Part shown: positions 1 through 64,000 of the stretch, in pieces | Layout: each line of letters begins with the position of its first letter | How positions within the stretch are numbered: the stretch's first letter is position 1 | Assembly (NCBI GenBank): GCA_031276295.1 | Contig: JAISNI010000215.1 | Location: 2,285-66,284, forward strand | DNA length: 64,000 nucleotides | From: Treponema sp. | GTDB taxonomy: Bacteria; Spirochaetota; Spirochaetia; Treponematales; Breznakiellaceae | Direction: 5' to 3' | Made by a program: the position numbers and the translations under genes | Notes under the pieces: generated by a model | Told to the model about the DNA's origin: nothing | Databases searched by the model: none | Seen by the model: only the letters and a program-made list of their open reading frames with translations

Positions 1-1619
1 TTGAAAAGCCCGATGCCGTAGTTTATATGTACCACGTAGTCGCCGGGATTAAGCTCCACGAAGGTATCTATGGCCGCGCTCCTCACGGTTTTGAGGGACG
101 GGGGGCTGTGCTTCCTGCGGCCGAACAGTTCGCTTTCCCCCACCAGCATCAGTTTGATGTCGGGCAGGGCAAAACCCGCGGAAACGGGGACGGCCTGTAC
201 GGAAAGCCCGGAAGCCGGGGGCTGAGTTTCCTGCCGGGCCGGGCGCCGGGGAAGCGTCCGTCCGTCAGGAGTTTTGCCTCCCTGTTGGGCCGGGGGCCGG
301 GGGCCGTCCAGGTCTCTCAGCAATTCCGTGATGCGCCCCGCCTGCACGTCTGATTCGGCGGCTATCACGATTTCCCAGCCCTGCTGCAGGAGGGCGCCGA
401 ATTCTTCTTTTACATAGTTGATGTTGCCGAAAAAACTCCTCGGCGGATCGCACTGGGCCGAGATCCGCGGCGTGTCTTCACCGGCGGTACTCTTTAAGTT
501 TAAAAAGGAAACCCGCCGGTCCAGGTCGCGGGCAAGTTCCTCAAAATTGAGCAGTATCCTTTCGGGCACGGGGATTTCCTGTAGGTAATCCGTATTCCCG
601 CCCGCGTCCCCCTGCACGGCACGGCGTATCTTCCGGTAGACGCTCTGGTATTCCCTGTTCAGGATTTCCTGCGCGTTTGTAAGCCGTTCCCAGTCCAGAA
701 AGAACGCCGTGGCACCGGGCCCCAGGTAATCCGTCAGGGTAAAGGGCGTAAAATACGGGGCCCCCTTCCGCCTGCCTTCCCTGAACGCGAAGGGAAAGAG
801 CAGCTCCTCCCCGACGGAGGCCCCTTTGCTCATAAGGCTTTCCAGGATAGCCCGCCCGCCCGTGGGGAATTCCTCAAAAGCCGCGAGGTTTTCGCTGAGG
901 GCGTCTATACGTTCGTCCGTCCATATCACTTCCTTGCCGGGCCGTATCAGTATCTCGGATACCTTTTCCTGGCCGCTCTGATCGATAGGATCAAAACGCT
1001 TTATGGACTCAACCTTGTCAAAGTCGAAGAGGATGCGGTACGCCTTGTCGTCCCCGCCCATAAGGATGTCGAGCACCTCCCCCCGCAGGGCGAATTCCCC
1101 GTGAACCTGTACTTTGGGCACGCGGGTATAGCCGTAACTTACCAGCAAGCCCTGGAGGGCGCCGGTATCTATGGCCCCGCCCGTTTTTACGGTAACGATC
1201 CGGCTGCGCAGGTAATCCGGCGGGGGGAGGGGGGTGAGCAGGGAACGCTGGGGGGTTATGATAAGATCCGGCGCGCCTACGGCCAGGGAACAGAGCACCT
1301 TGGTACGCTCGCCGAAGACGGCGGAAACGGGGGCCGTTTCCCGGTAGGGCATACCCCACCAGGGGAAGAACCGGGCGCGGCAGCCCGCGGTTTCCAGATC
1401 GCGCTCAAGTATCCGGCCGTCCAATTCCGTGGGGACAACCACCAGGAAGGGGCCGGTTTCCGCTTTAAAAAGCGCCGCAAGAAGAAAGGCAATCAGGGAG
1501 CCTTCCGCGGCTTCAATTTCCAGGGGGAAGCGTCCCGCACCGAAGGCGCTGAGGATACGGCTTATACCCTGGGACGAGGCTATTCTTTTAAGGTAAGGCG
1601 GGAAGGATAAAGTTTTCAT
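1..1619 (-). CDS. mfd: Transcription-repair coupling factor Mfd, N-terminal ~539 codons (remainder lies beyond window start)
   Basis: Reverse-strand ATG at 1619-1617. My own translation stays open to position 1; the ORF is absent from the track because it has no stop in the window. It begins MKTLSFPPYLKRI, continues through a UvrB-like N-terminal region, and at the window edge reads PGDYVVHINYGIGLF, the Mfd RNAP-interaction/CarD-like motif. Confidence 0.85.
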   Translation of the reverse strand, partial: MKTLSFPPYLKRIASSQGISRILSAFGAGRFPLEIEAAEGSLIAFLLAALFKAETGPFLVVVPTELDGRILERDLETAGCRARFFPWWGMPYRETAPVSAVFGERTKVLCSLAVGAPDLIITPQRSLLTPLPPPDYLRSRIVTVKTGGAIDTGALQGLLVSYGYTRVPKVQVHGEFALRGEVLDILMGGDDKAYRILFDFDKVESIKRFDPIDQSGQEKVSEILIRPGKEVIWTDERIDALSENLAAFEEFPTGGRAILESLMSKGASVGEELLFPFAFREGRRKGAPYFTPFTLTDYLGPGATAFFLDWERLTNAQEILNREYQSVYRKIRRAVQGDAGGNTDYLQEIPVPERILLNFEELARDLDRRVSFLNLKSTAGEDTPRISAQCDPPRSFFGNINYVKEEFGALLQQGWEIVIAAESDVQAGRITELLRDLDGPRPPAQQGGKTPDGRTLPRRPARQETQPPASGLSVQAVPVSAGFALPDIKLMLVGESELFGRRKHSPPSLKTVRSAAIDTFVELNPGDYVVHINYGIGLF

Positions 1620-1787
1620 GACAATTTACCGATAATACTACATATTGAAGTCAAAGTCGAGGCGATTCTAACGGGGTTGTTTCCGGTTTGGGCAAAGCCC
1701 CGCACAGCCCTTGAATCGTTTTTAAGGTAGGATGAGTACAAGGACCCTTGTCAAACCTTACCCGGCGGACTAAAATAGGGAGTATAG

Positions 1788-2804
1788 GTGAACCAGATAA
1801 AACGAATCATTATACTGCTTGCCCTTTTAGTTGGTATCCTTCTTGTAGCGACCGCCGCGTCATCCCCGGCGGCCGGGGGTGATGTCGGTTTCAGCATCCG
1901 GTACTTTGATAAAAAAGTCTATCATATATCAGACGATGCGGATGATCCTATCTATGTGCTCATGACTATCTCCAATAACGGTCCTGCTACCTACCGGTTC
2001 AAACTGGCGGAAGAACGGAGTTTTTCCGTCGATTTTGACGTGAGGACCCTGAAGAACCGGCCTGTTGAGCTTTCCGACCGGCTTATAGAGCGGAGAAATC
2101 AGAAACAGCAGATTTTTTTCCGCGAGATTACCATTGAGACAGGCGAATCCTTCTCTTTTGTGGAAAACATCCGCGATTACGCCGCGCTCAGGGAACCCGG
2201 TTCCTTTATTGTCCAGGCAAAGATATTCCCCGAACTTTTCCGTCCTGAAAACGCGGGCTTAAACGGCAGTGATTCCGTTCCTTCGGCCCTTCCCATCCTG
2301 TCAAACCGTCTTTCCCTTAACCTGCGTCCTCCCCAGCTCAGAGGCCCCGACGGTATCCCCGTCATCATGGACGATGAAACCAATATGCCCCTTGTGCGGG
2401 AAAAGCTGTCGCCGGATAAGGTGGTGGAGTATTTTCTTACGGCGAGACAGAATAACGAGTGGGAGAAATTCTTTCTCTACCTGGACCTGGAAGCCCTCTA
2501 TACCAGGGAAGCCGGCAGGCGGCGTCAGTGGCAGCGGGAATCCGCGGAATCAAGACAGGCCATTCTGGGGCGGTTCCGCCGGGAGATACAGAGCGGCAGC
2601 ACGGACAGGGATTTTTCCTATGTGCCGGTACAATTTACGATAGAAAAGACCGAGTATGACGCGCGTGAAGCCCAGGTCGGCGTTACCGAACAGTTCAAGC
2701 CGGGTGATTTCTACGAAAGAATGCGCTACACGTATAAACTCCGCCGTAAGGATGAATATTGGTTTATCGTTGACTATACGGTCTCTGATTTCGTAACCAG
2801 ATAA
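1788..2804 (+). CDS. Hypothetical exported protein (N-terminal signal/anchor, family not recognised)
   Basis: 338-aa ORF with a GTG start. The hydrophobic N-terminus is IIILLALLVGILLVATAASS. No motif recognised. Confidence 0.55.
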   Translation: MNQIKRIIILLALLVGILLVATAASSPAAGGDVGFSIRYFDKKVYHISDDADDPIYVLMTISNNGPATYRFKLAEERSFSVDFDVRTLKNRPVELSDRLIERRNQKQQIFFREITIETGESFSFVENIRDYAALREPGSFIVQAKIFPELFRPENAGLNGSDSVPSALPILSNRLSLNLRPPQLRGPDGIPVIMDDETNMPLVREKLSPDKVVEYFLTARQNNEWEKFFLYLDLEALYTREAGRRRQWQRESAESRQAILGRFRREIQSGSTDRDFSYVPVQFTIEKTEYDAREAQVGVTEQFKPGDFYERMRYTYKLRRKDEYWFIVDYTVSDFVTR

Positions 2805-2819
2805 CGGGCAGCGGTTTAT

Positions 2820-3581
2820 ATGAAATTGCTTTTGATCCTCGAATCGGATGAGGTTTATAATGTGATCGCCTTATATGTTAAGGCCCTGGGTTTTGAATTC
2901 ATCCGGTATCATAGTGTTATCAAGGCTATGGACAACATCGACGAGGTAAGCCCCCATGCGATTATTGTAAGCGCGAAAGATTTTCCGCGGCACTGGAAGA
3001 TCATCGTTCAGTTTGTCCGTTCCCAGCGGTCTAAAGAGAGCTGTCCCATTATCGTGCTTAAAGGAAATAATTTTGCCCTGGAAGAAACTTCCAAGGCTTA
3101 TTATTTAGGGGTGAACGGCGTCGTTCCCGAAGCCCTGGATAACAGGCAGGAGATCAGCCAGTTACAGAATATATTGGGCCGTTACATACCGGTTGATGAA
3201 AAGCGCAGGGCCCAGCGTTATCAGCCTGACGAGTGGAGCCGCTTCGGTTTTGTGCTTATAAGTCCGGGAGAGCGGAGCATCATCACCGGAGCAGTAAAGA
3301 CCATATCCGCGACGGGCATATCCTTTTGCCCGGATTATTCGGCGTGGACAAAAGACATAAGGCTCAATATGGAATTAAGCGAATGCAGCCTCCGCGTGGG
3401 GGATCAGATACTCTCTCCGGTATGCCGGCTGGTAAGAACGGGCCGGATCATTTCATTTGAGTTTACCTCCTTTCCTCAAGACGAACAGTCCCACCTCAAT
3501 TCCTACCTTGAAGACCTGCCGCTTAAGGAACTGAAAGCCAAGCGGCAGAAAGCCGCTGCCGCGGCCGGTAATAAAGGATGA
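2820..3581 (+). CDS. Receiver-like (probably pseudo-receiver) plus PilZ domain protein, putative c-di-GMP effector
   Basis: The N-terminus has a CheY-like alternating pattern (MKLLLILESDE...AIIVSAKDFP...PIIVLKG). The C-terminus carries PilZ signatures RRAQRY (RxxxR) and TISATGISF (D/NxSxxG-like). Confidence 0.65.
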   Translation: MKLLLILESDEVYNVIALYVKALGFEFIRYHSVIKAMDNIDEVSPHAIIVSAKDFPRHWKIIVQFVRSQRSKESCPIIVLKGNNFALEETSKAYYLGVNGVVPEALDNRQEISQLQNILGRYIPVDEKRRAQRYQPDEWSRFGFVLISPGERSIITGAVKTISATGISFCPDYSAWTKDIRLNMELSECSLRVGDQILSPVCRLVRTGRIISFEFTSFPQDEQSHLNSYLEDLPLKELKAKRQKAAAAAGNKG

Positions 3582-3587
3582 GCGCGT

Positions 3588-4274
3588 TCATTGCCTGCCG
3601 TTGCGGAAAAAGTTCACGATACGCTCCGTGAAGAGTATGCCGAAGACGCCTAAGAGGGCGGTGATCAGAAACAGCACGAGCAGTTGAAGCCAGTCTCCGC
3701 GCGCGGCGGAAGCGCCCATCATGGTGGAGCTCAGTATGGTAGGGATGCGGGCAAATGCGGAGATAAGTATAAAAGACGAAACGTTAAAACCGCTTAAAGG
3801 GACGAGGTAGGTGAGCATATCCTTGGGTGTGCCGGGGATTAAGAATAAGACAAAGATGGTCAGGGCGGTCTTCTTCCTGTCCCGGAGGAAGCCGAATTTT
3901 TCCATATCTTTTTGTTTAAAAAAACGGAGGAACGGCAGGCATCCGAATCTTTTGACCAGCCTGAATACCACGAGCGAGGAAGCGGCGCAGCCCGCAAGAC
4001 AGATGCCGAGGCCGCCGAAAGCGCCATAGGCCGCGCCTGCCAGCATCTCTACAGGTTCACCCGGGATGACCGCGATTACAATCTGCAAGAACTGTATGCC
4101 GAACATGACGGTAACGCCCTTGAAGCCGAGCCGTGCAATCCACGCGCTGAATGCGCTACGGTATACAGGGTCGCGGAGCTTGCCGATGAAAGGCCAGGAG
4201 GCAAGGCAGAGCGCCGCCGTAAGCGCGGCAAAGAGGGCGATGAATACTATAAAACGGCGTTTGGCTTTTTCCAC
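3588..4274 (-). CDS. TVP38/TMEM64 (DedA-related) family membrane protein
   Basis: 228 aa and multi-TM. VIPGEPVEMLAGAAYG is typical of the SNARE-associated/TVP38 family. Confidence 0.7.
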   Translation of the reverse strand: MEKAKRRFIVFIALFAALTAALCLASWPFIGKLRDPVYRSAFSAWIARLGFKGVTVMFGIQFLQIVIAVIPGEPVEMLAGAAYGAFGGLGICLAGCAASSLVVFRLVKRFGCLPFLRFFKQKDMEKFGFLRDRKKTALTIFVLFLIPGTPKDMLTYLVPLSGFNVSSFILISAFARIPTILSSTMMGASAARGDWLQLLVLFLITALLGVFGILFTERIVNFFRNGRQ

Positions 4275-4283
4275 GGTTATCTT

Positions 4284-5090
4284 TTAGACGCGTCTTTGCC
4301 CGAACGAACGGAAAAAATTTTCCTCGATGCTCTGTTCAAGTTCCCGCTCCCCTTCCGCGCCGCCTGCTTCCCGCCTGAGCACCGCGGCCTGTTTCAGCAG
4401 CAGCGGAAGATCCTCCCCGTGCGAGTAGGCCCTGTTCCGCAGCGGCTGATAGGGGGCGTCGGTTTCGAGGAGCAGCCGGTCGGCGGGGAAAACCGCGCAG
4501 CAGCGCATAGCCTCCTTGTGGTTGAGAAGCAGGGCCGAGCCGAAGGAAAAGTAGGCATTGATCCCCCGTTTAAGAAGCGATTCGCCTTCAAAGCGGGTTC
4601 CCGGCCAGGAATGGAAGATCAGGGCGGGGAGGGAGCGCAGCTTTTTCGTGTAGGCGAAAACCTTGTGCATGGCCCTGCGTACATGCAGAACCAGGGGAAG
4701 GCCCCGGTTCAAGGCGGTTTCCAGATGAACCCTAAAGAGTTCCTCCTGAAGGGCTTCGGTCCCCTTAAAGCGTTCGTCGTAGAGATCAAAGCCGGTTTCG
4801 CCTACCGCGTCAAGCCTGCCCTCCGCGGCAAGGCCGCCGAGATACGTGAGGAGCTCCTCCAGCCGCGCCCGCGGCGCCGAGGCGGGCAGTTGGGGGTGAA
4901 CGGCAAAGCAGCGGAGGAGGGGAGGGTCGCCGGCCTTTCCCGCCAGGGCCTCGTGGTACTGAAACTGTTCCGGGTTCCAGGCGCTCGCGGCGCAGGCGGG
5001 GCCTGCGGGCCCCAAACGGCGGTATGCGTCTTCGGCTTCGGGAAATTGTGTGAAGAGGTCCCAGGGGTGGCAGTGGGCGTCGGTCAACAT
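4284..5090 (-). CDS. tatD: TatD-family metal-dependent hydrolase
   Basis: Motifs: MLTDAHCHPWD, GETGFDLY, LHVR, ETDAPY. The gene lies 9 bp upstream of the TVP38 gene on the same strand. Confidence 0.85.
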   Translation of the reverse strand: MLTDAHCHPWDLFTQFPEAEDAYRRLGPAGPACAASAWNPEQFQYHEALAGKAGDPPLLRCFAVHPQLPASAPRARLEELLTYLGGLAAEGRLDAVGETGFDLYDERFKGTEALQEELFRVHLETALNRGLPLVLHVRRAMHKVFAYTKKLRSLPALIFHSWPGTRFEGESLLKRGINAYFSFGSALLLNHKEAMRCCAVFPADRLLLETDAPYQPLRNRAYSHGEDLPLLLKQAAVLRREAGGAEGERELEQSIEENFFRSFGQRRV

Positions 5091-5122
5091 GGGAATAGTA
5101 TACCAAAAAATGCCGGGATTTC

Positions 5123-5160
5123 CTAGCAGCCTGCCGCGCTGAAGCGCAACAAACTACTAT
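5123..5160 (-). repeat. CTAG-bounded hairpin repeat, short form (copy F)
   Basis: Sequence is CTAGCAGCCTGCCGCGCTGAAGCGCAACAAACTACTAT. It is the reverse-orientation counterpart of copy E (50468-50505) and shares its ends with the long copies. Confidence 0.7.
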
Positions 5161-5356
5161 AATATAAAACGTCCGCCCTGTAATCTTTTTTTTGAAAAAA
5201 AATATCGTTTTTTATGGAAATTTCTTGCCTTTCCTTGACAAAATCCTTAATTTAGGGCAATGTACGCACGTTATAAGTGAATTTATCGTAACTATTTACT
5301 ATACAATTAAATGATAATTTGACGATAATTTGATAATTATAGGAGAGGGGGCCGTA

Positions 5357-5713
5357 TTGGAACAGGATTTTTTATCGCGGATGGAAAAGTCCCTGATAAA
5401 TCTCAAACAGGAGATTGTTTCTAATTTAATCAATGGAAATGAGGACTTCAAGGAAATAGTTGAGGGCATGGACTCGAAAGATCTTGCGGATATCGCGTCG
5501 GATGATATAGACCGGAAGATGATCGCGGCCATTGGTTCCCAGGAGCTTAAACGGCTGCGGCTGATAGAATCGGCCCTTACCAGGATTCAGCAGGGTAAGT
5601 ACGGCCTGTGTATCAAATGCGGCAAACGCATTCCGCAGGATAGGCTTGAGGCCATTCCCTATGCGCTTATGTGCATCGAATGTAAAACCGCCGAGGAAAG
5701 GCGCAATCGTTAA
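5357..5713 (+). CDS. DksA/TraR-family C4 zinc-finger protein
   Basis: CIKCGKRIPQDRLEAIPYALMCIECK is a CxxC-N17-CxxC finger. AGGAGAGGGGG (5341-5351) precedes an in-frame TTG at 5357. The track ORF starts at 5330, and an ATG at 5381 is an alternative start. Confidence 0.75.
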   Translation: MEQDFLSRMEKSLINLKQEIVSNLINGNEDFKEIVEGMDSKDLADIASDDIDRKMIAAIGSQELKRLRLIESALTRIQQGKYGLCIKCGKRIPQDRLEAIPYALMCIECKTAEERRNR

Positions 5714-5908
5714 GGGCCCGTCAATCCGGCTGTTGGTTGTGCTGCCGGTGATTATAGTTACCCTTATCCTTGATTGCCCAGCAGTTCTTTAAATTTAAAA
5801 CCGACGAGTTAAAAAAGTACGCCGAAAATCAATGGACCCTCCTGGTGGAAAACAACTACGCGGGCCGCGATGATATGGTAGGCGCCGCCAGGAACGCGGT
5901 GGAACTCT

Positions 5909-7258
5909 ATGCCCGCAGCATCCTCCTCAAGCGATACGGAGATTATCTTTGCGGTCAATGAAAGAGGGGAAGATGCCATGTCGACATCCCCGCTTGAGAT
6001 AAGCGCCGAAGAGCGGGAGTGGCTTTTTGCCCTTTTGCAACGGGAGGACGAGGGCATGATGAGCGCCGTGCTTGGCGGGAAGATGCGGGTGTTCAGGGCC
6101 TTTTTCTTTACGCCCTTCGGCTGGTACATTGCCGTCTCCGAGGAAAAATCCGTATTTTTTAGCGATGCGGAAAAGATACGTTTTCAGACGGCGGTTACGG
6201 TACTTGCCGCCGGCCTTGCGGCGGCGCTGCTTCTTATATTCTTTACCCGCCGCCTGACGCGGCCTGTCTCCCATGTGGTCGATTCCATGAACACCATCAT
6301 AGACTTTTCAGGCAGGGTGGAGGTTGAATACGACGACGAAACCGGCGTCCTTGCCGGAACTTTCAACGTTATGATCGCGGAGCTTGAGAAACTATACAAA
6401 CAGATCAAGCGTTATGCCTTTGAGGCCGTACTGGCGGGGAAAAAGGAACTGCGTATACGGCAGATATCCCAAAAGTACGTTCCCAAGGACCTTATCGACA
6501 AATTTTTTGCCGCGCCGGAAGCCATGCTTGTGGGGGACAACCGTGATATAACCATACTCTTTTCGGATATACGGAGCTTCACAACCATTTCCGAGTCCAT
6601 GGCCCCCGACGATCTGGTTCATTCGCTTAACCGTTACTTTTCGGGGCAGGTTGACATTATCATGAACCGGAACGGCATAGTAGACAAGTACATAGGGGAC
6701 GCGATTATGGCTTTCTGGGGCGCACCGGTAAAACATGCCGACGATGCCCTCCAGTCTATCCTTTCGGGCCTTGATATGATCGATGCCTTGGAGGGCTTCA
6801 ACGAACATCAGCGCGGGATAGGTAAGATAGGTAAGCCCGAATTCCATATCGGCATAGGCATCAACTATGGGATAGTAACGGTCGGCAACATAGGCAGCGA
6901 ACGGAAGATGGACTATACGGTTATAGGGGACGCGGTAAACCTTGCGTCCCCTATGGAAGGGCTGACAAAAACCTACCGGGTCGGGATTCTTATCTCTGAA
7001 TTCCTCTATCAGGAAATTGAAAAAAGCCCGCACGGCCTCTCCGTGCGTCTTTTGGATACGGTAGCGGTCAAGGGAAAAACCCGCGGGATTAAAATCTATA
7101 CGGTAAAGCGCTCTCTTATGCCGGATGAGGAAAGAGCCTGGCCGCTTCACAACGAGGGGATGGAACTCTCTACCGCCGTTCTTTCAGGGAAGCCTCCGCA
7201 AAGTTCCATCAGACGCTGGAATTACTGCCCGATGATTTTAACGCGGCTAATCTGCTAG
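5909..7258 (+). CDS. Class III adenylate/guanylate cyclase with TM and HAMP-like linker; the reading frame appears disrupted at both ends (possible pseudogene)
   Basis: Cyclase motifs ILFSDIRSFTTISE and DKYIGDAIMAFWGAP follow a TM segment (VLAAGLAAALLLIFF). Protein-like sequence continues upstream in two other frames and downstream in another frame (see findings). Confidence 0.75.
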   Translation: MPAASSSSDTEIIFAVNERGEDAMSTSPLEISAEEREWLFALLQREDEGMMSAVLGGKMRVFRAFFFTPFGWYIAVSEEKSVFFSDAEKIRFQTAVTVLAAGLAAALLLIFFTRRLTRPVSHVVDSMNTIIDFSGRVEVEYDDETGVLAGTFNVMIAELEKLYKQIKRYAFEAVLAGKKELRIRQISQKYVPKDLIDKFFAAPEAMLVGDNRDITILFSDIRSFTTISESMAPDDLVHSLNRYFSGQVDIIMNRNGIVDKYIGDAIMAFWGAPVKHADDALQSILSGLDMIDALEGFNEHQRGIGKIGKPEFHIGIGINYGIVTVGNIGSERKMDYTVIGDAVNLASPMEGLTKTYRVGILISEFLYQEIEKSPHGLSVRLLDTVAVKGKTRGIKIYTVKRSLMPDEERAWPLHNEGMELSTAVLSGKPPQSSIRRWNYCPMILTRLIC

Positions 7259-8049
7259 TCCTTCCAGGGGAAGATAAAACTTTTCAGGGAACGGGTGCCG
7301 GTCTTTTCGCGATCATCAATGAGGAGCGCGTCCCAAGGTACCTTACGGCGGCGGGAGGGGACGTTTTCTTCAGGATTCGCCTCAAGCCAGTCGTATTTAA
7401 GGAGCCTTAACCGCAGGGCTTCGTCCAGGAACAGGAGTATACCGCCGGGGCCCGGGAAGAGCAGGGCGAGGATCGCGGAGAGAACCATGATGATAATGCA
7501 CGCTATCAGGGAAAAGACGCACAGTCCGGGGTTATCGAAGAAAAACACAAAACTTTTTTTAATGATTTTAGCCGGTTTGGTATCAAGGCGGGTCCTGATA
7601 GGAAAGAAAAATTGAAACGACAAAACCGCGACCACGATGGTCCAAAAGATTACGGCCGCAAGGAAAAGCCCCAAAAGTGAATTCATGCCAAGGTAAAAGG
7701 GAATAATAAGATTGGCCAGTATCAGGATAAGAAATACTATAGCCCCCAGGCAGATTCCTGGCAGCCAGGCGGCTTTAAGGTTTGCCCAGAATTCCGCAAA
7801 GCCGAAATTTGAATAATCCGAAACGGCCTTGAGGGACAGCGCGGCGGCGGCAAGATACACGAAACACCAGAGGATGCTTACGGCCATGACCGCAAAGAAA
7901 AGAACCGGTATCCCCTCCAGGAGCGGGGGGATAAAAACGGGAATGGCTATTGATGCGATAAAGCCCAGGTTGATAAGGGCTACTTTGAAGAGATTATCCC
8001 AGAGATCAAAAAACCATTTCTTTATAAGAAAACCAATCATAAGAAGCAC
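7255..8049 (-). CDS. Hypothetical polytopic membrane protein
   Basis: 264 aa with about 6 hydrophobic segments. Its stop overlaps the cyclase stop in the palindrome CTAG (7255-7258). Confidence 0.55.
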   Translation of the reverse strand: MLLMIGFLIKKWFFDLWDNLFKVALINLGFIASIAIPVFIPPLLEGIPVLFFAVMAVSILWCFVYLAAAALSLKAVSDYSNFGFAEFWANLKAAWLPGICLGAIVFLILILANLIIPFYLGMNSLLGLFLAAVIFWTIVVAVLSFQFFFPIRTRLDTKPAKIIKKSFVFFFDNPGLCVFSLIACIIIMVLSAILALLFPGPGGILLFLDEALRLRLLKYDWLEANPEENVPSRRRKVPWDALLIDDREKTGTRSLKSFIFPWKD

Positions 8050-8096
8050 TATACACTATAATCAATATAACCGCAAGTTGCGGAAAGCGGGGCTTA

Positions 8097-8786
8097 TCAG
8101 CGTATCGTCAGTTTAATGCCCGCGCCGAAACGCCAGCCTTCAATGAAAGGCTCGTTTTCGCCGGTCCAGAGTCTGTAGACAGGGAACCAAGCCCGCAGGT
8201 CCAAGCCCAGGAGGAATTTTTCATTCAAGGTAAAGTCAAGCCCCCCTCCCAGCACCGGCAGGAACCAGCGTCCCTGCCCCCAGAAATAATCGCTTACCTT
8301 ACGGGTCTGCTCTGAAGCGTCATCCATTTCATAGCTGTTCAGATCCGCCGCAATAAGGCAAAGCCTCAGATCCGCCGCAAAACCGCCCGATACCCTAAAA
8401 TTTAAAAGACTGTTGATAGGGATGGTTGAAAGGAAATGAATGCCCAGAACAAAACCTAGAACCTGGGTCCAGCGGTTCTCTATGGCAAGGGGGACGGCCC
8501 TTTGCAGGGAATCCGAGTAACCGTAGTTGTTGTAGTAGAGATCCAGCGATGTCTCAAGCGAAGCCGACTTGATAAACGGAAGCGGAAAGGCGACGGCAAG
8601 GCCGAAAACAGGTAAAACCGGTGTGGGATCCGATTCCAGTCCGTTATCCTCCGGCATGACCACTATGGAACCGCGGAATGACCAGAAAATATTTCTCCGC
8701 AAAGAATCGGCATTCAGGGAAACGACAGAGAATGCAAACATAAGAACCGCCGTAACTATTAAACGGCGCGGAAAATCACACTGCAT
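8097..8786 (-). CDS. Hypothetical exported protein, possibly an outer-membrane beta-barrel
   Basis: The track ORF extends to 8975. However, an internal ATG at 8786-8784 gives a signal-peptide-like start, MQCDFPRRLIVTAVLMFAFSVVSLNA. The rest shows an alternating beta-strand-like pattern. Confidence 0.45.
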   Translation of the reverse strand: MQCDFPRRLIVTAVLMFAFSVVSLNADSLRRNIFWSFRGSIVVMPEDNGLESDPTPVLPVFGLAVAFPLPFIKSASLETSLDLYYNNYGYSDSLQRAVPLAIENRWTQVLGFVLGIHFLSTIPINSLLNFRVSGGFAADLRLCLIAADLNSYEMDDASEQTRKVSDYFWGQGRWFLPVLGGGLDFTLNEKFLLGLDLRAWFPVYRLWTGENEPFIEGWRFGAGIKLTIR

Positions 8787-8882
8787 ACCTAACAGTATAA
8801 CACCTCTGGAAAAATTCTTCCAGATATAGTTAAAGAGATTGCCGCCCTTGAAATCCTCGCGAAAACGGCCTAAAGTGGGGGC

Positions 8883-9899
8883 ATGGAAGAAAGTATCGGC
8901 AATAACCGGCAAAATTCCGCAGTATACGCCCGTGAAATACCCGGGAACCTCGACGATAAGCGGGTTACCTGGCATACGGCCTTCATTGACGCCATACGGC
9001 TCTCATTGATCAACTATCAGGACGCCCTTGACTTTGACATTGAGTATCAGCTTACCAGGGAACCGCTCCGCATTGATTTGATCATCATCAAGAAAAAGCA
9101 GGATGTGATTATTGATAAGAACATCGCTTCCATATTTAAAGGCAAGAACATCGTGGAATTTAAGGGGCCGGACCACTCCCTCTCGGTGGAGGATTTTCAC
9201 ACGGTTATGGCCTACGCCCACCTGTACTGCACTCCTCCCGGAAACGCCGATATGGGGGATTTGAGCGTAAGCTTTGTATGCAGCCATGAACCGCGTGATA
9301 TGAAGGCATACTTACGGGACTTTTATCACTATAGGTTGACGGAGAAATGGCCGGGAATTACACTAATAGAGGGCGGGGTGATGCCCATGCAGATAGTAGA
9401 GCGGAATAAGCTCAGCGCGAGGGAAGAGCCGTGGCTGGTGAATCTGGACAGGAATTTGAATGCGGAAAGGGTAAAGGCGGTACTGGAGGATGTCCAAAAG
9501 ATAGGCACAAGCGTATCTTTTGGAGCATACTTATATATGGTGGTACTGGCAAACGCGGAAATGGTGAGGGAGGTAATGAAGATGAATGATTTGGCGGTAT
9601 TCGAGGAAGTGTTTAAAGGGTTCGGTATCATAGAAAAGTACAAGGACGAGGGGATAGCCGAGGGAATGGCCAAAGGGATAACTGAAGGGGAAGCCAAAGG
9701 GATAGTCAAAGGAATAGCTAAAGGGATAGCCAAAGGAATAACTGAAGGGATAGCCAAAGGAATAACTGAAGGGGAAGCCAAAGGCAAAGAAAAAAAGGCG
9801 CTTGAGATAGCTCAAACCATGAAGGCAGATAAGGAACCGATAGACAAAATAGCCCGCTATACAGGGTTGACGGAGCAGCAGATAGCTGCATTGCCATAA
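8883..9899 (+). CDS. PD-(D/E)XK nuclease-family (Rpn/YhgA-like putative transposase/recombination-promoting nuclease) protein with a repetitive C-terminal linker and HTH-like tail
   Basis: PLRIDLIIIKK...NIVEFKGP matches the D...ExK core. The tail IARYTGLTEQQIAAL is typical of this family. The region is lower in GC than its surroundings. Confidence 0.65.
   Translation: MEESIGNNRQNSAVYAREIPGNLDDKRVTWHTAFIDAIRLSLINYQDALDFDIEYQLTREPLRIDLIIIKKKQDVIIDKNIASIFKGKNIVEFKGPDHSLSVEDFHTVMAYAHLYCTPPGNADMGDLSVSFVCSHEPRDMKAYLRDFYHYRLTEKWPGITLIEGGVMPMQIVERNKLSAREEPWLVNLDRNLNAERVKAVLEDVQKIGTSVSFGAYLYMVVLANAEMVREVMKMNDLAVFEEVFKGFGIIEKYKDEGIAEGMAKGITEGEAKGIVKGIAKGIAKGITEGIAKGITEGEAKGKEKKALEIAQTMKADKEPIDKIARYTGLTEQQIAALP
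9649..9786 (+). repeat. In-frame 12-nt periodic tandem repeat (about 11.5 units) encoding (E/K)G(I/M/E)(A/T/V) tetrapeptides
   Basis: The DNA reads gag ggg ata gcc / gag gga atg gcc / aaa ggg ata act / gaa ggg gaa gcc and so on. The protein reads EGIAEGMAKGITEGEAKGIVKGIAKGIAKGITEGIAKGITEGEAKG. Confidence 0.9.
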
Positions 9900-10110
9900 C
9901 AGGGAAAGGGCCGTATAACACACCAAGAGTAGGGCGCGTCTTTGCAAGCCCTGTAGTCCATAGACCTCATTCAACGGCGTGGTTTAATACTCCGCAGAAT
10001 CTCCGATCCCCGCCGTGGCAAACTGCCCGGTGTGGTTTCTGTTTTTCCTGCAACCTCAACCACTTTCTCATGTCTAAAGAATTAATTCGACAATTTTTTT
10101 TAATTTGTTA

Positions 10111-10139
10111 TTATGACATATATAATATATTTGTCATAA
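10111..10139. promoter_or_regulatory. Near-palindromic AT-rich element TTATGACA-N13-TGTCATAA containing TATAAT, 11 bp upstream of fabH (candidate operator/promoter)
   Basis: TTATGACA (10111-10118) and TGTCATAA (10132-10139) are perfect inverted repeats. TATAAT lies at 10121-10126, and the RBS AAGGTGG follows. Confidence 0.35.
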
Positions 10140-10149
10140 AAGGTGGTCT

Positions 10150-11196
10150 ATGGCAATTGAATTTATAAGTACCGGCAGCGCCATTCCGGCAAAGCGGATT
10201 ACAAACGAAGAACTGGCGGTAAAGATCGACTCTACCGATGAGTGGATATTTTCCCATACCGGCATCAGGGGCCGCCATGTGGTGGATGAGAATACGTCTA
10301 CAAGCGATCTGGCGGTAGAAGCGGCAAAAAAGGCCCTGCTCCAGGCGGCCTCCTGGAAAAGCGGCGGTATGGAAGAAGAGGAAGCCGCGCTGAGGGAGGC
10401 CGCTCTCAGCCTGGATTTTATCATTCTGGGGACGGCTTCGCCGGATTTTAACGGCTGCCCGTCGACCGCCTGCATAGTTCAGGATAAGCTGGGGGCGGTA
10501 AATGCCGGGTGTATGGATATTACCGCCGGTTGTACCGGTTTTATCTACGGCCTTGAAACTGCGGCGGCGCTTCTCGGTATCAACGGCAAACGGCGGCGCG
10601 CCCTCGTTATCGGCGCCGAAACTCTGTCCAAAATTACAGATTGGGATGACCGCCGCACCTGCGTGCTTTTCGGCGACGGGGCGGGGGCGGCTATAATCGA
10701 AAAAACCGGCGCCCCTTCCAGCGGGGCGGGGCGGCGCGGCATTCTCCGTTCCGTTCTCCACGCGGACGGATCCGGGTCCGGTAACCTGATGATTCTGCGG
10801 GGCGGTTCCAGAAACCCCTACAGGGCGGGAGAAGTAGTCGATATTCCTCCCCATGTGGACATGAACGGCCGTGAAGTTTACAAATTTGCGGTTAAAGCCC
10901 TGACCGATACGATAAAAGAGCTCCTGAATGAAGAGGGGATACGCGTCGACGATGTCGCGCGGATTGTGCCCCACCAGGCGAACGCCCGTATCGTACAGGC
11001 GGCTGCAAAGCGGCTCGGCATAGCGGAGGAAAAATTCTTTTTAAATATCGAAGATTACGCCAATACATCGGCGGCTTCTATCCCCATAGCCCTTGACGAG
11101 ATGAGCCGGGGCGGAGGGCTCCGAAAGGGAGACCTCGTTATGACCGTCGGTTTCGGCGCGGGTTTGACCTATGGGGGCAATCTTTTTATTTGGTGA
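10150..11196 (+). CDS. fabH: 3-oxoacyl-ACP synthase III
   Basis: Motifs: TDEWIFSHTGIRGRH, active-site GCTGFIYGL, PHQANARI, NTSAASIP. Confidence 0.95.
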   Translation: MAIEFISTGSAIPAKRITNEELAVKIDSTDEWIFSHTGIRGRHVVDENTSTSDLAVEAAKKALLQAASWKSGGMEEEEAALREAALSLDFIILGTASPDFNGCPSTACIVQDKLGAVNAGCMDITAGCTGFIYGLETAAALLGINGKRRRALVIGAETLSKITDWDDRRTCVLFGDGAGAAIIEKTGAPSSGAGRRGILRSVLHADGSGSGNLMILRGGSRNPYRAGEVVDIPPHVDMNGREVYKFAVKALTDTIKELLNEEGIRVDDVARIVPHQANARIVQAAAKRLGIAEEKFFLNIEDYANTSAASIPIALDEMSRGGGLRKGDLVMTVGFGAGLTYGGNLFIW

Positions 11197-11207
11197 AGGC
11201 AGGAATT

Positions 11208-12164
11208 ATGGCGGTAAATAAAGAAAACGTGTTTTTTCTCTTTCCGGGACAGGGCGCCCAGTATCCGGGCATGGCTCTGGATTTTCTGAGGGCGGGCAGC
11301 CGGGGGGCGGGGGAACTTTTTGAAATTGCCTCCGGCGTAATGGGCCGCGGTATGGAGGCGCTCCTGCGCGATTCGGACGCGGAAACCCTCAAACGCACCG
11401 ATATTTCCCAGCCGGCGGTTACCCTCGCAAACCTTGCGGCGGCATACTATCTTGAGGAAAAGGGCTTTATATGTAAAGGCTGCGCCGGTTTCAGCTTGGG
11501 CGAATACGCCGCCCTTGTGAAGGCCGGCGTTATATCGGCGGAGGACTGTTTCCGCCTTGTTAAAGAACGGGGGGCGGCAATGCAGGCCGAGGCCGACCGG
11601 CTCCGGGAGGAGGGGGGCGCCCCCGGTATGTCGGCGGTCATAGGGCTTTCTCCCGACGAGGTTGAACGTCTCATTGCCGAGTGGAAGGCCGGCGGGCTTG
11701 CCGATCTCTATGCCGCCAACATCAATTCCCCCCGGCAGACCGTTGTCGCAGGTACGGCTTCCGCCCTTGAAGAAGCGGAAAGCCGTTTTAAAGCGGCGGG
11801 AGCCAGGCGCTGCGTCAGGCTTCAGGTTGCAGGACCCTTCCACTCGCCGCTTATTGCGGCGGCGGCCGAGCGTTTCCGGCCCTGTCTTGAAGCGGTACGG
11901 TTCTCCGATCCCGTCCTCCCGCTTTACTCCAACGTTACCGGGAAGCGTGTCGCTACCGGCGCTGAGGCGCAGGCCCTGGCCGTGCGCCAGATTACCGAGC
12001 CGGTGCAGTGGGTAAAGGAGGAGAAGGCCGTAGCCGCGGAGGGCGGTATGGAAGCCTGCCTTGAAACAGGCCCCGGAAAGGTATTGCAGGGCCTGTGGAA
12101 AGATTCCGGCAGTACAATCCCTTGCCTTGCGGCGGGAACCTTAGCCGACATCGACGCCCTTTAG
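11208..12164 (+). CDS. fabD: Malonyl-CoA:ACP transacylase
   Basis: Motifs FLFPGQGAQYPGM and GFSLGEYAAL. The ATG at 11208 is preferred over the track GTG at 11190. Confidence 0.95.
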   Translation: MAVNKENVFFLFPGQGAQYPGMALDFLRAGSRGAGELFEIASGVMGRGMEALLRDSDAETLKRTDISQPAVTLANLAAAYYLEEKGFICKGCAGFSLGEYAALVKAGVISAEDCFRLVKERGAAMQAEADRLREEGGAPGMSAVIGLSPDEVERLIAEWKAGGLADLYAANINSPRQTVVAGTASALEEAESRFKAAGARRCVRLQVAGPFHSPLIAAAAERFRPCLEAVRFSDPVLPLYSNVTGKRVATGAEAQALAVRQITEPVQWVKEEKAVAAEGGMEACLETGPGKVLQGLWKDSGSTIPCLAAGTLADIDAL

Positions 12165-13777
12165 CGCTCCATCGACACGTATTTTTTCAGTGTTGCGGCT
12201 ACCGCGCCGGGGCCCGAGAGCAGTTCGCCGAAATAGGCTTCTACCCTTTCCCCCAGGCCCGCTTCGTAGAGATTGACGCTGAAAATGCTCTTGTCCTCAA
12301 GAATAGGTTTAAGTTTTGCGGTAAAGGGCCCCTTATCACAGAGCTTGATGCCGTTCAGGGCTTTGGAGAGGGTTTCGTAGCGGGGATCGGGGCTTACGGT
12401 AAAAGCCTTGCCCGTATCGTCTATACCCAGAAGGTAACGGAGCCAGGCCGCAAGGGTGAGGGGGATGAGCTTTAAGTCGTTAACGTTGAGGTTCCCGTTT
12501 GCAAGGTAAGCCTTGATGGTTTCGCCGAAACGTATGGGGATTTTCTGGGAGCTGTCCGTGGCGATCCGCTGGGGGGTGTCGGGCATAAAGGGGTTCGGTA
12601 TCCGTACACGGATAACTTCGTCAATGAATTTCCTGGGCGAGAGGATCCCCGGATCAACCACAACCGGAAGCCCTTCTTGATACCCGATAATCTCAACCAG
12701 CTTGACAAGATCGGGATTCTTCATTTCGTCGCTTATCTTGGTATAGCCCAAGAGGCAGCCGAAGACGGCAAGGCTTGTGTGGAGAGGGTTAAGGCAGGTG
12801 CAAACCTTCATCTTTTCAACCTTGTCCACGGTGTCCCGCTCGGTAAAGAGAACCCCCGCCTTTTCCAGCGGCGGGCGGCCGTTAGGGAAGGCGTCTTCAA
12901 TGACGAGGTACTGGGCCTCTTCGGCGTTGACAAAGGGGGCGGCGTTGGTGTTCTTGGCGGTAAGCTGGGTATCCATATCCTGAAAGCCCAGTTTTTCGAG
13001 CATGGCCCTCACGCTTTCATCCGGGCGGGGGGTTATCTTGTCTATCATGGTCCAAGGAAAGGACACCTTGCCGCGGTCATGAATATAATCAAGGAAGCCC
13101 TTTTCGGCAAGGCCGTTTTCAACCCACGTGCGTGCGTAGGCTTCAACCGAGGCGGCGAGCTTGTCCCCGTTGTGGGAGCAGTTATCCATACTTACCAGGG
13201 CCAGGGGGAATTTCCCCGCGAGGTAGCGCTCATAGGTAAAGGCCGCAATCCGTCCTATATAGCTTTTAGGGTTTGAGGGGCCTGCGGCAAAATCATCAGC
13301 AGTATCCGGAAGGTATTCCCCGCCCGCGCCTAAAAGATTATAGGTCTTTTCAGTGATGGTAAAACTCACCATTTTAAGGGAAGGGGAACGGAAAATCTCC
13401 TTCATTCGCCCGTACTGATCGTCCCGGTCCATCCTGAGCGCTTCGGCAATGCTTGCAATCACCTTCTTTTCGATGGTTCCCGAAACTTTTAAAGTAACAA
13501 GCAGGCTGAGGTTATCGTAGGGCCGGTAAACCCGCTCTATTGCCTCCCCGTCGTAGCCGGAGGCGGCGATAAGGCCGGTTTTCGTAAGCCCCTTATCCAA
13601 CAGATCCTGCTGGAGCGCGGCAAGAAAAGCCCTAAAGATATTGCCCGCACCGAAATGCACCCATTCGGGCCCGGTTTTGGTTGCCTCGATCATAGCGTCC
13701 CGGTCAAAATGCGGAAGCTCTATCCCCGCTTCCTCCCATTGCCCCGTATCCTTGAGAGCGGTATCATTCAGATACAT
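12161..13777 (-). CDS. Mannitol-dehydrogenase-family oxidoreductase (long form, fructuronate/tagaturonate-reductase-like)
   Basis: 538 aa. The N-terminal Rossmann motif VHFGAGNIFRAF resembles UxaB/UxuB-type enzymes. The stop overlaps the fabD stop (TTAG, 12161-12164). Confidence 0.75.
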   Translation of the reverse strand: MYLNDTALKDTGQWEEAGIELPHFDRDAMIEATKTGPEWVHFGAGNIFRAFLAALQQDLLDKGLTKTGLIAASGYDGEAIERVYRPYDNLSLLVTLKVSGTIEKKVIASIAEALRMDRDDQYGRMKEIFRSPSLKMVSFTITEKTYNLLGAGGEYLPDTADDFAAGPSNPKSYIGRIAAFTYERYLAGKFPLALVSMDNCSHNGDKLAASVEAYARTWVENGLAEKGFLDYIHDRGKVSFPWTMIDKITPRPDESVRAMLEKLGFQDMDTQLTAKNTNAAPFVNAEEAQYLVIEDAFPNGRPPLEKAGVLFTERDTVDKVEKMKVCTCLNPLHTSLAVFGCLLGYTKISDEMKNPDLVKLVEIIGYQEGLPVVVDPGILSPRKFIDEVIRVRIPNPFMPDTPQRIATDSSQKIPIRFGETIKAYLANGNLNVNDLKLIPLTLAAWLRYLLGIDDTGKAFTVSPDPRYETLSKALNGIKLCDKGPFTAKLKPILEDKSIFSVNLYEAGLGERVEAYFGELLSGPGAVAATLKKYVSMER

Positions 13778-13809
13778 AGTATTCTCCTCATTACAGATTA
13801 TAATGACGG

Positions 13810-13970
13810 CTAGCAGTTTGTTGCACTTCAGCGCAAAATTGTATAAAAATTCACGAAAGTGAATTTTTATACCTTACAAACTGCCATCGGACCAAAGGTC
13901 CGCGCAGCCCCGATTATCGGGATTTTTTGCATGAATATGCAAAAAATCCACAAGCGCGACAGGCTGCTAG
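13810..13970 (+). repeat. CTAG-bounded hairpin-mosaic repeat, long form (copy A, 161 bp)
   Basis: The ends are CTAGCAGTTTGTTGC...GACAGGCTGCTAG. Internal perfect hairpins are GTATAAAAATTCAC-GAAA-GTGAATTTTTATAC, GGACC-AAA-GGTCC, CCCGAT-T-ATCGGG and GGATTTTTTGCAT-GAAT-ATGCAAAAAATCC. It is about 90 percent identical to copy B. Confidence 0.85.
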
Positions 13971-14305
13971 GCAAGCCGCCGAAATCGGTCTCGAAAACAT
14001 TCTTATCGTTACCGGATGCGAAATAACCGGGAAATTCCCGCTTCGACACGGGCAATATCTTTGGCGGTACGAGGGTTTCCTTACGGAGGCTGCTATAAAC
14101 TGCATTCTGCACCCGCCCGCCGGTTTTCCTGATTCATACACGGCGTTTTTTAATGATATTGCATTTTTTACCCCATGACAAGGGACACAGGAAAAGGATT
14201 TTTGCCTGAAGAACGGCACATTATTTGTACCGCCCGGAAGCGGTTCGTTCTAAAGAATATCACCGTATATTGATATTTTCCCTTTCAATGGGTATATATT
14301 TAGAT

Positions 14306-14372
14306 CGTATAACAATTCACGAAAGTGAATAGGTATACGATGCAAAAATCCACCGGCGCGGCAGGCTGCCGG
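14306..14372 (+). repeat. Degenerate partial copy (G) of the same repeat family
   Basis: GTATAACAATTCACGAAAGTGAATAGGTATAC followed by GCAAAAATCCACCGGCGCGGCAGGCTGCCGG parallels the modules and right end of copy A, with mismatches. Confidence 0.55.
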
Positions 14373-14391
14373 ACAAGCGGAGTGTAACCCG

Positions 14392-15456
14392 ATGGAGACA
14401 GATTTTTTTTCCGATATGATAAGCCCCCGATTCAATCCCGCCGCGATACTGGATATATCAGGCGGGGGCAGGGTGCTCATAATCAGCGATTTTCACATGG
14501 GCGGGGGCAGGCACGACGATTTGGCCCATAACGGGGCGCTGGTACAGAAGATGCTGGAACAGTATTACTTTAAAAATGACTGGATGCTGGTGTTGAACGG
14601 CGATATCGAGGAACTTCAGCGGTTCAGCCTTGAGTCCATACGGGAACAGTGGCCTGATCTCTACCGGATCTTCGATCTCTTTGCCGCCCAGGGCAGGCTT
14701 TATAAGATCATAGGTAACCATGATGAAGAACTGATATTTGAGAAAAGCTACCCCTATATGGTTTACAATGCGGTCAGGGTAGAAACAGGGGTCATTCCGG
14801 CCTTTGTCTATCACGGCCACCAGTCGTCCAGGGTATATACGGATTTTAACAACCTTATCCGGGCCAGCGTCCGTTACTTTTTAAAACCCGTAGGAATACG
14901 GAATATTTCCAGCGCCCGCAGCCCTTACCGGCGCTTTTTTGTGGAAAAGCAGGCATACGATTTCTCTTTAAACAACAACTGTATTTCGATTATCGGTCAT
15001 ACCCATAGGGCGCTTTTTGAATCCCTGGGCCGTTTTGACTATATCAAATTTGAGATAGAGCGGCTCTGCCGGGATTATCCGCTTGCGGCCCCGGAAGATC
15101 AGGCGCGCATAGCGGGGGAAGTCAAGGCTCTGCGTCTGGAACTGGGCAAGCTCAAGCGTTCCGAGCGGCGGGACGTGCTGCGGCAAAGCCTTTACGGCGA
15201 CGAGCTGCCCGTTCCCTGCCTTTTCAATTCGGGCAGTTCCATAGGCAGGAAGGGTATTAACGCCATAGAGCTTGATAATGAAAATATCGCCCTGGTGTAC
15301 TGGTTTGCCGAGGGGCAGAGCAAGAAATTTGTAAACAGGGGTAGTTACCGGGTGGATAATCTTGACCGTACACCCTATTACCGGGCCGTGCTGAACCATG
15401 ACAGGCTCGATTACGTCAAGGCAAAAATTGAACTTCTGGGCTCAGGCTTGGATTGA
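14392..15456 (+). CDS. Calcineurin-like metallophosphoesterase
   Basis: Motifs: ISDFHMGGG, LNGDIEEL, GNHDEE, GHTH. Confidence 0.8.
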   Translation: METDFFSDMISPRFNPAAILDISGGGRVLIISDFHMGGGRHDDLAHNGALVQKMLEQYYFKNDWMLVLNGDIEELQRFSLESIREQWPDLYRIFDLFAAQGRLYKIIGNHDEELIFEKSYPYMVYNAVRVETGVIPAFVYHGHQSSRVYTDFNNLIRASVRYFLKPVGIRNISSARSPYRRFFVEKQAYDFSLNNNCISIIGHTHRALFESLGRFDYIKFEIERLCRDYPLAAPEDQARIAGEVKALRLELGKLKRSERRDVLRQSLYGDELPVPCLFNSGSSIGRKGINAIELDNENIALVYWFAEGQSKKFVNRGSYRVDNLDRTPYYRAVLNHDRLDYVKAKIELLGSGLD

Positions 15457-15550
15457 TAGGAGAGCCGGGTCCATCCTCCGGCCTCTCTCTTCCAGGGACA
15501 AGCGGCGTTTTTAAAGACCTTTCATATTAATCCTTATAGGATCGGCTTTT

Positions 15551-15580
15551 TTGTCCGATTGATAAATAGTAAAGTATAAT
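15551..15580 (+). promoter_or_regulatory. Candidate sigma-70-type promoter ahead of the flagellar cluster (-35 TTGTCC, 18-nt spacer, -10 TATAAT)
   Basis: TTGTCC lies at 15551-15556 and TATAAT at 15575-15580, within the 190-bp gap before flbB. Confidence 0.3.
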
Positions 15581-15645
15581 GGTACCATCAGGAGCGGACA
15601 GGCTGAAGGCAGGTTCCTGTTTCGCGTGCGGAGCGTGGGGCCTAT

Positions 15646-16287
15646 TTGGGAGGAGTGCAGATTTTGGGAAGGGTAATCGTACTGTTATTTCTCATAATAA
15701 TTCTCGCCGGTGGAGGACTTGTCTGGTTCGATCATCTCAATGTTATCGACATCAAGACCTTGCTGTCTCCTGTATATCGATTCATCGGCAGGGAAGGCCG
15801 GACGGAAACGGAAGCTCCAAGCGAGGAACTCCTGTCATTGGATGCCGAACGGTTTGCGGCCCTTGTAGAATCGCTGGATTTGCGCAGTATGGATCTGGAC
15901 CGCCGGGAGGAGGATATCCAGAAACGGATGAACGAAATCGAACAGATGGCCCAGGAACTGGAGGAACGTCAAAAAGCACTGGATGAACGGGAGAAATCCA
16001 TTAATGCCGTCCTTCAGGAAACCGAAAATAAAGATAGGAATATCGAGCAGATATCGCGGTATTTAACCAGTATGCCTCCCGGTAATGCGGTGGCTATTCT
16101 GGATAAAACAGGCGATCAGGATGCAATCGACATATTCAGAAAGACCGAAGAGATAGCGCAGGCGGAAGGAACCGTTTCTATGGTATCGGTATGGCTTATG
16201 CAGCTTTCCGCCATAGATGAAAACCATGCGCAGCGTGTTGCTGAATTGAACCGTAAGATGGCGGCCAGGCCGCCCGCGGTGAACTAA
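15646..16287 (+). CDS. flbB: Flagellar protein FlbB-like (N-terminal TM, coiled coil, MgtE-N/MotE-like C-terminus)
   Basis: The gene sits directly upstream of fliK as in spirochete flagellar operons. Supporting sequence: TM VIVLLFLIIILAGGGLVW and MPPGNAVAILDKTGDQDAIDIF. An alternative TTG start at 15664 follows GGGAGGAG. Confidence 0.6.
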   Translation: MGGVQILGRVIVLLFLIIILAGGGLVWFDHLNVIDIKTLLSPVYRFIGREGRTETEAPSEELLSLDAERFAALVESLDLRSMDLDRREEDIQKRMNEIEQMAQELEERQKALDEREKSINAVLQETENKDRNIEQISRYLTSMPPGNAVAILDKTGDQDAIDIFRKTEEIAQAEGTVSMVSVWLMQLSAIDENHAQRVAELNRKMAARPPAVN

Positions 16288-16396
16288 GCCTCGTGTACGA
16301 ATAAAGTACCTCGTATTTTATTCTCGTTGCTGCCGCACAGTTCATGAGCAGTTTCCCCGGCTTTCGGAATAGTAAGTTTAAAAAGGAGGCCGGGTG

Positions 16397-17827
16397 ATGC
16401 TTGAAGCGTTATCTCAGACACAAATTCAAATCCCCTCCGTACCGGAAGGGGCGGTACGTGTAATTCCGGTTAAAAAAGGCAAAGGTAAATCCGCTCTCGG
16501 AGCTTTTTCAAGGCTTCTTGATGGGCTAAGAGGCAATCCTAAAGGAAATTTTCCTAAAAGGATAGCCGGCGGAGAGGGAATTCCCGTAGAGGACGGTAAA
16601 AAAACCGGACGGAACCTTCAAAAAATTGATCTTAAAGAGAAAAAGAAAATTTCTTCTTCCGCGGAGGACGGGGCGGATCTCATGTCCGTCTTTTTGGACC
16701 TTGTTTCCAGTAAAGCGGACCTCAAGGTTTCCTCTCCCGCGGGGCGGGAGTTTACGGCAGGGCATACCGCGGGCCGGGCGGCGGGCGGAAAGGACGAAGC
16801 GGGAAAAATTCCCCCCGATGCCGTTGCTGTGAAGGGGGAAAAAGCCCTTTCCTCAAGACAGGTACAGGAAATTCCCCCCGAATACGGCGTGGAATCTGGA
16901 GAAGCCGCCCTCGAGGATGCCGTTTCCGTTGAAGAGGGGGGAAATGACGCCGTCCGGCTTTCGGTGGGGGAAGAAAAGGGCCGGAAGGCTTCGGAATCGG
17001 GGCGGGCGGCGGAGGGTCCCGTTCAAAATACGGAGCTTAGCCCCGCGCCGGAAAAGATGCCCCATAACCTTTCGGTGCAGGGAGGCAATGCGGAGAATCC
17101 GTTCCAAAATAAAATGGACGGGAACCGGGCGCGGAAAACCGAATCGGCTTCCCCAAGGAAAACGAGCGGGCGCATCCCCCCCGATGCGGGGAAACCGCAT
17201 ACACGGGATGCCGCCGTAACGGAGCTTGTTCGGGACGTGAAACCCCAGACCGCCGTGCCGGGAGCGGGCGGGGAGGAAATTTCCGTGGACTTACGGAACC
17301 CTGAAACCTTTGATGGGATTACGGAGAGAGACCCCGGAACAGGACGCCCGTCCGGGGAGGGCCGCTTTGGGGACGTGCTTGCACGGGAACTTAACCAGGG
17401 GCTTTCCACCGATATAGTAAGACACGCGTCCGTCATCCTGCGCGGTGGCGATTCAGGCTTAATCCGGCTTACCCTCAAGCCGGAAACGTTGGGAAATGTA
17501 AAGATACGCCTTGAAATGTCCGAAAACAAGATAATAGGGCATATTATTGTAGAAAGCAGGGAAGCCCTCAGGGCTTTTGAACAGGAAGCCCCCGTTTTGG
17601 AAGCGGCCTTTAGGGAAGCCGGTTTTGAGGGCGCCAGCCTCGATATGTCGCTGGCTTCGGGGGACGGTTCCGGCGGGGGCGGGGAGAGGACGGATCAGGA
17701 TGTCCTTTCTTCCCTGCGTATAGCCGCCAGCTATGACGCCGCCTCCGGCCTGGCCGAAGACGCGGACTCAGGCGGAAGTAAGGGCCTGTATGCGGCAGGC
17801 CGCTCTGCAATCAATATGTTGGCCTAG
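16397..17827 (+). CDS. fliK: Flagellar hook-length control protein FliK (treponemal Tap1-type)
   Basis: The C-terminal Flg_hook-like region reads LIRLTLKPETLGNVKIRLEMSENKIIGHIIVESREALRAFEQ. The gene lies just before flgD. AAGGAGG is 8 nt upstream of the ATG at 16397. Confidence 0.8.
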   Translation: MLEALSQTQIQIPSVPEGAVRVIPVKKGKGKSALGAFSRLLDGLRGNPKGNFPKRIAGGEGIPVEDGKKTGRNLQKIDLKEKKKISSSAEDGADLMSVFLDLVSSKADLKVSSPAGREFTAGHTAGRAAGGKDEAGKIPPDAVAVKGEKALSSRQVQEIPPEYGVESGEAALEDAVSVEEGGNDAVRLSVGEEKGRKASESGRAAEGPVQNTELSPAPEKMPHNLSVQGGNAENPFQNKMDGNRARKTESASPRKTSGRIPPDAGKPHTRDAAVTELVRDVKPQTAVPGAGGEEISVDLRNPETFDGITERDPGTGRPSGEGRFGDVLARELNQGLSTDIVRHASVILRGGDSGLIRLTLKPETLGNVKIRLEMSENKIIGHIIVESREALRAFEQEAPVLEAAFREAGFEGASLDMSLASGDGSGGGGERTDQDVLSSLRIAASYDAASGLAEDADSGGSKGLYAAGRSAINMLA

Positions 17828-17921
17828 CAGCCGGATGTATTTCTAAATCCGGTAAATAACCGGATTTTTCAAAGATGTTTTTCAGGAAAATTCTTATATA
17901 TTAGAATGAGGAGAAGAGGAT

Positions 17922-18362
17922 ATGACCCTTCAATCGGTATTGAGCGCTCAGGAAAAGATCAAACTGTATGATGATGTACGGGATTTTAATGCTAAAATAA
18001 ACCAGGGGAAAAAAGAGCCGAATCAGAGCATGGGTAAGGATGATTTCTTAAAGATACTCATTACCCAGCTTTCCTACCAGGACCCGACGGCCCCGCTGGA
18101 GGACAAGGAATTTATAGCGCAGCTTGCCCAGTTTTCAACCCTGGATCAGATGACCGCTATGGCCGATGATTTTTCCAGGCTTGCGCAGATGCTTTCCGGC
18201 AGCCAGGCCGCGGCCGCCTTGGGCAAGTCGGTTGAGCTTATGGAAGGGGATGAGGTAATTCAGGGAACGGTCAAGGCGGTAACCAGAGAGGGCATCCCCC
18301 AGATAATGGTAAACGGCGAGTATTACCAGTGGGACCAGGTTACTAAGGTTTATGAGGAATAA
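17922..18362 (+). CDS. flgD: Flagellar hook assembly/capping protein FlgD
   Basis: Motif: DFLKILITQLSYQDPTAPLEDKEFIAQLAQFSTLDQM. Confidence 0.9.
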   Translation: MTLQSVLSAQEKIKLYDDVRDFNAKINQGKKEPNQSMGKDDFLKILITQLSYQDPTAPLEDKEFIAQLAQFSTLDQMTAMADDFSRLAQMLSGSQAAAALGKSVELMEGDEVIQGTVKAVTREGIPQIMVNGEYYQWDQVTKVYEE

Positions 18363-18386
18363 TAGCAATAAAGGAGAAAAAACGCT

Positions 18387-19784
18387 ATGATGCGATCATT
18401 GTTTTCCGGGGTGTCCGGACTCCAGAATCATCAGACCCGTATGGATGTAATCGGTAATAACATTGCCAACATCAATACGACGGGTTTTAAAAAGGGACGG
18501 GTTAATTTTCAGGATCTGCTCTACCAGCAATTGCAAGGCGCCGCAAGGCCTACCGAAGAATTGGGGGGGGTGAATCCCAAGGAAGTGGGTCTTGGTATGT
18601 CAATCGCCTCGATTGATACCATCCATATTCAGGGAAGCCTCCAGACCACCGGAGTAGGGTCGGATCTGGCTATCAAGGGTACCGGTTTTTTCGTGCAAAA
18701 GGATGGGACTAAATTCTTCTATACCCGCGCCGGCGACTTCAATGTTGACAGTGAAGGCACTTTTGTTAATCCTGCCAACGGATACCGTGTGCAGGGCTGG
18801 ATGGCCCAGGATATAGAGGGCGTTCAGGTACTGGATGTGTCCAGAGATGTGGAGGATATTGTCATCCCCGTAGGCTCAAAGGATCCTGCCAGGGCGACGA
18901 CTGTCGTCAACTTTGCCTGTAACCTGGATAAGCGTATCCCCGAGATACCCGAGAACCCTACCGCCCTCCAGACCCGCCAGGGAACTTGGAACACCTCGAT
19001 AAAGGTCTACGATTCCTTTGGGGATGAGCATACGCTTCTGGTTGAATTTACCCGTGTTGCGGGGACCAATAATTCCTGGAATGCAGCGGTCTCAGTTGAT
19101 CCTGAAAATGAGTATCCTACCAATACCGCAATAGGTCTTGGCGCAGAAGCTCCCGCGGCCGGCGGCCCCGCGGCATTCACCGTGAATTTCTCCAATAACG
19201 GCACCCTCCTCAGCGCGGAGGACGGTGAAGGCAACCTGTCGGACGCCGGAAATGTCGTTATGAACGTCGCCTACGACGTGCAGAACGCGACCCCCGGCGA
19301 GGACGGGGACCTGGTACGCCAGGAATTCGCCCTCAATCTGGGAACGGTCGGCGGCTTCATCAATTCCATTACCCAGTTTGCCGAGTCAAGTTCCTCCAAG
19401 GCCGTCAATCAGGACGGTTACGTGATGGGCTATCTTGAGAATTACAAAATAGACCAGAGCGGAATTATCACCGGCGTATATTCCAACGGGACAAGCCGCA
19501 CCATAGGGCAGGTCGCTATGGCAAGTTTCCCCAACCAGGGGGGGCTGGAAAAGGCGGGGGACAGTACCTTTGTAGTGTCCAACAACTCCGGTACGGCGAA
19601 CATCGGTCCTTCGGGGATTGCCGGCAAGGGTACGATCATCTCCGGCGCCCTTGAAATGTCCAATGTGGATATGGCAAGCGAGTTTACCGACATGATAGTT
19701 ACCCAGCGCGGTTTCCAGGCCAATTCGCGTACCATACAGACGGCGGATCAGCTTTTGCAGGAACTCTTGACCTTGAAACGTTAA
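18387..19784 (+). CDS. flgE: Flagellar hook protein FlgE
   Basis: The N-terminus reads [35 protein letters not shown] and the C-terminus [28 protein letters not shown]. Confidence 0.95.
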
Positions 19785-19853
19785 TGGCTATAGTTTATAG
19801 ATAATCAGGGGAACGAGGGATTGGGCGGCGTCTGCTTTTGCCGCGAAGTTTTG

Positions 19854-19883
19854 CCGGAATACGGCGCCGTGTTTCGGGTTTTT
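19854..19883 (+). terminator. Hairpin plus T-run between flgE and flbD (possible intrinsic attenuator)
   Basis: CCGGAATACGGC/GCCGTGTTTCGG pairs with two G-U wobbles and is followed by G and TTTTT (19879-19883). Confidence 0.35.
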
Positions 19884-19894
19884 AGGGACAGAGT

Positions 19895-20092
19895 ATGATA
19901 AAAGTAAGCCGGCTGAACGGAACCGAATATTACATTAATCCTCATCAGATAGAATCAATAGAGATACATCCTGATACGACGTTGCTGATGCTGTCGGGGA
20001 AGAAAGTGGTGATTAAAGAAGGGGTTCTGGAAGTTATTGAGCGGATCGTTGCATACCGCAGGCAAATAGGCGCGTTTAAAAATGAGGAGTGA
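19895..20092 (+). CDS. flbD: Flagellar protein FlbD
   Basis: Motif: MIKVSRLNGTEYYINPHQIESIE. Confidence 0.9.
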   Translation: MIKVSRLNGTEYYINPHQIESIEIHPDTTLLMLSGKKVVIKEGVLEVIERIVAYRRQIGAFKNEE

Positions 20093-20099
20093 ATAGTTT

Positions 20100-20882
20100 A
20101 TGGATCTTGCAACCATTATCGGGGTAGCCGGTGCAATGAGTATGATTATCATGGGGATTTTTACCTCCGGTGGTAGCATTATAACATATATAGATATCCC
20201 CTCCGTCCTGATTGTTGTAGTCGGTTCATATTTCGCTCTCTTCATATTCAGCAGTATGTCCGATGCTATCGGGGTTTTTACAACGCTGGGCCTTACCTTT
20301 AAGGTTCCCAACTTCAACGAACAGGGTATTATCACCAAACTTATGGCCTTTTCCGATAAGGCCCGCCGTGAGGGGCTTTTGGCCCTGGAAGAGGAATTGG
20401 AAGACCTGGACGACGAGTTTATGAAGAAGGGCCTGCGCCTAGTGGTGGACGGCATCGATCAGGAGGTGATCCGCAACTTGCTGGAAACCGAACTTAACCA
20501 GCTTCAGGAACGCCACGCGGCAAAGATAGGCGTGGTCGGTATGTGGGGCGTTTTGGCCCCCGGTCTTGGAATGTTGGGTACGGTTATCGGTCTTATAGCC
20601 ATGTTGAAAAACCTGGAAGACAAGAGCGCCCTGGGCCCGAACATGGCGGTCGCCCTTATCACTACCCTCTACGGGGCCATTATCGCCAATATTCTTATGA
20701 TCCCCTGGGGCGGAAAGCTCAAAAGCCTTGACGCCCGGGAGGCCAAGGTTAAAGAAATGATGATAGAGGGTATACTTTCTATCCAGGGCGGGGATAACCC
20801 GCGTACTCTGGCCAACAAATTGCTTTCGTATCTTAATCCGCAGGATCGTAAGGCGGTAGAAGCGGAAATAATGAAAGAATAA
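20100..20882 (+). CDS. motA: Flagellar motor stator protein MotA
   Basis: 260 aa with 4 TM segments. The C-terminal motif is ALITTLYGAIIANILMIPWGGKL. Confidence 0.9.
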   Translation: MDLATIIGVAGAMSMIIMGIFTSGGSIITYIDIPSVLIVVVGSYFALFIFSSMSDAIGVFTTLGLTFKVPNFNEQGIITKLMAFSDKARREGLLALEEELEDLDDEFMKKGLRLVVDGIDQEVIRNLLETELNQLQERHAAKIGVVGMWGVLAPGLGMLGTVIGLIAMLKNLEDKSALGPNMAVALITTLYGAIIANILMIPWGGKLKSLDAREAKVKEMMIEGILSIQGGDNPRTLANKLLSYLNPQDRKAVEAEIMKE

Positions 20883-20926
20883 ATAAGAAGGAATTTTTAA
20901 AAACTTCGGTTTTTGAAGGGAATTGT

Positions 20927-21691
20927 ATGGCAAGAAAGAAAAAGCAGCAGGAAGAACAGAAGGGTGAATGGATTGTTACCTATTCGGACATGGTAACACT
21001 TTTGCTCTGTTTCTTTGTCGCTCTTTTTAACGCTTCCGATGCGGACCCCGCCCAGATGGCCCAGATGATCTCTGCGCTTAACAATATGGGGCTGGGCGGA
21101 AATAGCGGCGGGAATACCCTTTCATCGGGGACAAGCGCCGATTTGGGCAATACCATTATGTCGCTTCCCGCCATGTCCCGCGGACAGTCCCTCGGCGATG
21201 CCCTTAAAAGGGCGGTGAGCCTTTTTCAGCCGGAAATCCGTTCAAACAAGGTAAAGATAAGCCACGATGAGCGCGGTCTTGTCATCAGTCTTGCGGGGGA
21301 CATCTTCTTTAACGAGGCAAGCGCCAGGATCAACATTGAAGAGTCGAGGGATATACTGCTACGGGTGGCGACGCTCCTCGTCTCCCTTGAGACCTCAAAT
21401 ACGCCGGTGGAAAATCCGAATTCCAACCTGCAAAACAGGCGTTTCAGGATTGAAGGCCATACCGATGACCGGCCTGCCGATCCCTACGGCCCTTGGGGAA
21501 ATAACTGGACCCTCTCCACGGAGCGTTCCATAGCGGTGCTTCAGTATTTGAGTACCCTGGGGGTGAACGAGCGTTTTTTCCAGGTAGCAGGTTTTTCTCA
21601 GTACAGCCCCATCGGCACAAATGAAACCCCCGAAGGCCGTAAATTCAACCGCAGGGTGGATATCGTTGTCCTTGATCCCGGTCATTTATAA
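20927..21691 (+). CDS. motB: Flagellar motor stator protein MotB (OmpA-like C-terminus)
   Basis: Motifs: WIVTYSDMVTLLLCFFV, IEGHTDDRP, NWTLSTERSIAV, NRRVDIVV. Confidence 0.9.
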   Translation: MARKKKQQEEQKGEWIVTYSDMVTLLLCFFVALFNASDADPAQMAQMISALNNMGLGGNSGGNTLSSGTSADLGNTIMSLPAMSRGQSLGDALKRAVSLFQPEIRSNKVKISHDERGLVISLAGDIFFNEASARINIEESRDILLRVATLLVSLETSNTPVENPNSNLQNRRFRIEGHTDDRPADPYGPWGNNWTLSTERSIAVLQYLSTLGVNERFFQVAGFSQYSPIGTNETPEGRKFNRRVDIVVLDPGHL

Positions 21692-21770
21692 TGGCGGGGC
21701 ATCCCTGCATGGGGCAGTCCCCATCGCGGTATCCGGAGGACCGAAAAGCGCCGAAATTTCTATAAAAAAC

Positions 21771-21798
21771 TAAAATAGAGAGGAAGCGGCGCCGAAAT
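21771..21798 (+). promoter_or_regulatory. Candidate sigma-28-like promoter (TAAA-N16-GCCGAAAT) upstream of fliL
   Basis: TAAA lies at 21771-21774 and GCCGAAAT at 21791-21798, compared with the consensus TAAA-N15-GCCGATAA. A second GCCGAAAT at 21750-21757 lacks a -35 element. Confidence 0.25.
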
Positions 21799-21923
21799 TA
21801 TAAGAGGTTTAAAGTGGATCTTAAAGCCGGTATGATGGCGGAGTATGTCCTTCCGTTTTTTATGGAAAGGGTTTTTATTGCATGTTATATTTTATAGTAG
21901 AGATTATATGGGGGTAATTGGGT

Positions 21924-22478
21924 ATGTCAGATAGTGAAGACCTGGATCTGGGTGATGAGGATGCCGGGGGACTAGACAATTCCTCAAAGAAAACATCGGG
22001 ATTGGCGGCATTGTTGCCGAATTTACTAAAATTTATTGCAATCGGCCTTGGAGCGGTGGTTTTTATCATAACGGTTACGGTGATTACCTCCAACATTATG
22101 CTTAAAAACAATGCCGGTCAGGAGGCAATGCCTGCAAATTCACCCTATATAGGGCAAAGGCCGCAATACGCCATGTTCACCGCCATCGGGGTGGTAAGAA
22201 CCCGTACCAAGGATAATCAGGCGGTAGTGGTGGATATGGTTATAGCTTACGAGCAGGGAAACAACGCTACCGCAACGGAACTGACGGCAAGGATCGTCGA
22301 GCTTCAGGATTTTGTGCGGAAATTTTTCAGCCTGAAAACCGCCGATCAGGTTACGCCGGAAAAGGAAACCGAAATAAAAAAGGAGATCATTGAGCAGCTT
22401 AACAGGGATGTCCTCAGTCCGGCCAAGGCGCTCAATATTTTCTTTAGACAGCTTGATGTTATGAAGGTTGAAGGTTAA
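21924..22478 (+). CDS. fliL: Flagellar basal-body-associated protein FliL
   Basis: A single TM (IAIGLGAVVFIITVTVI) is followed by a FliL-like C-terminus. The gene sits between motB and fliM. The track start is the TTG at 21918. Confidence 0.8.
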   Translation: MSDSEDLDLGDEDAGGLDNSSKKTSGLAALLPNLLKFIAIGLGAVVFIITVTVITSNIMLKNNAGQEAMPANSPYIGQRPQYAMFTAIGVVRTRTKDNQAVVVDMVIAYEQGNNATATELTARIVELQDFVRKFFSLKTADQVTPEKETEIKKEIIEQLNRDVLSPAKALNIFFRQLDVMKVEG

Positions 22479-22690
22479 AAAAGGCGGGGGCGGGTAATTT
22501 TATTTCTTGTCGAATCCTGAAAAACAGAACGGAATGATGGATGCGGTCTGGGAGGTATCAAGAAGTATGGGAGACTTTGAAAACTAAAAATCTGGTAACG
22601 GTTGCTTGATAAAATCGGTTGAATGAGGTAATAATCATGGGGGAGTTTTCATTGTGTAGAACTCTATATTAAAGGCAATGGGGGAAGGGT

Positions 22691-23725
22691 ATGACCGAAG
22701 TTCTGTCCCAAGATGAAATAGATCAGCTTCTAACTGCAATTAACGCCGGGGATACGGAACCGGAGGACTTTAAGACAGCAACGGATACCCGCAAGATCAA
22801 GATATATGATTTTAAGCGGCCCGATAAATTCTCCAAAGAACAGATACGAACGGTTCAGATCATGCACGAAACCTTTGCCCGGCTTACCACGACAAGTCTG
22901 TCCGCAAGCCTCCGCAGCATGATCCACGTTCATGTTGCATCGGTAGATCAGCTTACCTATGAAGAATTTATCCGATCCATACCGACGCCTACAACCCTGG
23001 CCATCATCAATATGGACCCCCTGAAAGGGAACGCCATACTTGAAATTGACCCGGCGGTTACCTTTTCTATAATAGACCGTCTTTTCGGCGGGAAGGGGGA
23101 GGGGACCAAGGTTCAGCATGAACTGACCGATATAGAAACTTCGGTTATGGAAGGTATTATCATCCGTATCCTGGGGAATATGCGGGAAGCCTGGACCACG
23201 GTGATTGACCTGCGGCCCCGTCTCGGCCAGATTGACACCAACCCGCAGTTTGCCCAGATTGTGCCTCCGACCGAAATGGTAGTCCTGGTAACACTGGAAA
23301 CCAAGGTGGGCGAGGTGGAAGGGATGATGAACTTCTGCATCCCCTACCTGACCATAGAGCCTATAATCGGCAAACTATCGGCTCAGTTTTGGTATTCACA
23401 GGCCCAGCGGCGGGGGGCGACGACCGAGAATCTGAATGTCCTTAAGGAAAAACTTGCAACGGTTGATGTGAATGTGGTGGCTGAAATCGGCAAGATCAAC
23501 GTTCCCGTCCGTGATGTTTTGGCATTACAGCCCGGGGATGTGATACGGCTTTACAATACCAGAGTAGGGGATCCCTATTCCCTGAATATCGGAAACAAGA
23601 AAAAATTCCTCTGCCGTCCGGGAATTTTAGGCAAGAAAATGGCGGTGCAGATCATTAAGAAAATAGCTGAGCTTGAGCAAGATGAATTTGAAGAGCTCGC
23701 GTCAGAAGGGGAGGAGATAAAATGA
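22691..23725 (+). CDS. fliM: Flagellar motor switch protein FliM
   Basis: The N-terminal LSQDEIDQLL is the CheY-P binding motif, followed by the middle and SpoA-like domains. Confidence 0.95.
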   Translation: MTEVLSQDEIDQLLTAINAGDTEPEDFKTATDTRKIKIYDFKRPDKFSKEQIRTVQIMHETFARLTTTSLSASLRSMIHVHVASVDQLTYEEFIRSIPTPTTLAIINMDPLKGNAILEIDPAVTFSIIDRLFGGKGEGTKVQHELTDIETSVMEGIIIRILGNMREAWTTVIDLRPRLGQIDTNPQFAQIVPPTEMVVLVTLETKVGEVEGMMNFCIPYLTIEPIIGKLSAQFWYSQAQRRGATTENLNVLKEKLATVDVNVVAEIGKINVPVRDVLALQPGDVIRLYNTRVGDPYSLNIGNKKKFLCRPGILGKKMAVQIIKKIAELEQDEFEELASEGEEIK

Positions 23726-24798
23726 GCGATGCTGCGCTTTCGCAAGATGAAATTGATGCACTCTTGTCAGGTGCAAACGCCTTTGAAACAGGGGGCGCTG
23801 TTACAGGAACGGTAGTTCCGCCCGGAGAAGCGGGGGAAATAGTCAAAGCTCTGCAAAATTTTCTTTCCGGGACGGCGGGCGCTCTTTCCTCCAATATTTC
23901 CATGCTGACCGGCGTTGCCGCTACTCTTACCGGCCCGGAAGTCAGTTTTACCAACAGAGAGGCCCTGGTTCAGCAGTTGCCCGATATGGTAACGGTTGTA
24001 AAGGCCGATTTTTCTTCCGGTTTTCCCGGTGAACACATGTTCGTCATGGGGGAAGATGCGGCCAAGGCCCTTGCCAGCGTTATGAACAAGGAAGAGAACA
24101 TATCGCTGGACGAGATGGCTATGTCCGTTATCGGCGAGGTGGTATCTCAACTGGTGGGTACGGAGATTACCGCCTTAACCAACAAGACCGGTAATAAATC
24201 GATAGCCTCGGTAAGCCCCGAGGCGGCGAATGTACCCAAGGCGGTCGCCGCCCTGCCCGGCAGCGATTTTGCGAGAGCGCTCTACACGCTTGACCTTGCG
24301 GAAGGTAAGAAATACCAGGTCTGGGAAATATACGGCGCGGGTATATCTTCCGATATAGCCAAGGCCCTAAACGGAGGTGCACCCGCCGCCCCCGCGCCTA
24401 AAAAAGCCCACGATATGGCCGCCTCCATGATGCCGAATATGGGTGCGGGCCCTATGTCCGGTATGGGCGGGGGCCAGCCCACAAATGTGCAGTCGGTACA
24501 GTTCCCCAATCTTATGCCCCATCCTACCCCCCAGGAACAGGGGAATATCGGTCTTATCATGGATGTCTACATGGAGATGACCGTAGAGCTGGGCCGTACC
24601 CGCAAACTCATCAAGGAAATCCTGGGAATGGGGGAAGGCACTATCATTGAGTTGGATAAGCTGGCCGGTGAACCGGTTGATATCCTGGTGAACCATAAAC
24701 TGATAGCTAAAGGAGAGGTTGTAGTCATCGATGAAAACTTTGGGGTGCGTGTTACCGAAATTGTCTCCCCAATGGAAAGAATGAGTGAGATGGGCTAG
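23722..24798 (+). CDS. fliY: Flagellar motor switch protein FliY (FliN-type C-terminus with extended N-terminal domain)
   Basis: Motifs LSQDEIDALL and the C-terminal FliN/SpoA region MEMTVELGRTRKLIKEILGMGEGTIIELDKLAGEPVDILVNHKLIAKGEVVVIDENFGVRVTEI. An ATGA overlap links it to fliM. Confidence 0.9.
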   Translation: MSDAALSQDEIDALLSGANAFETGGAVTGTVVPPGEAGEIVKALQNFLSGTAGALSSNISMLTGVAATLTGPEVSFTNREALVQQLPDMVTVVKADFSSGFPGEHMFVMGEDAAKALASVMNKEENISLDEMAMSVIGEVVSQLVGTEITALTNKTGNKSIASVSPEAANVPKAVAALPGSDFARALYTLDLAEGKKYQVWEIYGAGISSDIAKALNGGAPAAPAPKKAHDMAASMMPNMGAGPMSGMGGGQPTNVQSVQFPNLMPHPTPQEQGNIGLIMDVYMEMTVELGRTRKLIKEILGMGEGTIIELDKLAGEPVDILVNHKLIAKGEVVVIDENFGVRVTEIVSPMERMSEMG

Positions 24799-24954
24799 CA
24801 GCCGGTTGCGCGTGTGGATTTTTTGCGCCGGATCTTTGGTCCGATTTATGCAAAAAATCCCGATTGTCGGGCTATTTCGGTAGTTTGTATGGTATAAAAA
24901 TTTATTTTCGTGGATTTTTATACGAGTGTGCGCGGAAGCGCGGCAAACCGCTGG
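24795..24954 (-). repeat. CTAG-bounded hairpin-mosaic repeat, long form, inverted orientation with rearranged modules (copy C, 160 bp)
   Basis: The copy begins CTAGCAGCCGGTTGCGCGTGTGGATTTTTTGC and ends CGCGGCAAACCGCTGG. It carries the same modules as the reverse complement of copy A. It lies between fliY and fliO, and the fliY stop TAG (24796-24798) falls in its terminus. Confidence 0.75.
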
Positions 24955-25034
24955 GATTTTTTATCGGGGATTTTGCATTTTCGCCGGGGGTTGTCCCCGG
25001 TCGAATAGTACCAAAATATATACTCAGTTCGTAC

Positions 25035-25724
25035 TTGGGAGGGGAAAAACTGAACGCCAAACTAATCATTTTAACTGCCGTTTTGTTATTTTCGGGCGGG
25101 TTGTTTAATTTGTATGCCCAGACGGGAGAAGAGGGGGCATCCTCTTCGGAGGCTGTTTCTTCTCCTGCCGCCCGGGAACAGGGCCTTAACGCGAGGCAGG
25201 CCGTGGAACGATCCCTGCCTTTGGGAGGGAATCCCGGCGCCGATGCCGTTCCGGCGCAAAGCGGAAACGATTTTTTTACTATACTACGGGTTGTGTTGGT
25301 ACTGGGCCTTGCGGCGGCGGCAATCTACGGCATTATCGTCTTTATAAAACGTTCTTCGCGGCCCCAGGAGCAGCGCGATCCTTTTGTACGGGTACTTTCC
25401 AGCGTTCACATAGGGGCCAACCGTTATATCCTTGTCGTTTTGGCAGGGAGTAAGGCATGGCTTGTGGGTGCGGGTGAAGGCGGCGTTTCCCTTATTTCGG
25501 AAATTGACGATAAGGAAACCCTGGACGCGATGATTTTAGAGGATTCGCGGAAGAGCGTGCAGGCAGGTTCCGGTAAAAGGCCGGACTTTGCGGGCCTTTT
25601 AAAGCTGTTCTTGGGGGGGAAGGTTCCCGCCCAATCCGGGTTTAATTCGGATGCCTTACGGCAGCGTCGTGAAAGGCTTCGGGATTTGAATGACGGTCAT
25701 GATCGCGGAGGACCGCAGCAATGA
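25035..25724 (+). CDS. fliO: Flagellar biosynthesis protein FliO (spirochete FliZ)
   Basis: Supporting sequence: signal-like LNAKLIILTAVLLFSGGLFNLYAQ, TM LRVVLVLGLAAAAIYGIIVFI, then VRVLSSVHIGANRYILVVLAGSKAWLVGAGEGGVSLISEI. The start is uncertain (TTG 25035 or CTG 25050 after GGGAGGGG). The track start at 24864 lies inside repeat C. Confidence 0.65.
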   Translation: MGGEKLNAKLIILTAVLLFSGGLFNLYAQTGEEGASSSEAVSSPAAREQGLNARQAVERSLPLGGNPGADAVPAQSGNDFFTILRVVLVLGLAAAAIYGIIVFIKRSSRPQEQRDPFVRVLSSVHIGANRYILVVLAGSKAWLVGAGEGGVSLISEIDDKETLDAMILEDSRKSVQAGSGKRPDFAGLLKLFLGGKVPAQSGFNSDALRQRRERLRDLNDGHDRGGPQQ

Positions 25725-26539
25725 AAAATTTGGTTGTTCCTATTCTGGCCGTTATGCTCGCCCTGTTCCTTCCCCAAAGGACGGCGGCGCAGACGGCCCC
25801 TTTCCCCGACATGTCCACGCCGGGAACCGTGAGCATTCCAGATCCGCCTGACCAGCCGGTTATCCCCTTTATCGATCTGGTAATACGCAACCCGGAATCC
25901 GGCAGGGAAGTAGCCTTTTCCGTTCAACTGCTCCTCCTGCTTACGGTGCTTTCCCTCGCGCCCAGCATCATCATACTGCTTACCAGTTTTCTCCGTATCT
26001 CTATCGTTCTGGACTTTATTAAGAGGGCCCTCTCGCTTCAGCAGGTCCCCCCCAATCAGGTAATACTTGGCATTTCCTTCTTTATGACGATCTTTATTAT
26101 GTGGCCTACCCTTGACGAGGTCTATACCAACTCCTTTAGGCCCTTGCAGGAAGGGGCTATATCTGTTGAGGAGGCTTTTACCGAAGCCGAAGGCCCGTTC
26201 AGGATCTTTATGTACAACCAAATGAGCAATAATACCGACAATATCCGTCTTTTTATGTCGATGCGCGGCCTCGATAGCCCTGAAACCCTTGCGGATGTGC
26301 CTACCTATGTTCTTATTCCCGCCTTTATCCTCAATGAATTAACCGTTGCCTTTAAGATAGGGATACTGCTCTTCATTCCTTTTATCGTGATAGATATGGT
26401 GGTGGCAAGCGCCCTTATGTCTATGGGTATGATCATGCTGCCCCCGGTGATGATCTCAATGCCCTTCAAGCTCATCCTGTTTATACTGGTTGACGGCTGG
26501 GGGCTTTTGACGGATCAACTGGTCCGTTCTTTTGTGTAG
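25721..26539 (+). CDS. fliP: Flagellar type III export protein FliP
   Basis: Motifs: LTVLSLAPSIIILLTSFLRISIVLDFIKRALSLQQVPPNQV and PAFILNELTVAFKIG. Confidence 0.95.
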   Translation: MKNLVVPILAVMLALFLPQRTAAQTAPFPDMSTPGTVSIPDPPDQPVIPFIDLVIRNPESGREVAFSVQLLLLLTVLSLAPSIIILLTSFLRISIVLDFIKRALSLQQVPPNQVILGISFFMTIFIMWPTLDEVYTNSFRPLQEGAISVEEAFTEAEGPFRIFMYNQMSNNTDNIRLFMSMRGLDSPETLADVPTYVLIPAFILNELTVAFKIGILLFIPFIVIDMVVASALMSMGMIMLPPVMISMPFKLILFILVDGWGLLTDQLVRSFV

Positions 26540-26545
26540 GCGCTT

Positions 26546-26815
26546 ATGAGTCTGGGTGATGTAACGAATCTTCTGCGCGGGGGGATCATGCAGGTACTCT
26601 TCCTTGCCTCTCCCCTGTTGATTTCGGCGCTGGTGGTGGGCCTTATTGTAGCCATCCTCCAGGCTACCACTTCGATACAGGAGCAGACCCTCACCTTTGT
26701 TCCAAAGGTGATAGTTATACTTCTGGTTCTGGCGTTTTTAGGGGGCTGGATGTTTTCTTCCCTGGGGGATTACACGGTCAGGCTTTTTCAGATGATCCCC
26801 GATATGGCACGGTAA
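26546..26815 (+). CDS. fliQ: Flagellar type III export protein FliQ
   Basis: 89 aa. Motif: LLISALVVGLIVAILQATTSIQEQTLTFVPK. Confidence 0.95.
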   Translation: MSLGDVTNLLRGGIMQVLFLASPLLISALVVGLIVAILQATTSIQEQTLTFVPKVIVILLVLAFLGGWMFSSLGDYTVRLFQMIPDMAR

Positions 26816-26841
26816 GGCGCTTTTGGCGCTTGGTATAAGGT

Positions 26842-27723
26842 TTGGAAAGATTGATTGAAGAAAGGATAATTGACGAAATGCTGCGCGCCGCGCCGGTGCT
26901 GCTCCTCATCGCGGTAAGGGCACTGGCCATGATAGAAACCGCGCCCCTTCTCTCCTCCGATGCGGTACCCCAGGTTGCAAAGATCGCCCTGGCAGGATTT
27001 GCCGCATTCGCCGTATTGCCGTCCGGCGTTCCGCAGGATTCTTCGCTGCCGGTGGTAAGAGGCTGGGTACTGAACGGGGGAGGGGACGCCTTTGATCTCA
27101 GGTTTGTGTTTCTGCTGATAGGAGAAGCCTTTATCGGTATTATCATCGGCTTTTTTCTTAACCTTATCTTTGCCGCATTTTCAACCGCCGGCCAGTTCTT
27201 TTCCCTCCAGATGGGTTTCGGCGCATCGGAAACTTTCGACCCCCTGTCGCAGATAGAGAATCCTCTTATGGGCCAGTACCTCAATTTGGCGGCCATGCTC
27301 GTTTTTCTTTCGGTCGATGGCTTCCAGCAGCTCTTTCTGATGGGTTTTCAGCGTTCCATACAGTCGATAAGCGTTATAAGCCTGGTCGAGGGCAGGGAAA
27401 CGGTAACGGCTATGGTGGCGGCGGGGCTTTCCCGGCTTTTTATGGATGCCATCATCATTGCTATGCCTATTTTGGGGACCCTCTTCCTTACCTCGCTTTC
27501 CACCGGCCTTATCTCCAAAGCCGCCCCCCAGATCAACATCCTCTCCGAAGGTTTTCCTATATCCATTACCGTCGCGTTTATGCTTATCTTCGCAACGCTC
27601 CCCTTTATGATGGAAGCCTTTAGCCGCGTCGTGGATACGGCCTTTACAACCATCGAGAACCTCTATATCCAGATCGGGGGGCAGGTAGGGGCCGCCGGTA
27701 TAAAGGCGGGAGGGATCGTATGA
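26842..27723 (+). CDS. fliR: Flagellar type III export protein FliR
   Basis: Polytopic protein between fliQ and flhB, with QMGFGASETFDP. The TTG start is uncertain; an ATG at 26878 is an alternative. Confidence 0.85.
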   Translation: MERLIEERIIDEMLRAAPVLLLIAVRALAMIETAPLLSSDAVPQVAKIALAGFAAFAVLPSGVPQDSSLPVVRGWVLNGGGDAFDLRFVFLLIGEAFIGIIIGFFLNLIFAAFSTAGQFFSLQMGFGASETFDPLSQIENPLMGQYLNLAAMLVFLSVDGFQQLFLMGFQRSIQSISVISLVEGRETVTAMVAAGLSRLFMDAIIIAMPILGTLFLTSLSTGLISKAAPQINILSEGFPISITVAFMLIFATLPFMMEAFSRVVDTAFTTIENLYIQIGGQVGAAGIKAGGIV

Positions 27724-28898
27724 ACCGGATGGAAATTTGGACCGCGGGGGACGGAACTGTTAAGCCGGGTGAAGTTACCCTGATCCTGGATCTGCAATGG
27801 TTCGCGGCGGAGGACGAGGGCAGGACCGAGGAGCCTACCGAATTTACCTACCAGAAGGCGAGGGAGGAAGGCCGGCTTGCCAAGAGCCAGGAACTGATCG
27901 GCGCTCTGGTACTCCTGCTTCCGGCGCTGGCCATACTGTTTCTTGCCCCGTCCATGTTGAGGACTTCGGTGGAAATGCTGCGCTTGTTTTTAACCCGTGC
28001 GGCAGAGATAGATACGGTAAAAGACCGGCTGGCGGCGGGCCTCTCGTTCCTCTATTTTATCCGCCTTGCCCTGCCTATCGTTGTAATTGCGATGTTTGCG
28101 GGTATCCTCGCAAACCTTATTCAGACCGGGTTTCTCTTTACCACCAAGCCCTTGGTACCGGATTTTAGCCGTATCATCCCCCATATCGGGCGCTACTTCC
28201 AGCGTACCCTGTTTTCGGCGGCCGGTATCTTTAACTTCTTTAAATCCATCGTTAAAATGGCCATCATAGGCGGGGTTGCCTTTCTTCTTATCAGGCTTGA
28301 CATAGAAAAGCTGGCGAATCTTCAGAAGGCCGACCTCTGGCTCGGCATTACAACCATTGCGTCGCTTGCCTCGCGTATGCTTATCATTTCCGCCCTACTC
28401 CTCCTGGTCCTTTCCATTCCGGATTATATGTTCCAGCGCTGGCAGTTCAGGGAATCCCTCAAGATGACCATACAACAGGCCAAGGAGGAACGCAAACAGT
28501 ACGAAGGCGATCCCTATGTACGCAGCCGTCTGAGGCAGCGTATGCGCGATATTTTGACGAGGGATATGCTCCGCAAGGTAATACCACGCGCGGATGTGGT
28601 GATCACCAACCCTACGCACTACGCCGTGGCCCTGGAATACCATATAGGTCAATGGGAGGCTCCGGTAGTTACCGCGAAGGGGGAGGATAACCTGGCCCTG
28701 ATGATCAAGCGGGTTGCCGCCCAGCATGAGGTCCCTATCGTCGAGAATAAAATCCTGGCGCGGAGCCTGTACGCGGAAGCTGAAATCGGGGACTATATAC
28801 CGGAAGCCTACTATAAAGTTGTCGCATCAATTCTCAGTACCGTGATGAATATCAACGAAGAACGCCGAAAAAGAAAGGAGGCGGATAGAGGGGCATGA
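27720..28898 (+). CDS. flhB: Flagellar type III export protein FlhB
   Basis: Motifs: DLQWFAAEDEGRTEEPT, autocleavage NPTHY, and RADVVITNPTHYAVAL. An ATGA overlap links it to fliR. Confidence 0.95.
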   Translation: MNRMEIWTAGDGTVKPGEVTLILDLQWFAAEDEGRTEEPTEFTYQKAREEGRLAKSQELIGALVLLLPALAILFLAPSMLRTSVEMLRLFLTRAAEIDTVKDRLAAGLSFLYFIRLALPIVVIAMFAGILANLIQTGFLFTTKPLVPDFSRIIPHIGRYFQRTLFSAAGIFNFFKSIVKMAIIGGVAFLLIRLDIEKLANLQKADLWLGITTIASLASRMLIISALLLLVLSIPDYMFQRWQFRESLKMTIQQAKEERKQYEGDPYVRSRLRQRMRDILTRDMLRKVIPRADVVITNPTHYAVALEYHIGQWEAPVVTAKGEDNLALMIKRVAAQHEVPIVENKILARSLYAEAEIGDYIPEAYYKVVASILSTVMNINEERRKRKEADRGA

Positions 28899-29038
28899 CG
28901 CCCCGTATGTCTTTCGGTATCGTATCAAAGATAGAGTAATTGGTAGCCCCGGCCGGGTTGATTTATAGAAAAAATCCAAAACGGGGGAGGGTTTAGAATG
29001 TATATTATACAAAAAGGATAGGTGGCAAGGAAAAAATT

Positions 29039-31144
29039 ATGGCCGATATAGCGCGTACTAATGTCAATAGCAGTTCTCCCGGTAAGTTCCCCAGCGATCT
29101 CCTCATACCCTTGGGGGCGATAGTGATTGTGATTATGCTTATCATCCCGCTTAACACCGTTTTTCTGGATGCCCTTATGTCGCTGAATCTGATCTTCTCG
29201 CTGTTGGTACTCCTCATCGTACTGTATACTAAAAAACCGACGGATTTCAGCCTTTTCCCCCTGGTGCTGCTTGTTGTTACGGTGTTCGGCCTTGCCCTCA
29301 ATGTTTCATCAACACGGCTTATCCTTACCCAGGGCGCCAAGTTCGACGGCCGTATGATACGGGCGTTCTCCTCCTTTGTTGTAGGGTCCAGCGGTACCGA
29401 GGGCCTAGTGGTGGGCTTTGTTATCTTTATTGTGATAATCGCCGTACAGGTGGTGGTTATCACCAAGGGCGCCACCCGTGTTTCGGAAGTGGCGGCCCGC
29501 TTTACCCTGGACGGTATGCCGGGGAAGCAGATGGCCATAGAAGCCGAGGTTAATTCCGGCGCTATTACCGAAGAAGAGTCTATGTTAAGGCGCCAGGAGC
29601 TTCAGCTTGAGTCCGACTTTTACGGGGCTATGGACGGGGCAAGCAAGTTCATATCCGGCAACGTCAAGGTAGGGATATTTATCACCGTTATTAACATACT
29701 CGGCGGTTTTATTATAGGGGTTGCCCTGCACCAGGAAGAGCCCGCTTCCGCCATCGGGACCTACATCACGTTTTCCATAGGGGACGGCCTCCTCAGCCAG
29801 TTCCCCGCGCTCTTTGTATCGACGGCCATGGGCATAGTGGTTACCCGCGCCGCTACACCGGGTGTTTTAAGCGAAAAGGTGGCAAAGCAGTTTTCTCAGG
29901 ATGCCAAGGTATACTGGGTTTGCGCCGCCGTGGTTGCCGGTTTCGCCCTGCTTCCGGGTTTCCCCTGGTATGTGCTTATCCCCATGTCCGGCCTGATCGG
30001 GGCCTACGCCTTTCTCCTGGGGAAAAAGCACCAGCGGGAAGCCGCCGGCTTTAAGGAAAACCTTGCAAAGACCGCGTCCGCCAAGAAAACGCGGGAAGAA
30101 ACCGAGGAAATATCGCCTATACTTCCCCAGGATAACCTTTCCCTGGAATTGGGATATGCCCTGATACCTCTGGTCGATAAGGATAAAGGCGCCGAGCTTC
30201 TGGATAGGGTTCAGGGGGTCCGGCGTACGTCGGCGCTGGAATTGGGCCTTGTCATACCAAAGGTCAGGATAATTGACAATATGCTTCTTGAGCCTTCGGA
30301 GTACTGCTTCAAGATCAAAGGCGTGGATGTGGGCCGGAGTAAGCTCCGCATGGGCTTCTACCTCTGTATCAATCCCGGCAAGGTGAAGGAAGAACTGCCC
30401 GGGGAAAAGACCAGAGAGCCTACCTTCGGCCTTCCTGCCGTATGGGTGTCCGTCGATAAACGGGATCAGGCCGAGCGCGCCGGGTACACGGTGGTGGATC
30501 CTCCGAGCATTATCGCCACGCACCTGACGGAGATTATCAAACGCCATGCTTCGGAGATACTGGGCCGCCAGGAAACCCAGGCTATCCTGGATACGATCAA
30601 GAAGGACTACCCCGCGGTTGTTGAAGAGATACAGAAGACGGTAACGCTGGGCGATGTCCAGAAAGTTTTACAGGGCTTGCTGAGGGAACGGGTTTCTATT
30701 CGGAATATGGTGTCTATCCTGGAAGCCATTGCCGACTTTGCGCCTATCTCCAGGGATATACGCTTCCTTACCGAGAAGGCGCGCCAGGCCCTGGGGAGCC
30801 AGCTCTGCCATCAGTTTGCCGATGAGAACCGCGTCCTCCATGTCCTCATGCTGGACCAGGCGCTGGAACAGAAGATCATTGACAGCAGGGTGGAAACCGG
30901 TTATGGTATGGTTTCGGCAATGAAGCCGGAACTTCAGAGTGCCTGGATAAAGGCTCTTTCCAGGGCCATGGCGGCGGTTCAGGAGAAGGGTTACTTCCCG
31001 GTGATCCTCTGCTCGGAAGCCGCGCGGTATCCTATAAAATCATCGGCGGAACGGGATTTACCTGATTTGGTTGTGCTTTCACTTCAGGAGCTTGTCCAGG
31101 AAATTACGGTAGAATCGATAGGTATTATAAAATTGGATAATTAA
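29039..31144 (+). CDS. flhA: Flagellar type III export protein FlhA
   Basis: 701 aa. Motifs: RFTLDGMPGKQMAIEAE and GDGLLSQFPALFVSTAMGIVVTRA. Confidence 0.95.
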   Translation: MADIARTNVNSSSPGKFPSDLLIPLGAIVIVIMLIIPLNTVFLDALMSLNLIFSLLVLLIVLYTKKPTDFSLFPLVLLVVTVFGLALNVSSTRLILTQGAKFDGRMIRAFSSFVVGSSGTEGLVVGFVIFIVIIAVQVVVITKGATRVSEVAARFTLDGMPGKQMAIEAEVNSGAITEEESMLRRQELQLESDFYGAMDGASKFISGNVKVGIFITVINILGGFIIGVALHQEEPASAIGTYITFSIGDGLLSQFPALFVSTAMGIVVTRAATPGVLSEKVAKQFSQDAKVYWVCAAVVAGFALLPGFPWYVLIPMSGLIGAYAFLLGKKHQREAAGFKENLAKTASAKKTREETEEISPILPQDNLSLELGYALIPLVDKDKGAELLDRVQGVRRTSALELGLVIPKVRIIDNMLLEPSEYCFKIKGVDVGRSKLRMGFYLCINPGKVKEELPGEKTREPTFGLPAVWVSVDKRDQAERAGYTVVDPPSIIATHLTEIIKRHASEILGRQETQAILDTIKKDYPAVVEEIQKTVTLGDVQKVLQGLLRERVSIRNMVSILEAIADFAPISRDIRFLTEKARQALGSQLCHQFADENRVLHVLMLDQALEQKIIDSRVETGYGMVSAMKPELQSAWIKALSRAMAAVQEKGYFPVILCSEAARYPIKSSAERDLPDLVVLSLQELVQEITVESIGIIKLDN

Positions 31145-31153
31145 GGAAATCGT

Positions 31154-32503
31154 ATGACAGAATATTTTACCGAAAAAGGCTATACCTATCGGGAATGTGT
31201 GGATAAGGCGCGGGAAAAACATGGCCCTAATATTAGAATTCTTATCCATAGACACATACTTATAGGGAGATTCTTAGGTCTTTTCCCGCGGGACGGGGTG
31301 GAGTTAACCGGCGTTGTACTTGAGCCGGTTAAAAATGCCGCAGGGCTCTCATCGGGGATGGGGAATGCCGTGTTACCTGCTTCCGGCCGTATACATACCG
31401 TTGTTCCGGGGCCCGTGCCGGCCAGTAATGAGTATACAACGAGGGAAGCAAAGGCCCCTTCGCCCATGAAACTGCCCGATTTGGAAGAGCAAAAGAGAAA
31501 GATACTCGCTGCCGTAGCGGGAGGGGGCAAGGAAAGTGCCCCGGGTACGGAAAATCGGGAAGACGCCATCACACAAGTGCTGCAAGAGGTAAAGAAATTG
31601 GGTGAGCGGATAGATGCCGCGGGGTTTCAGGCCGAGGATCACCCCAGTATACGGCAGATCCATGAACTGCTCAGTTTGAACGATTTTTCTTCTTCCTACA
31701 TTGCGGATATACTGGGGCGTATCAGGAAAGAATGTACCGTTGAAACTCTGGCGCAGTTTGACGAGGTGCAGACCAAAGTGCTTGAATGGATAGGTGAAAG
31801 CATCCATATCTACAAGGAGAAGGCTAAATCCAAGAGGCCCCGGATCATCGTGCTGGTAGGGCCGACCGGGGTAGGAAAGACGACCACGATTGCAAAACTT
31901 GCGGCTAATTTTGGCGTTGACGGCAAAGGCAAAAAGCTGGCCAGGATAGTGCTGATCACCATAGATGCGTTCCGTATAGGGGCGGAACTTCAACTTGAAA
32001 AATACGGTAATCTGCTGGATATGGAAACCTTCTCCGTGGACGATTATCTGGCGCTTAAAAAAACTATAGACTTAAAATCCGATGGAACTGATATATTCCT
32101 TATAGATACGATTGGGAGGAGTCCCCGCGATCCCTCAAAGCTGGGGGAAATGAAGGAGATACTTGATGCCTGCGGTTCATTTGCGGAGATACATCTGGCC
32201 ATGTCCGCTACAACAAAAACAAGCGACATGAAGGAGATAATGCAGCAGTTTGAACCGTTTAATTATCAGTCGCTGGTAATTACCAAGTTTGATGAAACCG
32301 TGCGGATTGGAAATATCATCAGCATACTGGCGGAAAAGGGGAAATCCGTCTCTTACATTACCGACGGCCAGGGCGTCCCCAACGACATACAGAAGGCTAA
32401 CGTGGTCCGTTTTCTTGGTAGTCTTGAAGGGTTTCGATATGATCGGCAGAAAATCGACGCTCTATTCCCGGTAAGTATGCCGGATAAAAATAAGTGGGGA
32501 TAA
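31154..32503 (+). CDS. flhF: Flagellar biosynthesis GTPase FlhF (SRP-type)
   Basis: Motifs: LVGPTGVGKTTTIAKLA, DTIGRS, and TKFDET. Confidence 0.9.
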   Translation: MTEYFTEKGYTYRECVDKAREKHGPNIRILIHRHILIGRFLGLFPRDGVELTGVVLEPVKNAAGLSSGMGNAVLPASGRIHTVVPGPVPASNEYTTREAKAPSPMKLPDLEEQKRKILAAVAGGGKESAPGTENREDAITQVLQEVKKLGERIDAAGFQAEDHPSIRQIHELLSLNDFSSSYIADILGRIRKECTVETLAQFDEVQTKVLEWIGESIHIYKEKAKSKRPRIIVLVGPTGVGKTTTIAKLAANFGVDGKGKKLARIVLITIDAFRIGAELQLEKYGNLLDMETFSVDDYLALKKTIDLKSDGTDIFLIDTIGRSPRDPSKLGEMKEILDACGSFAEIHLAMSATTKTSDMKEIMQQFEPFNYQSLVITKFDETVRIGNIISILAEKGKSVSYITDGQGVPNDIQKANVVRFLGSLEGFRYDRQKIDALFPVSMPDKNKWG

Positions 32504-33369
32504 TGATGGAAGATCAGGCGGAGAAGCTGCGGGAAATAATGAATAAAAAGCATACCTCTAAGGATAGCAAGAAAATCCGTATCATTACGGTAACATCCGG
32601 CAAGGGGGGGGTTGGCAAGACCAATATTTCCATAAATATGGCGATTGCCTATGCCCGGCTTGGCAAGAAAGTTGTCGTAATGGATGCGGATCTGGGGCTT
32701 GCCAATGTGAATGTTATGCTCAATACAATTCCTAAATTCCATCTTTACCATGTGATTAAGCGGCAAAAGACGTTGAAAGAGATACTTATGGAAACCGAAT
32801 ATGGTATATCCATCATTGCGGGGGCTTCAGGTTTCTCTAAAATCGCCAATCTGACCGAAGATGAGAGGCAGAACTTCATTGATGAACTTAATACCCTTTC
32901 CACCGCCGATATTATTATCGTAGATACCAGCGCGGGGGTTTCGAGCAATGTTCTGGACTTTATCGCGGCGGCGGATGACGCGGTCATCATCGCTACGCCT
33001 GAACCCACGGCCATTACCGATGCTTTCGGCATTATCAAGATCATTGCCAGCGAGATGGAGAACCTCAATATAGGCCTTAAACTTGTGGTTAACCGGGTAA
33101 AGTCCGCCGTTGAGGCAAAACAGGTTGCGGATCGTATGATCAACATCGCGGGGCAGTTTTTGAACATCAAGGTTGAGTATCTGGGGTTTATCTATGACGA
33201 CAATACGGTAGCCCAGGCCGTCATTCGGCAGAAGCCTTTTCTGGTACTGGACCCCAGATGTAAGGCAAGCCAGTGTGTTCAGCATATCGTAGAACGGCTT
33301 GAGAAGAGCGAATTCCACGAGAGAGGCGGTTTTGGCAATCTGTTTAAGCGGGTTTTTAACCGCACATAG
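32503..33369 (+). CDS. flhG: MinD/ParA-type ATPase FlhG (YlxH)
   Basis: Deviant Walker A SGKGGVGKTNISINMA. The start overlaps the flhF stop (TAATG). The stop TAG at 33367-33369 is the first 3 nt of repeat B. Confidence 0.9.
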   Translation: MMEDQAEKLREIMNKKHTSKDSKKIRIITVTSGKGGVGKTNISINMAIAYARLGKKVVVMDADLGLANVNVMLNTIPKFHLYHVIKRQKTLKEILMETEYGISIIAGASGFSKIANLTEDERQNFIDELNTLSTADIIIVDTSAGVSSNVLDFIAAADDAVIIATPEPTAITDAFGIIKIIASEMENLNIGLKLVVNRVKSAVEAKQVADRMINIAGQFLNIKVEYLGFIYDDNTVAQAVIRQKPFLVLDPRCKASQCVQHIVERLEKSEFHERGGFGNLFKRVFNRT

Positions 33370-33510
33370 CAGTTTGTTGCGCTTCAGCGCAAATATCATA
33401 AATATTCACGAATGTGAATATTTATACCATACAAACTGCCGGAGCAGCCCCGATAATCGGGATTTTTTGCATGAATATGCAAAAAATCCACAAGTGCAAC
33501 AGGCTGCTAG
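33367..33510 (+). repeat. CTAG-bounded hairpin-mosaic repeat, long form (copy B, 144 bp)
   Basis: The ends are TAGCAGTTTGTTGCGCTTCAGCGCAA...CAACAGGCTGCTAG. It is colinear with copy A except that the GGACC-AAA-GGTCC module is absent. Confidence 0.85.
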
Positions 33511-33549
33511 GGCGGGATCCCTCAATATGCGGATCGGGGAGTAAAGCTG

Positions 33550-34317
33550 ATGTTTGATATGAGAATAAACGGTATTATTGCCGGGCTTGCCTTTATAATC
33601 TCTGTGCTGGTAGGTTCGCTGAGCGGCGGAGCTTTTCTAATCGTTCTGCTCCGCGCCCTGATCTTTGCCGTTGTTTTCTTTGTGATTGCCGCGGGGATAA
33701 ACCTTGCCGTGAGCCGTTTTTTGCCGGAACTGCTTGATATGAACGATAACGACCGTCCGGGGTCCCATATTGATGTTACGGTTGAGGATGAAGATAATCC
33801 TATAGCCCTTCCCGATGAAGATTCCGAAGGGGATGTCGACAATATCGGGGAACTTGTAGGAGAGAGCGGCGGAGAAGGAGAGGGATCGTTCGAAAATATA
33901 ATGGAGGGTACAGGTCTAGACCGGCCGGGCAAAAATGGGTATACTGTTAATACGGAAGCGGGGGAAGATACCTCTTTTTCGGATAATAAAAGCATAGATC
34001 CGCACGCTTCACCTTTAACCGACAAGCAGGCAATGTCCAAACCAAATATCCGGACATCCGCCGATGTGCAAGATTTTCAGCCTGCGATTCCTTCCCGGTC
34101 TTCGGAGGATGCGGATTCGGTGGATGTACTTCCTGATTTGGAAGATATGGCGAAGGCTTTTCTGCCGTCCGAAGGGGCTGATAAAGAAGAATCAGCCTTT
34201 GAAGACGCCCCGCAGAAGAAACAATCAAAAAGCGGCAAGGGTAAAAGCCTTGCCGGGGATTTTAGTTCAAAAGATATGGCTCAGGCATTGCAGACCATAT
34301 TAAAACGCGAAGAGTAA
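33550..34317 (+). CDS. Hypothetical membrane-anchored acidic protein (flagellar-cluster associated)
   Basis: Two N-terminal TM segments are followed by an Asp/Glu-rich low-complexity tail. The gene lies between flhG and fliA. Confidence 0.5.
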   Translation: MFDMRINGIIAGLAFIISVLVGSLSGGAFLIVLLRALIFAVVFFVIAAGINLAVSRFLPELLDMNDNDRPGSHIDVTVEDEDNPIALPDEDSEGDVDNIGELVGESGGEGEGSFENIMEGTGLDRPGKNGYTVNTEAGEDTSFSDNKSIDPHASPLTDKQAMSKPNIRTSADVQDFQPAIPSRSSEDADSVDVLPDLEDMAKAFLPSEGADKEESAFEDAPQKKQSKSGKGKSLAGDFSSKDMAQALQTILKREE

Positions 34318-34327
34318 GGTATAGAAA

Positions 34328-35116
34328 ATGGGGAATGTCCTTTTGGATCAAAAAACAGAAGAGGAACTCTGGCAGGAATACCGCCGTACAAAGGACCCGC
34401 AGATCAGGGAGGGTTTTATCAAGCAGTATGCTCCCCTGGTCAAATATGTAGCCGGCAGGGTTGCGATAGGTATGCCCCACAACGTTGAATTTGACGATCT
34501 TGTCGGCTTTGGAGTATTCGGACTCCTTGACGCAATAGATAAATTCGATCCTGAAAAGAATGTAAAATTTAAGACCTATGCGGTTACCCGTATCCGGGGC
34601 GCTATTTTTGATGAATTACGTTCTATAGATTGGGTGCCCCGGTCTATCCGTCAGAAAGTACGCGAAATCGAAGATACCATTGGTTCGCTGGAAGCCCAAC
34701 TGGGCAGGACCGCGACGGACGAAGAGATAGCCTCCGAAATGGGAATGAATGTAAACGAATATCTCAAAATTATGATAAAAATATCGGGCACCTCGGTTCT
34801 TTCCCTCAACGACATGTGGTTCTCCGGAGACGAAAATGACAAGGTTTCCATTGCGGACAGCATAGAATCCCCTTCAAGTCTTAACCCCGATGTAATAGTT
34901 GAAAAAGAGGAGATACGGAGGCTGATTGCCGAATTTATCCGTGAACTTCCCGAAAAGGAACAGAAGATACTTGCCGCGTATTACTATGAAGAAGCAACCC
35001 TTAAGGAAATAGGGCAGGTATTGGATATCACCGAATCGCGGGTGTCTCAGCTTCATACCAAGGCAATAGTTCATCTGCGGGCAAAACTAACCAATATACG
35101 TAAAGGTATATACTAA
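34328..35116 (+). CDS. fliA: Flagellar RNA polymerase sigma factor sigma-28 (FliA/WhiG)
   Basis: Motifs: [30 protein letters not shown] and region 4 [24 protein letters not shown]. Confidence 0.9.
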
Positions 35117-35127
35117 GGGAGTTGTTT

Positions 35128-37092
35128 ATGGCTGTTGATTTCGTCCGGCTTCAGCATCTTATTAAAGAACGGTTGGAGCGGGACAGAACCATACGCACGA
35201 TTGAAGCTGCCGGTCCTACGCTGGAAGCGGCGGTCTCTGAGGCCGCGACTTTGCTTGACGCGCCCATCCGCCGTCTTGAATATGAGGTGCTTGAAAAAGG
35301 GTACGCCGGTTTTTTGGGGAGCGGTAAAAAAAACTGGAAGATACGGGCATACGAACGGGTTTTTGCCGGAAAGGAAGCCGTCCGGAAAGATGCCGGGGAG
35401 GACGAAGAAGCGGAGTTCGTTCCGGTTATTGAGGATAAGGACGGAGAGGCTTTTGTCCATTTAAGTCCTGAAGGGGCATTCCTTAAAGTCGTTCCACCCC
35501 AGGGTAACGGACGGCGGGCTGCCGTAGAGGATGCGGTAAAGCTGCTCCAGACCCGGGATGTTACCGATATTGATAGGGAGAGTGTAGCCCAGGCGATCAA
35601 TGAGATGGCCGGCGCCTATATCAAGGTGGGGAATTTTGAGCATCATTCCTATAACGACAGTTATGTGAGGGTTGATATCGCCGATGAGGAAATGAAAGCC
35701 TACATGACGGTTAATCCTCCGGGCCCCGGCGGCTGCGATATATCGGTGGAGACCTACCTGAGCTACCTGCATAATAACCGTGTGGTGTACGGCATTAAGG
35801 AAGACTTCCTGCGGGAATTCGCCGACAAGCCGGTCTATAAGGAACAGATCCTGGTTGCCGAAGGATCCAAGCCGGTAAACGGCAGGGACGCGTACATACA
35901 GTACAATTTTGAAACCGATCAGAGCAAGGTGCGTTTCAAAGAAGGCAATAACGGGCGGGTCGATTTTAAAGAACTCAACATAATTCAAAACGTAGTAGAG
36001 AATCAGCCTTTGGCAAAGAAGATTGAAGCTGAAACGGGAATAGTCGGCAAGATGGTAACGGGTAAAATAATCCCCGCAAAGGACGGCAGGGATATCGTGC
36101 TGCCCGTGGGCAAAAACGTGCATGTAAGCGATGACGGATCGACCATCTTTGCCGATATTAACGGCCAGGTGGTTGTGGTATCGGGAAAGATCAACGTTGA
36201 ACCGGTTACGACTATTCAGGGCGATGTGAACCTTAAAACAGGGAATATTATCTTCCTGGGAACCGTCATCATTACCGGAAATGTAGAGGACGGTTTTTCC
36301 GTACAGGCCGCGGGCAATATAGAAGTAAACGGAACGGTGGAAAAGGCAAACCTTGACGCCGAAGGGGATATAATTGTCCATCAGGGGATAACCGGTAAAA
36401 ACACCGGGGCCGTCAAGGCCGGCAGGTCAATCTGGGCACGTTTTATTGAGAATACCATAGTTGAATCGGGGAATATGGTGGTTGTTTCCGATGGTATTAT
36501 CAATTCCCAGGTGTCGGCAGAAAAACGTATCATCTGCCAGGGGAAGCGCGCGCATATCGTGGGCGGACATCTGCGCGCCTCCGAGGAGATAAATGCCAAG
36601 ATAATAGGAAGTTCTACCAGCGGGACCGAAACTATCTGCGAGGTAGGTTTTAATCCCAGACGTAAAAAAGAACTGGCCGAACTGATTGAGAAGAAGGCCG
36701 ATATAGAAAAACACCTGGAAGACTTACAGCACAATATACAAACCCTTATCAATATAAAGAAGCAACGCAAATCCCTCCCTGAAGACAAGGAAGCCTATCT
36801 ACAGGAACTTATGGATAAACGGGATGAGATGTTCGGCGATAGGCAGAAGGTAAATGAAGACATAACCTCGTTGAACGAGCAGCTTAACAACATCACCGTC
36901 CGGGGACGGGTTTCCGCTTCCTCAAAAGTGTATCCCGGCGTAAAAGTGATCATCAAGGATTATATCAGCGATGTCCGCGGTGAATACAAGGCGGTTACCT
37001 TTATTCTGGAAGATAAACTTGTAAAGGTAACGAAATACGAAGAACCTGACGAGGAAGTAAAGCGAGGTTTGGATGGCTATACAACCAATTGA
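35128..37092 (+). CDS. FapA-family (DUF342) flagellar-assembly-associated protein
   Basis: Beta-helix-like repeats read GDVNLKTGNIIFLGTVIITGNVEDGFSVQAAGNIEVNGTVEKANLDAEGDIIV, followed by a C-terminal coiled coil. AAGGGAG lies 7 nt before the ATG at 35128. Confidence 0.7.
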   Translation: MAVDFVRLQHLIKERLERDRTIRTIEAAGPTLEAAVSEAATLLDAPIRRLEYEVLEKGYAGFLGSGKKNWKIRAYERVFAGKEAVRKDAGEDEEAEFVPVIEDKDGEAFVHLSPEGAFLKVVPPQGNGRRAAVEDAVKLLQTRDVTDIDRESVAQAINEMAGAYIKVGNFEHHSYNDSYVRVDIADEEMKAYMTVNPPGPGGCDISVETYLSYLHNNRVVYGIKEDFLREFADKPVYKEQILVAEGSKPVNGRDAYIQYNFETDQSKVRFKEGNNGRVDFKELNIIQNVVENQPLAKKIEAETGIVGKMVTGKIIPAKDGRDIVLPVGKNVHVSDDGSTIFADINGQVVVVSGKINVEPVTTIQGDVNLKTGNIIFLGTVIITGNVEDGFSVQAAGNIEVNGTVEKANLDAEGDIIVHQGITGKNTGAVKAGRSIWARFIENTIVESGNMVVVSDGIINSQVSAEKRIICQGKRAHIVGGHLRASEEINAKIIGSSTSGTETICEVGFNPRRKKELAELIEKKADIEKHLEDLQHNIQTLINIKKQRKSLPEDKEAYLQELMDKRDEMFGDRQKVNEDITSLNEQLNNITVRGRVSASSKVYPGVKVIIKDYISDVRGEYKAVTFILEDKLVKVTKYEEPDEEVKRGLDGYTTN

Positions 37093-37423
37093 TCTTCAAA
37101 CCTTATTTACCCAGGTGGATAAGGTCGGCAAAAACCAGGCGTCCCAGCGGGAAGGTCTGGCCATTCAACAGGCCCTGCAGAATATTGAAAATCAGAAGAA
37201 AACAGAAGAACAGGTTCAGTCCGTTAATGAGGTGCAGGATACCGGTGAAGGTATAGAACGGGCAAAAGACAGAAGTCCCAGGAAAAGGCCGCGCGAGGAT
37301 ATACTCAATAAAGGGGACGACGGAAAGAACATGGAAGATGAAGAGGAGGAAACTCAGAATGAAAAAAAAATGTATACTATTCAGGATCCTTCTCTGGGTA
37401 GAAATATTGATTTAAGCGGCTAA
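37073..37423 (+). CDS. Hypothetical small charged protein (116 aa)
   Basis: The ORF overlaps the fapA-like 3' end by 20 nt. It begins MAIQPIDLQTLFTQVDKVGKNQ, then has a Lys/Glu-rich tail. No family recognised. Confidence 0.45.
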   Translation: MAIQPIDLQTLFTQVDKVGKNQASQREGLAIQQALQNIENQKKTEEQVQSVNEVQDTGEGIERAKDRSPRKRPREDILNKGDDGKNMEDEEEETQNEKKMYTIQDPSLGRNIDLSG

Positions 37424-37429
37424 AAGGGT

Positions 37430-38080
37430 ATGCTTATGAATCCTGCCCTGGTTATTTCTGTAATAAGCCTTTTAATAAGTTTTTTTTCTTTTTTCTATTT
37501 TAAAATCTATCTAAAACGGCGTACCGGTCAGGAGCGTATCCTTGCGGATTTTAGGGAAGAGGTAAACAAGCTGCTTGCGGAGATTGACCATATTACCGAC
37601 CGCGACGCGACGCTTGTGGAAGAACGGGTAAGCGCCTTAAAAACACTGCTCTCAGATGTGGATAAGCGCATTGCCGTGTATGCCCGTGAGATAGAACGCA
37701 AAGGCAGGCAAGAAAAGGTCTATACAGAGCTGGGGAGAAACCGTTTTATCAGCCTGGAATCCCCGCCTGCCTCCGGTAAGGCGCCGGAAACTTCCCCGCA
37801 AACGGAGAAGAACAAGCCTCTTGGACCTCCTGCCCCGCAGGTAATACCGGTATTTACGGTCCGTGGAGAAGATGCTCCTGCCGAAGATCCCTCCGAAAAA
37901 GGCGGTACGCAGAAAAGCCCGCCGGTCCGTTCAAAAGAGGGAGAATTGTACATAGCCAGGCAGGCGGCGGCTCTTGCCAAGGCTGGCTTTGCCTCCAACG
38001 TGATAGCGTCCCGTCTGGGCGTAAGCATTACCGAAGTAGAAATGGCCGTCGCCCTCTTCGGCCCTAAGAGCCTTTCCTAG
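37430..38080 (+). CDS. Hypothetical membrane-anchored protein with coiled coil and C-terminal HTH-like segment
   Basis: The N-terminal TM is PALVISVISLLISFFSFFYF. The C-terminus reads AKAGFASNVIASRLGVSITEVEMAVALF. The stop TAG at 38078-38080 lies in the terminus of repeat D. Confidence 0.5.
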   Translation: MLMNPALVISVISLLISFFSFFYFKIYLKRRTGQERILADFREEVNKLLAEIDHITDRDATLVEERVSALKTLLSDVDKRIAVYAREIERKGRQEKVYTELGRNRFISLESPPASGKAPETSPQTEKNKPLGPPAPQVIPVFTVRGEDAPAEDPSEKGGTQKSPPVRSKEGELYIARQAAALAKAGFASNVIASRLGVSITEVEMAVALFGPKSLS

Positions 38081-38160
38081 CAGTCTGTTGCACTTGTGGA
38101 TTTCTTGCACGGGCAGCCAAAGACCGCCCTGAGCAAAAAATCCACATAACAGGCTGCTAG
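38077..38160. repeat. CTAG-bounded repeat, medium form forming one long imperfect hairpin (copy D, 84 bp)
   Basis: CTAGCAGTCTGTTGCACTTGTGGATTTCTTGC - loop - GCAAAAAATCCACATAACAGGCTGCTAG. The two CTAG ends supply the stop codons of the convergent flanking genes. Confidence 0.85.
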
Positions 38161-39176
38161 AGTTGGAAGCGGACGCCTAAGGTTGCTCCAAAGGCCGCGT
38201 AATTTTTCAGATCAAGGAAGTTGATCATGCCGGTTAGATCGAGCCTGATGACGGACATGTTTACCGAAAAGCCTCCGAAGGCGCGCAGGCTCCAACCGTT
38301 GAGATTTTCCTTGGAGGAGGAAAATCCGCCGCTGGTTAAATTAATAGGCGCCGCGCCTCCCAGTGCGGCATTGATGTTTTTTACCTCGGCGTCGGTAAGG
38401 GAATTGCCATTATACATTACCGTAGATGTTACCTCATAGCCTACTTTGGACATTGCCCAACTGCCGCCGAGCCCCAGATAGGGGGTAATGATCAGGAACG
38501 ATTTTGAAATTTGGGCTTTAAGATCTATGGAAGTACTCTCCCAGGTAAAGTCCATTCGCGGATCCGTAATTTTAAGCTTATTGTCGCCCTCGCCGATATA
38601 AAATTCCTGCGATTCGCCGCCGCTCATTCCAATTCCGCCGTGTATATAATTTACACCTAAGCCTATGGACACCTTGGGCAGAGCGACGTTCCCCTTGAGA
38701 ACGGCATAGCGCACCTCGCCGCCGATAAGAAGGTACTCCAGATTGCTTAGACTCTCCAATTTGGAGAGATAGCCGGTTTTGAGGCCCACATCAAAGGGAA
38801 GGATAAAGCCGCCGATGCGGGCTTCCGCCGTGTAGGCAGGCAGAACCATACCGCCGCCGCCGATGTCGCTGGTAATACCGCCCAGGTCCTTGCCAAAATA
38901 ACTCAGTATCTTATTAATGGAACCGAGGTTTATGGTGGTGGCGCCGCCGGATATTCCCACCCCGAAGTGGGGCGGGGCGCTTATTAACTGGCCGATATAG
39001 GCATCGGACCAGTTAAGCCCTATGGTCGAATTAAAGGGCAGGGCCTTGGCCATATCATCGGACAAATCGTCGATATTCTTCTGCAAGTCCTTAAAGTTGT
39101 CTTGAGCGGAAACTGAAACGGCAATCATCAAAGAGATTGCCGTAAAGAGCAGCGCCGCTTTATTTCTTGTTGTCAT
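38157..39176 (-). CDS. Hypothetical exported protein, probable outer-membrane beta-barrel
   Basis: The signal peptide is MTTRNKAALLFTAISLMIAVSVSAQD. The body is Gly-rich with alternating strands, and the C-terminus is GATLGVRFQL. Confidence 0.5.
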   Translation of the reverse strand: MTTRNKAALLFTAISLMIAVSVSAQDNFKDLQKNIDDLSDDMAKALPFNSTIGLNWSDAYIGQLISAPPHFGVGISGGATTINLGSINKILSYFGKDLGGITSDIGGGGMVLPAYTAEARIGGFILPFDVGLKTGYLSKLESLSNLEYLLIGGEVRYAVLKGNVALPKVSIGLGVNYIHGGIGMSGGESQEFYIGEGDNKLKITDPRMDFTWESTSIDLKAQISKSFLIITPYLGLGGSWAMSKVGYEVTSTVMYNGNSLTDAEVKNINAALGGAAPINLTSGGFSSSKENLNGWSLRAFGGFSVNMSVIRLDLTGMINFLDLKNYAAFGATLGVRFQL

Positions 39177-39303
39177 ATTAACCTCCCAGGCTGTTGATTT
39201 GAGGACGCTTTCTTAATCTCGATTCTTGAAAGCCTTCCTTCTATAATTACAATATATCACATACCTAAGACAGATATCAATTTTTCAGGAATAATTAATT
39301 AAC

Positions 39304-40014
39304 CTACCGTTTCACCGGACGCAGGGTACCGGTAATGGATAAAACCGAATCCTCAAACGTTACTTTCAGAGTTCCGTCCCAGTTGAACATAGCCATCATG
39401 TCGCCGTAGTCGTTCTGGATGGGCCCGGTAAGATCCTGCTCTCTGGTATCGACGGGCCGTCCCGAAGGGACGGCGGGGTCCCAGACCTTTTTCCAGTCCA
39501 CCGTATCCGCGGTTCCGTCGGCGGAAAAATCCCGCGAGATAACCTGGGGGCCGTTGCCCTTGATATAGCCGATGGTACGCATCACGTAGCTTCCCCGGGG
39601 AAAGCCGATGTTGCCGTTCTTGTCGGTCCGTATCCGGTAGGCTACCCCGCGGTGTACGTACTCCATAGTGATCACGCTCCCTTCTTTATACACGTGGAGC
39701 TTGTCCTCAATACGGATCGAATCCGGCGCCACGGGAAAGAGAAGTATGCCCCGGAAACCTGCGGAGATGGTCGCCCGTCCCATGATGTCGGTCTGGATTG
39801 GGGCGAAGAGGGAAGTCGACTTCTGCCTCGAAGCCCCCGAAGCCGCGTCAAAGCTGTCTTTATCCGCGACAATATACCTGATGGCGGACTTATAACTCAG
39901 GTAATTCTTCCCGTCCGGGCTGGAAGGGTTAAACCGGTAATCAATGCTCAGGTCTTGGGCAAAAAGGCCCCCGGCAAGTATCAGAATCGATAAAAAAATC
40001 AAAATTTTCCTCAC
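39304..40014 (-). CDS. Hypothetical exported protein
   Basis: The signal peptide is MRKILIFLSILILAGGLFAQ. No family recognised. Confidence 0.5.
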   Translation of the reverse strand: MRKILIFLSILILAGGLFAQDLSIDYRFNPSSPDGKNYLSYKSAIRYIVADKDSFDAASGASRQKSTSLFAPIQTDIMGRATISAGFRGILLFPVAPDSIRIEDKLHVYKEGSVITMEYVHRGVAYRIRTDKNGNIGFPRGSYVMRTIGYIKGNGPQVISRDFSADGTADTVDWKKVWDPAVPSGRPVDTREQDLTGPIQNDYGDMMAMFNWDGTLKVTFEDSVLSITGTLRPVKR

Positions 40015-40063
40015 GGCAAACTCCCTTGGAATTGAATTGTAATTCCTCCTTTGTGTTTTTCAG

Positions 40064-42211
40064 CTATACTTTAAAGGAACCGATGGTTTCTTCCATAATT
40101 TGAATGTTCCGGTGGGTATCCTTGGCAAGGTCCAATACCGCTTCGGCGGCCTTGTTCACCTCCTGGGCGCTGGCGCCCATGTCGATAATACCCCTTTGGA
40201 TGGTTTGGACTATGCCGGTAAGCTCGTCCATTTCCTTTTTAACCTCGTTCATCTGGCCGGTCATATCCGCCGACGTGGTCTGCACGCGGGAGGCCGCGGT
40301 CTGGATGGCGTCCAAGGCCTCCTGAATCTGAGCCGAAGCGCCCCGCTGGGCTTCCATAGCCGTATCAATCTTCTCGATAAAGGTATCGGTGGCATTGATC
40401 TGTTCCGATACCGCCAGGAAGGCTTCCCGTGATTTGGAAGAGATCCGTACCGTATCCTGCACCGATTTGGCAATACCGGAAAGCTCCTGTTTGATGGCCT
40501 GGGACTGGGCGCGGGCGTTTTCGGCCAGCCCCCGGATCTCCTCGGCCACAACCGCGAAACCCCGGCCCGCATCTCCCGCGTGGGCGGCTTCGATTGCCGC
40601 GTTCATAGCCAGAAGATTGGTCCGCGAGGCAATCTGGGCGATGATCTGATTGGCTCCCACCAGAGACTGGGACTGGGCGAGGATGCCCCGGATCTGCTCG
40701 TCCACCGCATCTTGCCGTTCTTTTCCTGTATTCGCTACACTCACCAGCGCGCCGAACTGGTCCTTCAACTCCTGTACCGCCGCCCGTACCGCCTGTATCG
40801 TCTCCGCCATCTTCTCTACCGAGGTAAAGGAAGCGCCGACGGCACTGTTCTGTTCCACGATAAGGGAATTAAGCCCTTCCAGCGCGCCCGACGCGTTTAA
40901 CAGCACCCGGTTGGTCCTTTCCAGGGAATGGGTCTGCCCTTGGGTCTGGTCCTTGATGGCCATAGCCGCATCCATGATCCTGGTATTGGCGTTGACGGAC
41001 TCCTCGGACCGGCTCCCCAGATTCTCCCCTATATTCTGCAGAGAGCTTTGTGCGTCCTTGAGCCGTCTTACCAGCCCCCGCAGGGAAGAAATGAAGCCGT
41101 TGATGCTCTTCCTTATAACGGTGATCTCATCGTTCTTTTTTACCGGTATCTGGTAGGTAAAGTCCGCCTCTTTGGAACTTAAATTCTCGGATACGGCCGC
41201 GGTGATGGAGGCGGTAGACTTGAGAGGGGCAATGACGATCCCCCTAATAAGGAAGATAAAGACCGTCAAGAGGATGACCATGCCCCCCAGAATTACGGGG
41301 ATCACCACCCGGTTGATCAGGCCCACGGTCTCCTCCACGGAGGTCATGGGAAGGCTCATGGAGACAATCCCTACACGGGAATCGGAGCCGTCTTTAAGAG
41401 GGAAATGCACCGCGTAATATTCGATTCCCCCTACGGTGTATTCTCCCCGGTAGGTTTCTCCCAGGCCCAGCACCGTATCGATCATCATATCGTGATCCGA
41501 GGAGAGGCTGCCGGTAAAGGGGCTAATCCAGGCTTTCCGGCCCGCGGAAACCTCCGACATCCCCCTGGAACTGTTTCGATGTACAGGGCCCTGGTAGAGG
41601 TCTATTTCGCATTGGGTAAGGGCCTGGAGATCGTTCATAAATTTGTCGGACTGGATGCTGAATTCGATGAAGCCGTACCCTATGACGTTTTCACCTTCAA
41701 AAACAGGAATGGCCGAGATGAGTTCCAAGGTATTGTCCAGGGAATACATCCTGGTAACCCAGTCCCTGTCCTCGGTATAGGAAACAATGGTACGGACGTA
41801 CCGGGCTCCTTCCGATAGGCCGTCCCCGCTGTTGATGACAAGATACCCGTCCTTGTCCACAAGGGCGATACCGTCCACGTCCAGGGCGGAAACCATAGCG
41901 TCAAGCTGGGACTGAAAAGCGCCCTTGTCTCCGGCGGCCAACATGGCGGCGACACCCGCGTCCCCGGCCAGCCATCGGGCTTTTTTCTCCAGCAATTCGG
42001 TCTGCTCGTCAATAAGGCGGTACACCAGGTTGTCTTTTCCGTCTATTCCTGCCTTGAATGAAGCGGCGGAAGTAGAAGACGTAAGGATATTGATCGTGAA
42101 TATAAGGCCGGCTGCAAATATAACAAAACAGACAAAAATCGGCAGCAGCAATTTTACGCTGATGGAATGTATTCTGTCTTTCATACGGTTAGTATACCTA
42201 TTATAATCCAT
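40064..42211 (-). CDS. Methyl-accepting chemotaxis protein with periplasmic Cache-like sensor and HAMP
   Basis: The signalling-domain core reads [34 protein letters not shown]. Two TM segments flank a sensor region of about 270 aa. Confidence 0.9.
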
Positions 42212-42251
42212 AAGAACAATCCTATAATACGTTACCTGTCCTTTCCCCTTC

Positions 42252-42279
42252 TTGACAATTTTTTAATACTGAATACATT
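42252..42279 (+). promoter_or_regulatory. Candidate sigma-70 promoter (-35 TTGACA, 16-nt spacer, -10 TACATT)
   Basis: TTGACA lies at 42252-42257 and TACATT at 42274-42279. This placement implies the downstream CDS starts later than the track TTG at 42285. Confidence 0.35.
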
Positions 42280-42284
42280 GTTAA

Positions 42285-42776
42285 TTGATGTATTATTCAT
42301 TATCAATACGGACCGTGTCGTTGAAGTCTTTTTTTGAGAATCCTCTTTTTTTATCTTCGGTCTCAAGTTGGTTCTTTGCCCAGCTTATCAAGATGCTCAT
42401 TGTGCTTATCGGTTCCCGTAAGAGAAACCCCCGGGAACTTTTGGCAACTATTGCGTGGCGTACCGGGGGTATGCCTTCCAGTCATGCGGCGCTGGTTTCG
42501 GCCATGACTACATCGGTCGGTTTTCAGGAGGGGATAGGTTCAAATTTATTTATGGTTTCTTTGTTTATAACTCTTATCGTATTGAGGGACGCGGTGGGGG
42601 TACGCAGGGCTTCGGGGATTCAGGGGAGGACCCTGAATAACCTTGGCCGGAACGTATCGGAACGTATCGGGATTGATTATCATCCGGTAAAAGAGGTTTA
42701 CGGCCATAAGCCCCTGGAAGTAGCGATGGGTTCTCTCCTGGGTATCTTCATTGCCGCAGCCTATACCTATCTATAA
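42285..42776 (+). CDS. Divergent PAP2-family (DUF212, acid-phosphatase/haloperoxidase-related) membrane protein
   Basis: Motifs: WFFAQLIKMLI, GGMPSSHAALVSAM, and LRDAVGVRR. The real start is probably GTG 42315 or TTG 42321. Confidence 0.7.
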   Translation: MMYYSLSIRTVSLKSFFENPLFLSSVSSWFFAQLIKMLIVLIGSRKRNPRELLATIAWRTGGMPSSHAALVSAMTTSVGFQEGIGSNLFMVSLFITLIVLRDAVGVRRASGIQGRTLNNLGRNVSERIGIDYHPVKEVYGHKPLEVAMGSLLGIFIAAAYTYL

Positions 42777-42784
42777 ATTAAGCC

Positions 42785-44398
42785 ATGTCCTATAGGAATT
42801 CCGCTCTGCTTTCGGTGTTTTTCTCTTTGGGGTTGGGGATCCCACTGTGCTGCCTTTTTTGGGCTTTTAATGTGCCCGATTTTTCCCCTGTTTACCTTGA
42901 AATCCGCGTGGAGGAATCCTTTTCCGACCGGCTTGTCCGCGATCTTCTGGCCTCGGACGAGGTTGTCCAAGCCGCGGGAATAGAGAAACCGGAGGAAAGC
43001 GTCATCTCGGAATCCAACCAGTGGGTTTTTTTCGATGATTTTGGGAATATTAAACGCATTCCTCTGGATCAATACGGAGAGGGGCTTGAACCCTTTGATC
43101 CCCGGAATGACGGCTATGCGGACAAGCTCCGTTCCTTTTTTGTCCACGACGGCCTGCGCAGGTTTTTCTTCCCCTTTACGCCGGATTTTTCAGGGTTCGC
43201 CTTCAAAAATCTGAAGAAAGCCCTCGCGTCTTCCCTGAAGGATATCCCTTTTTCCCTTGTTTTTCTGGGGAAACAGGAAACCGTCTTCTGGTATCTGTTG
43301 ATATTTGCGGGCTCTCTTTTCCTTACCCTTGCCCTATCGGGGCATCCGCTGCTCTACGCCGCGCTGATCCCCGCGCTTCTCCCCTTTGCCCTTATGAGGG
43401 GCAGGGGGTTCGCCCCCTGTGCGTGCCTGCTGACCTTTTCCGCCCTTCTTCATGAACCTCTGGGGGAATTTTTTACCGGTATGCGTTATAACAAGGACCT
43501 GTCCAGGCCCGGTGTTGCGGCCGACAGATTGGGGGTTTTTAAGACATACTGGATACTCGCCCTGGTGTTCCTGGTGCTTTACTGGTTTCTGATTATTTGG
43601 AATTCCATCGGCATCGCGGCGGGGGGAGCGGTTTTTTTTTGTTTTACGCTGATCTTTTTAAATTGCCTCAAAACCCGGTCGCTACGCGGGAAATCGAGGG
43701 GGCATGTACGGTTTACACCGGTTTTTATCCTGTCCCGCCATCCCTTAAAGCCGGATATATTCCTCCGGTTCCTGCTGCCCTCCATGTTAGGTTTAGGCTT
43801 TCTCCTCTGGTTTCCGCCCCTGCGCGATCTGATTAACCCGATTGACGGTGAAGCCGAAACCGAGGCCGGCACCCTGCTTGAAAGGCTTTATCCCGATGAT
43901 TACCGGGCGCACGCCCTCTACCAGCGTTTCTTTTCATACCTGCCCTTGGGAACGGACGTTGAAATATTTAAGGGAAACGGCGTATCCTCCTCCTACCTCC
44001 GTTACTATACCGGCAGCGACGGCCTTATATCCGGTGCCTACCGCGACGATACGGAGACGTGGGGCACGGCCGCGCTTTGGGGGAATTTCGGCGGAATTGA
44101 GGGCCAAAATACCGCTTTTCCGCCGTTTCCCCTCGCTCCGCTTATGGATTTTTTTACCGAATTTAAGCATACTACAGACGAAAGAACGCGCGGGGAAGCC
44201 GGGCCGGAAAGCGTGCGCCGGAGAGCGGGAAGGACGGTGCGTCCCCGCCAGGAAACTATCGGGAGGGAATGGCGGGACTATGTTCCCTTTTCTCTGCTCT
44301 TGCTGGCAAGCGTTCCCTTTTTATGTACGGCGGTACTGGCATTGGGTAAAAAAGGGAGAAAAATGTTCATATCGAATGATAAGCGGGTCGCCGCATGA
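42785..44398 (+). CDS. Hypothetical 537-aa polytopic membrane protein, translationally coupled to the Rnf-like genes
   Basis: Multiple hydrophobic segments. The stop overlaps the next start (ATGA at 44395-44398). No family recognised. Confidence 0.55.
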   Translation: MSYRNSALLSVFFSLGLGIPLCCLFWAFNVPDFSPVYLEIRVEESFSDRLVRDLLASDEVVQAAGIEKPEESVISESNQWVFFDDFGNIKRIPLDQYGEGLEPFDPRNDGYADKLRSFFVHDGLRRFFFPFTPDFSGFAFKNLKKALASSLKDIPFSLVFLGKQETVFWYLLIFAGSLFLTLALSGHPLLYAALIPALLPFALMRGRGFAPCACLLTFSALLHEPLGEFFTGMRYNKDLSRPGVAADRLGVFKTYWILALVFLVLYWFLIIWNSIGIAAGGAVFFCFTLIFLNCLKTRSLRGKSRGHVRFTPVFILSRHPLKPDIFLRFLLPSMLGLGFLLWFPPLRDLINPIDGEAETEAGTLLERLYPDDYRAHALYQRFFSYLPLGTDVEIFKGNGVSSSYLRYYTGSDGLISGAYRDDTETWGTAALWGNFGGIEGQNTAFPPFPLAPLMDFFTEFKHTTDERTRGEAGPESVRRRAGRTVRPRQETIGREWRDYVPFSLLLLASVPFLCTAVLALGKKGRKMFISNDKRVAA

Positions 44399-45699
44399 AG
44401 GTATACTCATTTCCCCGCGGGGGGATATTGTATGAGGATTCGACGGTTCCTCCCCGGACATCCAGCGTAACTGCCTTTTTACCGGGCCTTTCGGTCATAC
44501 CGCTTGTCCAGCATACCGGCGCGCGGGCCTTACCGGTGGTAGGCGTCGGGGATTACGTCAGGGAGGGTATGCTTATAGGCCGGGGGCAGGGACCGGGATC
44601 CGCCAATATCCACGCGGCGGCCCCCGGCAGGGTAATCAACATGGTCTCCTGGAAGACCGCGGCGGATATTAACAACGAGGCCCTGGTTATACGTCTGGAA
44701 GGCCGTTTTGAAAAACTGGGTAAAAAAGAAGACAGCTTCCGCTGGGAAGGTCTCTCCTCTTTTGAAATAGAGCGGATAATTGCGGATATGGGCATTGTAG
44801 AAATGGAAAGCGGCGGAACCCCCGTTTCGGATATCCTTTCCGCGTTCCGCTCCATTCCCAGACCTGTCAGCGTGGTAGCGCGCTGTGTCTTTGACGACCC
44901 TTGGCTTGCCGCGGACTATGTCCTGTGCCGGGAACGGTTTCAGGCGGTAGTGGAAGGGGCCTTCATTACGGCACGGGCTTCCCGTGCAAACCGCGTTGTA
45001 TTTGCCGTATCCGGGCGGGAAAGGGAACTAGCAGGCGATTTCCTCACGGTTCATCCGCCGGGCGGTATTGAAGTTTCTACCGTGCTGGTGGGTTCCCGTT
45101 ACCCCCAGCGGAACCGCCGCGAACTGGAGTTGGTTCTCCGTATGTATGAAAAGAAAGAGGAACTCAGTTTGGGTGCCCTGCTTATTTTGGGACCGGCAAC
45201 CCTTGCGGCGCTTCATGATGCGGTAAAGCTGAACAAGCCTATACTGTACCGTTATGTGTCGGTAGGAGGTTCGGCGGTCAAGACCCCCCAGGTTATGAAG
45301 GTGAGGATTGGAACCCGCATCGGGGAGGTCTTTGCCGAATGCGGGGGCTTTATTGATAAGCCTAAGCGTATCGCTACCGGCTCCCCCCTCCTTGGCTGGA
45401 CGGTGGTCGATCTGGACGAGCCTATAATCAAAACCAGTTTTGCCGTTTTCGCCCTGCTGGAGAAGCAGGTGGGCGGAGGCCCGCGCCGGAGCTGTATAGG
45501 CTGCGGCGAATGCAGGAGGGTCTGTCCGGTGGGGCTTGATCCGGAAGAACTCTACAAATGGGCAAAATCCGCCGAAACCCCGGATGCAGTGCAGGGAAGG
45601 GCGTCCGAATGCCACGGCTGCTGCTGTTGCGAAGCGGTCTGCCCGTCCAGGCTCCCCCTGGGAAAGGTCATTCTCGATTCCGCCCTGAGGGAGAAGTAA
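44395..45699 (+). CDS. rnfC: RnfC-like protein (divergent; two 4Fe-4S ferredoxin motifs, nucleotide/flavin site not evident)
   Basis: The N-terminus reads FPRGGI...IPLVQHTGA...VGDYVREGMLIG...ANIHAAAPGRV, and the middle reads LYRYVSVGGSAVKTPQVMKVRIGTRIGEV. The ferredoxin motifs are CIGCGECRRVCP and CHGCCCCEAVCP. Confidence 0.7.
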   Translation: MKVYSFPRGGILYEDSTVPPRTSSVTAFLPGLSVIPLVQHTGARALPVVGVGDYVREGMLIGRGQGPGSANIHAAAPGRVINMVSWKTAADINNEALVIRLEGRFEKLGKKEDSFRWEGLSSFEIERIIADMGIVEMESGGTPVSDILSAFRSIPRPVSVVARCVFDDPWLAADYVLCRERFQAVVEGAFITARASRANRVVFAVSGRERELAGDFLTVHPPGGIEVSTVLVGSRYPQRNRRELELVLRMYEKKEELSLGALLILGPATLAALHDAVKLNKPILYRYVSVGGSAVKTPQVMKVRIGTRIGEVFAECGGFIDKPKRIATGSPLLGWTVVDLDEPIIKTSFAVFALLEKQVGGGPRRSCIGCGECRRVCPVGLDPEELYKWAKSAETPDAVQGRASECHGCCCCEAVCPSRLPLGKVILDSALREK

Positions 45700-46763
45700 T
45701 GCCGGAGAACTACGGACGCCGCTACCAGAGCCCCCAGGTGAATCTTTCCCGTTCAACCAATTTCAGAATGTGGGCGGTAAGTTTTTGCGCGGGCCTTGCC
45801 ATCATCCAGTCCGGCCTGGGCGATTCATTTTCTTCCCTGCTTCTGGCCTTATCATCCGTTCTTGCCGCGGTACTGACGGAACTTTTCCTCTTTTACCGTA
45901 CCGAGGAAATTGAAAGCCTGAAGGACGGCAGCGCCGTGGCGTCCGCCCTGGTGTTCTCCCTGCTCTTGCCCAATACCATGCCCCCTGTATACGCGGTAAT
46001 GGGAGCCGTCTTTGCAATGGCCGTTGTAAAGCACAGCTTTGGGGGCCTGGGGGCCAACTGGCTTAATCCGGCCGTAGGAGCCTGGCTCTTTGTCCGGTTT
46101 TCCTGGCCCCAGGCTTTTTTTAAGGCGCTGGAGGGCTCCCCGCTGCTGAACGGTATCCGGGCGGGGGAAGGGCTGCTCTCCGGTACGGCCGGCGGCCTTG
46201 ATACCGCCATACGTTCTTTTCTCAATAATATGCTCTTCAACACGTTTGGAGCCGTACTGCCGGGCGGTTATATAGACCTCTTTCAGTCATCCTCCCCCGG
46301 TATTATTGCCGACAGGGGGGTGCTGGGGCTTCTGCTTGGAAGCCTGTTTATCATATCTTCCCAGGCGGGCCGTACTTGGGCGTCGCTGGCATACCTGGTC
46401 GTTTTCGGATTGGTAACACGAATCGCCGGCGCGCTTGTACCGGGCGGCCGGTTCTGGCAGGGGGATGTTCTGTTGTATCTTCTTTCCGGGGGGACGTTGG
46501 CGGCGGCGTTTATCCTTATTTCGGATACCGTAAGTTCTCCCAAGTCAAGAGCGGGGATACTGGCGGCGGCGGCTCTGTCGGGTTTTTTCAGCGGCCTTTT
46601 CCGCTGTTTGGGCAGGGAACCTTACGGGGCAATTTATGCGGTGGGCTTGCTTAACGCATTCCTTCCCCTGATACGGAAAATTGAAAACAGGCTGCTCTAC
46701 GAAAAACGGATGCCGGGAACGGCGGCGGAAAAGCGTGTAAAGGCTAAGGACGGGCCGGCATGA
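45699..46763 (+). CDS. rnfD: RnfD/NqrB-like membrane protein (divergent)
   Basis: The start overlaps the rnfC stop (TAATG). SSPGIIADRGVLGLLLGSLFII and LISDTVSSPKSRAGILAAAALSG resemble conserved RnfD blocks. Confidence 0.7.
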   Translation: MPENYGRRYQSPQVNLSRSTNFRMWAVSFCAGLAIIQSGLGDSFSSLLLALSSVLAAVLTELFLFYRTEEIESLKDGSAVASALVFSLLLPNTMPPVYAVMGAVFAMAVVKHSFGGLGANWLNPAVGAWLFVRFSWPQAFFKALEGSPLLNGIRAGEGLLSGTAGGLDTAIRSFLNNMLFNTFGAVLPGGYIDLFQSSSPGIIADRGVLGLLLGSLFIISSQAGRTWASLAYLVVFGLVTRIAGALVPGGRFWQGDVLLYLLSGGTLAAAFILISDTVSSPKSRAGILAAAALSGFFSGLFRCLGREPYGAIYAVGLLNAFLPLIRKIENRLLYEKRMPGTAAEKRVKAKDGPA

Positions 46764-47236
46764 CAGATAAGAACCGGGCACCTGTTTCGGCAAAGGATAT
46801 TACGCTTATTGCGGCATGGATAGGAGGGCTTGTTCTTCTGGGCGCTCTGCTGTGGCTTCCCACCCAGACGGTCCGGGACCGGGCGTTTCAGAATGCGGTA
46901 AATCAGGTTTTAGAGCGGCGGGAAACCGAATTCCGCCTGGAATCCCGTATTCCTTTCAATTCCCTCAATTCAGGACAGAAGCGGTTGGGAACCTGGTTTA
47001 GACTGCTCGATTCTGAAAAGAGAGGGCTTGTCTTTAGTATAATGAACGGCGGCATCCTCTTTCCCTGTATGGCCGTTGTTACCGCCGACGGTTTTGTGGA
47101 AATAGTAATCTTTTTAAACCCCGAGACCCTTTCCGGAACCATACCGGAGGGGCTTGTAAACCGGTATGTCCTGCGTATAGAGAAAAATACCAAAGAAAGG
47201 GTGAAAACACCCGCGGATCGGAGAGGAGAACTATGA
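46760..47236 (+). CDS. rnfG: Short single-TM protein in the RnfG position (assignment positional; FMN-binding motif not seen)
   Basis: 158 aa with N-terminal TM IAAWIGGLVLLGALLWL. ATGA overlaps occur on both sides. VVTADGFVEIVIFLNPET weakly recalls RnfG. Confidence 0.4.
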   Translation: MTDKNRAPVSAKDITLIAAWIGGLVLLGALLWLPTQTVRDRAFQNAVNQVLERRETEFRLESRIPFNSLNSGQKRLGTWFRLLDSEKRGLVFSIMNGGILFPCMAVVTADGFVEIVIFLNPETLSGTIPEGLVNRYVLRIEKNTKERVKTPADRRGEL

Positions 47237-47934
47237 GTCAGATTTATGGGGATTCCGCGGGAACTCCTGAAGGAAATACCGCGAAGAATTCCGCGGTAAG
47301 TCAGTATTACAGGACCCATATCATGTGGGGCGTTCATTCGCCGCTTGCCGGTCTTTTCTGCGGGGGGCTTATAGCTATGGCGTCGGCACGGTTAGCCTAT
47401 GCGCTTACCGTTGCCGGGGCCCTGTTCTGGGTGTACGGACTTTCCACACTGGTTTTCATGGTATCAAAACCTGTTTTACCCCAAAAAGGCCTGAACCCGA
47501 TACTCATCTTTTTAACATCCCTTATAGGCGGTTTCTATCTTTTCCTGCTCTGGTTTCCGAATCCTCTCTTGGTTTCAGGAACGGTATGTATGATCCTCCT
47601 GGTTCCTTGTTCCTGCATCGCATCCGGTATCTTTGAACGGGTCAAATCCTGTGATCCGGGGGAAGCGGTTTTACGTGCATGCCGGGAAGCGCTCGTCATT
47701 GCCCTTTTGATGACGGGGCTGGCCTTGATACGGGAACCCGTAGGCTGCGCGTCTCTCAGTCTTCCCGGAGGTGTTCAGGGTATAATTGAGGTATTCGGCG
47801 CAAAGGACGGGGCGGGGTTCTTCCCGGTACGGATACTTGCAGGTTCTGCGGGGGCTTTCATCCTTATGGGCTACGGCCTGTCGGTATACGCCCGTTTCAG
47901 GAAGCCCCTGTTTCCCGCCGGGGAGCTTGAATGA
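47233..47934 (+). CDS. rnfE: RnfE/NqrD-like membrane protein (divergent)
   Basis: Motifs: SPLAGLFCGG, LLVPCSCIASGIFER, and LALIREPVG. Confidence 0.6.
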   Translation: MSQIYGDSAGTPEGNTAKNSAVSQYYRTHIMWGVHSPLAGLFCGGLIAMASARLAYALTVAGALFWVYGLSTLVFMVSKPVLPQKGLNPILIFLTSLIGGFYLFLLWFPNPLLVSGTVCMILLVPCSCIASGIFERVKSCDPGEAVLRACREALVIALLMTGLALIREPVGCASLSLPGGVQGIIEVFGAKDGAGFFPVRILAGSAGAFILMGYGLSVYARFRKPLFPAGELE

Positions 47935-48500
47935 GCACTTTTGCCTGTTTTGGGATAATGGCCGGTCTTTCCTGGAATCTGCTGCTGCAATTCGGCCTGG
48001 GTATGGCGGGGGGACTTAAAAAGAATTCCCTGCCGGTGCTGCAACTGCTCTGCCTTTTCCTCTCGGTTCTGGCGCTCTTTACGGTGTTTTTCTCGCTATC
48101 GGCCCTGGCCAATTTGGGTTTCTTTGAATACATCCTGTATTACCCCCTTTCCTGTCTTTCCTGTCTGGGCCTGGAAACCGTCTTCTCTCCGTTACTTCCA
48201 AAGAAAATCGGGGAGAAAACCTTTAATTGCCTTTCCGCATACGACGGGCTTGCCGTGGCCGCTCTTTTTCTTACACGGCATCTGGCGGAAACGCTTGCGG
48301 AAGGGTTGTTCCTCTCTTTCCATTTTTCGCTGGGCGTTCTGATCGGTCTTGTCATCCTTGCCGAGATTAGGAGGCGGTCCTCGGTGGAGAAAGTTCCCCG
48401 GTTTCTGAGGGGTAAACCCCTGCTGCTTATCTCGATGGGGTTTCTGTCCTTAGTATTTACCGCCGCGGCAGGAATATTCTATAGAATACTGGAATTTTGA
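47931..48500 (+). CDS. rnfA: RnfA/NqrE-like membrane protein (divergent)
   Basis: Motifs: NLLLQFGLGMAGG, YPLSCLSCLG, and VPRFLRGKPLLLISMGFLSLVF. Confidence 0.6.
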   Translation: MSTFACFGIMAGLSWNLLLQFGLGMAGGLKKNSLPVLQLLCLFLSVLALFTVFFSLSALANLGFFEYILYYPLSCLSCLGLETVFSPLLPKKIGEKTFNCLSAYDGLAVAALFLTRHLAETLAEGLFLSFHFSLGVLIGLVILAEIRRRSSVEKVPRFLRGKPLLLISMGFLSLVFTAAAGIFYRILEF

Positions 48501-48614
48501 TCCGCGTTGAAGACCGCAGGCGGCCTTATTCAATTGGATTTTATAGGCCGGCCCTAATCTGTTTGTCTATATTGGACGAAAATCTAATGAGTTATCGATA
48601 CCAATGAGTTATTT

Positions 48615-50471
48615 ATGGGGAAAATAAGTTTAATTTTGGGTTCTCATAGACACCTTCCGTATGGTTCTTCCGCCGATGAATTTGAAGAACTGTACAGGCG
48701 GGAATTGAAACCGTTTATTACAACTCTCTACAGATTTCCCCGTATCAGCCTTGTCCTGCACTATTCCGGCGTTCTCTTGCAGTGGATTGAGCGGCGGCAT
48801 CCTGAGCTTATCATGCTGCTTAAGAATCTGGTCGTCCGTAAGCAGGTGGAATTCTTAGGCGGCGGATTCTACGAGCCGCTGCTGCCCCTTATCCCGCTTG
48901 CCGACAAGCTCGGTCAGATTGAGATGATGACTACTTATCTCCGTAAGACCTTCGGGAAGCGGCCCCAGGGTTGCCTGCTGCCCTGTAATGTCTGGGAACA
49001 GAACCTGACCGGCCCTCTCCACGCCTGCGGTATGGTTTACACCTTCCTGAACGAAGCTCTTTTTAGCCACGTTCAGGGTGAAAGCCTGCCCTACTACAGC
49101 CCCTGCATTACCGAGGATCAGGGGAAGGTTATCACGGTATTCCCGGTGTATTCGGAACTCGGCAGAAAACTAAGCGTCAGGGATCCTTCAGCCGCCCTGG
49201 AAAAGCTCCTGGGGGAACAGGAAAAAATATTCACGGTCTTTACCGATAATTTTTTCGATAAGGATGCAAACGAACTTTTCTACAACGATTTTTTTGAAGC
49301 GCTCTCCGTATCGGATCCCCGCATAGAATTCATCACCCCCGGAAGGATCTTCCGTCAGTTAAAGAATCCTGAAAAGCGTTATTTCCCCAGTTTTATTGAG
49401 AGAAAGGGCGGGGAATGTTTTCTGCCCAGGAAATTCCTTACCGATTGTTCCGAAGCTAACGGTATTTATGCCAAAATGATGTATACGCATATACTGATCA
49501 ATCAGCTTCGCGGGGATAAGGCGCGGAAGAGCGCCGCCCGCAGGGAACTGTGGAAAGCCCAGGGCTGCGATATGTTTTATCCCGGTAACGAGGACGCGCC
49601 GCTTATCGGATGCCAGGCCAAGCGGAAGGCTGTGTACCGGGCGCTGCTCGAAGCTGAAAAGATAAGCAGGGAAACCGCGTTTATCCCGTCGCTTGCGGCC
49701 TTTGATTTCAACCTGAACGGCAGGACCGCGTACATCTTTCAGGACGAGCTTATCAACTGTTACATAGATTCGGCAGGGGCCGTGTTCGAGCTTGACTATC
49801 TTCCGCGAAACTGGAATTATCTTGATACCTATACCGCGTACAAGGACGGCGGAAAGAACAAGCGCCGCGCGTTTGCCGATATTCTTGCGCCCCCCGAGGC
49901 TGCCCTTGAGCATATCCTGCAAGGCGATTTCCGGGGCTTCCGGCGTTGCGGCTGCGAGCACTACGAAAACGGCGGAACGTCGGGGAGCCGCGAAAAGGTG
50001 AATTTTACGCTGCCTGCGCGGATCCTCCCCTCGGGAGAAGGGAGTTTCGACGCGGTTGAAATAGAAAAAACCTTCTGCCTGGAACATGATTCGCTTGCCG
50101 TAACCTATGTGTTGAACAACAGGCACAGCAGACCTGAACGTTTTAAATTTATGCCGAGCATCGATCTTTCCTTTCCGGGCGACGGCAAGACGTTCCTTGA
50201 GGTTTTCCGCGTGCGGGAAGATTCACGGGAAGAAATTCCCGGTGCGGGGGTATTCCCCGAAACCGGCGCGGTGGAATTTCGGGATATAAAGAACGAGGTC
50301 AGCGTAGGGCTTGCCGCGGACAGGCCCTTTGAAGCCTGGATATATCCGGTGAAAACGGGGGACGAGTATCAGTCAACCTGCCTTCTACCGGTGATGGCGG
50401 TAGACTTACAGCCGGGAGAAAACTGGAAAACGGAATTCAGGTTGAGGATAGTTTCGGATGAGAACCGTTAG
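48615..50471 (+). CDS. Glycoside hydrolase family 57 protein (alpha-amylase/4-alpha-glucanotransferase-type)
   Basis: The N-terminus reads LILGSHRHLPYG...LHYSGVLLQWI...VEFLGGGFYEPLLPLIP. 618 aa. Confidence 0.75.
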   Translation: MGKISLILGSHRHLPYGSSADEFEELYRRELKPFITTLYRFPRISLVLHYSGVLLQWIERRHPELIMLLKNLVVRKQVEFLGGGFYEPLLPLIPLADKLGQIEMMTTYLRKTFGKRPQGCLLPCNVWEQNLTGPLHACGMVYTFLNEALFSHVQGESLPYYSPCITEDQGKVITVFPVYSELGRKLSVRDPSAALEKLLGEQEKIFTVFTDNFFDKDANELFYNDFFEALSVSDPRIEFITPGRIFRQLKNPEKRYFPSFIERKGGECFLPRKFLTDCSEANGIYAKMMYTHILINQLRGDKARKSAARRELWKAQGCDMFYPGNEDAPLIGCQAKRKAVYRALLEAEKISRETAFIPSLAAFDFNLNGRTAYIFQDELINCYIDSAGAVFELDYLPRNWNYLDTYTAYKDGGKNKRRAFADILAPPEAALEHILQGDFRGFRRCGCEHYENGGTSGSREKVNFTLPARILPSGEGSFDAVEIEKTFCLEHDSLAVTYVLNNRHSRPERFKFMPSIDLSFPGDGKTFLEVFRVREDSREEIPGAGVFPETGAVEFRDIKNEVSVGLAADRPFEAWIYPVKTGDEYQSTCLLPVMAVDLQPGENWKTEFRLRIVSDENR

Positions 50472-50505
50472 CGGTTTTTTGCGCTTCAGCGCAACAGGCT
50501 GCTAG
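50468..50505 (+). repeat. CTAG-bounded hairpin repeat, short form (copy E)
   Basis: Sequence is TTAGCGGTTTTTTGCGCTTCAGCGCAACAGGCTGCTAG. It forms a 17-bp stem with a TTCA loop. The GH57 stop TAG (50469-50471) is its left end. Confidence 0.75.
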
Positions 50506-50548
50506 GAATCGTGCAAGGACGGGTTTACGGTAGGCTTGGGAGGTTTCC

Positions 50549-51757
50549 ATGCAATACAGGACGGATAAGAAATCGGGAAACAGGCTTTCGGTACTGGGAT
50601 TAGGCTGTATGCGTTTCCCCAGGAATATGGGGGCCATAGATATGAAGAAGACCGAAACGCTGGTAATGAGGGCAATAGAGGGCGGGATTAACTATTTTGA
50701 TACAGCCTATATTTACCCGGGCAGCGAGGAAGCTCTGGGGGCTGTTCTGGCAAAGAACGGCGTGAGGGAGAAGGTGTTCATTGCCGCGAAACTGCCCATA
50801 ATGCTGGTAAAGGAGCGGGCGGATATCGACAGATTCTTCAATAAAGAACTGGAAAGGCTCAGAACGGATTATATCGACTACTACCTCATGCACCAGCTTA
50901 CCGATACGGGATTCTGGGGCAGGCTGAAGGATCTGGGCATTGAAGAATGGATTGCGGCACAGAAGAAAAGCGGACGGATACGGCAGGCGGGGTTTTCTTT
51001 CCATGGCACACGGGACGAATTCCTTAAACTGGTAGATGTTTACCCCTGGGACTTCTGCCAGATACAGTACAACTATTCGGATGAAAACTTCCAGGCAGGG
51101 CTGGCCGGTCTTAAAAAAGCATCGGCGGTCATGCCGGTTATCATCATGGAGCCGCTCCTGGGGGGCAAGCTCATCGAGGGCCTTCCCCGTGAAGCGGCGG
51201 CTATTTTCAAAAAAGCCAATCCCCACGCCGGCCTTGCCGCCTGGGGCCTCAACTGGGTATGGAACCATACCGATGTAACCCTCCTCCTCTCCGGCATGAG
51301 CACTGAAGCCCAGCTTGAGGAGAACCTCCGCCTGGCGGACACTTCGGCGCCGGGGATGCTCGGCCCCCTGGAACTGGATGTCTACCGTCAGGTTCTGAAA
51401 GTATTCAATAAATTCTACAAAATACACTGTACCGGCTGTAATTACTGTATGCCCTGCCCCCACGGCGTCAACATACCCGGTTGCTTTGCGGGTTACAACC
51501 TTTCCTACTCAATGGGTTATATCGTGGGCCTCAAACATTATATAACCAGTATTGCCGCGGTATCCGAAAAAATAGCGGGCGCCGGCCTCTGCGTTAAATG
51601 CGGGAAATGCGAAAAGATCTGCCCGCAGCGCATCCCCATCATCCGCAGTCTTGAAGATGTAGTAAAACGCATGGAGCCTTTTTGGTACCGATGGGTGATA
51701 GGCGCCGTCCGTTTTTTCCTTTTGGGTAATAATATAAGGAAAAAAAACTTGAAATGA
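50549..51757 (+). CDS. Aldo/keto reductase with C-terminal 4Fe-4S ferredoxin-type domain
   Basis: Motifs: LSVLGLGCMRFP, INYFDTAYIYPGSEE, CTGCNYCMPCP, and CVKCGKCEKICP. Confidence 0.85.
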   Translation: MQYRTDKKSGNRLSVLGLGCMRFPRNMGAIDMKKTETLVMRAIEGGINYFDTAYIYPGSEEALGAVLAKNGVREKVFIAAKLPIMLVKERADIDRFFNKELERLRTDYIDYYLMHQLTDTGFWGRLKDLGIEEWIAAQKKSGRIRQAGFSFHGTRDEFLKLVDVYPWDFCQIQYNYSDENFQAGLAGLKKASAVMPVIIMEPLLGGKLIEGLPREAAAIFKKANPHAGLAAWGLNWVWNHTDVTLLLSGMSTEAQLEENLRLADTSAPGMLGPLELDVYRQVLKVFNKFYKIHCTGCNYCMPCPHGVNIPGCFAGYNLSYSMGYIVGLKHYITSIAAVSEKIAGAGLCVKCGKCEKICPQRIPIIRSLEDVVKRMEPFWYRWVIGAVRFFLLGNNIRKKNLK

Positions 51758-51786
51758 TTCCCTTTTTTTGCTAGAATTTTTGTTAA

Positions 51787-53157
51787 ATGTATAAACCCTA
51801 CCAGACTCCGGTGGATCGCGCATTCCCTGATATTGAAACCCCGGAACCTCGTGTTTCAGCATTCATGGTACTGATGGCAAAATTATTCGGGCGTCTGTAT
51901 CTTTTTCTCTTTCTGGGTATTGCCCGTATCTTTTTAAGAGGCAAACGGTATTTTTTTGATTCTTTTGACCGGGCGCTGCGAGGAAAGAGCCGCTGTATCA
52001 TTGCGGTCAGGCATCCCTATGGAGGGGAGCCCCAGATGCTCTCCTGGTATATCCTCTTCAAGTTCAGAGCTCTGGCGAAAAGGGGGGGGTATACCCTTGC
52101 GAGGGCGCCTCATACGGTTTTTGTGTACGGTTACGAGGTGGTACGCTGGGGCGGGGCCGTCGCGCGGCTGGTCATGCCCAGACTGGGGGCCATGCCGGTT
52201 CACCATACCAAAGTGGATACCCGGGGCATGAGCCGTATCTACAAGGCCATAACGGAAGGGCCCTATCCCCTGTCCATAGCCCCTGAAGGCCAGGTCTCTT
52301 ACACCGCCGAAGCTATTCCCCGCCTTGAACAAGGCGCCATCAGGATAGGCTTTCACGCGGCGGAACGGCTTCAACGTTCCGGCAGCGATTGCCCTGTCGA
52401 GATACTGCCCGTATCGGCGCATTTCCGTTACGGCTCGTGGGGAAAATTCGCGCTGAAATTGCTCATCGGTAAAATTGAAAAGTATACCGGCCTCAGGAAG
52501 AAAAACAGGGCCGCCGGAAACTTGTCTTTGGAGGAGAGCGTTCTGCGCTGCCGCGAACACATCCTTGCGGCAAATGAGAGGCGTTACGGCCTACAGGTGG
52601 ATACCGCCCAGCCTTATGCCGAGCGTGTCAATGCGGTCATGGATGCGGCCATGAACCACGCGGAAATGGTTCTGGGGCTTCGGAAGGGCGGCGGAGAAGT
52701 TATTGACCGTATGTACCATCTGCGCCAGATCTGCTGGGATCGTATATACCTTCCCGGTACGAACGGATTGGACGATTTTTCTTCTGTTGAAAGGAGCATC
52801 GCGGATCTCCGCGCGGGAGAAGCCTGGCACGCGGGCCGCCATCTGGAGGTGGTGGATTTTTCCTGGTATTTTCGCAATCCTCCGCCCGCTCAAGACGCCC
52901 CCCTGCATACCAGGATAGAGTATGTTCAGAATCTTTGGGATTTTGCCAACCGTACTATGGGCGGGGCCTACGCGAACCGTACCAATATCTTTCCCCGCTG
53001 CGTTATTTTCCGGGCGGCCCCGCCCATAAACCTGTCGGCACGGCTTCCCGAATACCGTACCGACAGAAAAGCGCTTGTCCGTAAGGTTATGGATGAACTA
53101 AAAGACGCCTACCTGGATTGTATTGAAAAAGAAGCAACGGGAGATAATAAGGACTAG
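51787..53157 (+). CDS. Putative PlsC-like (lysophospholipid) acyltransferase-family protein
   Basis: VRHPYGGEP is an H-x4-E variant of HX4D, and SIAPEGQVSY is PEG-block-like. The assignment is tentative. Confidence 0.45.
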   Translation: MYKPYQTPVDRAFPDIETPEPRVSAFMVLMAKLFGRLYLFLFLGIARIFLRGKRYFFDSFDRALRGKSRCIIAVRHPYGGEPQMLSWYILFKFRALAKRGGYTLARAPHTVFVYGYEVVRWGGAVARLVMPRLGAMPVHHTKVDTRGMSRIYKAITEGPYPLSIAPEGQVSYTAEAIPRLEQGAIRIGFHAAERLQRSGSDCPVEILPVSAHFRYGSWGKFALKLLIGKIEKYTGLRKKNRAAGNLSLEESVLRCREHILAANERRYGLQVDTAQPYAERVNAVMDAAMNHAEMVLGLRKGGGEVIDRMYHLRQICWDRIYLPGTNGLDDFSSVERSIADLRAGEAWHAGRHLEVVDFSWYFRNPPPAQDAPLHTRIEYVQNLWDFANRTMGGAYANRTNIFPRCVIFRAAPPINLSARLPEYRTDRKALVRKVMDELKDAYLDCIEKEATGDNKD

Positions 53158-53228
53158 CCGTAGGAATTTGCCCGGTAATGAGGCCGCCGTACTCGCATAA
53201 AAGTCGTATATACGATAGACTTTAAAGC

Positions 53229-54668
53229 ATGAAGCGATTTGAAGCCGCTCTTTCCGCCGGGTTGGGGGATTGGCCTCAAGGGACGGTGTTCCTTGCCTCG
53301 GTTTCGGGCGGAGCCGATTCGACTGCTATGCTGGCGGGTCTTGCGGCATTACGGCGGGAGCGGGCTTTCGGCCTGTACTGCCTGCACGTAGAGCACGGGA
53401 TACGGCCCGTGGAGGAGTCGGAAGGCGATGCGGAGGCCGTCCGGGAACTTTGCGGAAAATTGGAACTGCCCTGCCGTATCGTGCATATTGCCCGGGGACG
53501 GATCGCGGAGGCGGCCGGAAACTGGGGAACAGGCATTGAGGCGGCGGCCAGGTTTTTCAGGCGCCGGGTATGGTTAAAGGAGGCCCGGCGTCTGGGCGCG
53601 GCGCGCGTGTTGGCGGCTCATACACGGGACGATGTTCTCGAACTGCTCCTGATGCGTTTCCTGCGCGGTTCCGGCCCCGCGGGGCTTGCGGGCATTCCCC
53701 GCGAGCGGGGCTGCGTGTTACGGCCCCTGCTGGCGCTCGGCAGGGAAGATGTGCTTGGCTACCTGGAGGAGCGTGGCATTGCCTACAGAACGGACTCCAC
53801 CAACGCGGACACAAGGTATCTCCGCAACCGCATACGGCTTAGGCTTATCCCCCGGTTGAACGAGTTGTTTCCCGGCTGGCAGAAACCGGTACTCGGCCTG
53901 GCGGAAACCCAGGCCATGAGCGCTTGTTTTTTGAAGGCTGAGGCGGAAAAGCGTATACCCTGGCATTCAGGCGGTCCGGGGTTTAAAGCGGGGGCAGAGG
54001 CTGCGGCAGGTCTGGTCGCGGACGGAAGCGTGTTTTTCGCCGAACCCCCTATCATTCGGGAAGAAGCCCTGTTCCTTGCGGCCGATAAACTTGCGCCGCA
54101 GAGCGGGAATGAAGCAACGCTGAGGCGCGGCGTCATACGGCGCTTTGCGGCCGGAGGGCTTGGGGCCGCGGATCTGGGTCCGCTTCGCCTTGAGAGCAGG
54201 TCCGGTATGGTGAATATATGGAAAAAAGGAAAGGATATATCAGGACGGGGTTTTTCACTGTTGATTAAAGGGAGCGGAGTCTATAATCTTAAAGGGATAA
54301 GCGTCAGGATCGGTAGGTCAGGGCCTGCCGGGAAGGCGGGCGGTTTTTTTTCCGCCGATCTTCCCCTGGTTTTCAGGCCGGTTTCTAAAGACGATCATGT
54401 TTTCTGTAAGGGGAAAAGACGGAACGCGGCGCGTCTTGTTGCGGAAAAGACCGCGCCCGGTTTCCCGTGTCAGGCGCCTGAAGGGGATCATGCTTCCCGC
54501 TATACCGATAGTATATGCGCGGAAGACGGGGCGGGGATTGCGGCCCTCATCGGTGGGGGACCCGGCGGCACGGTCGTATGGCGAAGGGAAGAAGGGGGGC
54601 CGTTTCTTGTTTCCCTTGTTTCTTTTGAAGGTGCAGTTTTTTGCGGCGGCGGCATTTCTCCCCGATGA
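53229..54668 (+). CDS. tilS: tRNA(Ile)-lysidine synthetase
   Basis: PP-loop VSGGADSTAM and HTRDDVLELLLMRFLRGSG. The gene lies upstream of ftsH. Confidence 0.85.
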   Translation: MKRFEAALSAGLGDWPQGTVFLASVSGGADSTAMLAGLAALRRERAFGLYCLHVEHGIRPVEESEGDAEAVRELCGKLELPCRIVHIARGRIAEAAGNWGTGIEAAARFFRRRVWLKEARRLGAARVLAAHTRDDVLELLLMRFLRGSGPAGLAGIPRERGCVLRPLLALGREDVLGYLEERGIAYRTDSTNADTRYLRNRIRLRLIPRLNELFPGWQKPVLGLAETQAMSACFLKAEAEKRIPWHSGGPGFKAGAEAAAGLVADGSVFFAEPPIIREEALFLAADKLAPQSGNEATLRRGVIRRFAAGGLGAADLGPLRLESRSGMVNIWKKGKDISGRGFSLLIKGSGVYNLKGISVRIGRSGPAGKAGGFFSADLPLVFRPVSKDDHVFCKGKRRNAARLVAEKTAPGFPCQAPEGDHASRYTDSICAEDGAGIAALIGGGPGGTVVWRREEGGPFLVSLVSFEGAVFCGGGISPR

Positions 54669-54776
54669 TTGTTGCGGGAAGGGTACGCGCGTGCCGGCGC
54701 CCATCTGAATGGTTACGAATTTAATTGATATACTGAATTTAATCTTTCCGTGGTGAGTTTTGGAGGGTATATTTGA

Positions 54777-56708
54777 ATGAGCGAACAGAATAACAAGACG
54801 CCGGAGAATCCGCAGCCGCCTGAGTGGCCGAATTTGCCGCGTCCTTCCCTGCAAAGGGGGAAGCCGAACCGTTTTGCGCTGGTTTTTTTTATTGTTGTAG
54901 CGGTGCTTTTTGCCGCCTATTTTTTCCGTACCGACAGTCAGTTGGTGCGGGAATTAACGTATTCAGCTTTTACGAACTATCTGGAACGGAACGAGGTAGC
55001 CACGGTCAAAATTTTTGATAATAACATCATAGAGGGAACGCTGAGAGGCGCGTCCGGGGAACAGACGCCGTTTAGGACCCTGATCCCCTACCACGACCCT
55101 GAGTTGTTGCCGAATCTGCGTTCCAAGAGTATAAGCGTGTCCGGCGCCATAGCGCCGGTAAGTTTCTGGCAGCTCATCCTGGAATTTCTTCCCTGGATAA
55201 TAGGGTTTGTTTTTATCTGGGTAATGTTCAGAAACATGCAGGGAAGCGGGAATAAGGCTTTTCAGTTCGGCAAGAGCCGGGCCAAACGCTATCAGGACGA
55301 AGGCAAAAGGATAAGTTTTGCCGATGTCGCGGGGCAGAAGGATGCCAAGTACGAGCTTGAAGAGGTTGTTTCCTTCCTCAAGAATCCGCAGAAGTTCACC
55401 AAAATGGGGGCGAAGATACCCAAGGGAGTACTCCTGGTCGGTATGCCGGGTACGGGGAAGACGCTGATGGCGCGGGCGGTAGCCGGAGAAGCCGGAGTCG
55501 CCTATTTCCACATGTCGGGCTCGGATTTTGTCGAGATGTTCGTGGGCGTAGGCGCCAGCCGTGTTCGGGATCTCTTTGAGCAGGGCAGGCGCAGCGCCCC
55601 CTGTATCATCTTTATCGACGAACTGGACGCGGTGGGGCGTACCCGCGGGGCCGGTTACGGCGGCGGCCATGACGAACGGGAGCAGACTCTGAACCAGCTC
55701 CTCGTGGAGATGGACGGTTTCGATTCCAAGGACGGAGTGATAATCCTTGCGGCTACGAACCGGCCCGATGTCCTGGACCCCGCGCTTCTGCGGCCCGGCC
55801 GTTTCGACAGGCAGGTGGTGGTGGCTATGCCTGACATTAAGGAGAGAGAGGCCATACTCCAGATACACACGGGCAAGATTCCCCTGGGGACGGATATTGA
55901 TCTGAGCCGTATAGCCAGGGCTACGCCGGGGATGAGCGGCGCGGATATAGCAAATCTTGTCAACGAGGCGGCTCTTTTCGCCGCCCGCAGGGATAAGACC
56001 TATGTCGAGATGTCTGAATTTGAAGAAGCGCGGGACAAGATACTCATGGGGGTAGCGCGGACAACGATGGTCATTTCTGATAAGGAACGGCGTATGACGG
56101 CTATTCACGAGGCAGGCCATGCCCTGTTGCACTATTTTCTTAAAAACGCCGATCCTCTCCACAAGGTAACCATCGTACCTCATGGACGGGCATTGGGCAT
56201 GGCAATGTCCCTGCCGGAAGAGGACAGCTACAGCCGTACCAGGGGCTGGATCGAGGACCGTATCGTGATCTGTTACGGCGGATGGATAGCGGAGATGCTC
56301 TTTTATAGCGAAACCACGACGGGAACCAAGCAGGACCTTCAGCAGGCTACCGAAATGGCGCGGCACATGGTCTGTGAATGGGGTATGGCCGAGGAGATGG
56401 GCCCGGTTGCCTACGGCCAGGAGGAGGAACCTATCTTCCTTGCAAGGGAAATTGCGCGGCACAAGGACTACTCTGAGGATACGGCGCGGAAAATAGACCA
56501 GGCGGTCAAGAAGATTCTGGATGCGGCCAGGGAAAAGGCCGCGGATATTCTGAAAAAACACCGCGGAAAGCTGGAAAGATTGGCCGAGGCCCTTATGGAG
56601 CGGGAAACCCTGGTTGACGATGAGGTATGTTCTCTGCTTGAACTGCCGCCGCGCGCCGTCCTGAATACCCCTCTCGGACGCGTTTTACCGGAGAGCCCGT
56701 CGATATGA
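54777..56708 (+). CDS. ftsH: ATP-dependent zinc metalloprotease FtsH
   Basis: Motifs: Walker [55 protein letters not shown], and zinc site HEAGHAL. Confidence 0.97.
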
Positions 56709-58516
56709 TAAAGGTAACTTTAACGGGCTTTTTACTGTTTTGTATATGTTCGTCGGTGAACGCCGAAGGTTTCAGGGACAGGACGGAGAGCGGGTTAAGG
56801 GGGGATGAAGGAGCGGCGGAACGCTATGCCGAATGGGCGGAAAAACGGATAGACGAAGGTAACTGGGCGCAAGCCCTTGCAGGTCTTGAACGGGGCGCCG
56901 ATTTTTCCAACGCAAGTTCGGACATTTCCTATCTGCTTGCCCGCGCCCGCCTGCACGAGGGTAAACCCCGGGGAGCCGCCCTGGAAGCAATACGCCGGGG
57001 ACTGGCGCTGAATAGATGGAGGCGGTATTCGCAGGACTCAGGGAAGCTCCTTGAAGCGCATATCCTGACCGAACTGCGGCAATACGAGGCGGTTCTTGAG
57101 GGGCTTTCGTCCGTTAAGCGGAGCGCCGGGGAGGCGCATCTGCGGCTTTCGGCATTGAAAGGTCTTGGCCGGGAAGAAGAATTCCTTGATGCTATGGCGG
57201 ACGCGCTGGATAGATACCCGGAGGATCCGGTTTTTCCGTCCGCCCTCTTTTCCTACGGACTGGAAGCCCGTTCGGCTTTGCCTGACGGAATCCTGCCGGG
57301 CAGGGCGGCGGAGCTTATCGCTCTGGCTGTCTGGCGGCTTCCCCTGCTGACGGAAGCCGATCCCGAATTAGCCTGGCGCGCGGTTCCCTTTATTGAAGAT
57401 GAGGAAAACGGCCGCCGGCTATTGGAGGCTTACCGCAGCGTTAATCCCCCTGTCCCCGCCTCCCTTCCGGTAACTCTCCGGCTGGGGCTTATCGGCGAGG
57501 AAGCCGCGGTGGAGGAATTCTTTGCGCCAGGAGCCTTTCGGAACGCCGGGACATCCGCGTCCGTACCGGACAGGACGCTTTTTACGGATCTGTACGGCCT
57601 GCTCTCAACCGATGCCGCGAAAGCGCTGTTCAGGCAGCGCTTTCTGCACTATACGGGAGTTATCACCGGGGATACTAACCGGGACGGCATCCCGGAAGTA
57701 CGGGTGCGTTACCGTGACGGCCTTATCCTGGATTACTCCTTCGATGCGGACCAGGACGGCATTGCCGATATAGACATATTTTTTTCAGGCGGGCATCCGG
57801 CCCGTATGCTGATCGTTACAGCGGGAGAAACCGGTACGGCGGGGGATTTATCGGAAAAAAACAGAGTCCCGCCCGGCGGGGAAGAACCCCGGAAGGCGGA
57901 AATTATCTGGGAGCAGTTCCCGGCGGCGGCGGAAACCAGGCTGGATGGAGTGAGGTACGTACACAGGCCACGGGACTTTTTCTACACCCCTGTGCTGCTG
58001 GAGGAATTTCTTCCCGGTTTTTCCCTGTACCCGGAGCTTGATCCCCTGTTAAAGCTGCTGTCCCCGGAGGATCTCGGCTATTTTTCAGTTTATCTGGAAC
58101 GGCCAAGCCGTGAATTCCCCGGCGGTATTGAGCGTATAGAGCTTAAGCAGGGTATACCCCAACGGGCGGTGGAATTAGCCGGGGGCAGGCCGGCGGCGGA
58201 GACCGAATTCAGGGAAGGCAGGCCGGTATTGCAGCGCATAGATACCGATCTTGACGGCAGAATGGAAACGGAAAGGCGCTTTAGGGAGGATACGGAGGGT
58301 ATCCTGCCGCGGGAAGAGGAGAGGGATGATCTTTTTAACTATAAAAAGAGCTTTGAATCGACTCAAAGCGACTGGGACGGAGACGGGATTTTTGAAACGG
58401 GGGAAGATTACTTCTACTCCGCAAGCGGAGAGCGTACCATACGGTCGTGGGATATGGATAAGGACGGAAACCGGGAATATACCTGGGGGGAGCCTGCCGA
58501 TATCTTCAACCGATAA
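56705..58516 (+). CDS. Hypothetical exported protein with helical-repeat N-half and five DxDxDG-type (calcium-loop-like) motifs
   Basis: The signal peptide is [22 protein letters not shown]. The loop motifs are DTNRDG, DADQDG, DTDLDG, DWDGDG and DMDKDG. The start overlaps the ftsH stop (ATGA). Confidence 0.6.
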   Translation: MIKVTLTGFLLFCICSSVNAEGFRDRTESGLRGDEGAAERYAEWAEKRIDEGNWAQALAGLERGADFSNASSDISYLLARARLHEGKPRGAALEAIRRGLALNRWRRYSQDSGKLLEAHILTELRQYEAVLEGLSSVKRSAGEAHLRLSALKGLGREEEFLDAMADALDRYPEDPVFPSALFSYGLEARSALPDGILPGRAAELIALAVWRLPLLTEADPELAWRAVPFIEDEENGRRLLEAYRSVNPPVPASLPVTLRLGLIGEEAAVEEFFAPGAFRNAGTSASVPDRTLFTDLYGLLSTDAAKALFRQRFLHYTGVITGDTNRDGIPEVRVRYRDGLILDYSFDADQDGIADIDIFFSGGHPARMLIVTAGETGTAGDLSEKNRVPPGGEEPRKAEIIWEQFPAAAETRLDGVRYVHRPRDFFYTPVLLEEFLPGFSLYPELDPLLKLLSPEDLGYFSVYLERPSREFPGGIERIELKQGIPQRAVELAGGRPAAETEFREGRPVLQRIDTDLDGRMETERRFREDTEGILPREEERDDLFNYKKSFESTQSDWDGDGIFETGEDYFYSASGERTIRSWDMDKDGNREYTWGEPADIFNR

Positions 58517-58561
58517 TAGATATAAGATTATAGCACGGAATAGTTTAAAACAGAGGAAAAT

Positions 58562-60424
58562 ATGACGCGAAAACATATAAACGGCGGATTATACGATTGT
58601 CTGCGGAAAACAGGATGGTTAATCGTTCTTGTACCGGTGTTCTTTTCCTGCCGTTCCGTAGCGGAAGCCGAGAGGCGGCTTGCCCCGCCAAGATCCACCA
58701 GTGAATTCCGGTTGGATGATATAAAAAACAGTATCAACGATGATCCGGCATTGGCCATTCATAGAATAGGCATATACAAGGCTATCTACGGGCCGGAAGG
58801 CGCCATCCCCGGGAATGACGGAGAGATTCTGGAAACGCTTGAAAACCTGGAGGAAACGGCGGTAAGTAAACTTAAAGAGTTTCAGGTTCAGGCTATAGAG
58901 GAGGAGCGTTGGGGCGATGCCGCATCTCTGGCGCGGTCGCTTGTAAGCCTTGGTATTCCGGTAGAACAGTCCGGCAGCGAGCCTGAGTTTGTCCTTTCCG
59001 AAGCAAAGAAAGATCTGGGCGAAGGGAAATACCTGCCGGCTTTTCTCGGCGCCGTACAGGCCCACGAAGAGTTGAGCTTTGAAGATGCGCTGCTCTTTCT
59101 TGAACATGCGGTTAAGGCTAAACAGCGGCGTACCGCGGCTTTCTTCCTGGCCGCAACGGAAAGGCTGGCGGATGGAAATGAGGGAACCATTCAGGAGGAA
59201 TACCGTACCTATGCACGGGGGCGCGATTTGCCGTCCGATATGATAAAAGGGGTTGCAACGGTCATCGTAGACCGCGGTACCAGGATAGAACGGGGCATAG
59301 GCTTCCCCGATATGGTTCTGGGTTCGGCCTTCTTTGTGGACGTATCCGGCCTCCTTATCACCAACTATCATGTGATAGAAAGCGAAGTAGATACGGGTTA
59401 TGAAGGCTATTCGCGTATGTACGTGCGTATGGGGAGCAGTTCCAGCCCGCGGATTCCCGCCAAGGTAATAGGCTGGGACAAGGCTATGGATTTGGCGCTT
59501 ATCAAGGCGGATTTCAGCCCGGAGTACGTGTTTTCGGTAGTGGACAGGAGCATTCCCCAGGTTGGGGATACCGTACTGGCTATCGGTTCGCCGGGCGGCC
59601 TTGAAAAAACCGTTACCTCCGGCATTGTCTCGGCGCTGGGGCGGCGCTTCCTCCAGCTTGGCGACGTTATTCAGATCGATGCCGCGGTGAACCACGGCAC
59701 TTCAGGCGGGCCTGTGGTCGATCAGGAAGGCAGGCTGGTTGGCATAGTTTTTGCCGGTGTAGAGCAGTACCAGGGGCTGAATTTTGCCGTACCCGCGGAA
59801 CGGCTGGCGGCGGCTCTTCCTTCCATGATAAAAGGCGGCAAGGCGGAACGGCCCTGGCTTGGCCTTACCTTAAGTGAAACCGTTCACGGCGCCGAGATCA
59901 TCTACGTTGCTCCCGGGACGCCCGCCGCGGATCAGCAGGTAAAAGAAGGCGTCTACATCAAGTCCATTAATAACCGGACGGTAACGGCGTTCCAGGGGGC
60001 CCTGATTACGGCATTGCAGGATTGCCTTTTTCAGCTCCGTCCCGGCGAGCTTATCAGTCTGGAAACGTCGGACGGCGCCAAACATACCCTGATGATGGCC
60101 AAACGCCCCGACATACCGCTGGCCGAAGCGGTTAAAAAAGACAGCCGCGAGCGTTTGGCCGCCCCGCTTTTCGGCATTATTCTTTCTCCCGCAATGAGCA
60201 AGGATTTATATTTCTTTGATTATCTTGTCAAGAAAGTTGTCCGCGGATCCATTGCCTATGAGGCGGGACTTTCCGAGAACGATCCTATAAGCATACGGGG
60301 TTTTCAGGTTGAAGAGAAGGACGGTTATGCCGTGCTTAACATCAGCGTTAAAAAACGCCGGTCGGGATACCTGCAAACCTTCATGCAGCTTCCCGCGCTT
60401 CTCGATTCACCTGATACGCTTTGA
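58562..60424 (+). CDS. Trypsin-like serine protease (HtrA/DegP-like, S1C) with long N-terminal extension and PDZ-like C-terminus
   Basis: Triad context: ITNYHVIE, DLALIK, and AAVNHGTSGGPVVD. GSPGGLEKTVTSGIVSA is also present. The N-terminus is possibly a lipoprotein signal (VFFSC). Confidence 0.8.
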   Translation: MTRKHINGGLYDCLRKTGWLIVLVPVFFSCRSVAEAERRLAPPRSTSEFRLDDIKNSINDDPALAIHRIGIYKAIYGPEGAIPGNDGEILETLENLEETAVSKLKEFQVQAIEEERWGDAASLARSLVSLGIPVEQSGSEPEFVLSEAKKDLGEGKYLPAFLGAVQAHEELSFEDALLFLEHAVKAKQRRTAAFFLAATERLADGNEGTIQEEYRTYARGRDLPSDMIKGVATVIVDRGTRIERGIGFPDMVLGSAFFVDVSGLLITNYHVIESEVDTGYEGYSRMYVRMGSSSSPRIPAKVIGWDKAMDLALIKADFSPEYVFSVVDRSIPQVGDTVLAIGSPGGLEKTVTSGIVSALGRRFLQLGDVIQIDAAVNHGTSGGPVVDQEGRLVGIVFAGVEQYQGLNFAVPAERLAAALPSMIKGGKAERPWLGLTLSETVHGAEIIYVAPGTPAADQQVKEGVYIKSINNRTVTAFQGALITALQDCLFQLRPGELISLETSDGAKHTLMMAKRPDIPLAEAVKKDSRERLAAPLFGIILSPAMSKDLYFFDYLVKKVVRGSIAYEAGLSENDPISIRGFQVEEKDGYAVLNISVKKRRSGYLQTFMQLPALLDSPDTL

Positions 60425-60599
60425 GGGTATTATGGGGATTGAGGGTATTTTTAAAAAAATATCAAAAGCGCATAAATTCAAAAGTATTATGAATATTAGG
60501 GGGGATGCGCTATTGTTTTTTGGAAAGATGTGATATAATTTAAGTTATTCAAGTCCGAATTTTCGGACTTCATTCCACAATAATATAAGGAAACGAAAA

Positions 60600-61328
60600 A
60601 TGGTAAAAGGAAGGAAACTTTTTATCGGCTTGACGCTCGTTGCCGCGCTGGGATTTTCCCTTATCTCCTGCGAAGGCGTTACGGGGTTCTTTTCCAGTTC
60701 CTGGGGAGAGGGGCTCAAACGGGACCCCGCAAACTTAATGGGCGATGTTAAGCCCTCTAATGTAAAGGAAATGGTCAGTACCTTTGCGGGGGATTCTGAG
60801 GCTTCCAAGGCATTGCTTAAAAAGATTGTAGATGCCGCGGCTAATGCTACCGGTCAAGACAAGGCTGATCTTCAGAGCGCGGGACTGACCGCCGCCGTCA
60901 ACGCGTCGGGGCTGGGAACCACCATTTTAAGCAGTGCGGGGGCTTTTCTCAATGATGATGATGATGATGAAACACAGAGAGATAAACTTACCGATGTGTT
61001 GAACGATTTGCCCGATGTACAGGATATTGCCGGAGATATCGGGACCCTCTTTCAGAGTAGGCCCATGGGTGATATTTATCCCAATATCGACGAGAACGCC
61101 GGAAACGATCTTGTGATGGCTGCGGTGATCTGCCTCCTAGGGGATTACCAGGGACAGGAAGGTGAGGGTTTGGAGAAATATATGGATCAATTTGCTAGTA
61201 AGGTGCAGGAGAATACTGTTGATAGTTTTAACCCCAAACAGAAAACTGCCTATTACCTCCTCAAAACAGCGAAAAATGTCAAAACAGGAGAAGTATTGGG
61301 CGAGGTGCTTAACGAGCTCAATTTTTAA
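60600..61328 (+). CDS. Hypothetical lipoprotein
   Basis: The signal plus lipobox reads LTLVAALGFSLISC. The protein contains an acidic run, NDDDDDE. Confidence 0.6.
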   Translation: MVKGRKLFIGLTLVAALGFSLISCEGVTGFFSSSWGEGLKRDPANLMGDVKPSNVKEMVSTFAGDSEASKALLKKIVDAAANATGQDKADLQSAGLTAAVNASGLGTTILSSAGAFLNDDDDDETQRDKLTDVLNDLPDVQDIAGDIGTLFQSRPMGDIYPNIDENAGNDLVMAAVICLLGDYQGQEGEGLEKYMDQFASKVQENTVDSFNPKQKTAYYLLKTAKNVKTGEVLGEVLNELNF

Positions 61329-61338
61329 TAAGGAGTAG

Positions 61339-62463
61339 ATGATGAAATCATATACAAAAGCTGTCGTTGCAGTATTGTTCCTGTCTCTAACGGGCGCGCT
61401 TTTTGCGGAAGGTTATGATACGCCGATAAAGCCCTTTACTCTGCCTTCGGCCCGAATCCACGGTTACGGCGGCCCTCACGCGGCCTATACGGACGATATC
61501 AATACCCTTTTTGTCAATCCCGCGGCGTTAAGAACCGCCAAACAGATCTCCGTTTTAGACCTTGCCTTTGGTACCACGGGGGACGTAATCGGTTTGGGGA
61601 AGGTCGCTACGGATATGTTGAAGTCGGATGACGATCTGGATTACACTACCATCGGGGAATTTGCCGAAAAGACAGGGGGAAAGCTCCCCTTGGGGGTGTC
61701 TGCCCCCGGTTTGGCCCTGGGTTATGTGGGACATGGTTTTGGCTTCGGCCTGTTTTCGCGGGAATACGTGGATGCCGAAGTGGTAGGGATGAACGTGAAA
61801 GCGGCGGCCAATATCGACGTGGTGCTTAACGGCGGTTATTCCTTTAGGCTTATCAATACCGAGACGCATATCCTTGACGTGGGGGTAGCGGCAAAAGTCT
61901 TCGGCAGGTATGGGTTGGAAAGGGCCGACAACTTCCTGAATATCGCCGACCATGCCGATGCCATACTGGAAGAAGTGATGGACGGCGCTACGACGTACAT
62001 AGGCGGCGGTTTGGATCTGGGAACCACCTATACCCTCGGCAAATTTAAAGCGGCCCTGGTTTATAACGACGTATTCTCTCCTGCGGCGGTTAAGAGAACT
62101 ACGGGGGACACTTGGGGGGTGGTGGAGTCTAAGATGAATATAGGGCTTTCCTACCAGGTTTTCGGAGGGAAGTCCATAAAGCTGGCGGCTATGGCGGATT
62201 ACCGCGATATTTTCAACCTCTTTAAACAGAAGGACTACCGGTCGCGGAACCCTTGGCTTAACCTGGGCATCGGCGTGGAGGCCGAATTCTTTAACATCAT
62301 TTCCGTCCAGGTGGGAATGAACGATATGCTCCCTGCCGCCGGCATTGGTTTTGACCTGTTCATTTTTGAGTTTGTCGCATCCATCTATGGTAAAGAACTG
62401 GGAAACGATCCGGGCGTGCTGAGTACATACGGCCTGGATGCGGGAATTTTATTCCGCTATTAG
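61339..62463 (+). CDS. Hypothetical exported protein, probable outer-membrane beta-barrel
   Basis: The signal peptide is MMKSYTKAVVAVLFLSLTGALFAEG. The C-terminus ends in aromatic residues (GILFRY). The gene lies 10 bp after the lipoprotein gene. Confidence 0.55.
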   Translation: MMKSYTKAVVAVLFLSLTGALFAEGYDTPIKPFTLPSARIHGYGGPHAAYTDDINTLFVNPAALRTAKQISVLDLAFGTTGDVIGLGKVATDMLKSDDDLDYTTIGEFAEKTGGKLPLGVSAPGLALGYVGHGFGFGLFSREYVDAEVVGMNVKAAANIDVVLNGGYSFRLINTETHILDVGVAAKVFGRYGLERADNFLNIADHADAILEEVMDGATTYIGGGLDLGTTYTLGKFKAALVYNDVFSPAAVKRTTGDTWGVVESKMNIGLSYQVFGGKSIKLAAMADYRDIFNLFKQKDYRSRNPWLNLGIGVEAEFFNIISVQVGMNDMLPAAGIGFDLFIFEFVASIYGKELGNDPGVLSTYGLDAGILFRY

Positions 62464-62470
62464 CACTACA

Positions 62471-62515
62471 CCCTTCTTGCAAGCCGTCGTTGAACGGGAC
62501 GGCTGCAAGAAGGGG
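62471..62515 (+). terminator. Strong hairpin after the OMP-like gene
   Basis: CCCTTCTTGCAAGCCGTC - loop - GACGGCTGCAAGAAGGGG has one bulge and is followed by TTTAT. Confidence 0.5.
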
Positions 62516-62577
62516 TTTATAGTATGGAAAGGTACGAGGGGGAGCGTTTTGGCTGTAGCAAAACCTCCTTATAAAGG

Positions 62578-62610
62578 AAAAGCCCCATCCGAAAGGATGG
62601 GGCTTTTTTT
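62578..62610. terminator. Bidirectional intrinsic terminator
   Basis: AAAAGCCCCATCC-GAAA-GGATGGGGCTTTTTTT. A-run/T-run flanks allow termination for the plus-strand operon and for tRNA-Phe on the minus strand. Confidence 0.7.
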
Positions 62611-62682
62611 GCCACCTCAGAGAATTGAACTCTAGACACAAGGATTTTCAGTCCTTTGCTCTACCAACTGAGCTAAGGTGGC
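62610..62682 (-). tRNA. tRNA-Phe (anticodon GAA)
   Basis: The reverse complement folds as a cloverleaf: acceptor GCCACCT/AGGTGGC, D arm GCTC-AGTTGGTA-GAGC, anticodon arm AAGGA-CTGAAAA-TCCTT, and T arm TAGAG-TTCAATT-CTCTG. The discriminator is A, and CCA is not encoded. Confidence 0.95.
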
Positions 62683-62693
62683 TCATTAAATTA

Positions 62694-62722
62694 TTTATAG
62701 TTTATATGAAAAAAAAAGTCAA
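62694..62722 (-). promoter_or_regulatory. Sigma-70-type promoter for tRNA-Phe (-35 TTGACT, 17-nt spacer, -10 TATAAA)
   Basis: The reverse complement of 62694-62722 reads TTGACT-tttttttcatataaac region-TATAAA. The -10 ends 11 nt before the mature tRNA 5' end. Confidence 0.55.
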
Positions 62723-62806
62723 GGGCATAGATGTTAAAATTCAGGATAAACGCACAAAAAAATTTGCGCGCTTCACTCTTTCCTGCCGCCGCGGTACAAT
62801 ACCCGT

Positions 62807-63787
62807 ATGCCAATCGAGTTGACGGTCCAGGCCGACGACGCGGGCCGCAGGCTGGACCGTATTTTACGCAAAGCCCTGCCTGATATGCGCCTCTCGCTCC
62901 TGCACCGGCTTTTACGTCAGAATAAAGTATCCGTGGACGGCAAACACGCGGCGGCCGGCTTCCGCGTCCGGGCCGGGCAGCGCATAAGCATAGCAGGAAT
63001 AACCGGGGACAGGCGTGAAGGCCCGCGCCTCCCCCCTGCTTCGGAGGCCCGCCGGCCTGTCCCCCCGGCTTCCGCATCGGGCCTGGACATCATCCAGGAA
63101 GGATGTGGCCTGCTCGTCCTCAATAAGCCTGTGGGCCTGGCGGTACACGGAAGGAACAGCCTCGATTCCCGTGTGCAGGATTATCTCACCGGCCGGCTTC
63201 GTCCGTCCCTATCCTTTAGGCCCGGCCCCCTCCACCGGCTGGATACGGGGACAAGCGGTATCATCGTCTTTTCAACAAGCCTTGAAGGGGCGCGTTGCTT
63301 CAGCGCCCTTATCCGTGAGGGAAAGGTCAGGAAGCGCTACCTCGCCCTGGTGGACGGCCTTATCGGAGGGCCGGAACTCTGGGAAGACTCGCTTGTTCGG
63401 GACAGGGACGGACGGAAGACTCTGGTAGCGGCGTCGCTCGCGGCGGAAGAGGCGGGCGGCGCAAAAAAGGCGCGGACGGCGGTAAGGCCCCTGGCTGTTT
63501 CGGAAACGGGGTATACGCTCATCCTTGCCGAAATAGAAACGGGCAGGACCCACCAGATACGCTCCCAGGCTGCCTCCCGCGGCCACCCGCTTGCGGGCGA
63601 TCTTAAATACGGCGGCAGCTTTCAGGCAGGCGGCTTCTTCCTCCATGCCTTTTCCCTGGATACGGATGGAAATTCCCCCGAGATGCCGCTGTCCGTTACC
63701 GCGGCTCCGCCTGAGCGTTTCCTTAAAAAGATAGCGGAAATATTTGACGATGAGTGTTATTTTAATTTTTTTCATGGTATACTATAG
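62807..63787 (+). CDS. RluA-family pseudouridine synthase with N-terminal S4 domain
   Basis: Motifs: RLDRILRKAL (S4), HRLDTGTSGIIVFS, KRYLALVDG, and GRTHQIRSQAA. Confidence 0.9.
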   Translation: MPIELTVQADDAGRRLDRILRKALPDMRLSLLHRLLRQNKVSVDGKHAAAGFRVRAGQRISIAGITGDRREGPRLPPASEARRPVPPASASGLDIIQEGCGLLVLNKPVGLAVHGRNSLDSRVQDYLTGRLRPSLSFRPGPLHRLDTGTSGIIVFSTSLEGARCFSALIREGKVRKRYLALVDGLIGGPELWEDSLVRDRDGRKTLVAASLAAEEAGGAKKARTAVRPLAVSETGYTLILAEIETGRTHQIRSQAASRGHPLAGDLKYGGSFQAGGFFLHAFSLDTDGNSPEMPLSVTAAPPERFLKKIAEIFDDECYFNFFHGIL

Positions 63788-63790
63788 TTG

Positions 63791-64000
63791 ATGTTTCTGG
63801 ATTTCTTTTTACCTTCGCGGAGAAAAAGAGTATATGCCCTCGTCGGAGAAAGCGGTACCGGAAAGAGCTTCCGTTCTAAGCTTGTGGCGCAGAAATACGG
63901 CCTTGAGTATATCATTGACGACGGGCTCTTGATCAAGGATAACCGTATCATTGCGGGACATTCCGCCAAAAAAGAAAAGACCTTCATGGCCGCGGTAAAG
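63791..64000 (+). CDS. P-loop NTPase, N-terminal 70 codons (continues beyond window end)
   Basis: From the ATG at 63791, my own translation reads MFLDFFLPSRRKRVYALVGESGTGKSFRSKLVAQKYGLEYIIDDGLLIKDNRIIAGHSAKKEKTFMAAVK. It contains a Walker A motif, GESGTGKS. Confidence 0.55.
   Translation, partial: MFLDFFLPSRRKRVYALVGESGTGKSFRSKLVAQKYGLEYIIDDGLLIKDNRIIAGHSAKKEKTFMAAVK

Follow-up and report, generated by a model that had tools for sequence, protein, structure and literature searches.

The Correia/NEMIS elements of Neisseria and the ERIC/IRU elements of enterobacteria are MITEs of about 100–160 bp that have TIRs and insert at TA. They are abundant, are often co-transcribed just 3' of ORFs, and give rise to length variants by internal deletion. 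The Treponema family described here differs from them in having an unrelated parent family and unrelated termini, in targeting CTAG specifically, and in its foldback architecture of two domains. It resembles BIMEs/REPINs and BOX elements in being a mosaic of short palindromes, with the number of modules varying between copies. However, REP/REPIN sequences are spread by RAYT (HUH) proteins and lack long TIRs and target duplications, whereas the Treponema elements carry the ends of a DDE-type insertion sequence (IS).

The nearest described element is MITEPye1 of Paracoccus yeei, a 159-bp MITE whose 18-bp TIRs resemble those of IS1182 and that is flanked by 4-bp direct repeats (PMC11578231). Of the full ISs in the IS1182 family, ISPse1 generates 4-bp direct repeats (PMC3281130) and IS1272 has an affinity for hairpin targets (PMC5678879). 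ISs of the ISAzo1/ISPse1/IS1272 type share with the Treponema family the termini CTAGCAG..TGT....CTT, with CTAG at both ends. The MITE has no transposase gene and is about one tenth as long as a full IS1182-family IS. Like MITEPye1, the Treponema elements are short (~146 bp vs. 159 bp), intergenic, and without an ORF. Both possess IS1182-like TIRs of 18–19 nt and predicted long stem-loops, and the 4-bp repeats at the flanks of MITEPye1 may have a counterpart in the CTAGs of the Treponema elements. MITEPye1, however, is found in one to three copies per chromosome that are 96–100% identical, whereas the Treponema family numbers about eight copies in 64 kb and has diverged into many subfamilies across a gut-spirochete clade. 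It also has another TIR variant, unequal TT/CC ends, internal complements, optional hairpin modules, and a frequent coincidence with stop codons. A literature search found no description of this MITE family in termite treponemes. The family is new, but the kind of element is already known.

Copies in the window and in related genomes

The window (the whole 64-kb stretch of DNA that was analysed, from a termite-gut Treponema MAG) contains three full-length copies (~145–161 bp), one half-copy, two mini copies (38 bp), and two decayed remnants (Table 1). One protein encoded in the window matches a Treponema MAG protein at 100%; exact-sequence look-ups of the window proteins FlhA and P0001 gave no match. 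The terminus pattern CTAGCAGYYKGTTGC, with up to two mismatches, occurs 11 times compared with 0.43 expected, and 11 occurrences were reached in none of 100 shuffles. Copies were also searched for with a profile built from 41 full-length copies, all from genomes other than that of the window. A, B, C, and D were recovered with the E-values listed, the matches to F, E, and G were weak, and beyond A–G this search of the window gave no further credible copy.

Table 1. Positions of the repeat copies in the window, with the parts of copy A.
Feature	Position	Strand	Description
Copy F	5123..5160	-	38-bp mini element consisting of the two termini only
Copy A	13810..13970	+	Full-length MITE, 161 bp, with the optional small hairpin; profile E 7e-35, whole model covered
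A, left TIR, TT-type	13810..13828	+	CTAGCAGTTTGTTGCACTT; matches the termini of the Treponema IS1182-type IS
A, hairpin hp1	13841..13872	+	GTATAAAAATTCAC-GAAA-GTGAATTTTTATAC
A, internal complement	13877..13884	+	CAAACTGC; complement of left terminus GCAGTTTG (13813-13820)
A, optional small palindrome	13889..13901	+	GGACC-AAA-GGTCC, between the two halves of the element
A, internal complement	13904..13909	+	GCAGCC; complement of right terminus GGCTGC (13962-13967)
A, hairpin hp3	13920..13949	+	GGATTTTTTGCAT-GAAT-ATGCAAAAAATCC
A, right TIR, CC-type	13952..13970	+	AAGCGCGACAGGCTGCTAG; matches the IS ends
Copy G	14304..14372	+	Decayed, internally deleted remnant; weak profile match
Possible solo CC-type end	17824..17838	+	CTAGCAGCCGGATGT, 2 mismatches
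Copy C	24795..24954	-	Full-length, inverted; profile E 2e-23, model positions 3-152
Copy B	33366..33510	+	Canonical element, 145 bp; profile E 7e-37
Copy D	38077..38160	.	84-bp half element, both ends CC-type; profile E 5e-8
Copy E	50468..50505	+	38-bp mini element

The copies listed by the first-pass annotation are real, and each lies at, or within 1 nt of, the position given there. Copy B was correctly recognized, although its start is shifted from 33367 by 1 nt and reads ATAG instead of CTAG. Copy D, listed with a length of 84 bp, can now be described as a half element with two ends of the same type. The annotation's view of copy C as rearranged, with shuffled modules, does not hold. Its alignment with the model is inverted and runs from one end to the other; an extra small hairpin is inserted in the loop of the large hairpin hp3, and the TT-type end is decayed (CCAGCGGTTTGCCGCGC). 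Copy G is degenerate, as had been proposed, with hp1 fused to the 3' half of hp3, no left end, and a right end decayed to CCGG. The short copies are indeed long ones without the interior, and their deletion breakpoints fall at the short direct repeat GCAA.

The same annotation regarded every copy as intergenic and without coding capacity. There is no gene inside any copy, and the ORFs that overlap copies are spurious. For example, the ORF at 3912-5126, which ends in the TAG of copy F, is antisense to the TatD gene and was rejected. Copy F lies between the divergent TatD gene and an ORF at 5330, and copy A is located upstream of a mannitol-dehydrogenase-like gene on the minus strand, 33 nt from its start (Pfam annotation of neighbors). 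The copies are intergenic, except that five share a terminal TAG with the stop codon of a neighbor. The CC-type end of copy C gives the stop of fliN/Y, the left end of copy B (ATAG) includes that of an flhG-like gene, and the left end of copy E (TTAG) includes that of a GH57 gene. The two CTAGs of copy D are the stop codons of both convergent genes, and the TAG of the solo end is the stop of fliK (FliK domain). This solo end might be a remnant of the family, or may be due to chance.

Further copies, whose absence had been named in advance as an argument against a mobile family, are numerous. More than 105 matching stretches with differing flanks are present among the matches listed, nearly all of them in termite-gut Treponema/Spirochaetaceae MAGs. 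Treponema primitia ZAS-10 is among the genomes that carry the family. The elements range from 38 to 207 bp in length, with a mode of 146–150 bp. The pairs of highest similarity (93–97% identity) all come from within one MAG; between MAGs, identity reaches 91% at most, and the subfamilies are genome-specific. In k=119 assemblies, the distance from terminus to contig end is about 100 nt for at least 17 termini, which is the signature of an assembly-breaking repeat. Some short contigs bearing the repeat were binned as Bacteroidales or Prevotellaceae, possibly through binning error.

Conservation of the copies at orthologous positions, the other argument named against mobility, was not found at the sites of B and D, which are empty in relatives. 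At the site of copy B in L107, flhG ends in ...AAATAG, with a single ATAG, and the next gene follows after 41 nt. At the site of copy D in L106, the two orthologous genes have TAA stops, and the spacer between them, which measures about 430 nt, is without the element. In L106, the site of copy B is occupied by a different subfamily. Copies at unrelated loci, together with presence and absence at orthologous positions, support the reading of the repeats as MITEs. They are small, non-coding, have IS1182-type ends, and are very abundant in termite-gut spirochetes. The earlier label of MITE/REP-like is supported in its first part, on the basis of the empty sites and an IS with the same termini. 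Its second part is not supported, given the TIRs of a DDE IS and the CTAG flanks.

Ends, internal complements and hairpins

The canonical element is about 146 bp and has the 19-nt IS terminus at each end, with two long A/T-run hairpins between. One side has the terminus CTAG[C/G]AG(TT)TGTTGCGCTT, and the opposite side has the CC variant. The TIR consensus is CTAG[C/G]AG[YY]TGTTGC[R]CTT plus its complement, and it is imperfect at positions 5 and 8–9. A TT-type end is combined with a CC-type end in 52 of 53 paired elements. The outer ends are complementary at position 5 in just 18 of 41 elements, and positions 8–9 are TT versus CC. In most full ISs of the family one end agrees with the other at the variable positions (exceptions: L112 and L124), whereas the ends of the MITE are unmatched.

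Co-variation links each terminus to its complement inside the element and does not link it to the opposite terminus. For the left terminus, alignment columns 5 and 77 are C-G in 27 copies, G-C in 11, and other in 3. For the right terminus, columns 102 and 216 are C-G in 24 and G-C in 14. A second TIR variant (L038) preserves this pairing as GGAGTCTG/CAGACTCC. These short internal complements allow one strand on its own to form two foldback domains lying next to each other. For the single-stranded DNA, the structure of minimum free energy is exactly this two-domain fold (z = -8.9), and RNA folding is strong on both strands (z = -9.6 and -8.6). RNAalifold, applied to a MAFFT alignment, returned only an end-to-end stem with zero compensatory pairs, and this structure was set aside; the hand-specified two-domain structure fits the co-variation better.

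The hairpins vary in sequence while their pairing is preserved. The stem of hp1 differs among subfamilies, with changes on both sides in 7 of 14 pairs, and its loop is seen in both orientations across copies. Pairing in hp3 is likewise preserved across differing stems, and its loop is GAAT in 16 copies and the reverse complement, ATTC, in 10. The optional module GGACC-AAA-GGTCC is missing from copy B and from most copies. Small palindromes of this type, (C)GRACC-NNN-GGTYC(G), also stand alone outside the MITE in related genomes. In one subfamily, with several copies in one MAG, a hairpin of 17–19 nt is found inside the right TIR. An origin by fusion of two small MITEs was considered, but only a single solo left unit with CTAG at both of its ends turned up (L068 1404-1479), which stays a hint.

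The unequal but fixed ends, the co-variation with internal complements, and the flip/flop loops are unusual. Together with the lack of orientation bias (see below), they point to palindrome dynamics at the DNA level rather than to an RNA function. We infer that DNA-level hairpin processes, and not selection on RNA, maintain the perfect palindromes inside the element and the turnover of its hairpins. These processes could be template switching (quasipalindrome correction) and loop inversion.

IS1182-type ends and the insertion site

A search for an IS with matching inverted repeats had been suggested, and such an element is present in the same genome group. IS1182-family ISs in the same MAGs end in CTAGCAG(YY)TGTTGCGCTT, which is the 19-nt terminus of the repeat, and both of their ends carry it. 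The identical terminus was found in MAGs Gsp477_bin25 and Kf353_bin150 and in JGI contig L108. At the left end (L083 3656-3860), CTAGCAGCCTGTTGCGCTT is followed by 66 nt and then by the N-terminus of the transposase. Right ends were found in L101 (1-341), L091 (1-285 and 5102-5219), and L108 (1-357). In these, the C-terminus of the transposase (PF13751) is followed by about 130 nt and then by ...AAGCGCAACA(AA/GG)CTGCTAG. The C-terminal fragments match Pfam PF13751 and PF01609, transposase fragments are 40–61% identical to the transposase of ISAzo1, and RefSeq labels the homologues "IS1182 family transposase." ISAzo1 itself ends in CTAGCAGCGTGTCGGACT. About 30 complete metagenomic relatives of 1.55–1.75 kb end in CTAG[C/G]AGCCTGTCGGACTT, the common ends being CTAGCAGCCTGT..ACTT. 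In the wider IS1182 clade the element termini are CTAGCAGCCTGTCGGACTT, and CTAG stands at either side.

The left and right ends of the Treponema-type IS come from different contigs, and a complete one with both ends on one contig was not recovered. A protein search for its complete transposase gave fragments of at most 120 aa at contig ends only, and the complete ISs found in a metagenome scan were solely of the generic TGTCGGAC type. A tblastn search found no IS1182-type transposase encoded in the window, in agreement with the first-pass annotation. IS630 (CTAG/TA target) and IS5 were considered as parents and dropped, since the transposase fragments adjacent to the termini are of the IS1182 type. 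Judging from the shared ends, the elements very probably derive from an IS1182-family element whose DDE transposase, present in termite-gut Treponema genomes but absent from the window, most likely mobilizes them in trans. The uneven ends of the MITE, at position 5 and in TT versus CC, count against this explanation.

The tetranucleotide CTAG is scarce in the window, with 21 occurrences versus 247 expected from base composition (a depletion of about 12-fold) or 59 under a Markov model. Element ends account for nine of these occurrences. Of 53 paired elements, 40 begin and end with CTAG, and adjacent elements have one CTAG in common. In addition, at 47 of 160 ends (~29%) the terminal TAG is the in-frame stop of an ORF of 80 codons or more, compared with 11 and 19 for the other two frames. 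A stop codon is directly adjacent to 20 of 70 TT-type ends and to 25 of 88 CC-type ends.

A mobile family with inverted CTAG termini and a transposase that duplicates CTAG or TA had been proposed, and the data support a mobile family of this kind. The palindromic target would fit a duplication of either 2 bp (TA) or 4 bp. Four elements have unequal outer bases (ATAG...CTAG, TTAG...CTAG, GTAG...CTAG, and CTAG...CTAT) with invariant inner G and C, which fits a TA duplication better than the 4 bp of the literature. One complete IS, however, has TTAG...TTAG. A preference for palindromic targets beyond CTAG was rejected, as complementary flank pairs number 12 of 53, close to the chance level.

The elements lie at CTAG or NTAG sites, and many of the CTAG sites that are tolerated are "C-TAG" stop codons. 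From either end, the sequence of the element reads TAG toward its interior, so that a stop codon is restored when the element inserts on the TA of TAG or TAA. Such insertions would be neutral and would pile up exactly at gene ends. Transposition itself is the probable cause of this pattern.

Alternative explanations and implications

A second reading retains the same MITE and adds a structure-dependent movement, in which foldback domains in single-stranded or cruciform DNA would juxtapose the CTAG ends for the IS1182 transposase. We consider this unlikely. By analogy with the stem-loop targeting proposed for IS1272, the CTAG ends might be presented as hairpin-borne duplexes. The reading draws on the compensatory pairing of terminus and complement, kept even in the second TIR variant, on the flip/flop loops, and on TIR hairpins that seemingly do not stop propagation, as the subfamily with such a hairpin is still multi-copy in one MAG. 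The single-stranded fold agrees with it, and IS1272, of the IS1182 family, inserts at stem-loops (PMC5678879). However, the co-variation has few states, and ancestry from fused units or different parent ISs could explain it. The 38-bp mini elements and the full ISs are without internal complements, and quasipalindrome correction can preserve the complementarity of arms without function. The bipartite foldback design may, with low probability, reveal a structure-dependent step in IS1182-family transposition, with ends on extruded hairpins or single-stranded DNA.

The remaining readings are less probable still. The repeats could primarily be structured RNAs (stabilizers in 3'-UTRs or within operons, terminators, or processing sites) with their multiplicity secondary. 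The strong folds on both RNA strands, the hairpin pairing preserved while sequence varies, and the many copies directly 3' of stops inside operons, for example those of fliN/Y and flhG, are in line with this. Promoter and terminator scans gave only a weak terminator-like motif, the 5-bp hairpin CCCGATAATCGGG followed by a T-run, which would suit such a role. However, the frequencies of TT-type and CC-type ends at stops show no orientation bias relative to the upstream gene, A, F, and G lie in divergent promoter regions, and orthologous sites are empty in relatives. Loops found as a sequence and as its reverse complement at similar frequency argue against a conserved RNA loop. At gathering scores, Rfam returned tRNA only and no family for the repeat. 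The best sub-threshold match was Ms_IGR-8 (26 bits vs. 44), which was dismissed as not significant, as were Flavivirus 5'UTR, mir-3047, and ATPC. A primary RNA role is very improbable. Even less can be said for a MITE of the IS630/Tc1-mariner type, inserting in CTAG with TA duplication. The CTAG target and the four elements with unequal outer bases and invariant inner G/C would suit it, and NTAN targeting is given for IS630 in a citation within PMC5678879. The 19-nt termini, however, are those of IS1182-family elements with PF13751/PF01609 transposases, and no IS630-like element with the family's CTAGCAGYYTGTTGC ends was seen. It is just as improbable that the repeats are palindromic units of the REP/BIME or REPIN kind, mobilized by a RAYT (Y1/HUH) transposase. 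The mosaic of hairpins and the free-standing small palindromes in these genomes recall such units, but the long TIRs are identical to those of a DDE IS, CTAG is found at both ends and is shared by adjacent copies, and no RAYT gene was seen adjoining any copy (neighbors only).

The family accounts for much of the assembly fragmentation in termite-gut Treponema MAGs, in which contigs stop about 100 nt into the repeat. It could be used as a clade-specific marker for strain typing and the dating of insertions. The unequal ends, internal complements, and flip-flop loops bear on end recognition in the IS1182 family and on template switching at palindromes. If the structure-dependent reading were true, the MITE, with TAG read inward from either end, would be adapted to the silent colonization of stop codons. 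Independently of that reading, the family offers a clean example of a scarce palindromic target (CTAG) and purifying selection together funneling a MITE onto stop codons, where the element's TAG becomes the stop. Annotators and gene callers should expect stop codons inside a repeat.

Repeat copies in the flagellar gene region

The Treponema repeats are real and represent a very abundant family of MITEs (small non-coding transposons). The first-pass annotation had read them as such, and the partner insertion sequence (IS) family can now be named as IS1182. All eight stretches that it listed were found in the window, and A, B, C, D, E, F, and G were joined with each other by repeat finding. With as many as 2 mismatches allowed, the window contains the terminus CTAGCAGYYKGTTGC 11 times (0.43 expected), and 0 of 100 shuffles reached 11. 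A profile of 41 copies, all from other genomes, matched B (E 7e-37), A (7e-35), and C (2e-23) over the whole of the profile and D as half an element (5e-8). It weakly recovered F, E, and G, and found no other credible match in the window.

Two descriptions required correction. Copy B exists, but it starts at 33366, with ATAG. Copy C, thought to have rearranged modules, is instead a full-length inverted copy with a small hairpin inserted in one loop and decay of its TT-type end (TT-type and CC-type are the two variants of the 19-nt element end). The derivation of short copies from long ones by interior deletion was borne out. E and F (38 bp) consist of the two termini only and seem to have arisen by deletion between copies of the short direct repeat GCAA. 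An ORF seemingly ending in F was rejected as spurious because it is antisense to a TatD gene.

One protein encoded in the window has 100% identity to a protein from a metagenome-assembled Treponema sp. genome (locus tag LBP76_). The genes of the window form a spirochete flagellar cluster encoding FliK, FliN/Y, FlhB, FlhA, FlhF, an FlhG-like protein, and a sigma factor. One ORF contains a 12-nt periodic repeat of at least 11 GGGATAGCCAAA-like units, whose predicted product would be a G-I/M-A/T-K/E tetrapeptide repeat. A CC-type end with hp3, one of two long internal hairpins, gave a sub-threshold match to the Mycobacterium sRNA family Ms_IGR-8 of Rfam (26.3 bits; gathering score 44), whose consensus has cuaaAguAcUGcCGCG at its start, followed by a hairpin. 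The Ms_IGR-8 "sRNA" might itself be a hairpin derived from an IS end, or the match might be chance.

Features of the window and of contig stretches from other genomes and metagenomes (L-numbers)
Feature	Stretch	Position	Remark
Copy A	window	13810-13970	
Copy B	window	33366-33510	TAG closes flhG-like gene
Copy C	window	24795-24954	TAG closes fliN/Y
Copy D	window	38077-38160	TAGs close both genes
Copy E	window	50468-50505	TAG closes GH57 gene
Copy F	window	5123-5160	
Copy G	window	14304-14372	
Possible solo end	window	17824-17838	TAG closes fliK
Ms_IGR-8 match	window	13920-13970	minus strand
12-nt periodic repeat	window	9627-9806	within ORF 8883-9899
C-TAG stops, no element	window	7255; 53154	
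Mini-palindrome (C)GRACC-NNN-GGTYC(G)	window	13889-13901	MITE insert
Mini-palindrome elsewhere	L019; L042; L006; L014; L097; L073; L106	6673; 1781; 1533; 1854/1928; 3285; 5617; 6625	positions in stretch order
Right-TIR-hairpin subfamily	L006; L070; L072; L074; L104; L106	857; 6417; 274; 4051; 1860; 1334-1497	positions in stretch order
Sister subfamily	L038; L009	3406-3553; 3754	also L010, L033, L058, L079, L086, L091
Group II intron	L087	570-1061	
Closest complete IS relative	L112	29-1580	
Marinobacter MITE-like element	L005	550-660	
Homopolymer runs	L021; L059; L106	~2055-2070; ~5740-5755; 6327-6338	positions in stretch order

Element architecture and hairpin loops

The anatomy was taken from 718 kb (loci and window), in which 203 termini and 53 paired elements were identified (mode 146-150 bp, range 38-207 bp). 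A TT-type end, CTAG[C/G]AGTTTGTTGCGC, is combined with a CC-type end (CTAG[C/G]AGCCTGTTGCAC in reverse complement) in 52 of 53 pairs, which gives the element a fixed polarity. With the TT-type end at left, its parts are CTAG then [C/G]AGTTTG, the small hairpin TGCGC-TTC-GCGCA, TAAAA, hairpin hp1 with A-runs and T-runs in its stems, CCTTG then CAAACT[G/C]C, CAAA with or without an optional small hairpin, G[C/G]AGCC, CGATAATCG, hairpin hp3, and ACAAGTGCAACA then GGCT[G/C]C then TAG.

Each terminus has a complement inside the element. A two-domain structure (left terminus/CAAACTGC, hp1, GCAGCC/right terminus, and hp3) was scored on a 41-sequence alignment. Standard pairs occupy 84.8% of cells against 78.0% in shuffled controls and drop to 35-51% when the 3' partner is slid by 1-3 columns, and cells changed on both sides number 108 against 44 in shuffles. 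Position 5 of the left terminus and its internal partner are C-G in 27 copies, G-C in 11, and other in 3 (right-side equivalent: C-G 24, G-C 14), while just 18 of 41 elements have a base at this position that could pair with the right end. Thus, a terminus co-varies with its own internal complement and not with the opposite terminus. This co-variation involves a small number of states, and inheritance rather than recurrent selection may account for it. The second terminal inverted repeat (TIR) variant, in L038, keeps the same pairing through two changes, GGAGTCTG/CAGACTCC. Copy B folds as single-stranded DNA into exactly the two-domain shape (-39 kcal/mol, z = -8.9). For RNA, the favoured structure is an end-to-end stem containing G-U pairs in one strand and the two-domain fold in the other.

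The hairpin loops are found in both orientations. Read in the orientation of the element, 16 copies have GAAT as the hp3 loop, 10 its reverse complement ATTC, 4 ATTT, and 3 AAAT. The hp1 loops include three flip pairs, ATTT 7/AAAT 5, AAAC 6/GTTT 4, and AAAA 6/TTTT 1. Loop inversion can be the sole difference between near-identical copies (e.g., L035 and L062). Spacer inversion between short inverted repeats and arm-to-arm correction by template switching are established DNA-level processes, exemplified by quasipalindrome mutagenesis and by minute hairpin inversions in plastid DNA. Under such processes, the arms would stay perfectly complementary without RNA selection. We infer that the "chain of perfect palindromes" is maintained by DNA-level inversion and template switching.

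Several variants were also observed. The mini-palindrome (C)GRACC-NNN-GGTYC(G) is an optional MITE insert that is also present alone or inside other repeats of termite Treponema loci, at times in tandem. It has 33 matches in ~750 kb against ~5 expected from the window shuffle rate and may be a separate propagating mini-palindrome. One subfamily has a 17-19-nt hairpin, TCGGACACGAAGTGTCCGC, inside the right TIR between GTGCAA and GGCTGCTAG; despite this insert, several copies are present in one metagenome-assembled genome (MAG), Kf353_bin150. A sister subfamily has the TIR variant CTAGGAG(Y)CTGTGGG(R)CTT, nearer to the generic IS1182 terminus TGTCGGAC, with unchanged internal architecture. The variant suggests co-evolution with more than one IS lineage. 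In L087, a group II intron (Rfam group-II-D1D4-3, 135.8 bits; D1D4-1, 45 bits) starts 1-2 nt past hp1 of a MITE copy (…GAATATTTTTACC|T|GTGCGCCCGG…). Some bacterial group II introns insert immediately 3' of hairpins, and hp1 may by analogy be such a target.

Insertion sites and the probable partner insertion sequence

Insertion is indicated by sites in relatives. In L107 (~67% protein identity to the window), the end of the flhG-like gene reads …gcaaaTAGctgat, and 41 nt without an element separate it from the following gene. In the window, copy B (145 bp) comes after the equivalent stop codon. Site B of L106 holds an element from another subfamily. At site D of L106, both convergent genes stop with TAA (tcCTAA … cacTTAgagttgg) and flank an unrelated spacer of ~430 nt. 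In the window, the TAGs of the two CTAGs of D are the stops of both genes. Neighbouring elements with one common CTAG were found in L034, L083, L055, L026, and L091. The most similar copy pairs (93-97% identity) are always within one MAG, and the best inter-MAG pair has 91%.

CTAG is present at both ends of 40 of 53 elements. It is strongly depleted in the window: base composition predicts 247 sites and a second-order model 59, but 21 are present. Elements cover 1.1% of the bases yet supply nine of these 21 sites as their ends. At least two of the 12 outside the repeats are C-TAG stop codons without an element and are potential empty targets. Of 160 ends in all loci, 47 have a terminal TAG that is the exact stop of an open frame of 80 codons or more, against 11 and 19 in the other two frames. 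The simplest reading is that the transposase would prefer (C)TA(G) and that such sites within genes would mostly be lethal as targets. C-TAG and TAA stop codons would be tolerated because the first inner base of the element is G and a TAG stop is rebuilt, and insertions would accumulate exactly at gene ends. TT-type (20/70) and CC-type ends (25/88) coincide with stops equally often. Such a lack of preferred orientation speaks against an RNA role tied to one strand.

The duplication could be 4 bp, as the direct repeats of ISPse1 (PMC3281130) and MITEPye1 (PMC11578231) are, or TA; with a palindromic CTAG target the two are indistinguishable. Four MITE copies have unequal outer bases, ATAG…CTAG (B), TTAG…CTAG (E), GTAG…CTAG (L039), and CTAG…CTAT (F). 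None of the 53 elements varies at the inner G and C, and the empty B site is ATAG; a TA duplication would fit these observations better. Among complete ISs, TA fits two (L121, L156), 4 bp fits one (L159, TTAG…TTAG), and neither fits L167.

An IS with matching inverted repeats had been proposed as a search target, and some termini do adjoin transposase fragments. A 68-aa remnant is present in L054, and C-terminal ends begin contigs L101, L091, and L108. The fragments carry PF13751 and PF01609, with ~60% identity to RefSeq "IS1182 family transposase" proteins. With the ISAzo1 transposase as tblastn query, the C-terminus was found in L108, L091, and L101, the middle in L054, and the N-terminus in L083, with no match within the 64-kb window. 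The left end in L083, CTAGCAGCCTGTTGCGCTTcatcc, has an ATG 66 nt further on and abuts a MITE with which it has CTAG in common. The right ends, …AGCAAGCGCAACAAACTGCTAG (L101), …GCGCAACAGGATCCTAG (L091), and …GTACAACAGGCTCCTAG (L108), each lie ~130 nt past the stop codon. These distances agree with the closest complete relative, in L112. A complete Treponema-type IS on a single contig was not recovered by protein search and metagenome scan. ISAzo1 ends in CTAGCAGCGTGTCGGACT…/…AGTCCGACACGCTGCTAG, and ~30 complete metagenomic relatives (1.55-1.75 kb) have ends CTAG[C/G]AGCCTGTCGGACTT with CTAG at either side. The MITE therefore bears a Treponema-specific variant (TGTTGCGCTT) of the terminus typical for this IS1182 clade.

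Distribution and relation to described elements

Further copies are numerous beyond the window, as the family reading had predicted. A scan for CTAGCAGYYTGTTGCRCTT in one genome per species returned at least 105 stretches. Among the matches listed, nearly all come from MAGs of termite-gut Treponema/Spirochaetaceae, with further matches in T. primitia ZAS-10 and in the assembly "Spirochaetia bacterium MS502-67". In contigs assembled with k=119, at least 17 termini are placed ~100 nt away from a contig end, so the repeat is common enough to break assemblies. Some metagenomic contigs have poly-G/poly-C runs of 11-16 nt, either beside truncated copies or in intergenic spacers, and these may be artefacts of assembly or sequencing. 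Typical copies on short contigs of MAGs labelled Bacteroidales and Prevotellaceae (L002, L067) are suspected to be mis-binned because the family is otherwise confined to spirochetes; horizontal transfer is the alternative. Three matches (Marinobacter, Opitutaceae, and Chitinophagaceae) were set aside as unrelated or chance. The MAG of Marinobacter, an unrelated gammaproteobacterium, contains a ~108-bp MITE-like element with IS1182-type ends, CTAGCAGCCTGTTGCACTTAAGG … CTTAAGTTCGACAGGCTGCCGG, and IS1182-like transposases are also present on Marinobacter plasmids.

Among described elements, MITEPye1 comes closest; it is 159 bp long and occurs 1-3 times per chromosome, with 18-bp IS1182-like TIRs and direct repeats of 4 bp (PMC11578231). 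The kind of origin is the same. However, the Treponema family is far more abundant and diverse, is restricted to one gut-spirochete clade, and has unequal ends, an internal complement of each end, optional hairpin modules, and a frequent position on stop codons. Correia, ERIC, and BOX elements have a similar lifestyle, but the Treponema family is not a member of them. Stem-loop targeting has been proposed for IS1272 of the IS1182 family (PMC5678879), and by analogy a structure-dependent variant of the mechanism is conceivable but unproven. The residual interest of the family lies in its foldback architecture and flip-flop loops.

What the first reader, a model, noticed from the sequence alone, without database searches (positions are those of the whole stretch)
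42785..48500. Translationally coupled six-gene cluster: unknown 537-aa membrane protein plus a divergent, RnfB-less Rnf-like module lacking obvious flavin/NADH motifs
All junctions overlap: ATGA at 44395-44398, 46760-46763, 47233-47236 and 47931-47934, and TAATG at 45697-45701. This implies a single stoichiometric unit. Genes 2-6 read as RnfC, RnfD, a short protein in the RnfG position, RnfE and RnfA, which is the canonical C-D-G-E-A order. They depart from canonical Rnf in five ways.
1. No RnfB-type gene follows; the next gene, 114 bp later, is GH57.
2. Where RnfC has the GxGGAGFPT nucleotide/FMN loop, this protein reads GIVEMESGGTPVS. The downstream ECEP-type block reads FDDP, although both 4Fe-4S motifs are intact (CIGCGECRRVCP and CHGCCCCEAVCP, with two extra Cys).
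3. I cannot find an S/T-G-A-T flavinylation motif in the RnfD-like protein (closest is LSGTAGG). I find none in the 158-aa RnfG-position protein, which is also shorter than typical RnfG.
4. The RnfA-like protein has GLGM where GLCP is expected, while the second Cys blocks (PCSC, LSCLSC) persist.
5. The lead gene encodes a large polytopic membrane protein of no family I recognise.
Together this suggests a remodelled Rnf/Nqr-derived membrane complex with a new subunit and altered or lost cofactor chemistry, rather than a standard ferredoxin:NAD+ oxidoreductase.
Basis: partly seen in the sequence, partly recalled or inferred. Interest (0 to 1): 0.65.

Follow-up and report, generated by a model that had tools for sequence, protein, structure and literature searches.

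The report
Cofactor-stripped Rnf-like membrane gene cluster
This is the termite-gut treponeme copy of a spirochaete-wide, highly diverged second "Rnf" membrane complex (the same cluster proposed, untested, to be the syphilis bacterium's ion pump) that has lost most of the redox-cofactor sites a real Rnf pump needs, so its function is open.

Summary
The six overlapping genes are real and conserved. With a DUF212/PAP2-like gene upstream and a GH57 gene downstream they form a fixed eight-gene cluster. It occurs in about 70 Breznakiellaceae (termite-gut treponeme) loci, 80 gut/rumen Treponema loci and Treponema phagedenis.

Genes 2-6 are true but very diverged homologues of RnfC, D, G, E and A. 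Family alignments against solved Rnf/Nqr structures show what is lost:
- the RnfC FMN/NADH loop
- the RnfD and RnfG flavinylation threonines
- conserved ligation of the membrane [2Fe-2S] cluster (three of four RnfA/RnfE ligand positions replaced, the fourth variable)

Retained are both RnfC [4Fe-4S] motifs and, in the termite clade, both RnfD riboflavin-pocket residues.

The 537-aa lead protein has no family or fold match but is homologous across clades.

RnfB-lessness is a secondary, recurrent loss. The sister clade carries a short RnfB-like gene exactly in the 114-bp gap.

Related Breznakiellaceae genomes also carry a canonical rnfCDGEAB, so this is a paralogous second module. By gene order it corresponds to the "noncanonical Rnf" tp0147-tp0153 of T. 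pallidum (Deka 2015).

The mechanism is unknown; a canonical ferredoxin:NAD+ pump is unlikely.

The parts
42252..42279 (+). sigma-70-like promoter match (TTGACA-16-TACATT) just upstream of the DUF212 gene; a possible operon start
   Evidence: This is a consensus match only. 11 sites were found in the region against 6.2 expected.
42285..42776 (+). DUF212 / divergent PAP2-family membrane protein (163 aa), ending 8 bp upstream of the lead gene; conserved first gene of the cluster
   Evidence: PF02681 hit, E = 1.3e-40. It is present directly upstream of X in 81/83 termite-clade loci, in most of the Treponema loci long enough to show it, and in T. phagedenis.
42785..44398 (+). X: 537-aa polytopic membrane protein of no known family. 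The model shows an N-terminal TM helix, an alpha/beta domain at about 35-165, a helical bundle at about 167-350, a second soluble region, and C-terminal helices at 491-527.
   Evidence: No Pfam or NCBIfam hit. 132 homologues, all from termite-gut Treponema/Breznakiellaceae. AlphaFold model pLDDT 78, pTM 0.72. No significant PDB fold match; the best is an RND/MmpL/SecDF type at E = 0.03, TM 0.26. Homologous to the X-position protein of gut/rumen Treponema (hhalign prob 99.1, E = 1.5e-18) and, through that profile, of T. phagedenis (prob 99.0). The N-terminus aligns with the family, so the 537-aa ATG start is preferred over the 508-aa database call.
44395..45699 (+). RnfC-like subunit (434 aa). 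It keeps the RnfC_N, SLBB and 2x[4Fe-4S] domains, but the FMN/NADH loop and the ECEP block are replaced.
   Evidence: TIGR01945 scores 220.8 bits, below the 245.95 cut-off. The family profile matches 7zc6_C at E = 1.6e-67 over the full length. GMGGATFP aligns to EMEesgrP, and ECEPYL to VFDDPW. The 8 Fe-S Cys are invariant in 56/56 sequences, and C164 and C178 are family-specific invariants.
45699..46763 (+). RnfD/NqrB-like subunit (354 aa) without the flavinylation threonine but with the riboflavin-pocket residues
   Evidence: PF03116 hit, E = 1.9e-52. TIGR01946 scores 126, below the 207 cut-off. The profile matches 9eri_D at E = 4e-32 in two blocks, and the segment that holds T156 in A. woodii is unaligned and variable. 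The FGGLGxNWxNPA motif is invariant. The N123 equivalent is N in 68/68 sequences, and the D249 equivalent is D in 42 and E in 26.
46760..47236 (+). G': 158-aa protein in the RnfG position, with one TM helix plus a small beta-sheet domain. It has no FMN_bind signature and no conserved S/T-G-A-T motif.
   Evidence: 0/55 family members hit PF04205 or any consistent Pfam family. No PDB sequence hit. AlphaFold model pLDDT 86. The top six PDB fold hits are RnfG and NqrC chains, but they are weak (E = 0.02-0.13, TM about 0.3). At least 289 unannotated homologues exist.
47233..47934 (+). E': RnfE/NqrD-like membrane subunit (233 aa) lacking conserved [2Fe-2S] ligands
   Evidence: 23/62 family members hit PF02508 Rnf-Nqr, best E = 7e-8. 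The profile matches 7zc6_E at E = 2e-3. The C25 equivalent is mostly Gly. The C108 equivalent is Cys in 42/64 termite-clade sequences in the combined alignment (40/62 in A5) and is mostly Ser, Val or Thr in the sister clade.
47931..48500 (+). A': RnfA/NqrE-like membrane subunit (189 aa) with both canonical Cys ligand positions replaced
   Evidence: The profile matches 7xk3_E at 1.8e-11 and 9eri_A at 2.4e-11 over the full length. The C25 position is R/K/G (Ala in the window), and the C113 position is Gly in 66/69 sequences. TIGR01943 scores 32.8, below the 229.3 cut-off.
48501..48614 (.). 114-bp gap with no RnfB-type gene; the site where the sister clade carries a ~200-aa RnfB-like gene
   Evidence: tblastn with the sister-clade B' protein finds nothing in the window or in 83 termite-clade loci. 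No CxxCxxCxxxC motif occurs in this gap in 60 loci. B' is present in 48 of the 80 Treponema loci, and its profile matches RnfB 7zc6_B at E = 1.9e-29.
48615..50471 (+). GH57 glycoside hydrolase / glucanotransferase-type enzyme (618 aa); conserved last gene of the cluster
   Evidence: PF03065 hit, E = 3.5e-27, plus the AmyA C-terminal domain. It lies downstream of A' in 64 termite-clade loci, overlapping or nearly touching A' (gap of 10 nt or less) in 21 of 60. It is also present in the Treponema loci and in T. phagedenis.

Best explanation
What it is (shown). The window carries the Breznakiellaceae version of a conserved cluster shared by Breznakiellaceae and Treponema: DUF212(PAP2-like) - X - RnfC-like - RnfD-like - RnfG-like - RnfE-like - RnfA-like - (RnfB-like, lost here) - GH57. 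It is a deeply diverged paralogue of the Rnf ferredoxin:NAD+ pump. In related Breznakiellaceae genomes it sits beside a normal rnfCDGEAB. By gene order and count it corresponds to the cluster called the 'noncanonical Rnf' of T. pallidum (tp0147-tp0153).

How it works (inferred). It cannot run the canonical electron path Fd -> RnfB -> [2Fe-2S](A/E) -> FMN(G) -> FMN(D) -> riboflavin(D) -> [4Fe-4S]x2(C) -> FMN(C) -> NAD+. The ligands or motifs for the A/E cluster, for both covalent FMNs and for the FMN/NADH site of RnfC are gone, and RnfB is absent here. Three things remain under strict conservation: the two [4Fe-4S] clusters of the C-like head, the riboflavin pocket of the D-like subunit in the termite clade, and the D/A'/E'/G' membrane scaffold.

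My best guess is a membrane complex in which a cytoplasmic Fe-S head is reduced directly by ferredoxin or flavodoxin. That head (possibly together with a non-covalent riboflavin in the D-like subunit) reports or gates a conformational or ion-conducting cycle of the A'/E'/D core. X would be a lineage-specific partner facing the periplasm. On this view it is not a ferredoxin:NAD+ oxidoreductase.
For: Identity and synteny:
- The eight-gene order holds in about 70 termite-clade loci, with overlapping junctions.
- The same order holds in 80 gut/rumen Treponema loci and in the T. phagedenis complete genome.
- The X families are homologous across clades.
- In an NJ tree the C-like family is sister to a large degenerate Treponema clade, whose members carry Treponemataceae, Gallitreponema and T. 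phagedenis names.

Homology to Rnf subunits.

Lost ligands, using A. woodii numbering and the mutational data in PMC11889175:
- RnfC loop
- RnfD T156 region
- no FMN_bind signature in G'
- RnfA C25 and C113 and RnfE C25 replaced, and RnfE C108 only partly retained

Retained features:
- 8/8 Fe-S Cys invariant in the C-like subunit
- RnfD N123 equivalent invariant, D249 equivalent D/E

Paralogy: Hollandina grandis has Holrf_01093-01100 (this cluster) as well as Holrf_01644-01649 (rnfBAEGDC). A second genome has Holit_00596-00603 as well as Holit_01925-01930.

T. pallidum link: tp0147-tp0153 are co-transcribed. TP0152 is annotated RnfC and TP0151 RnfD, and TP0148-0150 are TM proteins. No FMN-binding motif was found in them.
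Against: - No T. pallidum sequence could be fetched. That orthology rests on gene order, gene count and the T. phagedenis locus.
- The G' to RnfG link is only a weak fold match (E = 0.02, TM about 0.3).
- Motif loss does not prove cofactor loss. Flavins could bind non-covalently or through cryptic sites, as Deka et al. propose, and Cys at the RnfE C108 position persists in about two thirds of the termite clade.
- In the sister clade the D249 equivalent aligns to Trp, so the riboflavin pocket may not be general.
- The gating/sensing mechanism is pure inference. No experiment, complex model or expression data were available.
- In three loci (L045, L059, L070) DUF212-X occurs without the Rnf-like genes downstream, so X may not be an obligate subunit.
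Confidence: 0.55

Rival explanations
1. It is still a real redox-driven Na+/H+ pump, a 'noncanonical Rnf'. It would take electrons from ferredoxin or flavodoxin and use non-covalently bound or cryptically attached flavins, as proposed for T. pallidum by the Norgard laboratory.
For: - The full subunit set C-D-G-E-A is kept, translationally coupled and conserved in more than 150 loci.
- The Fe-S motifs of the C-like subunit and the riboflavin-pocket residues of the D-like subunit are conserved.
- An RnfB-like ferredoxin subunit is present in the sister clade.
- T. pallidum has a flavin transferase/FAD pyrophosphatase and apparently no other Rnf.
Against: - In A. woodii, mutating the A/E [2Fe-2S] cysteines, RnfG T185 or the riboflavin ligands abolishes both activity and growth, and reduction of the [2Fe-2S] cluster is the step that drives Na+ pumping. 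Here three of those four Cys positions are replaced and the fourth is not conserved, and the flavinylation motifs are absent family-wide.
- The NADH/FMN loop of RnfC is replaced.
- Relatives keep a separate canonical Rnf, which argues that the two modules do different jobs.
Confidence: 0.2
2. The Rnf-derived membrane core has become a redox-independent ion conduit. It would use the ion-motive force to power X, a periplasm-facing membrane protein, in an envelope or glycan-related task linked to the PAP2-like phosphatase and GH57. The analogy is MotAB/ExbBD, or SecDF/RND proteins, which are driven by ion flow.
For: - X, DUF212 and GH57 are as tightly syntenic as the Rnf-like genes across both clades.
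- The only weak fold resemblances of X are to PMF-driven RND/MmpL/SecDF proteins and to FtsX/MacB-type proteins.
- The electron path across the membrane is broken.
Against: - The fold matches for X are not significant (E >= 0.03, TM <= 0.27).
- This idea does not explain the invariant Fe-S head of the C-like subunit.
- GH57 looks like a cytoplasmic glycogen or maltodextrin enzyme, with no signal peptide in the sequence.
- There is no direct evidence that X contacts the module.
Confidence: 0.15
3. It is a decaying, functionless remnant of a duplicated rnf operon.
For: Many cofactor ligands are lost, sequence divergence is high, all scores fall below the curated Rnf cut-offs, and the RnfB-like gene has been lost recurrently.
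Against: - Intact ORFs with conserved 4-nt overlaps occur in about 150 loci from clades only 30-40% identical.
- Invariant motifs are shared across the family.
- The cluster is retained in the reduced T. pallidum genome and is reported to be transcribed there.
Confidence: 0.03

Closest known systems
Rnf complex (RnfCDGEAB; Na+/H+-translocating ferredoxin:NAD+ oxidoreductase), e.g. A. woodii 9ERI, C. tetanomorphum 7ZC6, A. vinelandii 8AHX
   Same: It shares the gene order C-D-G-E-A. The C-, D- and A-like proteins align over their full length to solved chains. E' belongs to the Rnf-Nqr Pfam family, and the G' fold is closest to RnfG/NqrC. The 2x[4Fe-4S] motifs of RnfC and the riboflavin-pocket residues of RnfD are conserved.
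   Different: - There is no RnfB in this lineage.
- The RnfC FMN/NADH loop and the ECEP block are replaced.
- RnfD and RnfG have no flavinylation Thr.
- Three of the four [2Fe-2S] Cys ligand positions of RnfA/RnfE are replaced and the fourth (RnfE C108) is variable.
- There is an extra 537-aa membrane protein, and a DUF212 gene and a GH57 gene are fixed in the cluster.
- All scores fall below the curated NCBIfam cut-offs.
- In relatives it coexists with a true Rnf.
'Noncanonical Rnf' (Rnf_Tp) of Treponema pallidum, tp0147-tp0153 (Deka et al. 2015, mBio, PMC4436053)
   Same: There are seven co-transcribed genes. RnfC and RnfD are annotated, followed by three small TM proteins, one of them RnfE-like, with one gene before and one gene after. 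[quoted passage not shown] The T. phagedenis locus fetched here has exactly the window's order: X-C-D-G'-E'-A'-GH57 with DUF212 upstream.
   Different: The published view treats it as a flavin-based redox pump and tentatively calls TP0153 'RnfB'. Here the protein in that position (X) is a large polytopic protein with no Fe-S motif, and the A/E cluster ligands are also missing. Breznakiellaceae additionally have a canonical Rnf, which T. pallidum is not reported to have.
Na+-NQR (NqrABCDEF)
   Same: The membrane core is homologous. The A' profile's best PDB hit is NqrE 7xk3_E. The D-like profile matches NqrB, and the C-like protein has weak NQRA_SLBB similarity. NqrA, like this C-like protein, lacks the FMN/NADH site of RnfC (my own knowledge of the family, not tested here).
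   Different: There is no NqrF. The C-like protein keeps the two [4Fe-4S] motifs that NqrA lacks. There are no flavinylation sites and no [2Fe-2S] ligands. The scores against the curated Nqr equivalog models returned (NqrA, NqrB, NqrE) are tiny.
Two-subunit 'Nqr/Rnf-like' complexes (NqrB/RnfD-like fused to an NAD-binding domain, plus a flavinylated NqrC/RnfG-like subunit; PMC11334425)
   Same: This is another reduced derivative whose RnfD-like subunit lacks the flavinylation site while keeping a non-covalent flavin pocket.
   Different: Those complexes have only two subunits, a PF00175 NAD-binding domain and a flavinylated extracytosolic subunit. The present cluster keeps C, A and E homologues, has no NAD-binding domain and has no flavinylation motif at all.

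Membership tests
Rnf complex (ferredoxin:NAD+ oxidoreductase) | RnfB polyferredoxin subunit encoded with the complex | tested here: not met
   No such gene lies in the 114-bp gap or anywhere else in the loci. An RnfB-like gene is present at this position in the sister clade only.
Rnf complex (ferredoxin:NAD+ oxidoreductase) | RnfC FMN/NADH site (G-x-GGA-x-FP loop and ECEP block) | tested here: not met
   The profile alignment to 7zc6_C and 9eri_C puts IVEMEesgrP and VFDDPW at these positions. The replacements are invariant within the family.
Rnf complex (ferredoxin:NAD+ oxidoreductase) | RnfC two [4Fe-4S] CxxCxxCxxxCP motifs | tested here: met
   All 8 Cys are invariant in 56/56 family sequences and in the sister clade.
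Rnf complex (ferredoxin:NAD+ oxidoreductase) | RnfD covalent-FMN threonine (A. woodii T156; S/T-G-A-T) | tested here: not met
   This segment is unaligned to 9eri_D and 7zc6_D. In the 8ahx_D alignment, MTGAT faces non-conserved residues. Family columns 147-173 are variable and gapped.
Rnf complex (ferredoxin:NAD+ oxidoreductase) | RnfD riboflavin ligands (A. woodii N123, D249) | tested here: met
   In the termite clade the N123 equivalent is N in 68/68 sequences and the D249 equivalent is D in 42 and E in 26. In the sister clade the N is kept but the second position aligns to W.
Rnf complex (ferredoxin:NAD+ oxidoreductase) | RnfG FMN_bind domain with flavinylated Thr (A. woodii T185) | tested here: not met
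   0/55 members hit PF04205. There is no PDB sequence hit and no conserved S/T-G-A-T motif (consensus). Only a weak fold resemblance to RnfG/NqrC exists.
Rnf complex (ferredoxin:NAD+ oxidoreductase) | Four Cys of RnfA/RnfE ligating the membrane [2Fe-2S] cluster (A: C25, C113; E: C25, C108) | tested here: not met
   The RnfA C25 position is R/K/G and the C113 position is Gly. The RnfE C25 position is Gly, and the C108 position is Cys in only 42/64 termite-clade sequences and is mostly Ser, Val or Thr in the sister clade.
Rnf complex (ferredoxin:NAD+ oxidoreductase) | Scores above curated NCBIfam cut-offs for rnfC, rnfD, rnfA, rnfE and rnfG | tested here: not met
   rnfC scores 220.8 against a cut-off of 245.95, rnfD 126 against 207.05, and rnfA 32.8 against 229.3. 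There is no hit for the E- and G-position proteins.
Rnf complex (ferredoxin:NAD+ oxidoreductase) | Ferredoxin-dependent NAD+ reduction coupled to ion translocation | not testable with these tools
   This requires biochemistry on the purified complex.
Treponemal 'noncanonical Rnf' cluster (tp0147-tp0153 type) | Gene order X - RnfC-like - RnfD-like - three small TM proteins - GH57, transcribed together | tested here: met
   The window, about 70 Breznakiellaceae loci, 80 Treponema loci and T. phagedenis CP042816.1 all show this order. The description of tp0147-tp0153 is in PMC4436053. That TP0147 is the GH57 gene rests on my memory of the annotation, not on a test.
Treponemal 'noncanonical Rnf' cluster (tp0147-tp0153 type) | Sequence orthology to T. 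pallidum TP0148-TP0153 | not tested
   No T. pallidum sequence could be reached. The nearest proxy is the T. phagedenis RnfC-like protein (P0337/P0438), which falls in the sister clade, together with the transitive hhalign links for X.
Treponemal 'noncanonical Rnf' cluster (tp0147-tp0153 type) | No recognisable NqrC/RnfG-type flavinylation motif in any subunit | tested here: met
   The same was stated for T. pallidum.
Na+-NQR | NqrF (FAD/2Fe-2S NADH dehydrogenase subunit) and NqrA in the operon | tested here: not met
   No such gene is in the cluster. The C-like protein scores 31 bits on an NqrA model whose cut-off is 450.
Two-subunit Nqr/Rnf-like complex | RnfD-like domain fused to a PF00175 NAD-binding domain, plus a flavinylated NqrC-like partner | tested here: not met
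   The D-like protein carries only PF03116. G' has no flavinylation motif. The definition is taken from PMC11334425.

The most novel reading that the evidence does not exclude
The whole treponemal 'Rnf-like' cluster, including the one in T. pallidum, is not a respiratory redox pump. It would be a new kind of machine built from an Rnf chassis. An Fe-S head (plus perhaps riboflavin) senses the ferredoxin/flavodoxin redox state and gates ion flow, or ion flow through the A'/E'/D core powers the new subunit X at the periplasmic face. If so, the chemiosmotic model for syphilis-spirochaete energy conservation would need another source of ion-motive force.
Probability: 0.2. Interest if true: 0.8.

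Novelty: new variant of a known kind. Interest (0 to 1): 0.55.

Why it matters
Rnf and Nqr are the textbook redox-driven ion pumps of anaerobes. Recent structures show that the membrane [2Fe-2S] cluster and the covalent flavins are the heart of the mechanism. Here a complete paralogous set of subunits has lost those sites, yet it is kept in about 150 loci from two clades of treponemes, next to a normal Rnf where one exists. That makes it a natural experiment in what an Rnf scaffold can do without its electron wire.

There is a practical consequence too. Genome annotations label two or three of these genes rnfC, rnfD and rsxA, so metabolic reconstructions may count this cluster as an Rnf pump. 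The published energy-conservation model for T. pallidum relies on the corresponding cluster being a flavin-based pump.

The unknown 537-aa protein and the DUF212 gene now have a defined, testable genomic partner.

Tried and rejected
- A single-sequence homology search with G' found only 4 close relatives.
- The fold search of the X model against the PDB gave no significant match, so no family is assigned.
- The G' profile had no sequence hit in the PDB.
- The broad alignment A8 was too diverse for a metagenome scan, so a 10-sequence subset (A9) was used instead.
- hhalign of the T. phagedenis X-like and G'-like single sequences against the termite-clade profiles failed. The link for X holds only through the intermediate profile A10.
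- I considered that extra Cys in the C-like protein form a third cluster. C411 and C316 also occur in canonical RnfC sequences, and C410 occurs only in the window among the sequences compared. Only C164 and C178 are family-specific, too few to claim a cluster.
- I considered that the window's LSGTAGG (D-like) or LSGT (G') are cryptic flavinylation sites. Neither is conserved in the family.
- I looked for a canonical Rnf in the window. None is present; the neighbours are flagellar, chemotaxis and housekeeping genes.
- Pseudogene decay was rejected on conservation grounds.

Full report
OBSERVATION

The junctions read ATGA at 44395, 46760, 47233 and 47931, and TAATG at 45697. GH57 follows after 114 bp.

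The overlaps are conserved rather than accidental. In about 70 related loci the median gap at each of the five internal junctions is -4 or -1 nt.

- A DUF212/divergent-PAP2 gene (42285-42776; PF02681, E = 1.3e-40) ends 8 bp before the lead gene. It is preceded by a promoter-like match.
- The GH57 gene lies downstream at 48615-50471.

WHAT THE GENES ARE

Gene 2 is an RnfC homologue.
- TIGR01945 scores 220.8 bits, below its 245.95 cut-off.
- A 56-sequence family profile matches RnfC of C. tetanomorphum (7zc6_C) over the full length at E = 1.6e-67.

Gene 3 is an RnfD/NqrB homologue.
- PF03116 hits at E = 1.9e-52.
- The family profile matches 9eri_D at E = 4e-32.

Gene 6 is an RnfA/NqrE homologue. 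Its profile matches 7xk3_E and 9eri_A over the full length at E of about 2e-11.

Gene 5 is an RnfE/NqrD-type protein.
- 23 of 62 family members hit PF02508.
- The profile matches 7zc6_E at E = 2e-3.

Gene 4 has no sequence match anywhere.
- 0 of 55 members hit FMN_bind.
- The profile has no PDB sequence hit.
- An AlphaFold model (pLDDT 86) shows a long TM helix plus a small sheet. Its six best PDB fold hits are RnfG and NqrC chains, but weakly (E = 0.02-0.13, TM about 0.3).
- I accept it as a reduced RnfG-like subunit with moderate confidence.

The lead protein X has no Pfam or NCBIfam hit.
- It has 132 homologues, all from termite-gut treponemes.
- Its model is decent (pLDDT 78, pTM 0.72), but it has no significant fold match. 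The best hits are RND/MmpL/SecDF proteins at E >= 0.03 and TM 0.26.

COFACTOR SITES

I took the canonical ligands from the A. woodii structure and mutagenesis paper (PMC11889175):
- RnfC binds non-covalent FMN and NADH and carries two [4Fe-4S] clusters.
- RnfD carries FMN on T156 and binds riboflavin through N123 and D249.
- RnfG carries FMN on T185.
- A [2Fe-2S] cluster is held by RnfA C25 and C113 and RnfE C25 and C108.
- Removing any of these abolishes activity, and reduction of the [2Fe-2S] cluster is what drives Na+ pumping.

Mapping the ligands through the profile alignments gives the following.
- The RnfC loop GMGGATFP becomes IVEMEesgrP, and ECEPYL becomes VFDDPW. Both replacements are invariant in the family.
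- All eight Fe-S cysteines of the C-like subunit are invariant.
- The RnfD segment around T156 is unaligned, gapped and variable. The window's LSGTAGG is not conserved.
- The FGGLGxNWxNPA motif of RnfD and the N123 equivalent are invariant. The D249 equivalent is always Asp or Glu in this clade.
- The RnfA C25 position is R/K/G (Ala in the window), and the C113 position is Gly in 66/69 sequences.
- The RnfE C25 position is mostly Gly. The C108 position is Cys in 42/64 sequences here and is mostly Ser, Val or Thr in the sister clade.

So the transmembrane electron wire and the NADH site are gone. What is kept is the Fe-S head and the riboflavin pocket.

DISTRIBUTION AND EVOLUTION

A genome scan with the X family returned 80 loci, all termite-gut Treponema or Breznakiellaceae. 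They include T. primitia ZAS-10, Treponema sp. TIM-1 and the complete genome of Breznakiella homolactica.

Wherever the contig allows, the order is DUF212-X-C-D-G'-E'-A'-GH57. There are two kinds of exception:
- Three loci have DUF212-X followed by unrelated genes (L045, L059, L070).
- Three loci lack GH57.

An exhaustive HMMER search with the C-like protein showed that degenerate RnfC-like proteins are common. Of the full-length representatives among the 150 best hits, 80 of 132 lack both FMN-site motifs. The window's family is sister to a large clade with the motifs GIxNTF and RLFDxDPS. Members of that clade come from Treponemataceae, Gallitreponema and T. phagedenis.

A metagenome scan with that clade gave 80 loci with the same architecture. 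It includes a homologous X (hhalign A1 against A10: prob 99.1, E = 1.5e-18).

These loci have one extra gene between A' and GH57. It encodes a protein of about 200 aa with a TM anchor and a 4Fe-4S dicluster domain. Its profile's best PDB hits are RnfB chains:
- 7zc6_B at E = 1.9e-29
- 9eri_B at E = 5.5e-27

This gene is absent from the window and from all 60 termite-clade loci that span the gap. It is also absent from a few sister-clade loci and from T. phagedenis. There the complete-genome locus reads DUF212-X(487 aa)-C-D-147 aa-195 aa-179 aa-GH57 (X link).

RnfB-lessness is therefore a derived and recurrent state.

RELATION TO THE LITERATURE

Deka et al. 2015 (PMC4436053) describe a co-transcribed tp0147-tp0153 cluster in T. 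pallidum.
- TP0152 is RnfC, TP0151 is RnfD, and TP0149 is RnfE-like.
- TP0148 and TP0150 are TM proteins.
- They note that none has an NqrC/RnfG-type FMN motif, and they propose a 'noncanonical Rnf redox pump'.

Later papers from the same laboratory build the T. pallidum energy model on this proposal. Gene number and order match the T. phagedenis and window clusters. I could not fetch T. pallidum sequences to confirm the match.

The annotation tables of a 2026 study of Breznakiellaceae (PMC13067680) show both systems in each of two genomes.
- Holrf_01093-01100 reads hyp, hyp, rnfC, rnfD, hyp, hyp, rsxA, DUF1926. The last of these is the genome's GH57.
- The same genome also has a canonical rnfBAEGDC at Holrf_01644-01649.
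- The second genome has Holit_00596-00603 and a canonical set at Holit_01925-01930.

This cluster is therefore a paralogous second module. That paper does not discuss it separately from Rnf.

The two-subunit 'Nqr/Rnf-like' complexes of PMC11334425 are a different derivative.

MECHANISM

Shown:
- The subunits are homologous to Rnf subunits.
- The named ligands are lost and the named sites are kept.
- Synteny holds across both clades.
- In relatives the cluster coexists with a true Rnf.

Inferred: the complex cannot carry electrons across the membrane or reduce NAD+ in the canonical way. I think the most likely arrangement has three parts.
- The Fe-S head is reduced directly by ferredoxin or flavodoxin, possibly passing electrons to a non-covalent riboflavin in the D-like subunit.
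- That redox state controls a conformational or ion-conducting cycle of the A'/E'/D core.
- X acts as a lineage-specific partner.

The rivals are:
- a real pump with cryptic cofactors (0.2)
- an ion-motive-force-driven energiser for X and an envelope or glycan process (0.15)
- a functionless remnant (0.03, contradicted by conservation)

VERDICT

This is a new variant of a known kind. It has already been noticed in T. pallidum but never dissected, and annotations routinely label some of its genes rnfC, rnfD and rsxA.

Interest is moderate (0.55). It is not a property of this genome alone and no mechanism is established. Even so, a widespread cofactor-stripped Rnf paralogue bears directly on Rnf/Nqr mechanism and on spirochaete bioenergetics.

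Noticed in passing
L144:13049-13660 and 47 other loci among L084-L163: The sister Treponema clade carries a short RnfB-like gene (TM anchor plus a 4Fe-4S dicluster domain, about 200 aa) between the A-like gene and GH57. It has been lost repeatedly: in all Breznakiellaceae, in T. phagedenis, and in L090, L094, L098 and L106. L098 and L163 keep only partial matches, which may be remnants.
   Followed up: partly
L059:8052-10028, L045, L070: In three termite-clade loci the DUF212-X pair is followed by unrelated genes instead of the Rnf-like genes. In L059 these include a galE-like epimerase, a peptidase and a polyamine ABC transporter. X and DUF212 may therefore form a unit of their own.
   Followed up: partly
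window 42785-42871: The public gene call for the lead protein is 508 aa and starts at a GTG 29 codons downstream. The family alignment supports the upstream ATG (537 aa), which adds the N-terminal transmembrane helix.
   Followed up: yes
window 27720-37092: There is a flagellar export and regulation gene block here: FlhB, FlhA (FHIPEP), an FlhF-like SRP54 GTPase, a MinD/ParA-like ATPase, a sigma-28-type sigma factor and a FapA-domain protein.
   Followed up: no
window 40064-42211 (-): A methyl-accepting chemotaxis protein with a dCache sensor domain is transcribed divergently from the cluster. In other lineages (L001, L002, L144, L165) this upstream position is held by a pseudouridine synthase gene instead.
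   Followed up: no
L002:5078-8231: In one termite-clade lineage, V/A-type ATPase subunit genes (AC39, subunit I, proteolipid c) lie 1-5 kb upstream of the cluster. This could be a bioenergetic neighbourhood or a coincidence.
   Followed up: no
window 45610-45645 (C-like residues 406-417): The second ferredoxin motif reads CHGCCCCEAVCP. Among the sequences compared, the Cys at residue 410 occurs only in the window (Gly in the family consensus). C164 and C178 are invariant Cys specific to the termite-clade family, and their role is unknown.
   Followed up: partly
window 50549-51757: An aldo/keto reductase fused to a C-terminal 4Fe-4S dicluster domain lies directly downstream of GH57.
   Followed up: no
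PMC13067680 supplementary Table S4 (PilKf_00858-00860, PilKf_00336-00338, PilKf_01325): In the Pillotina corrugata MAG the rnf annotations are scattered over several places: hyp-rnfC-rnfD, rnfD-rnfG-rnfE, and a lone rnfB. The hyp-rnfC-rnfD group may be this degenerate cluster cut by a contig end, so the paper's statement that the Rnf complex is present may partly rest on the paralogue.
   Followed up: no
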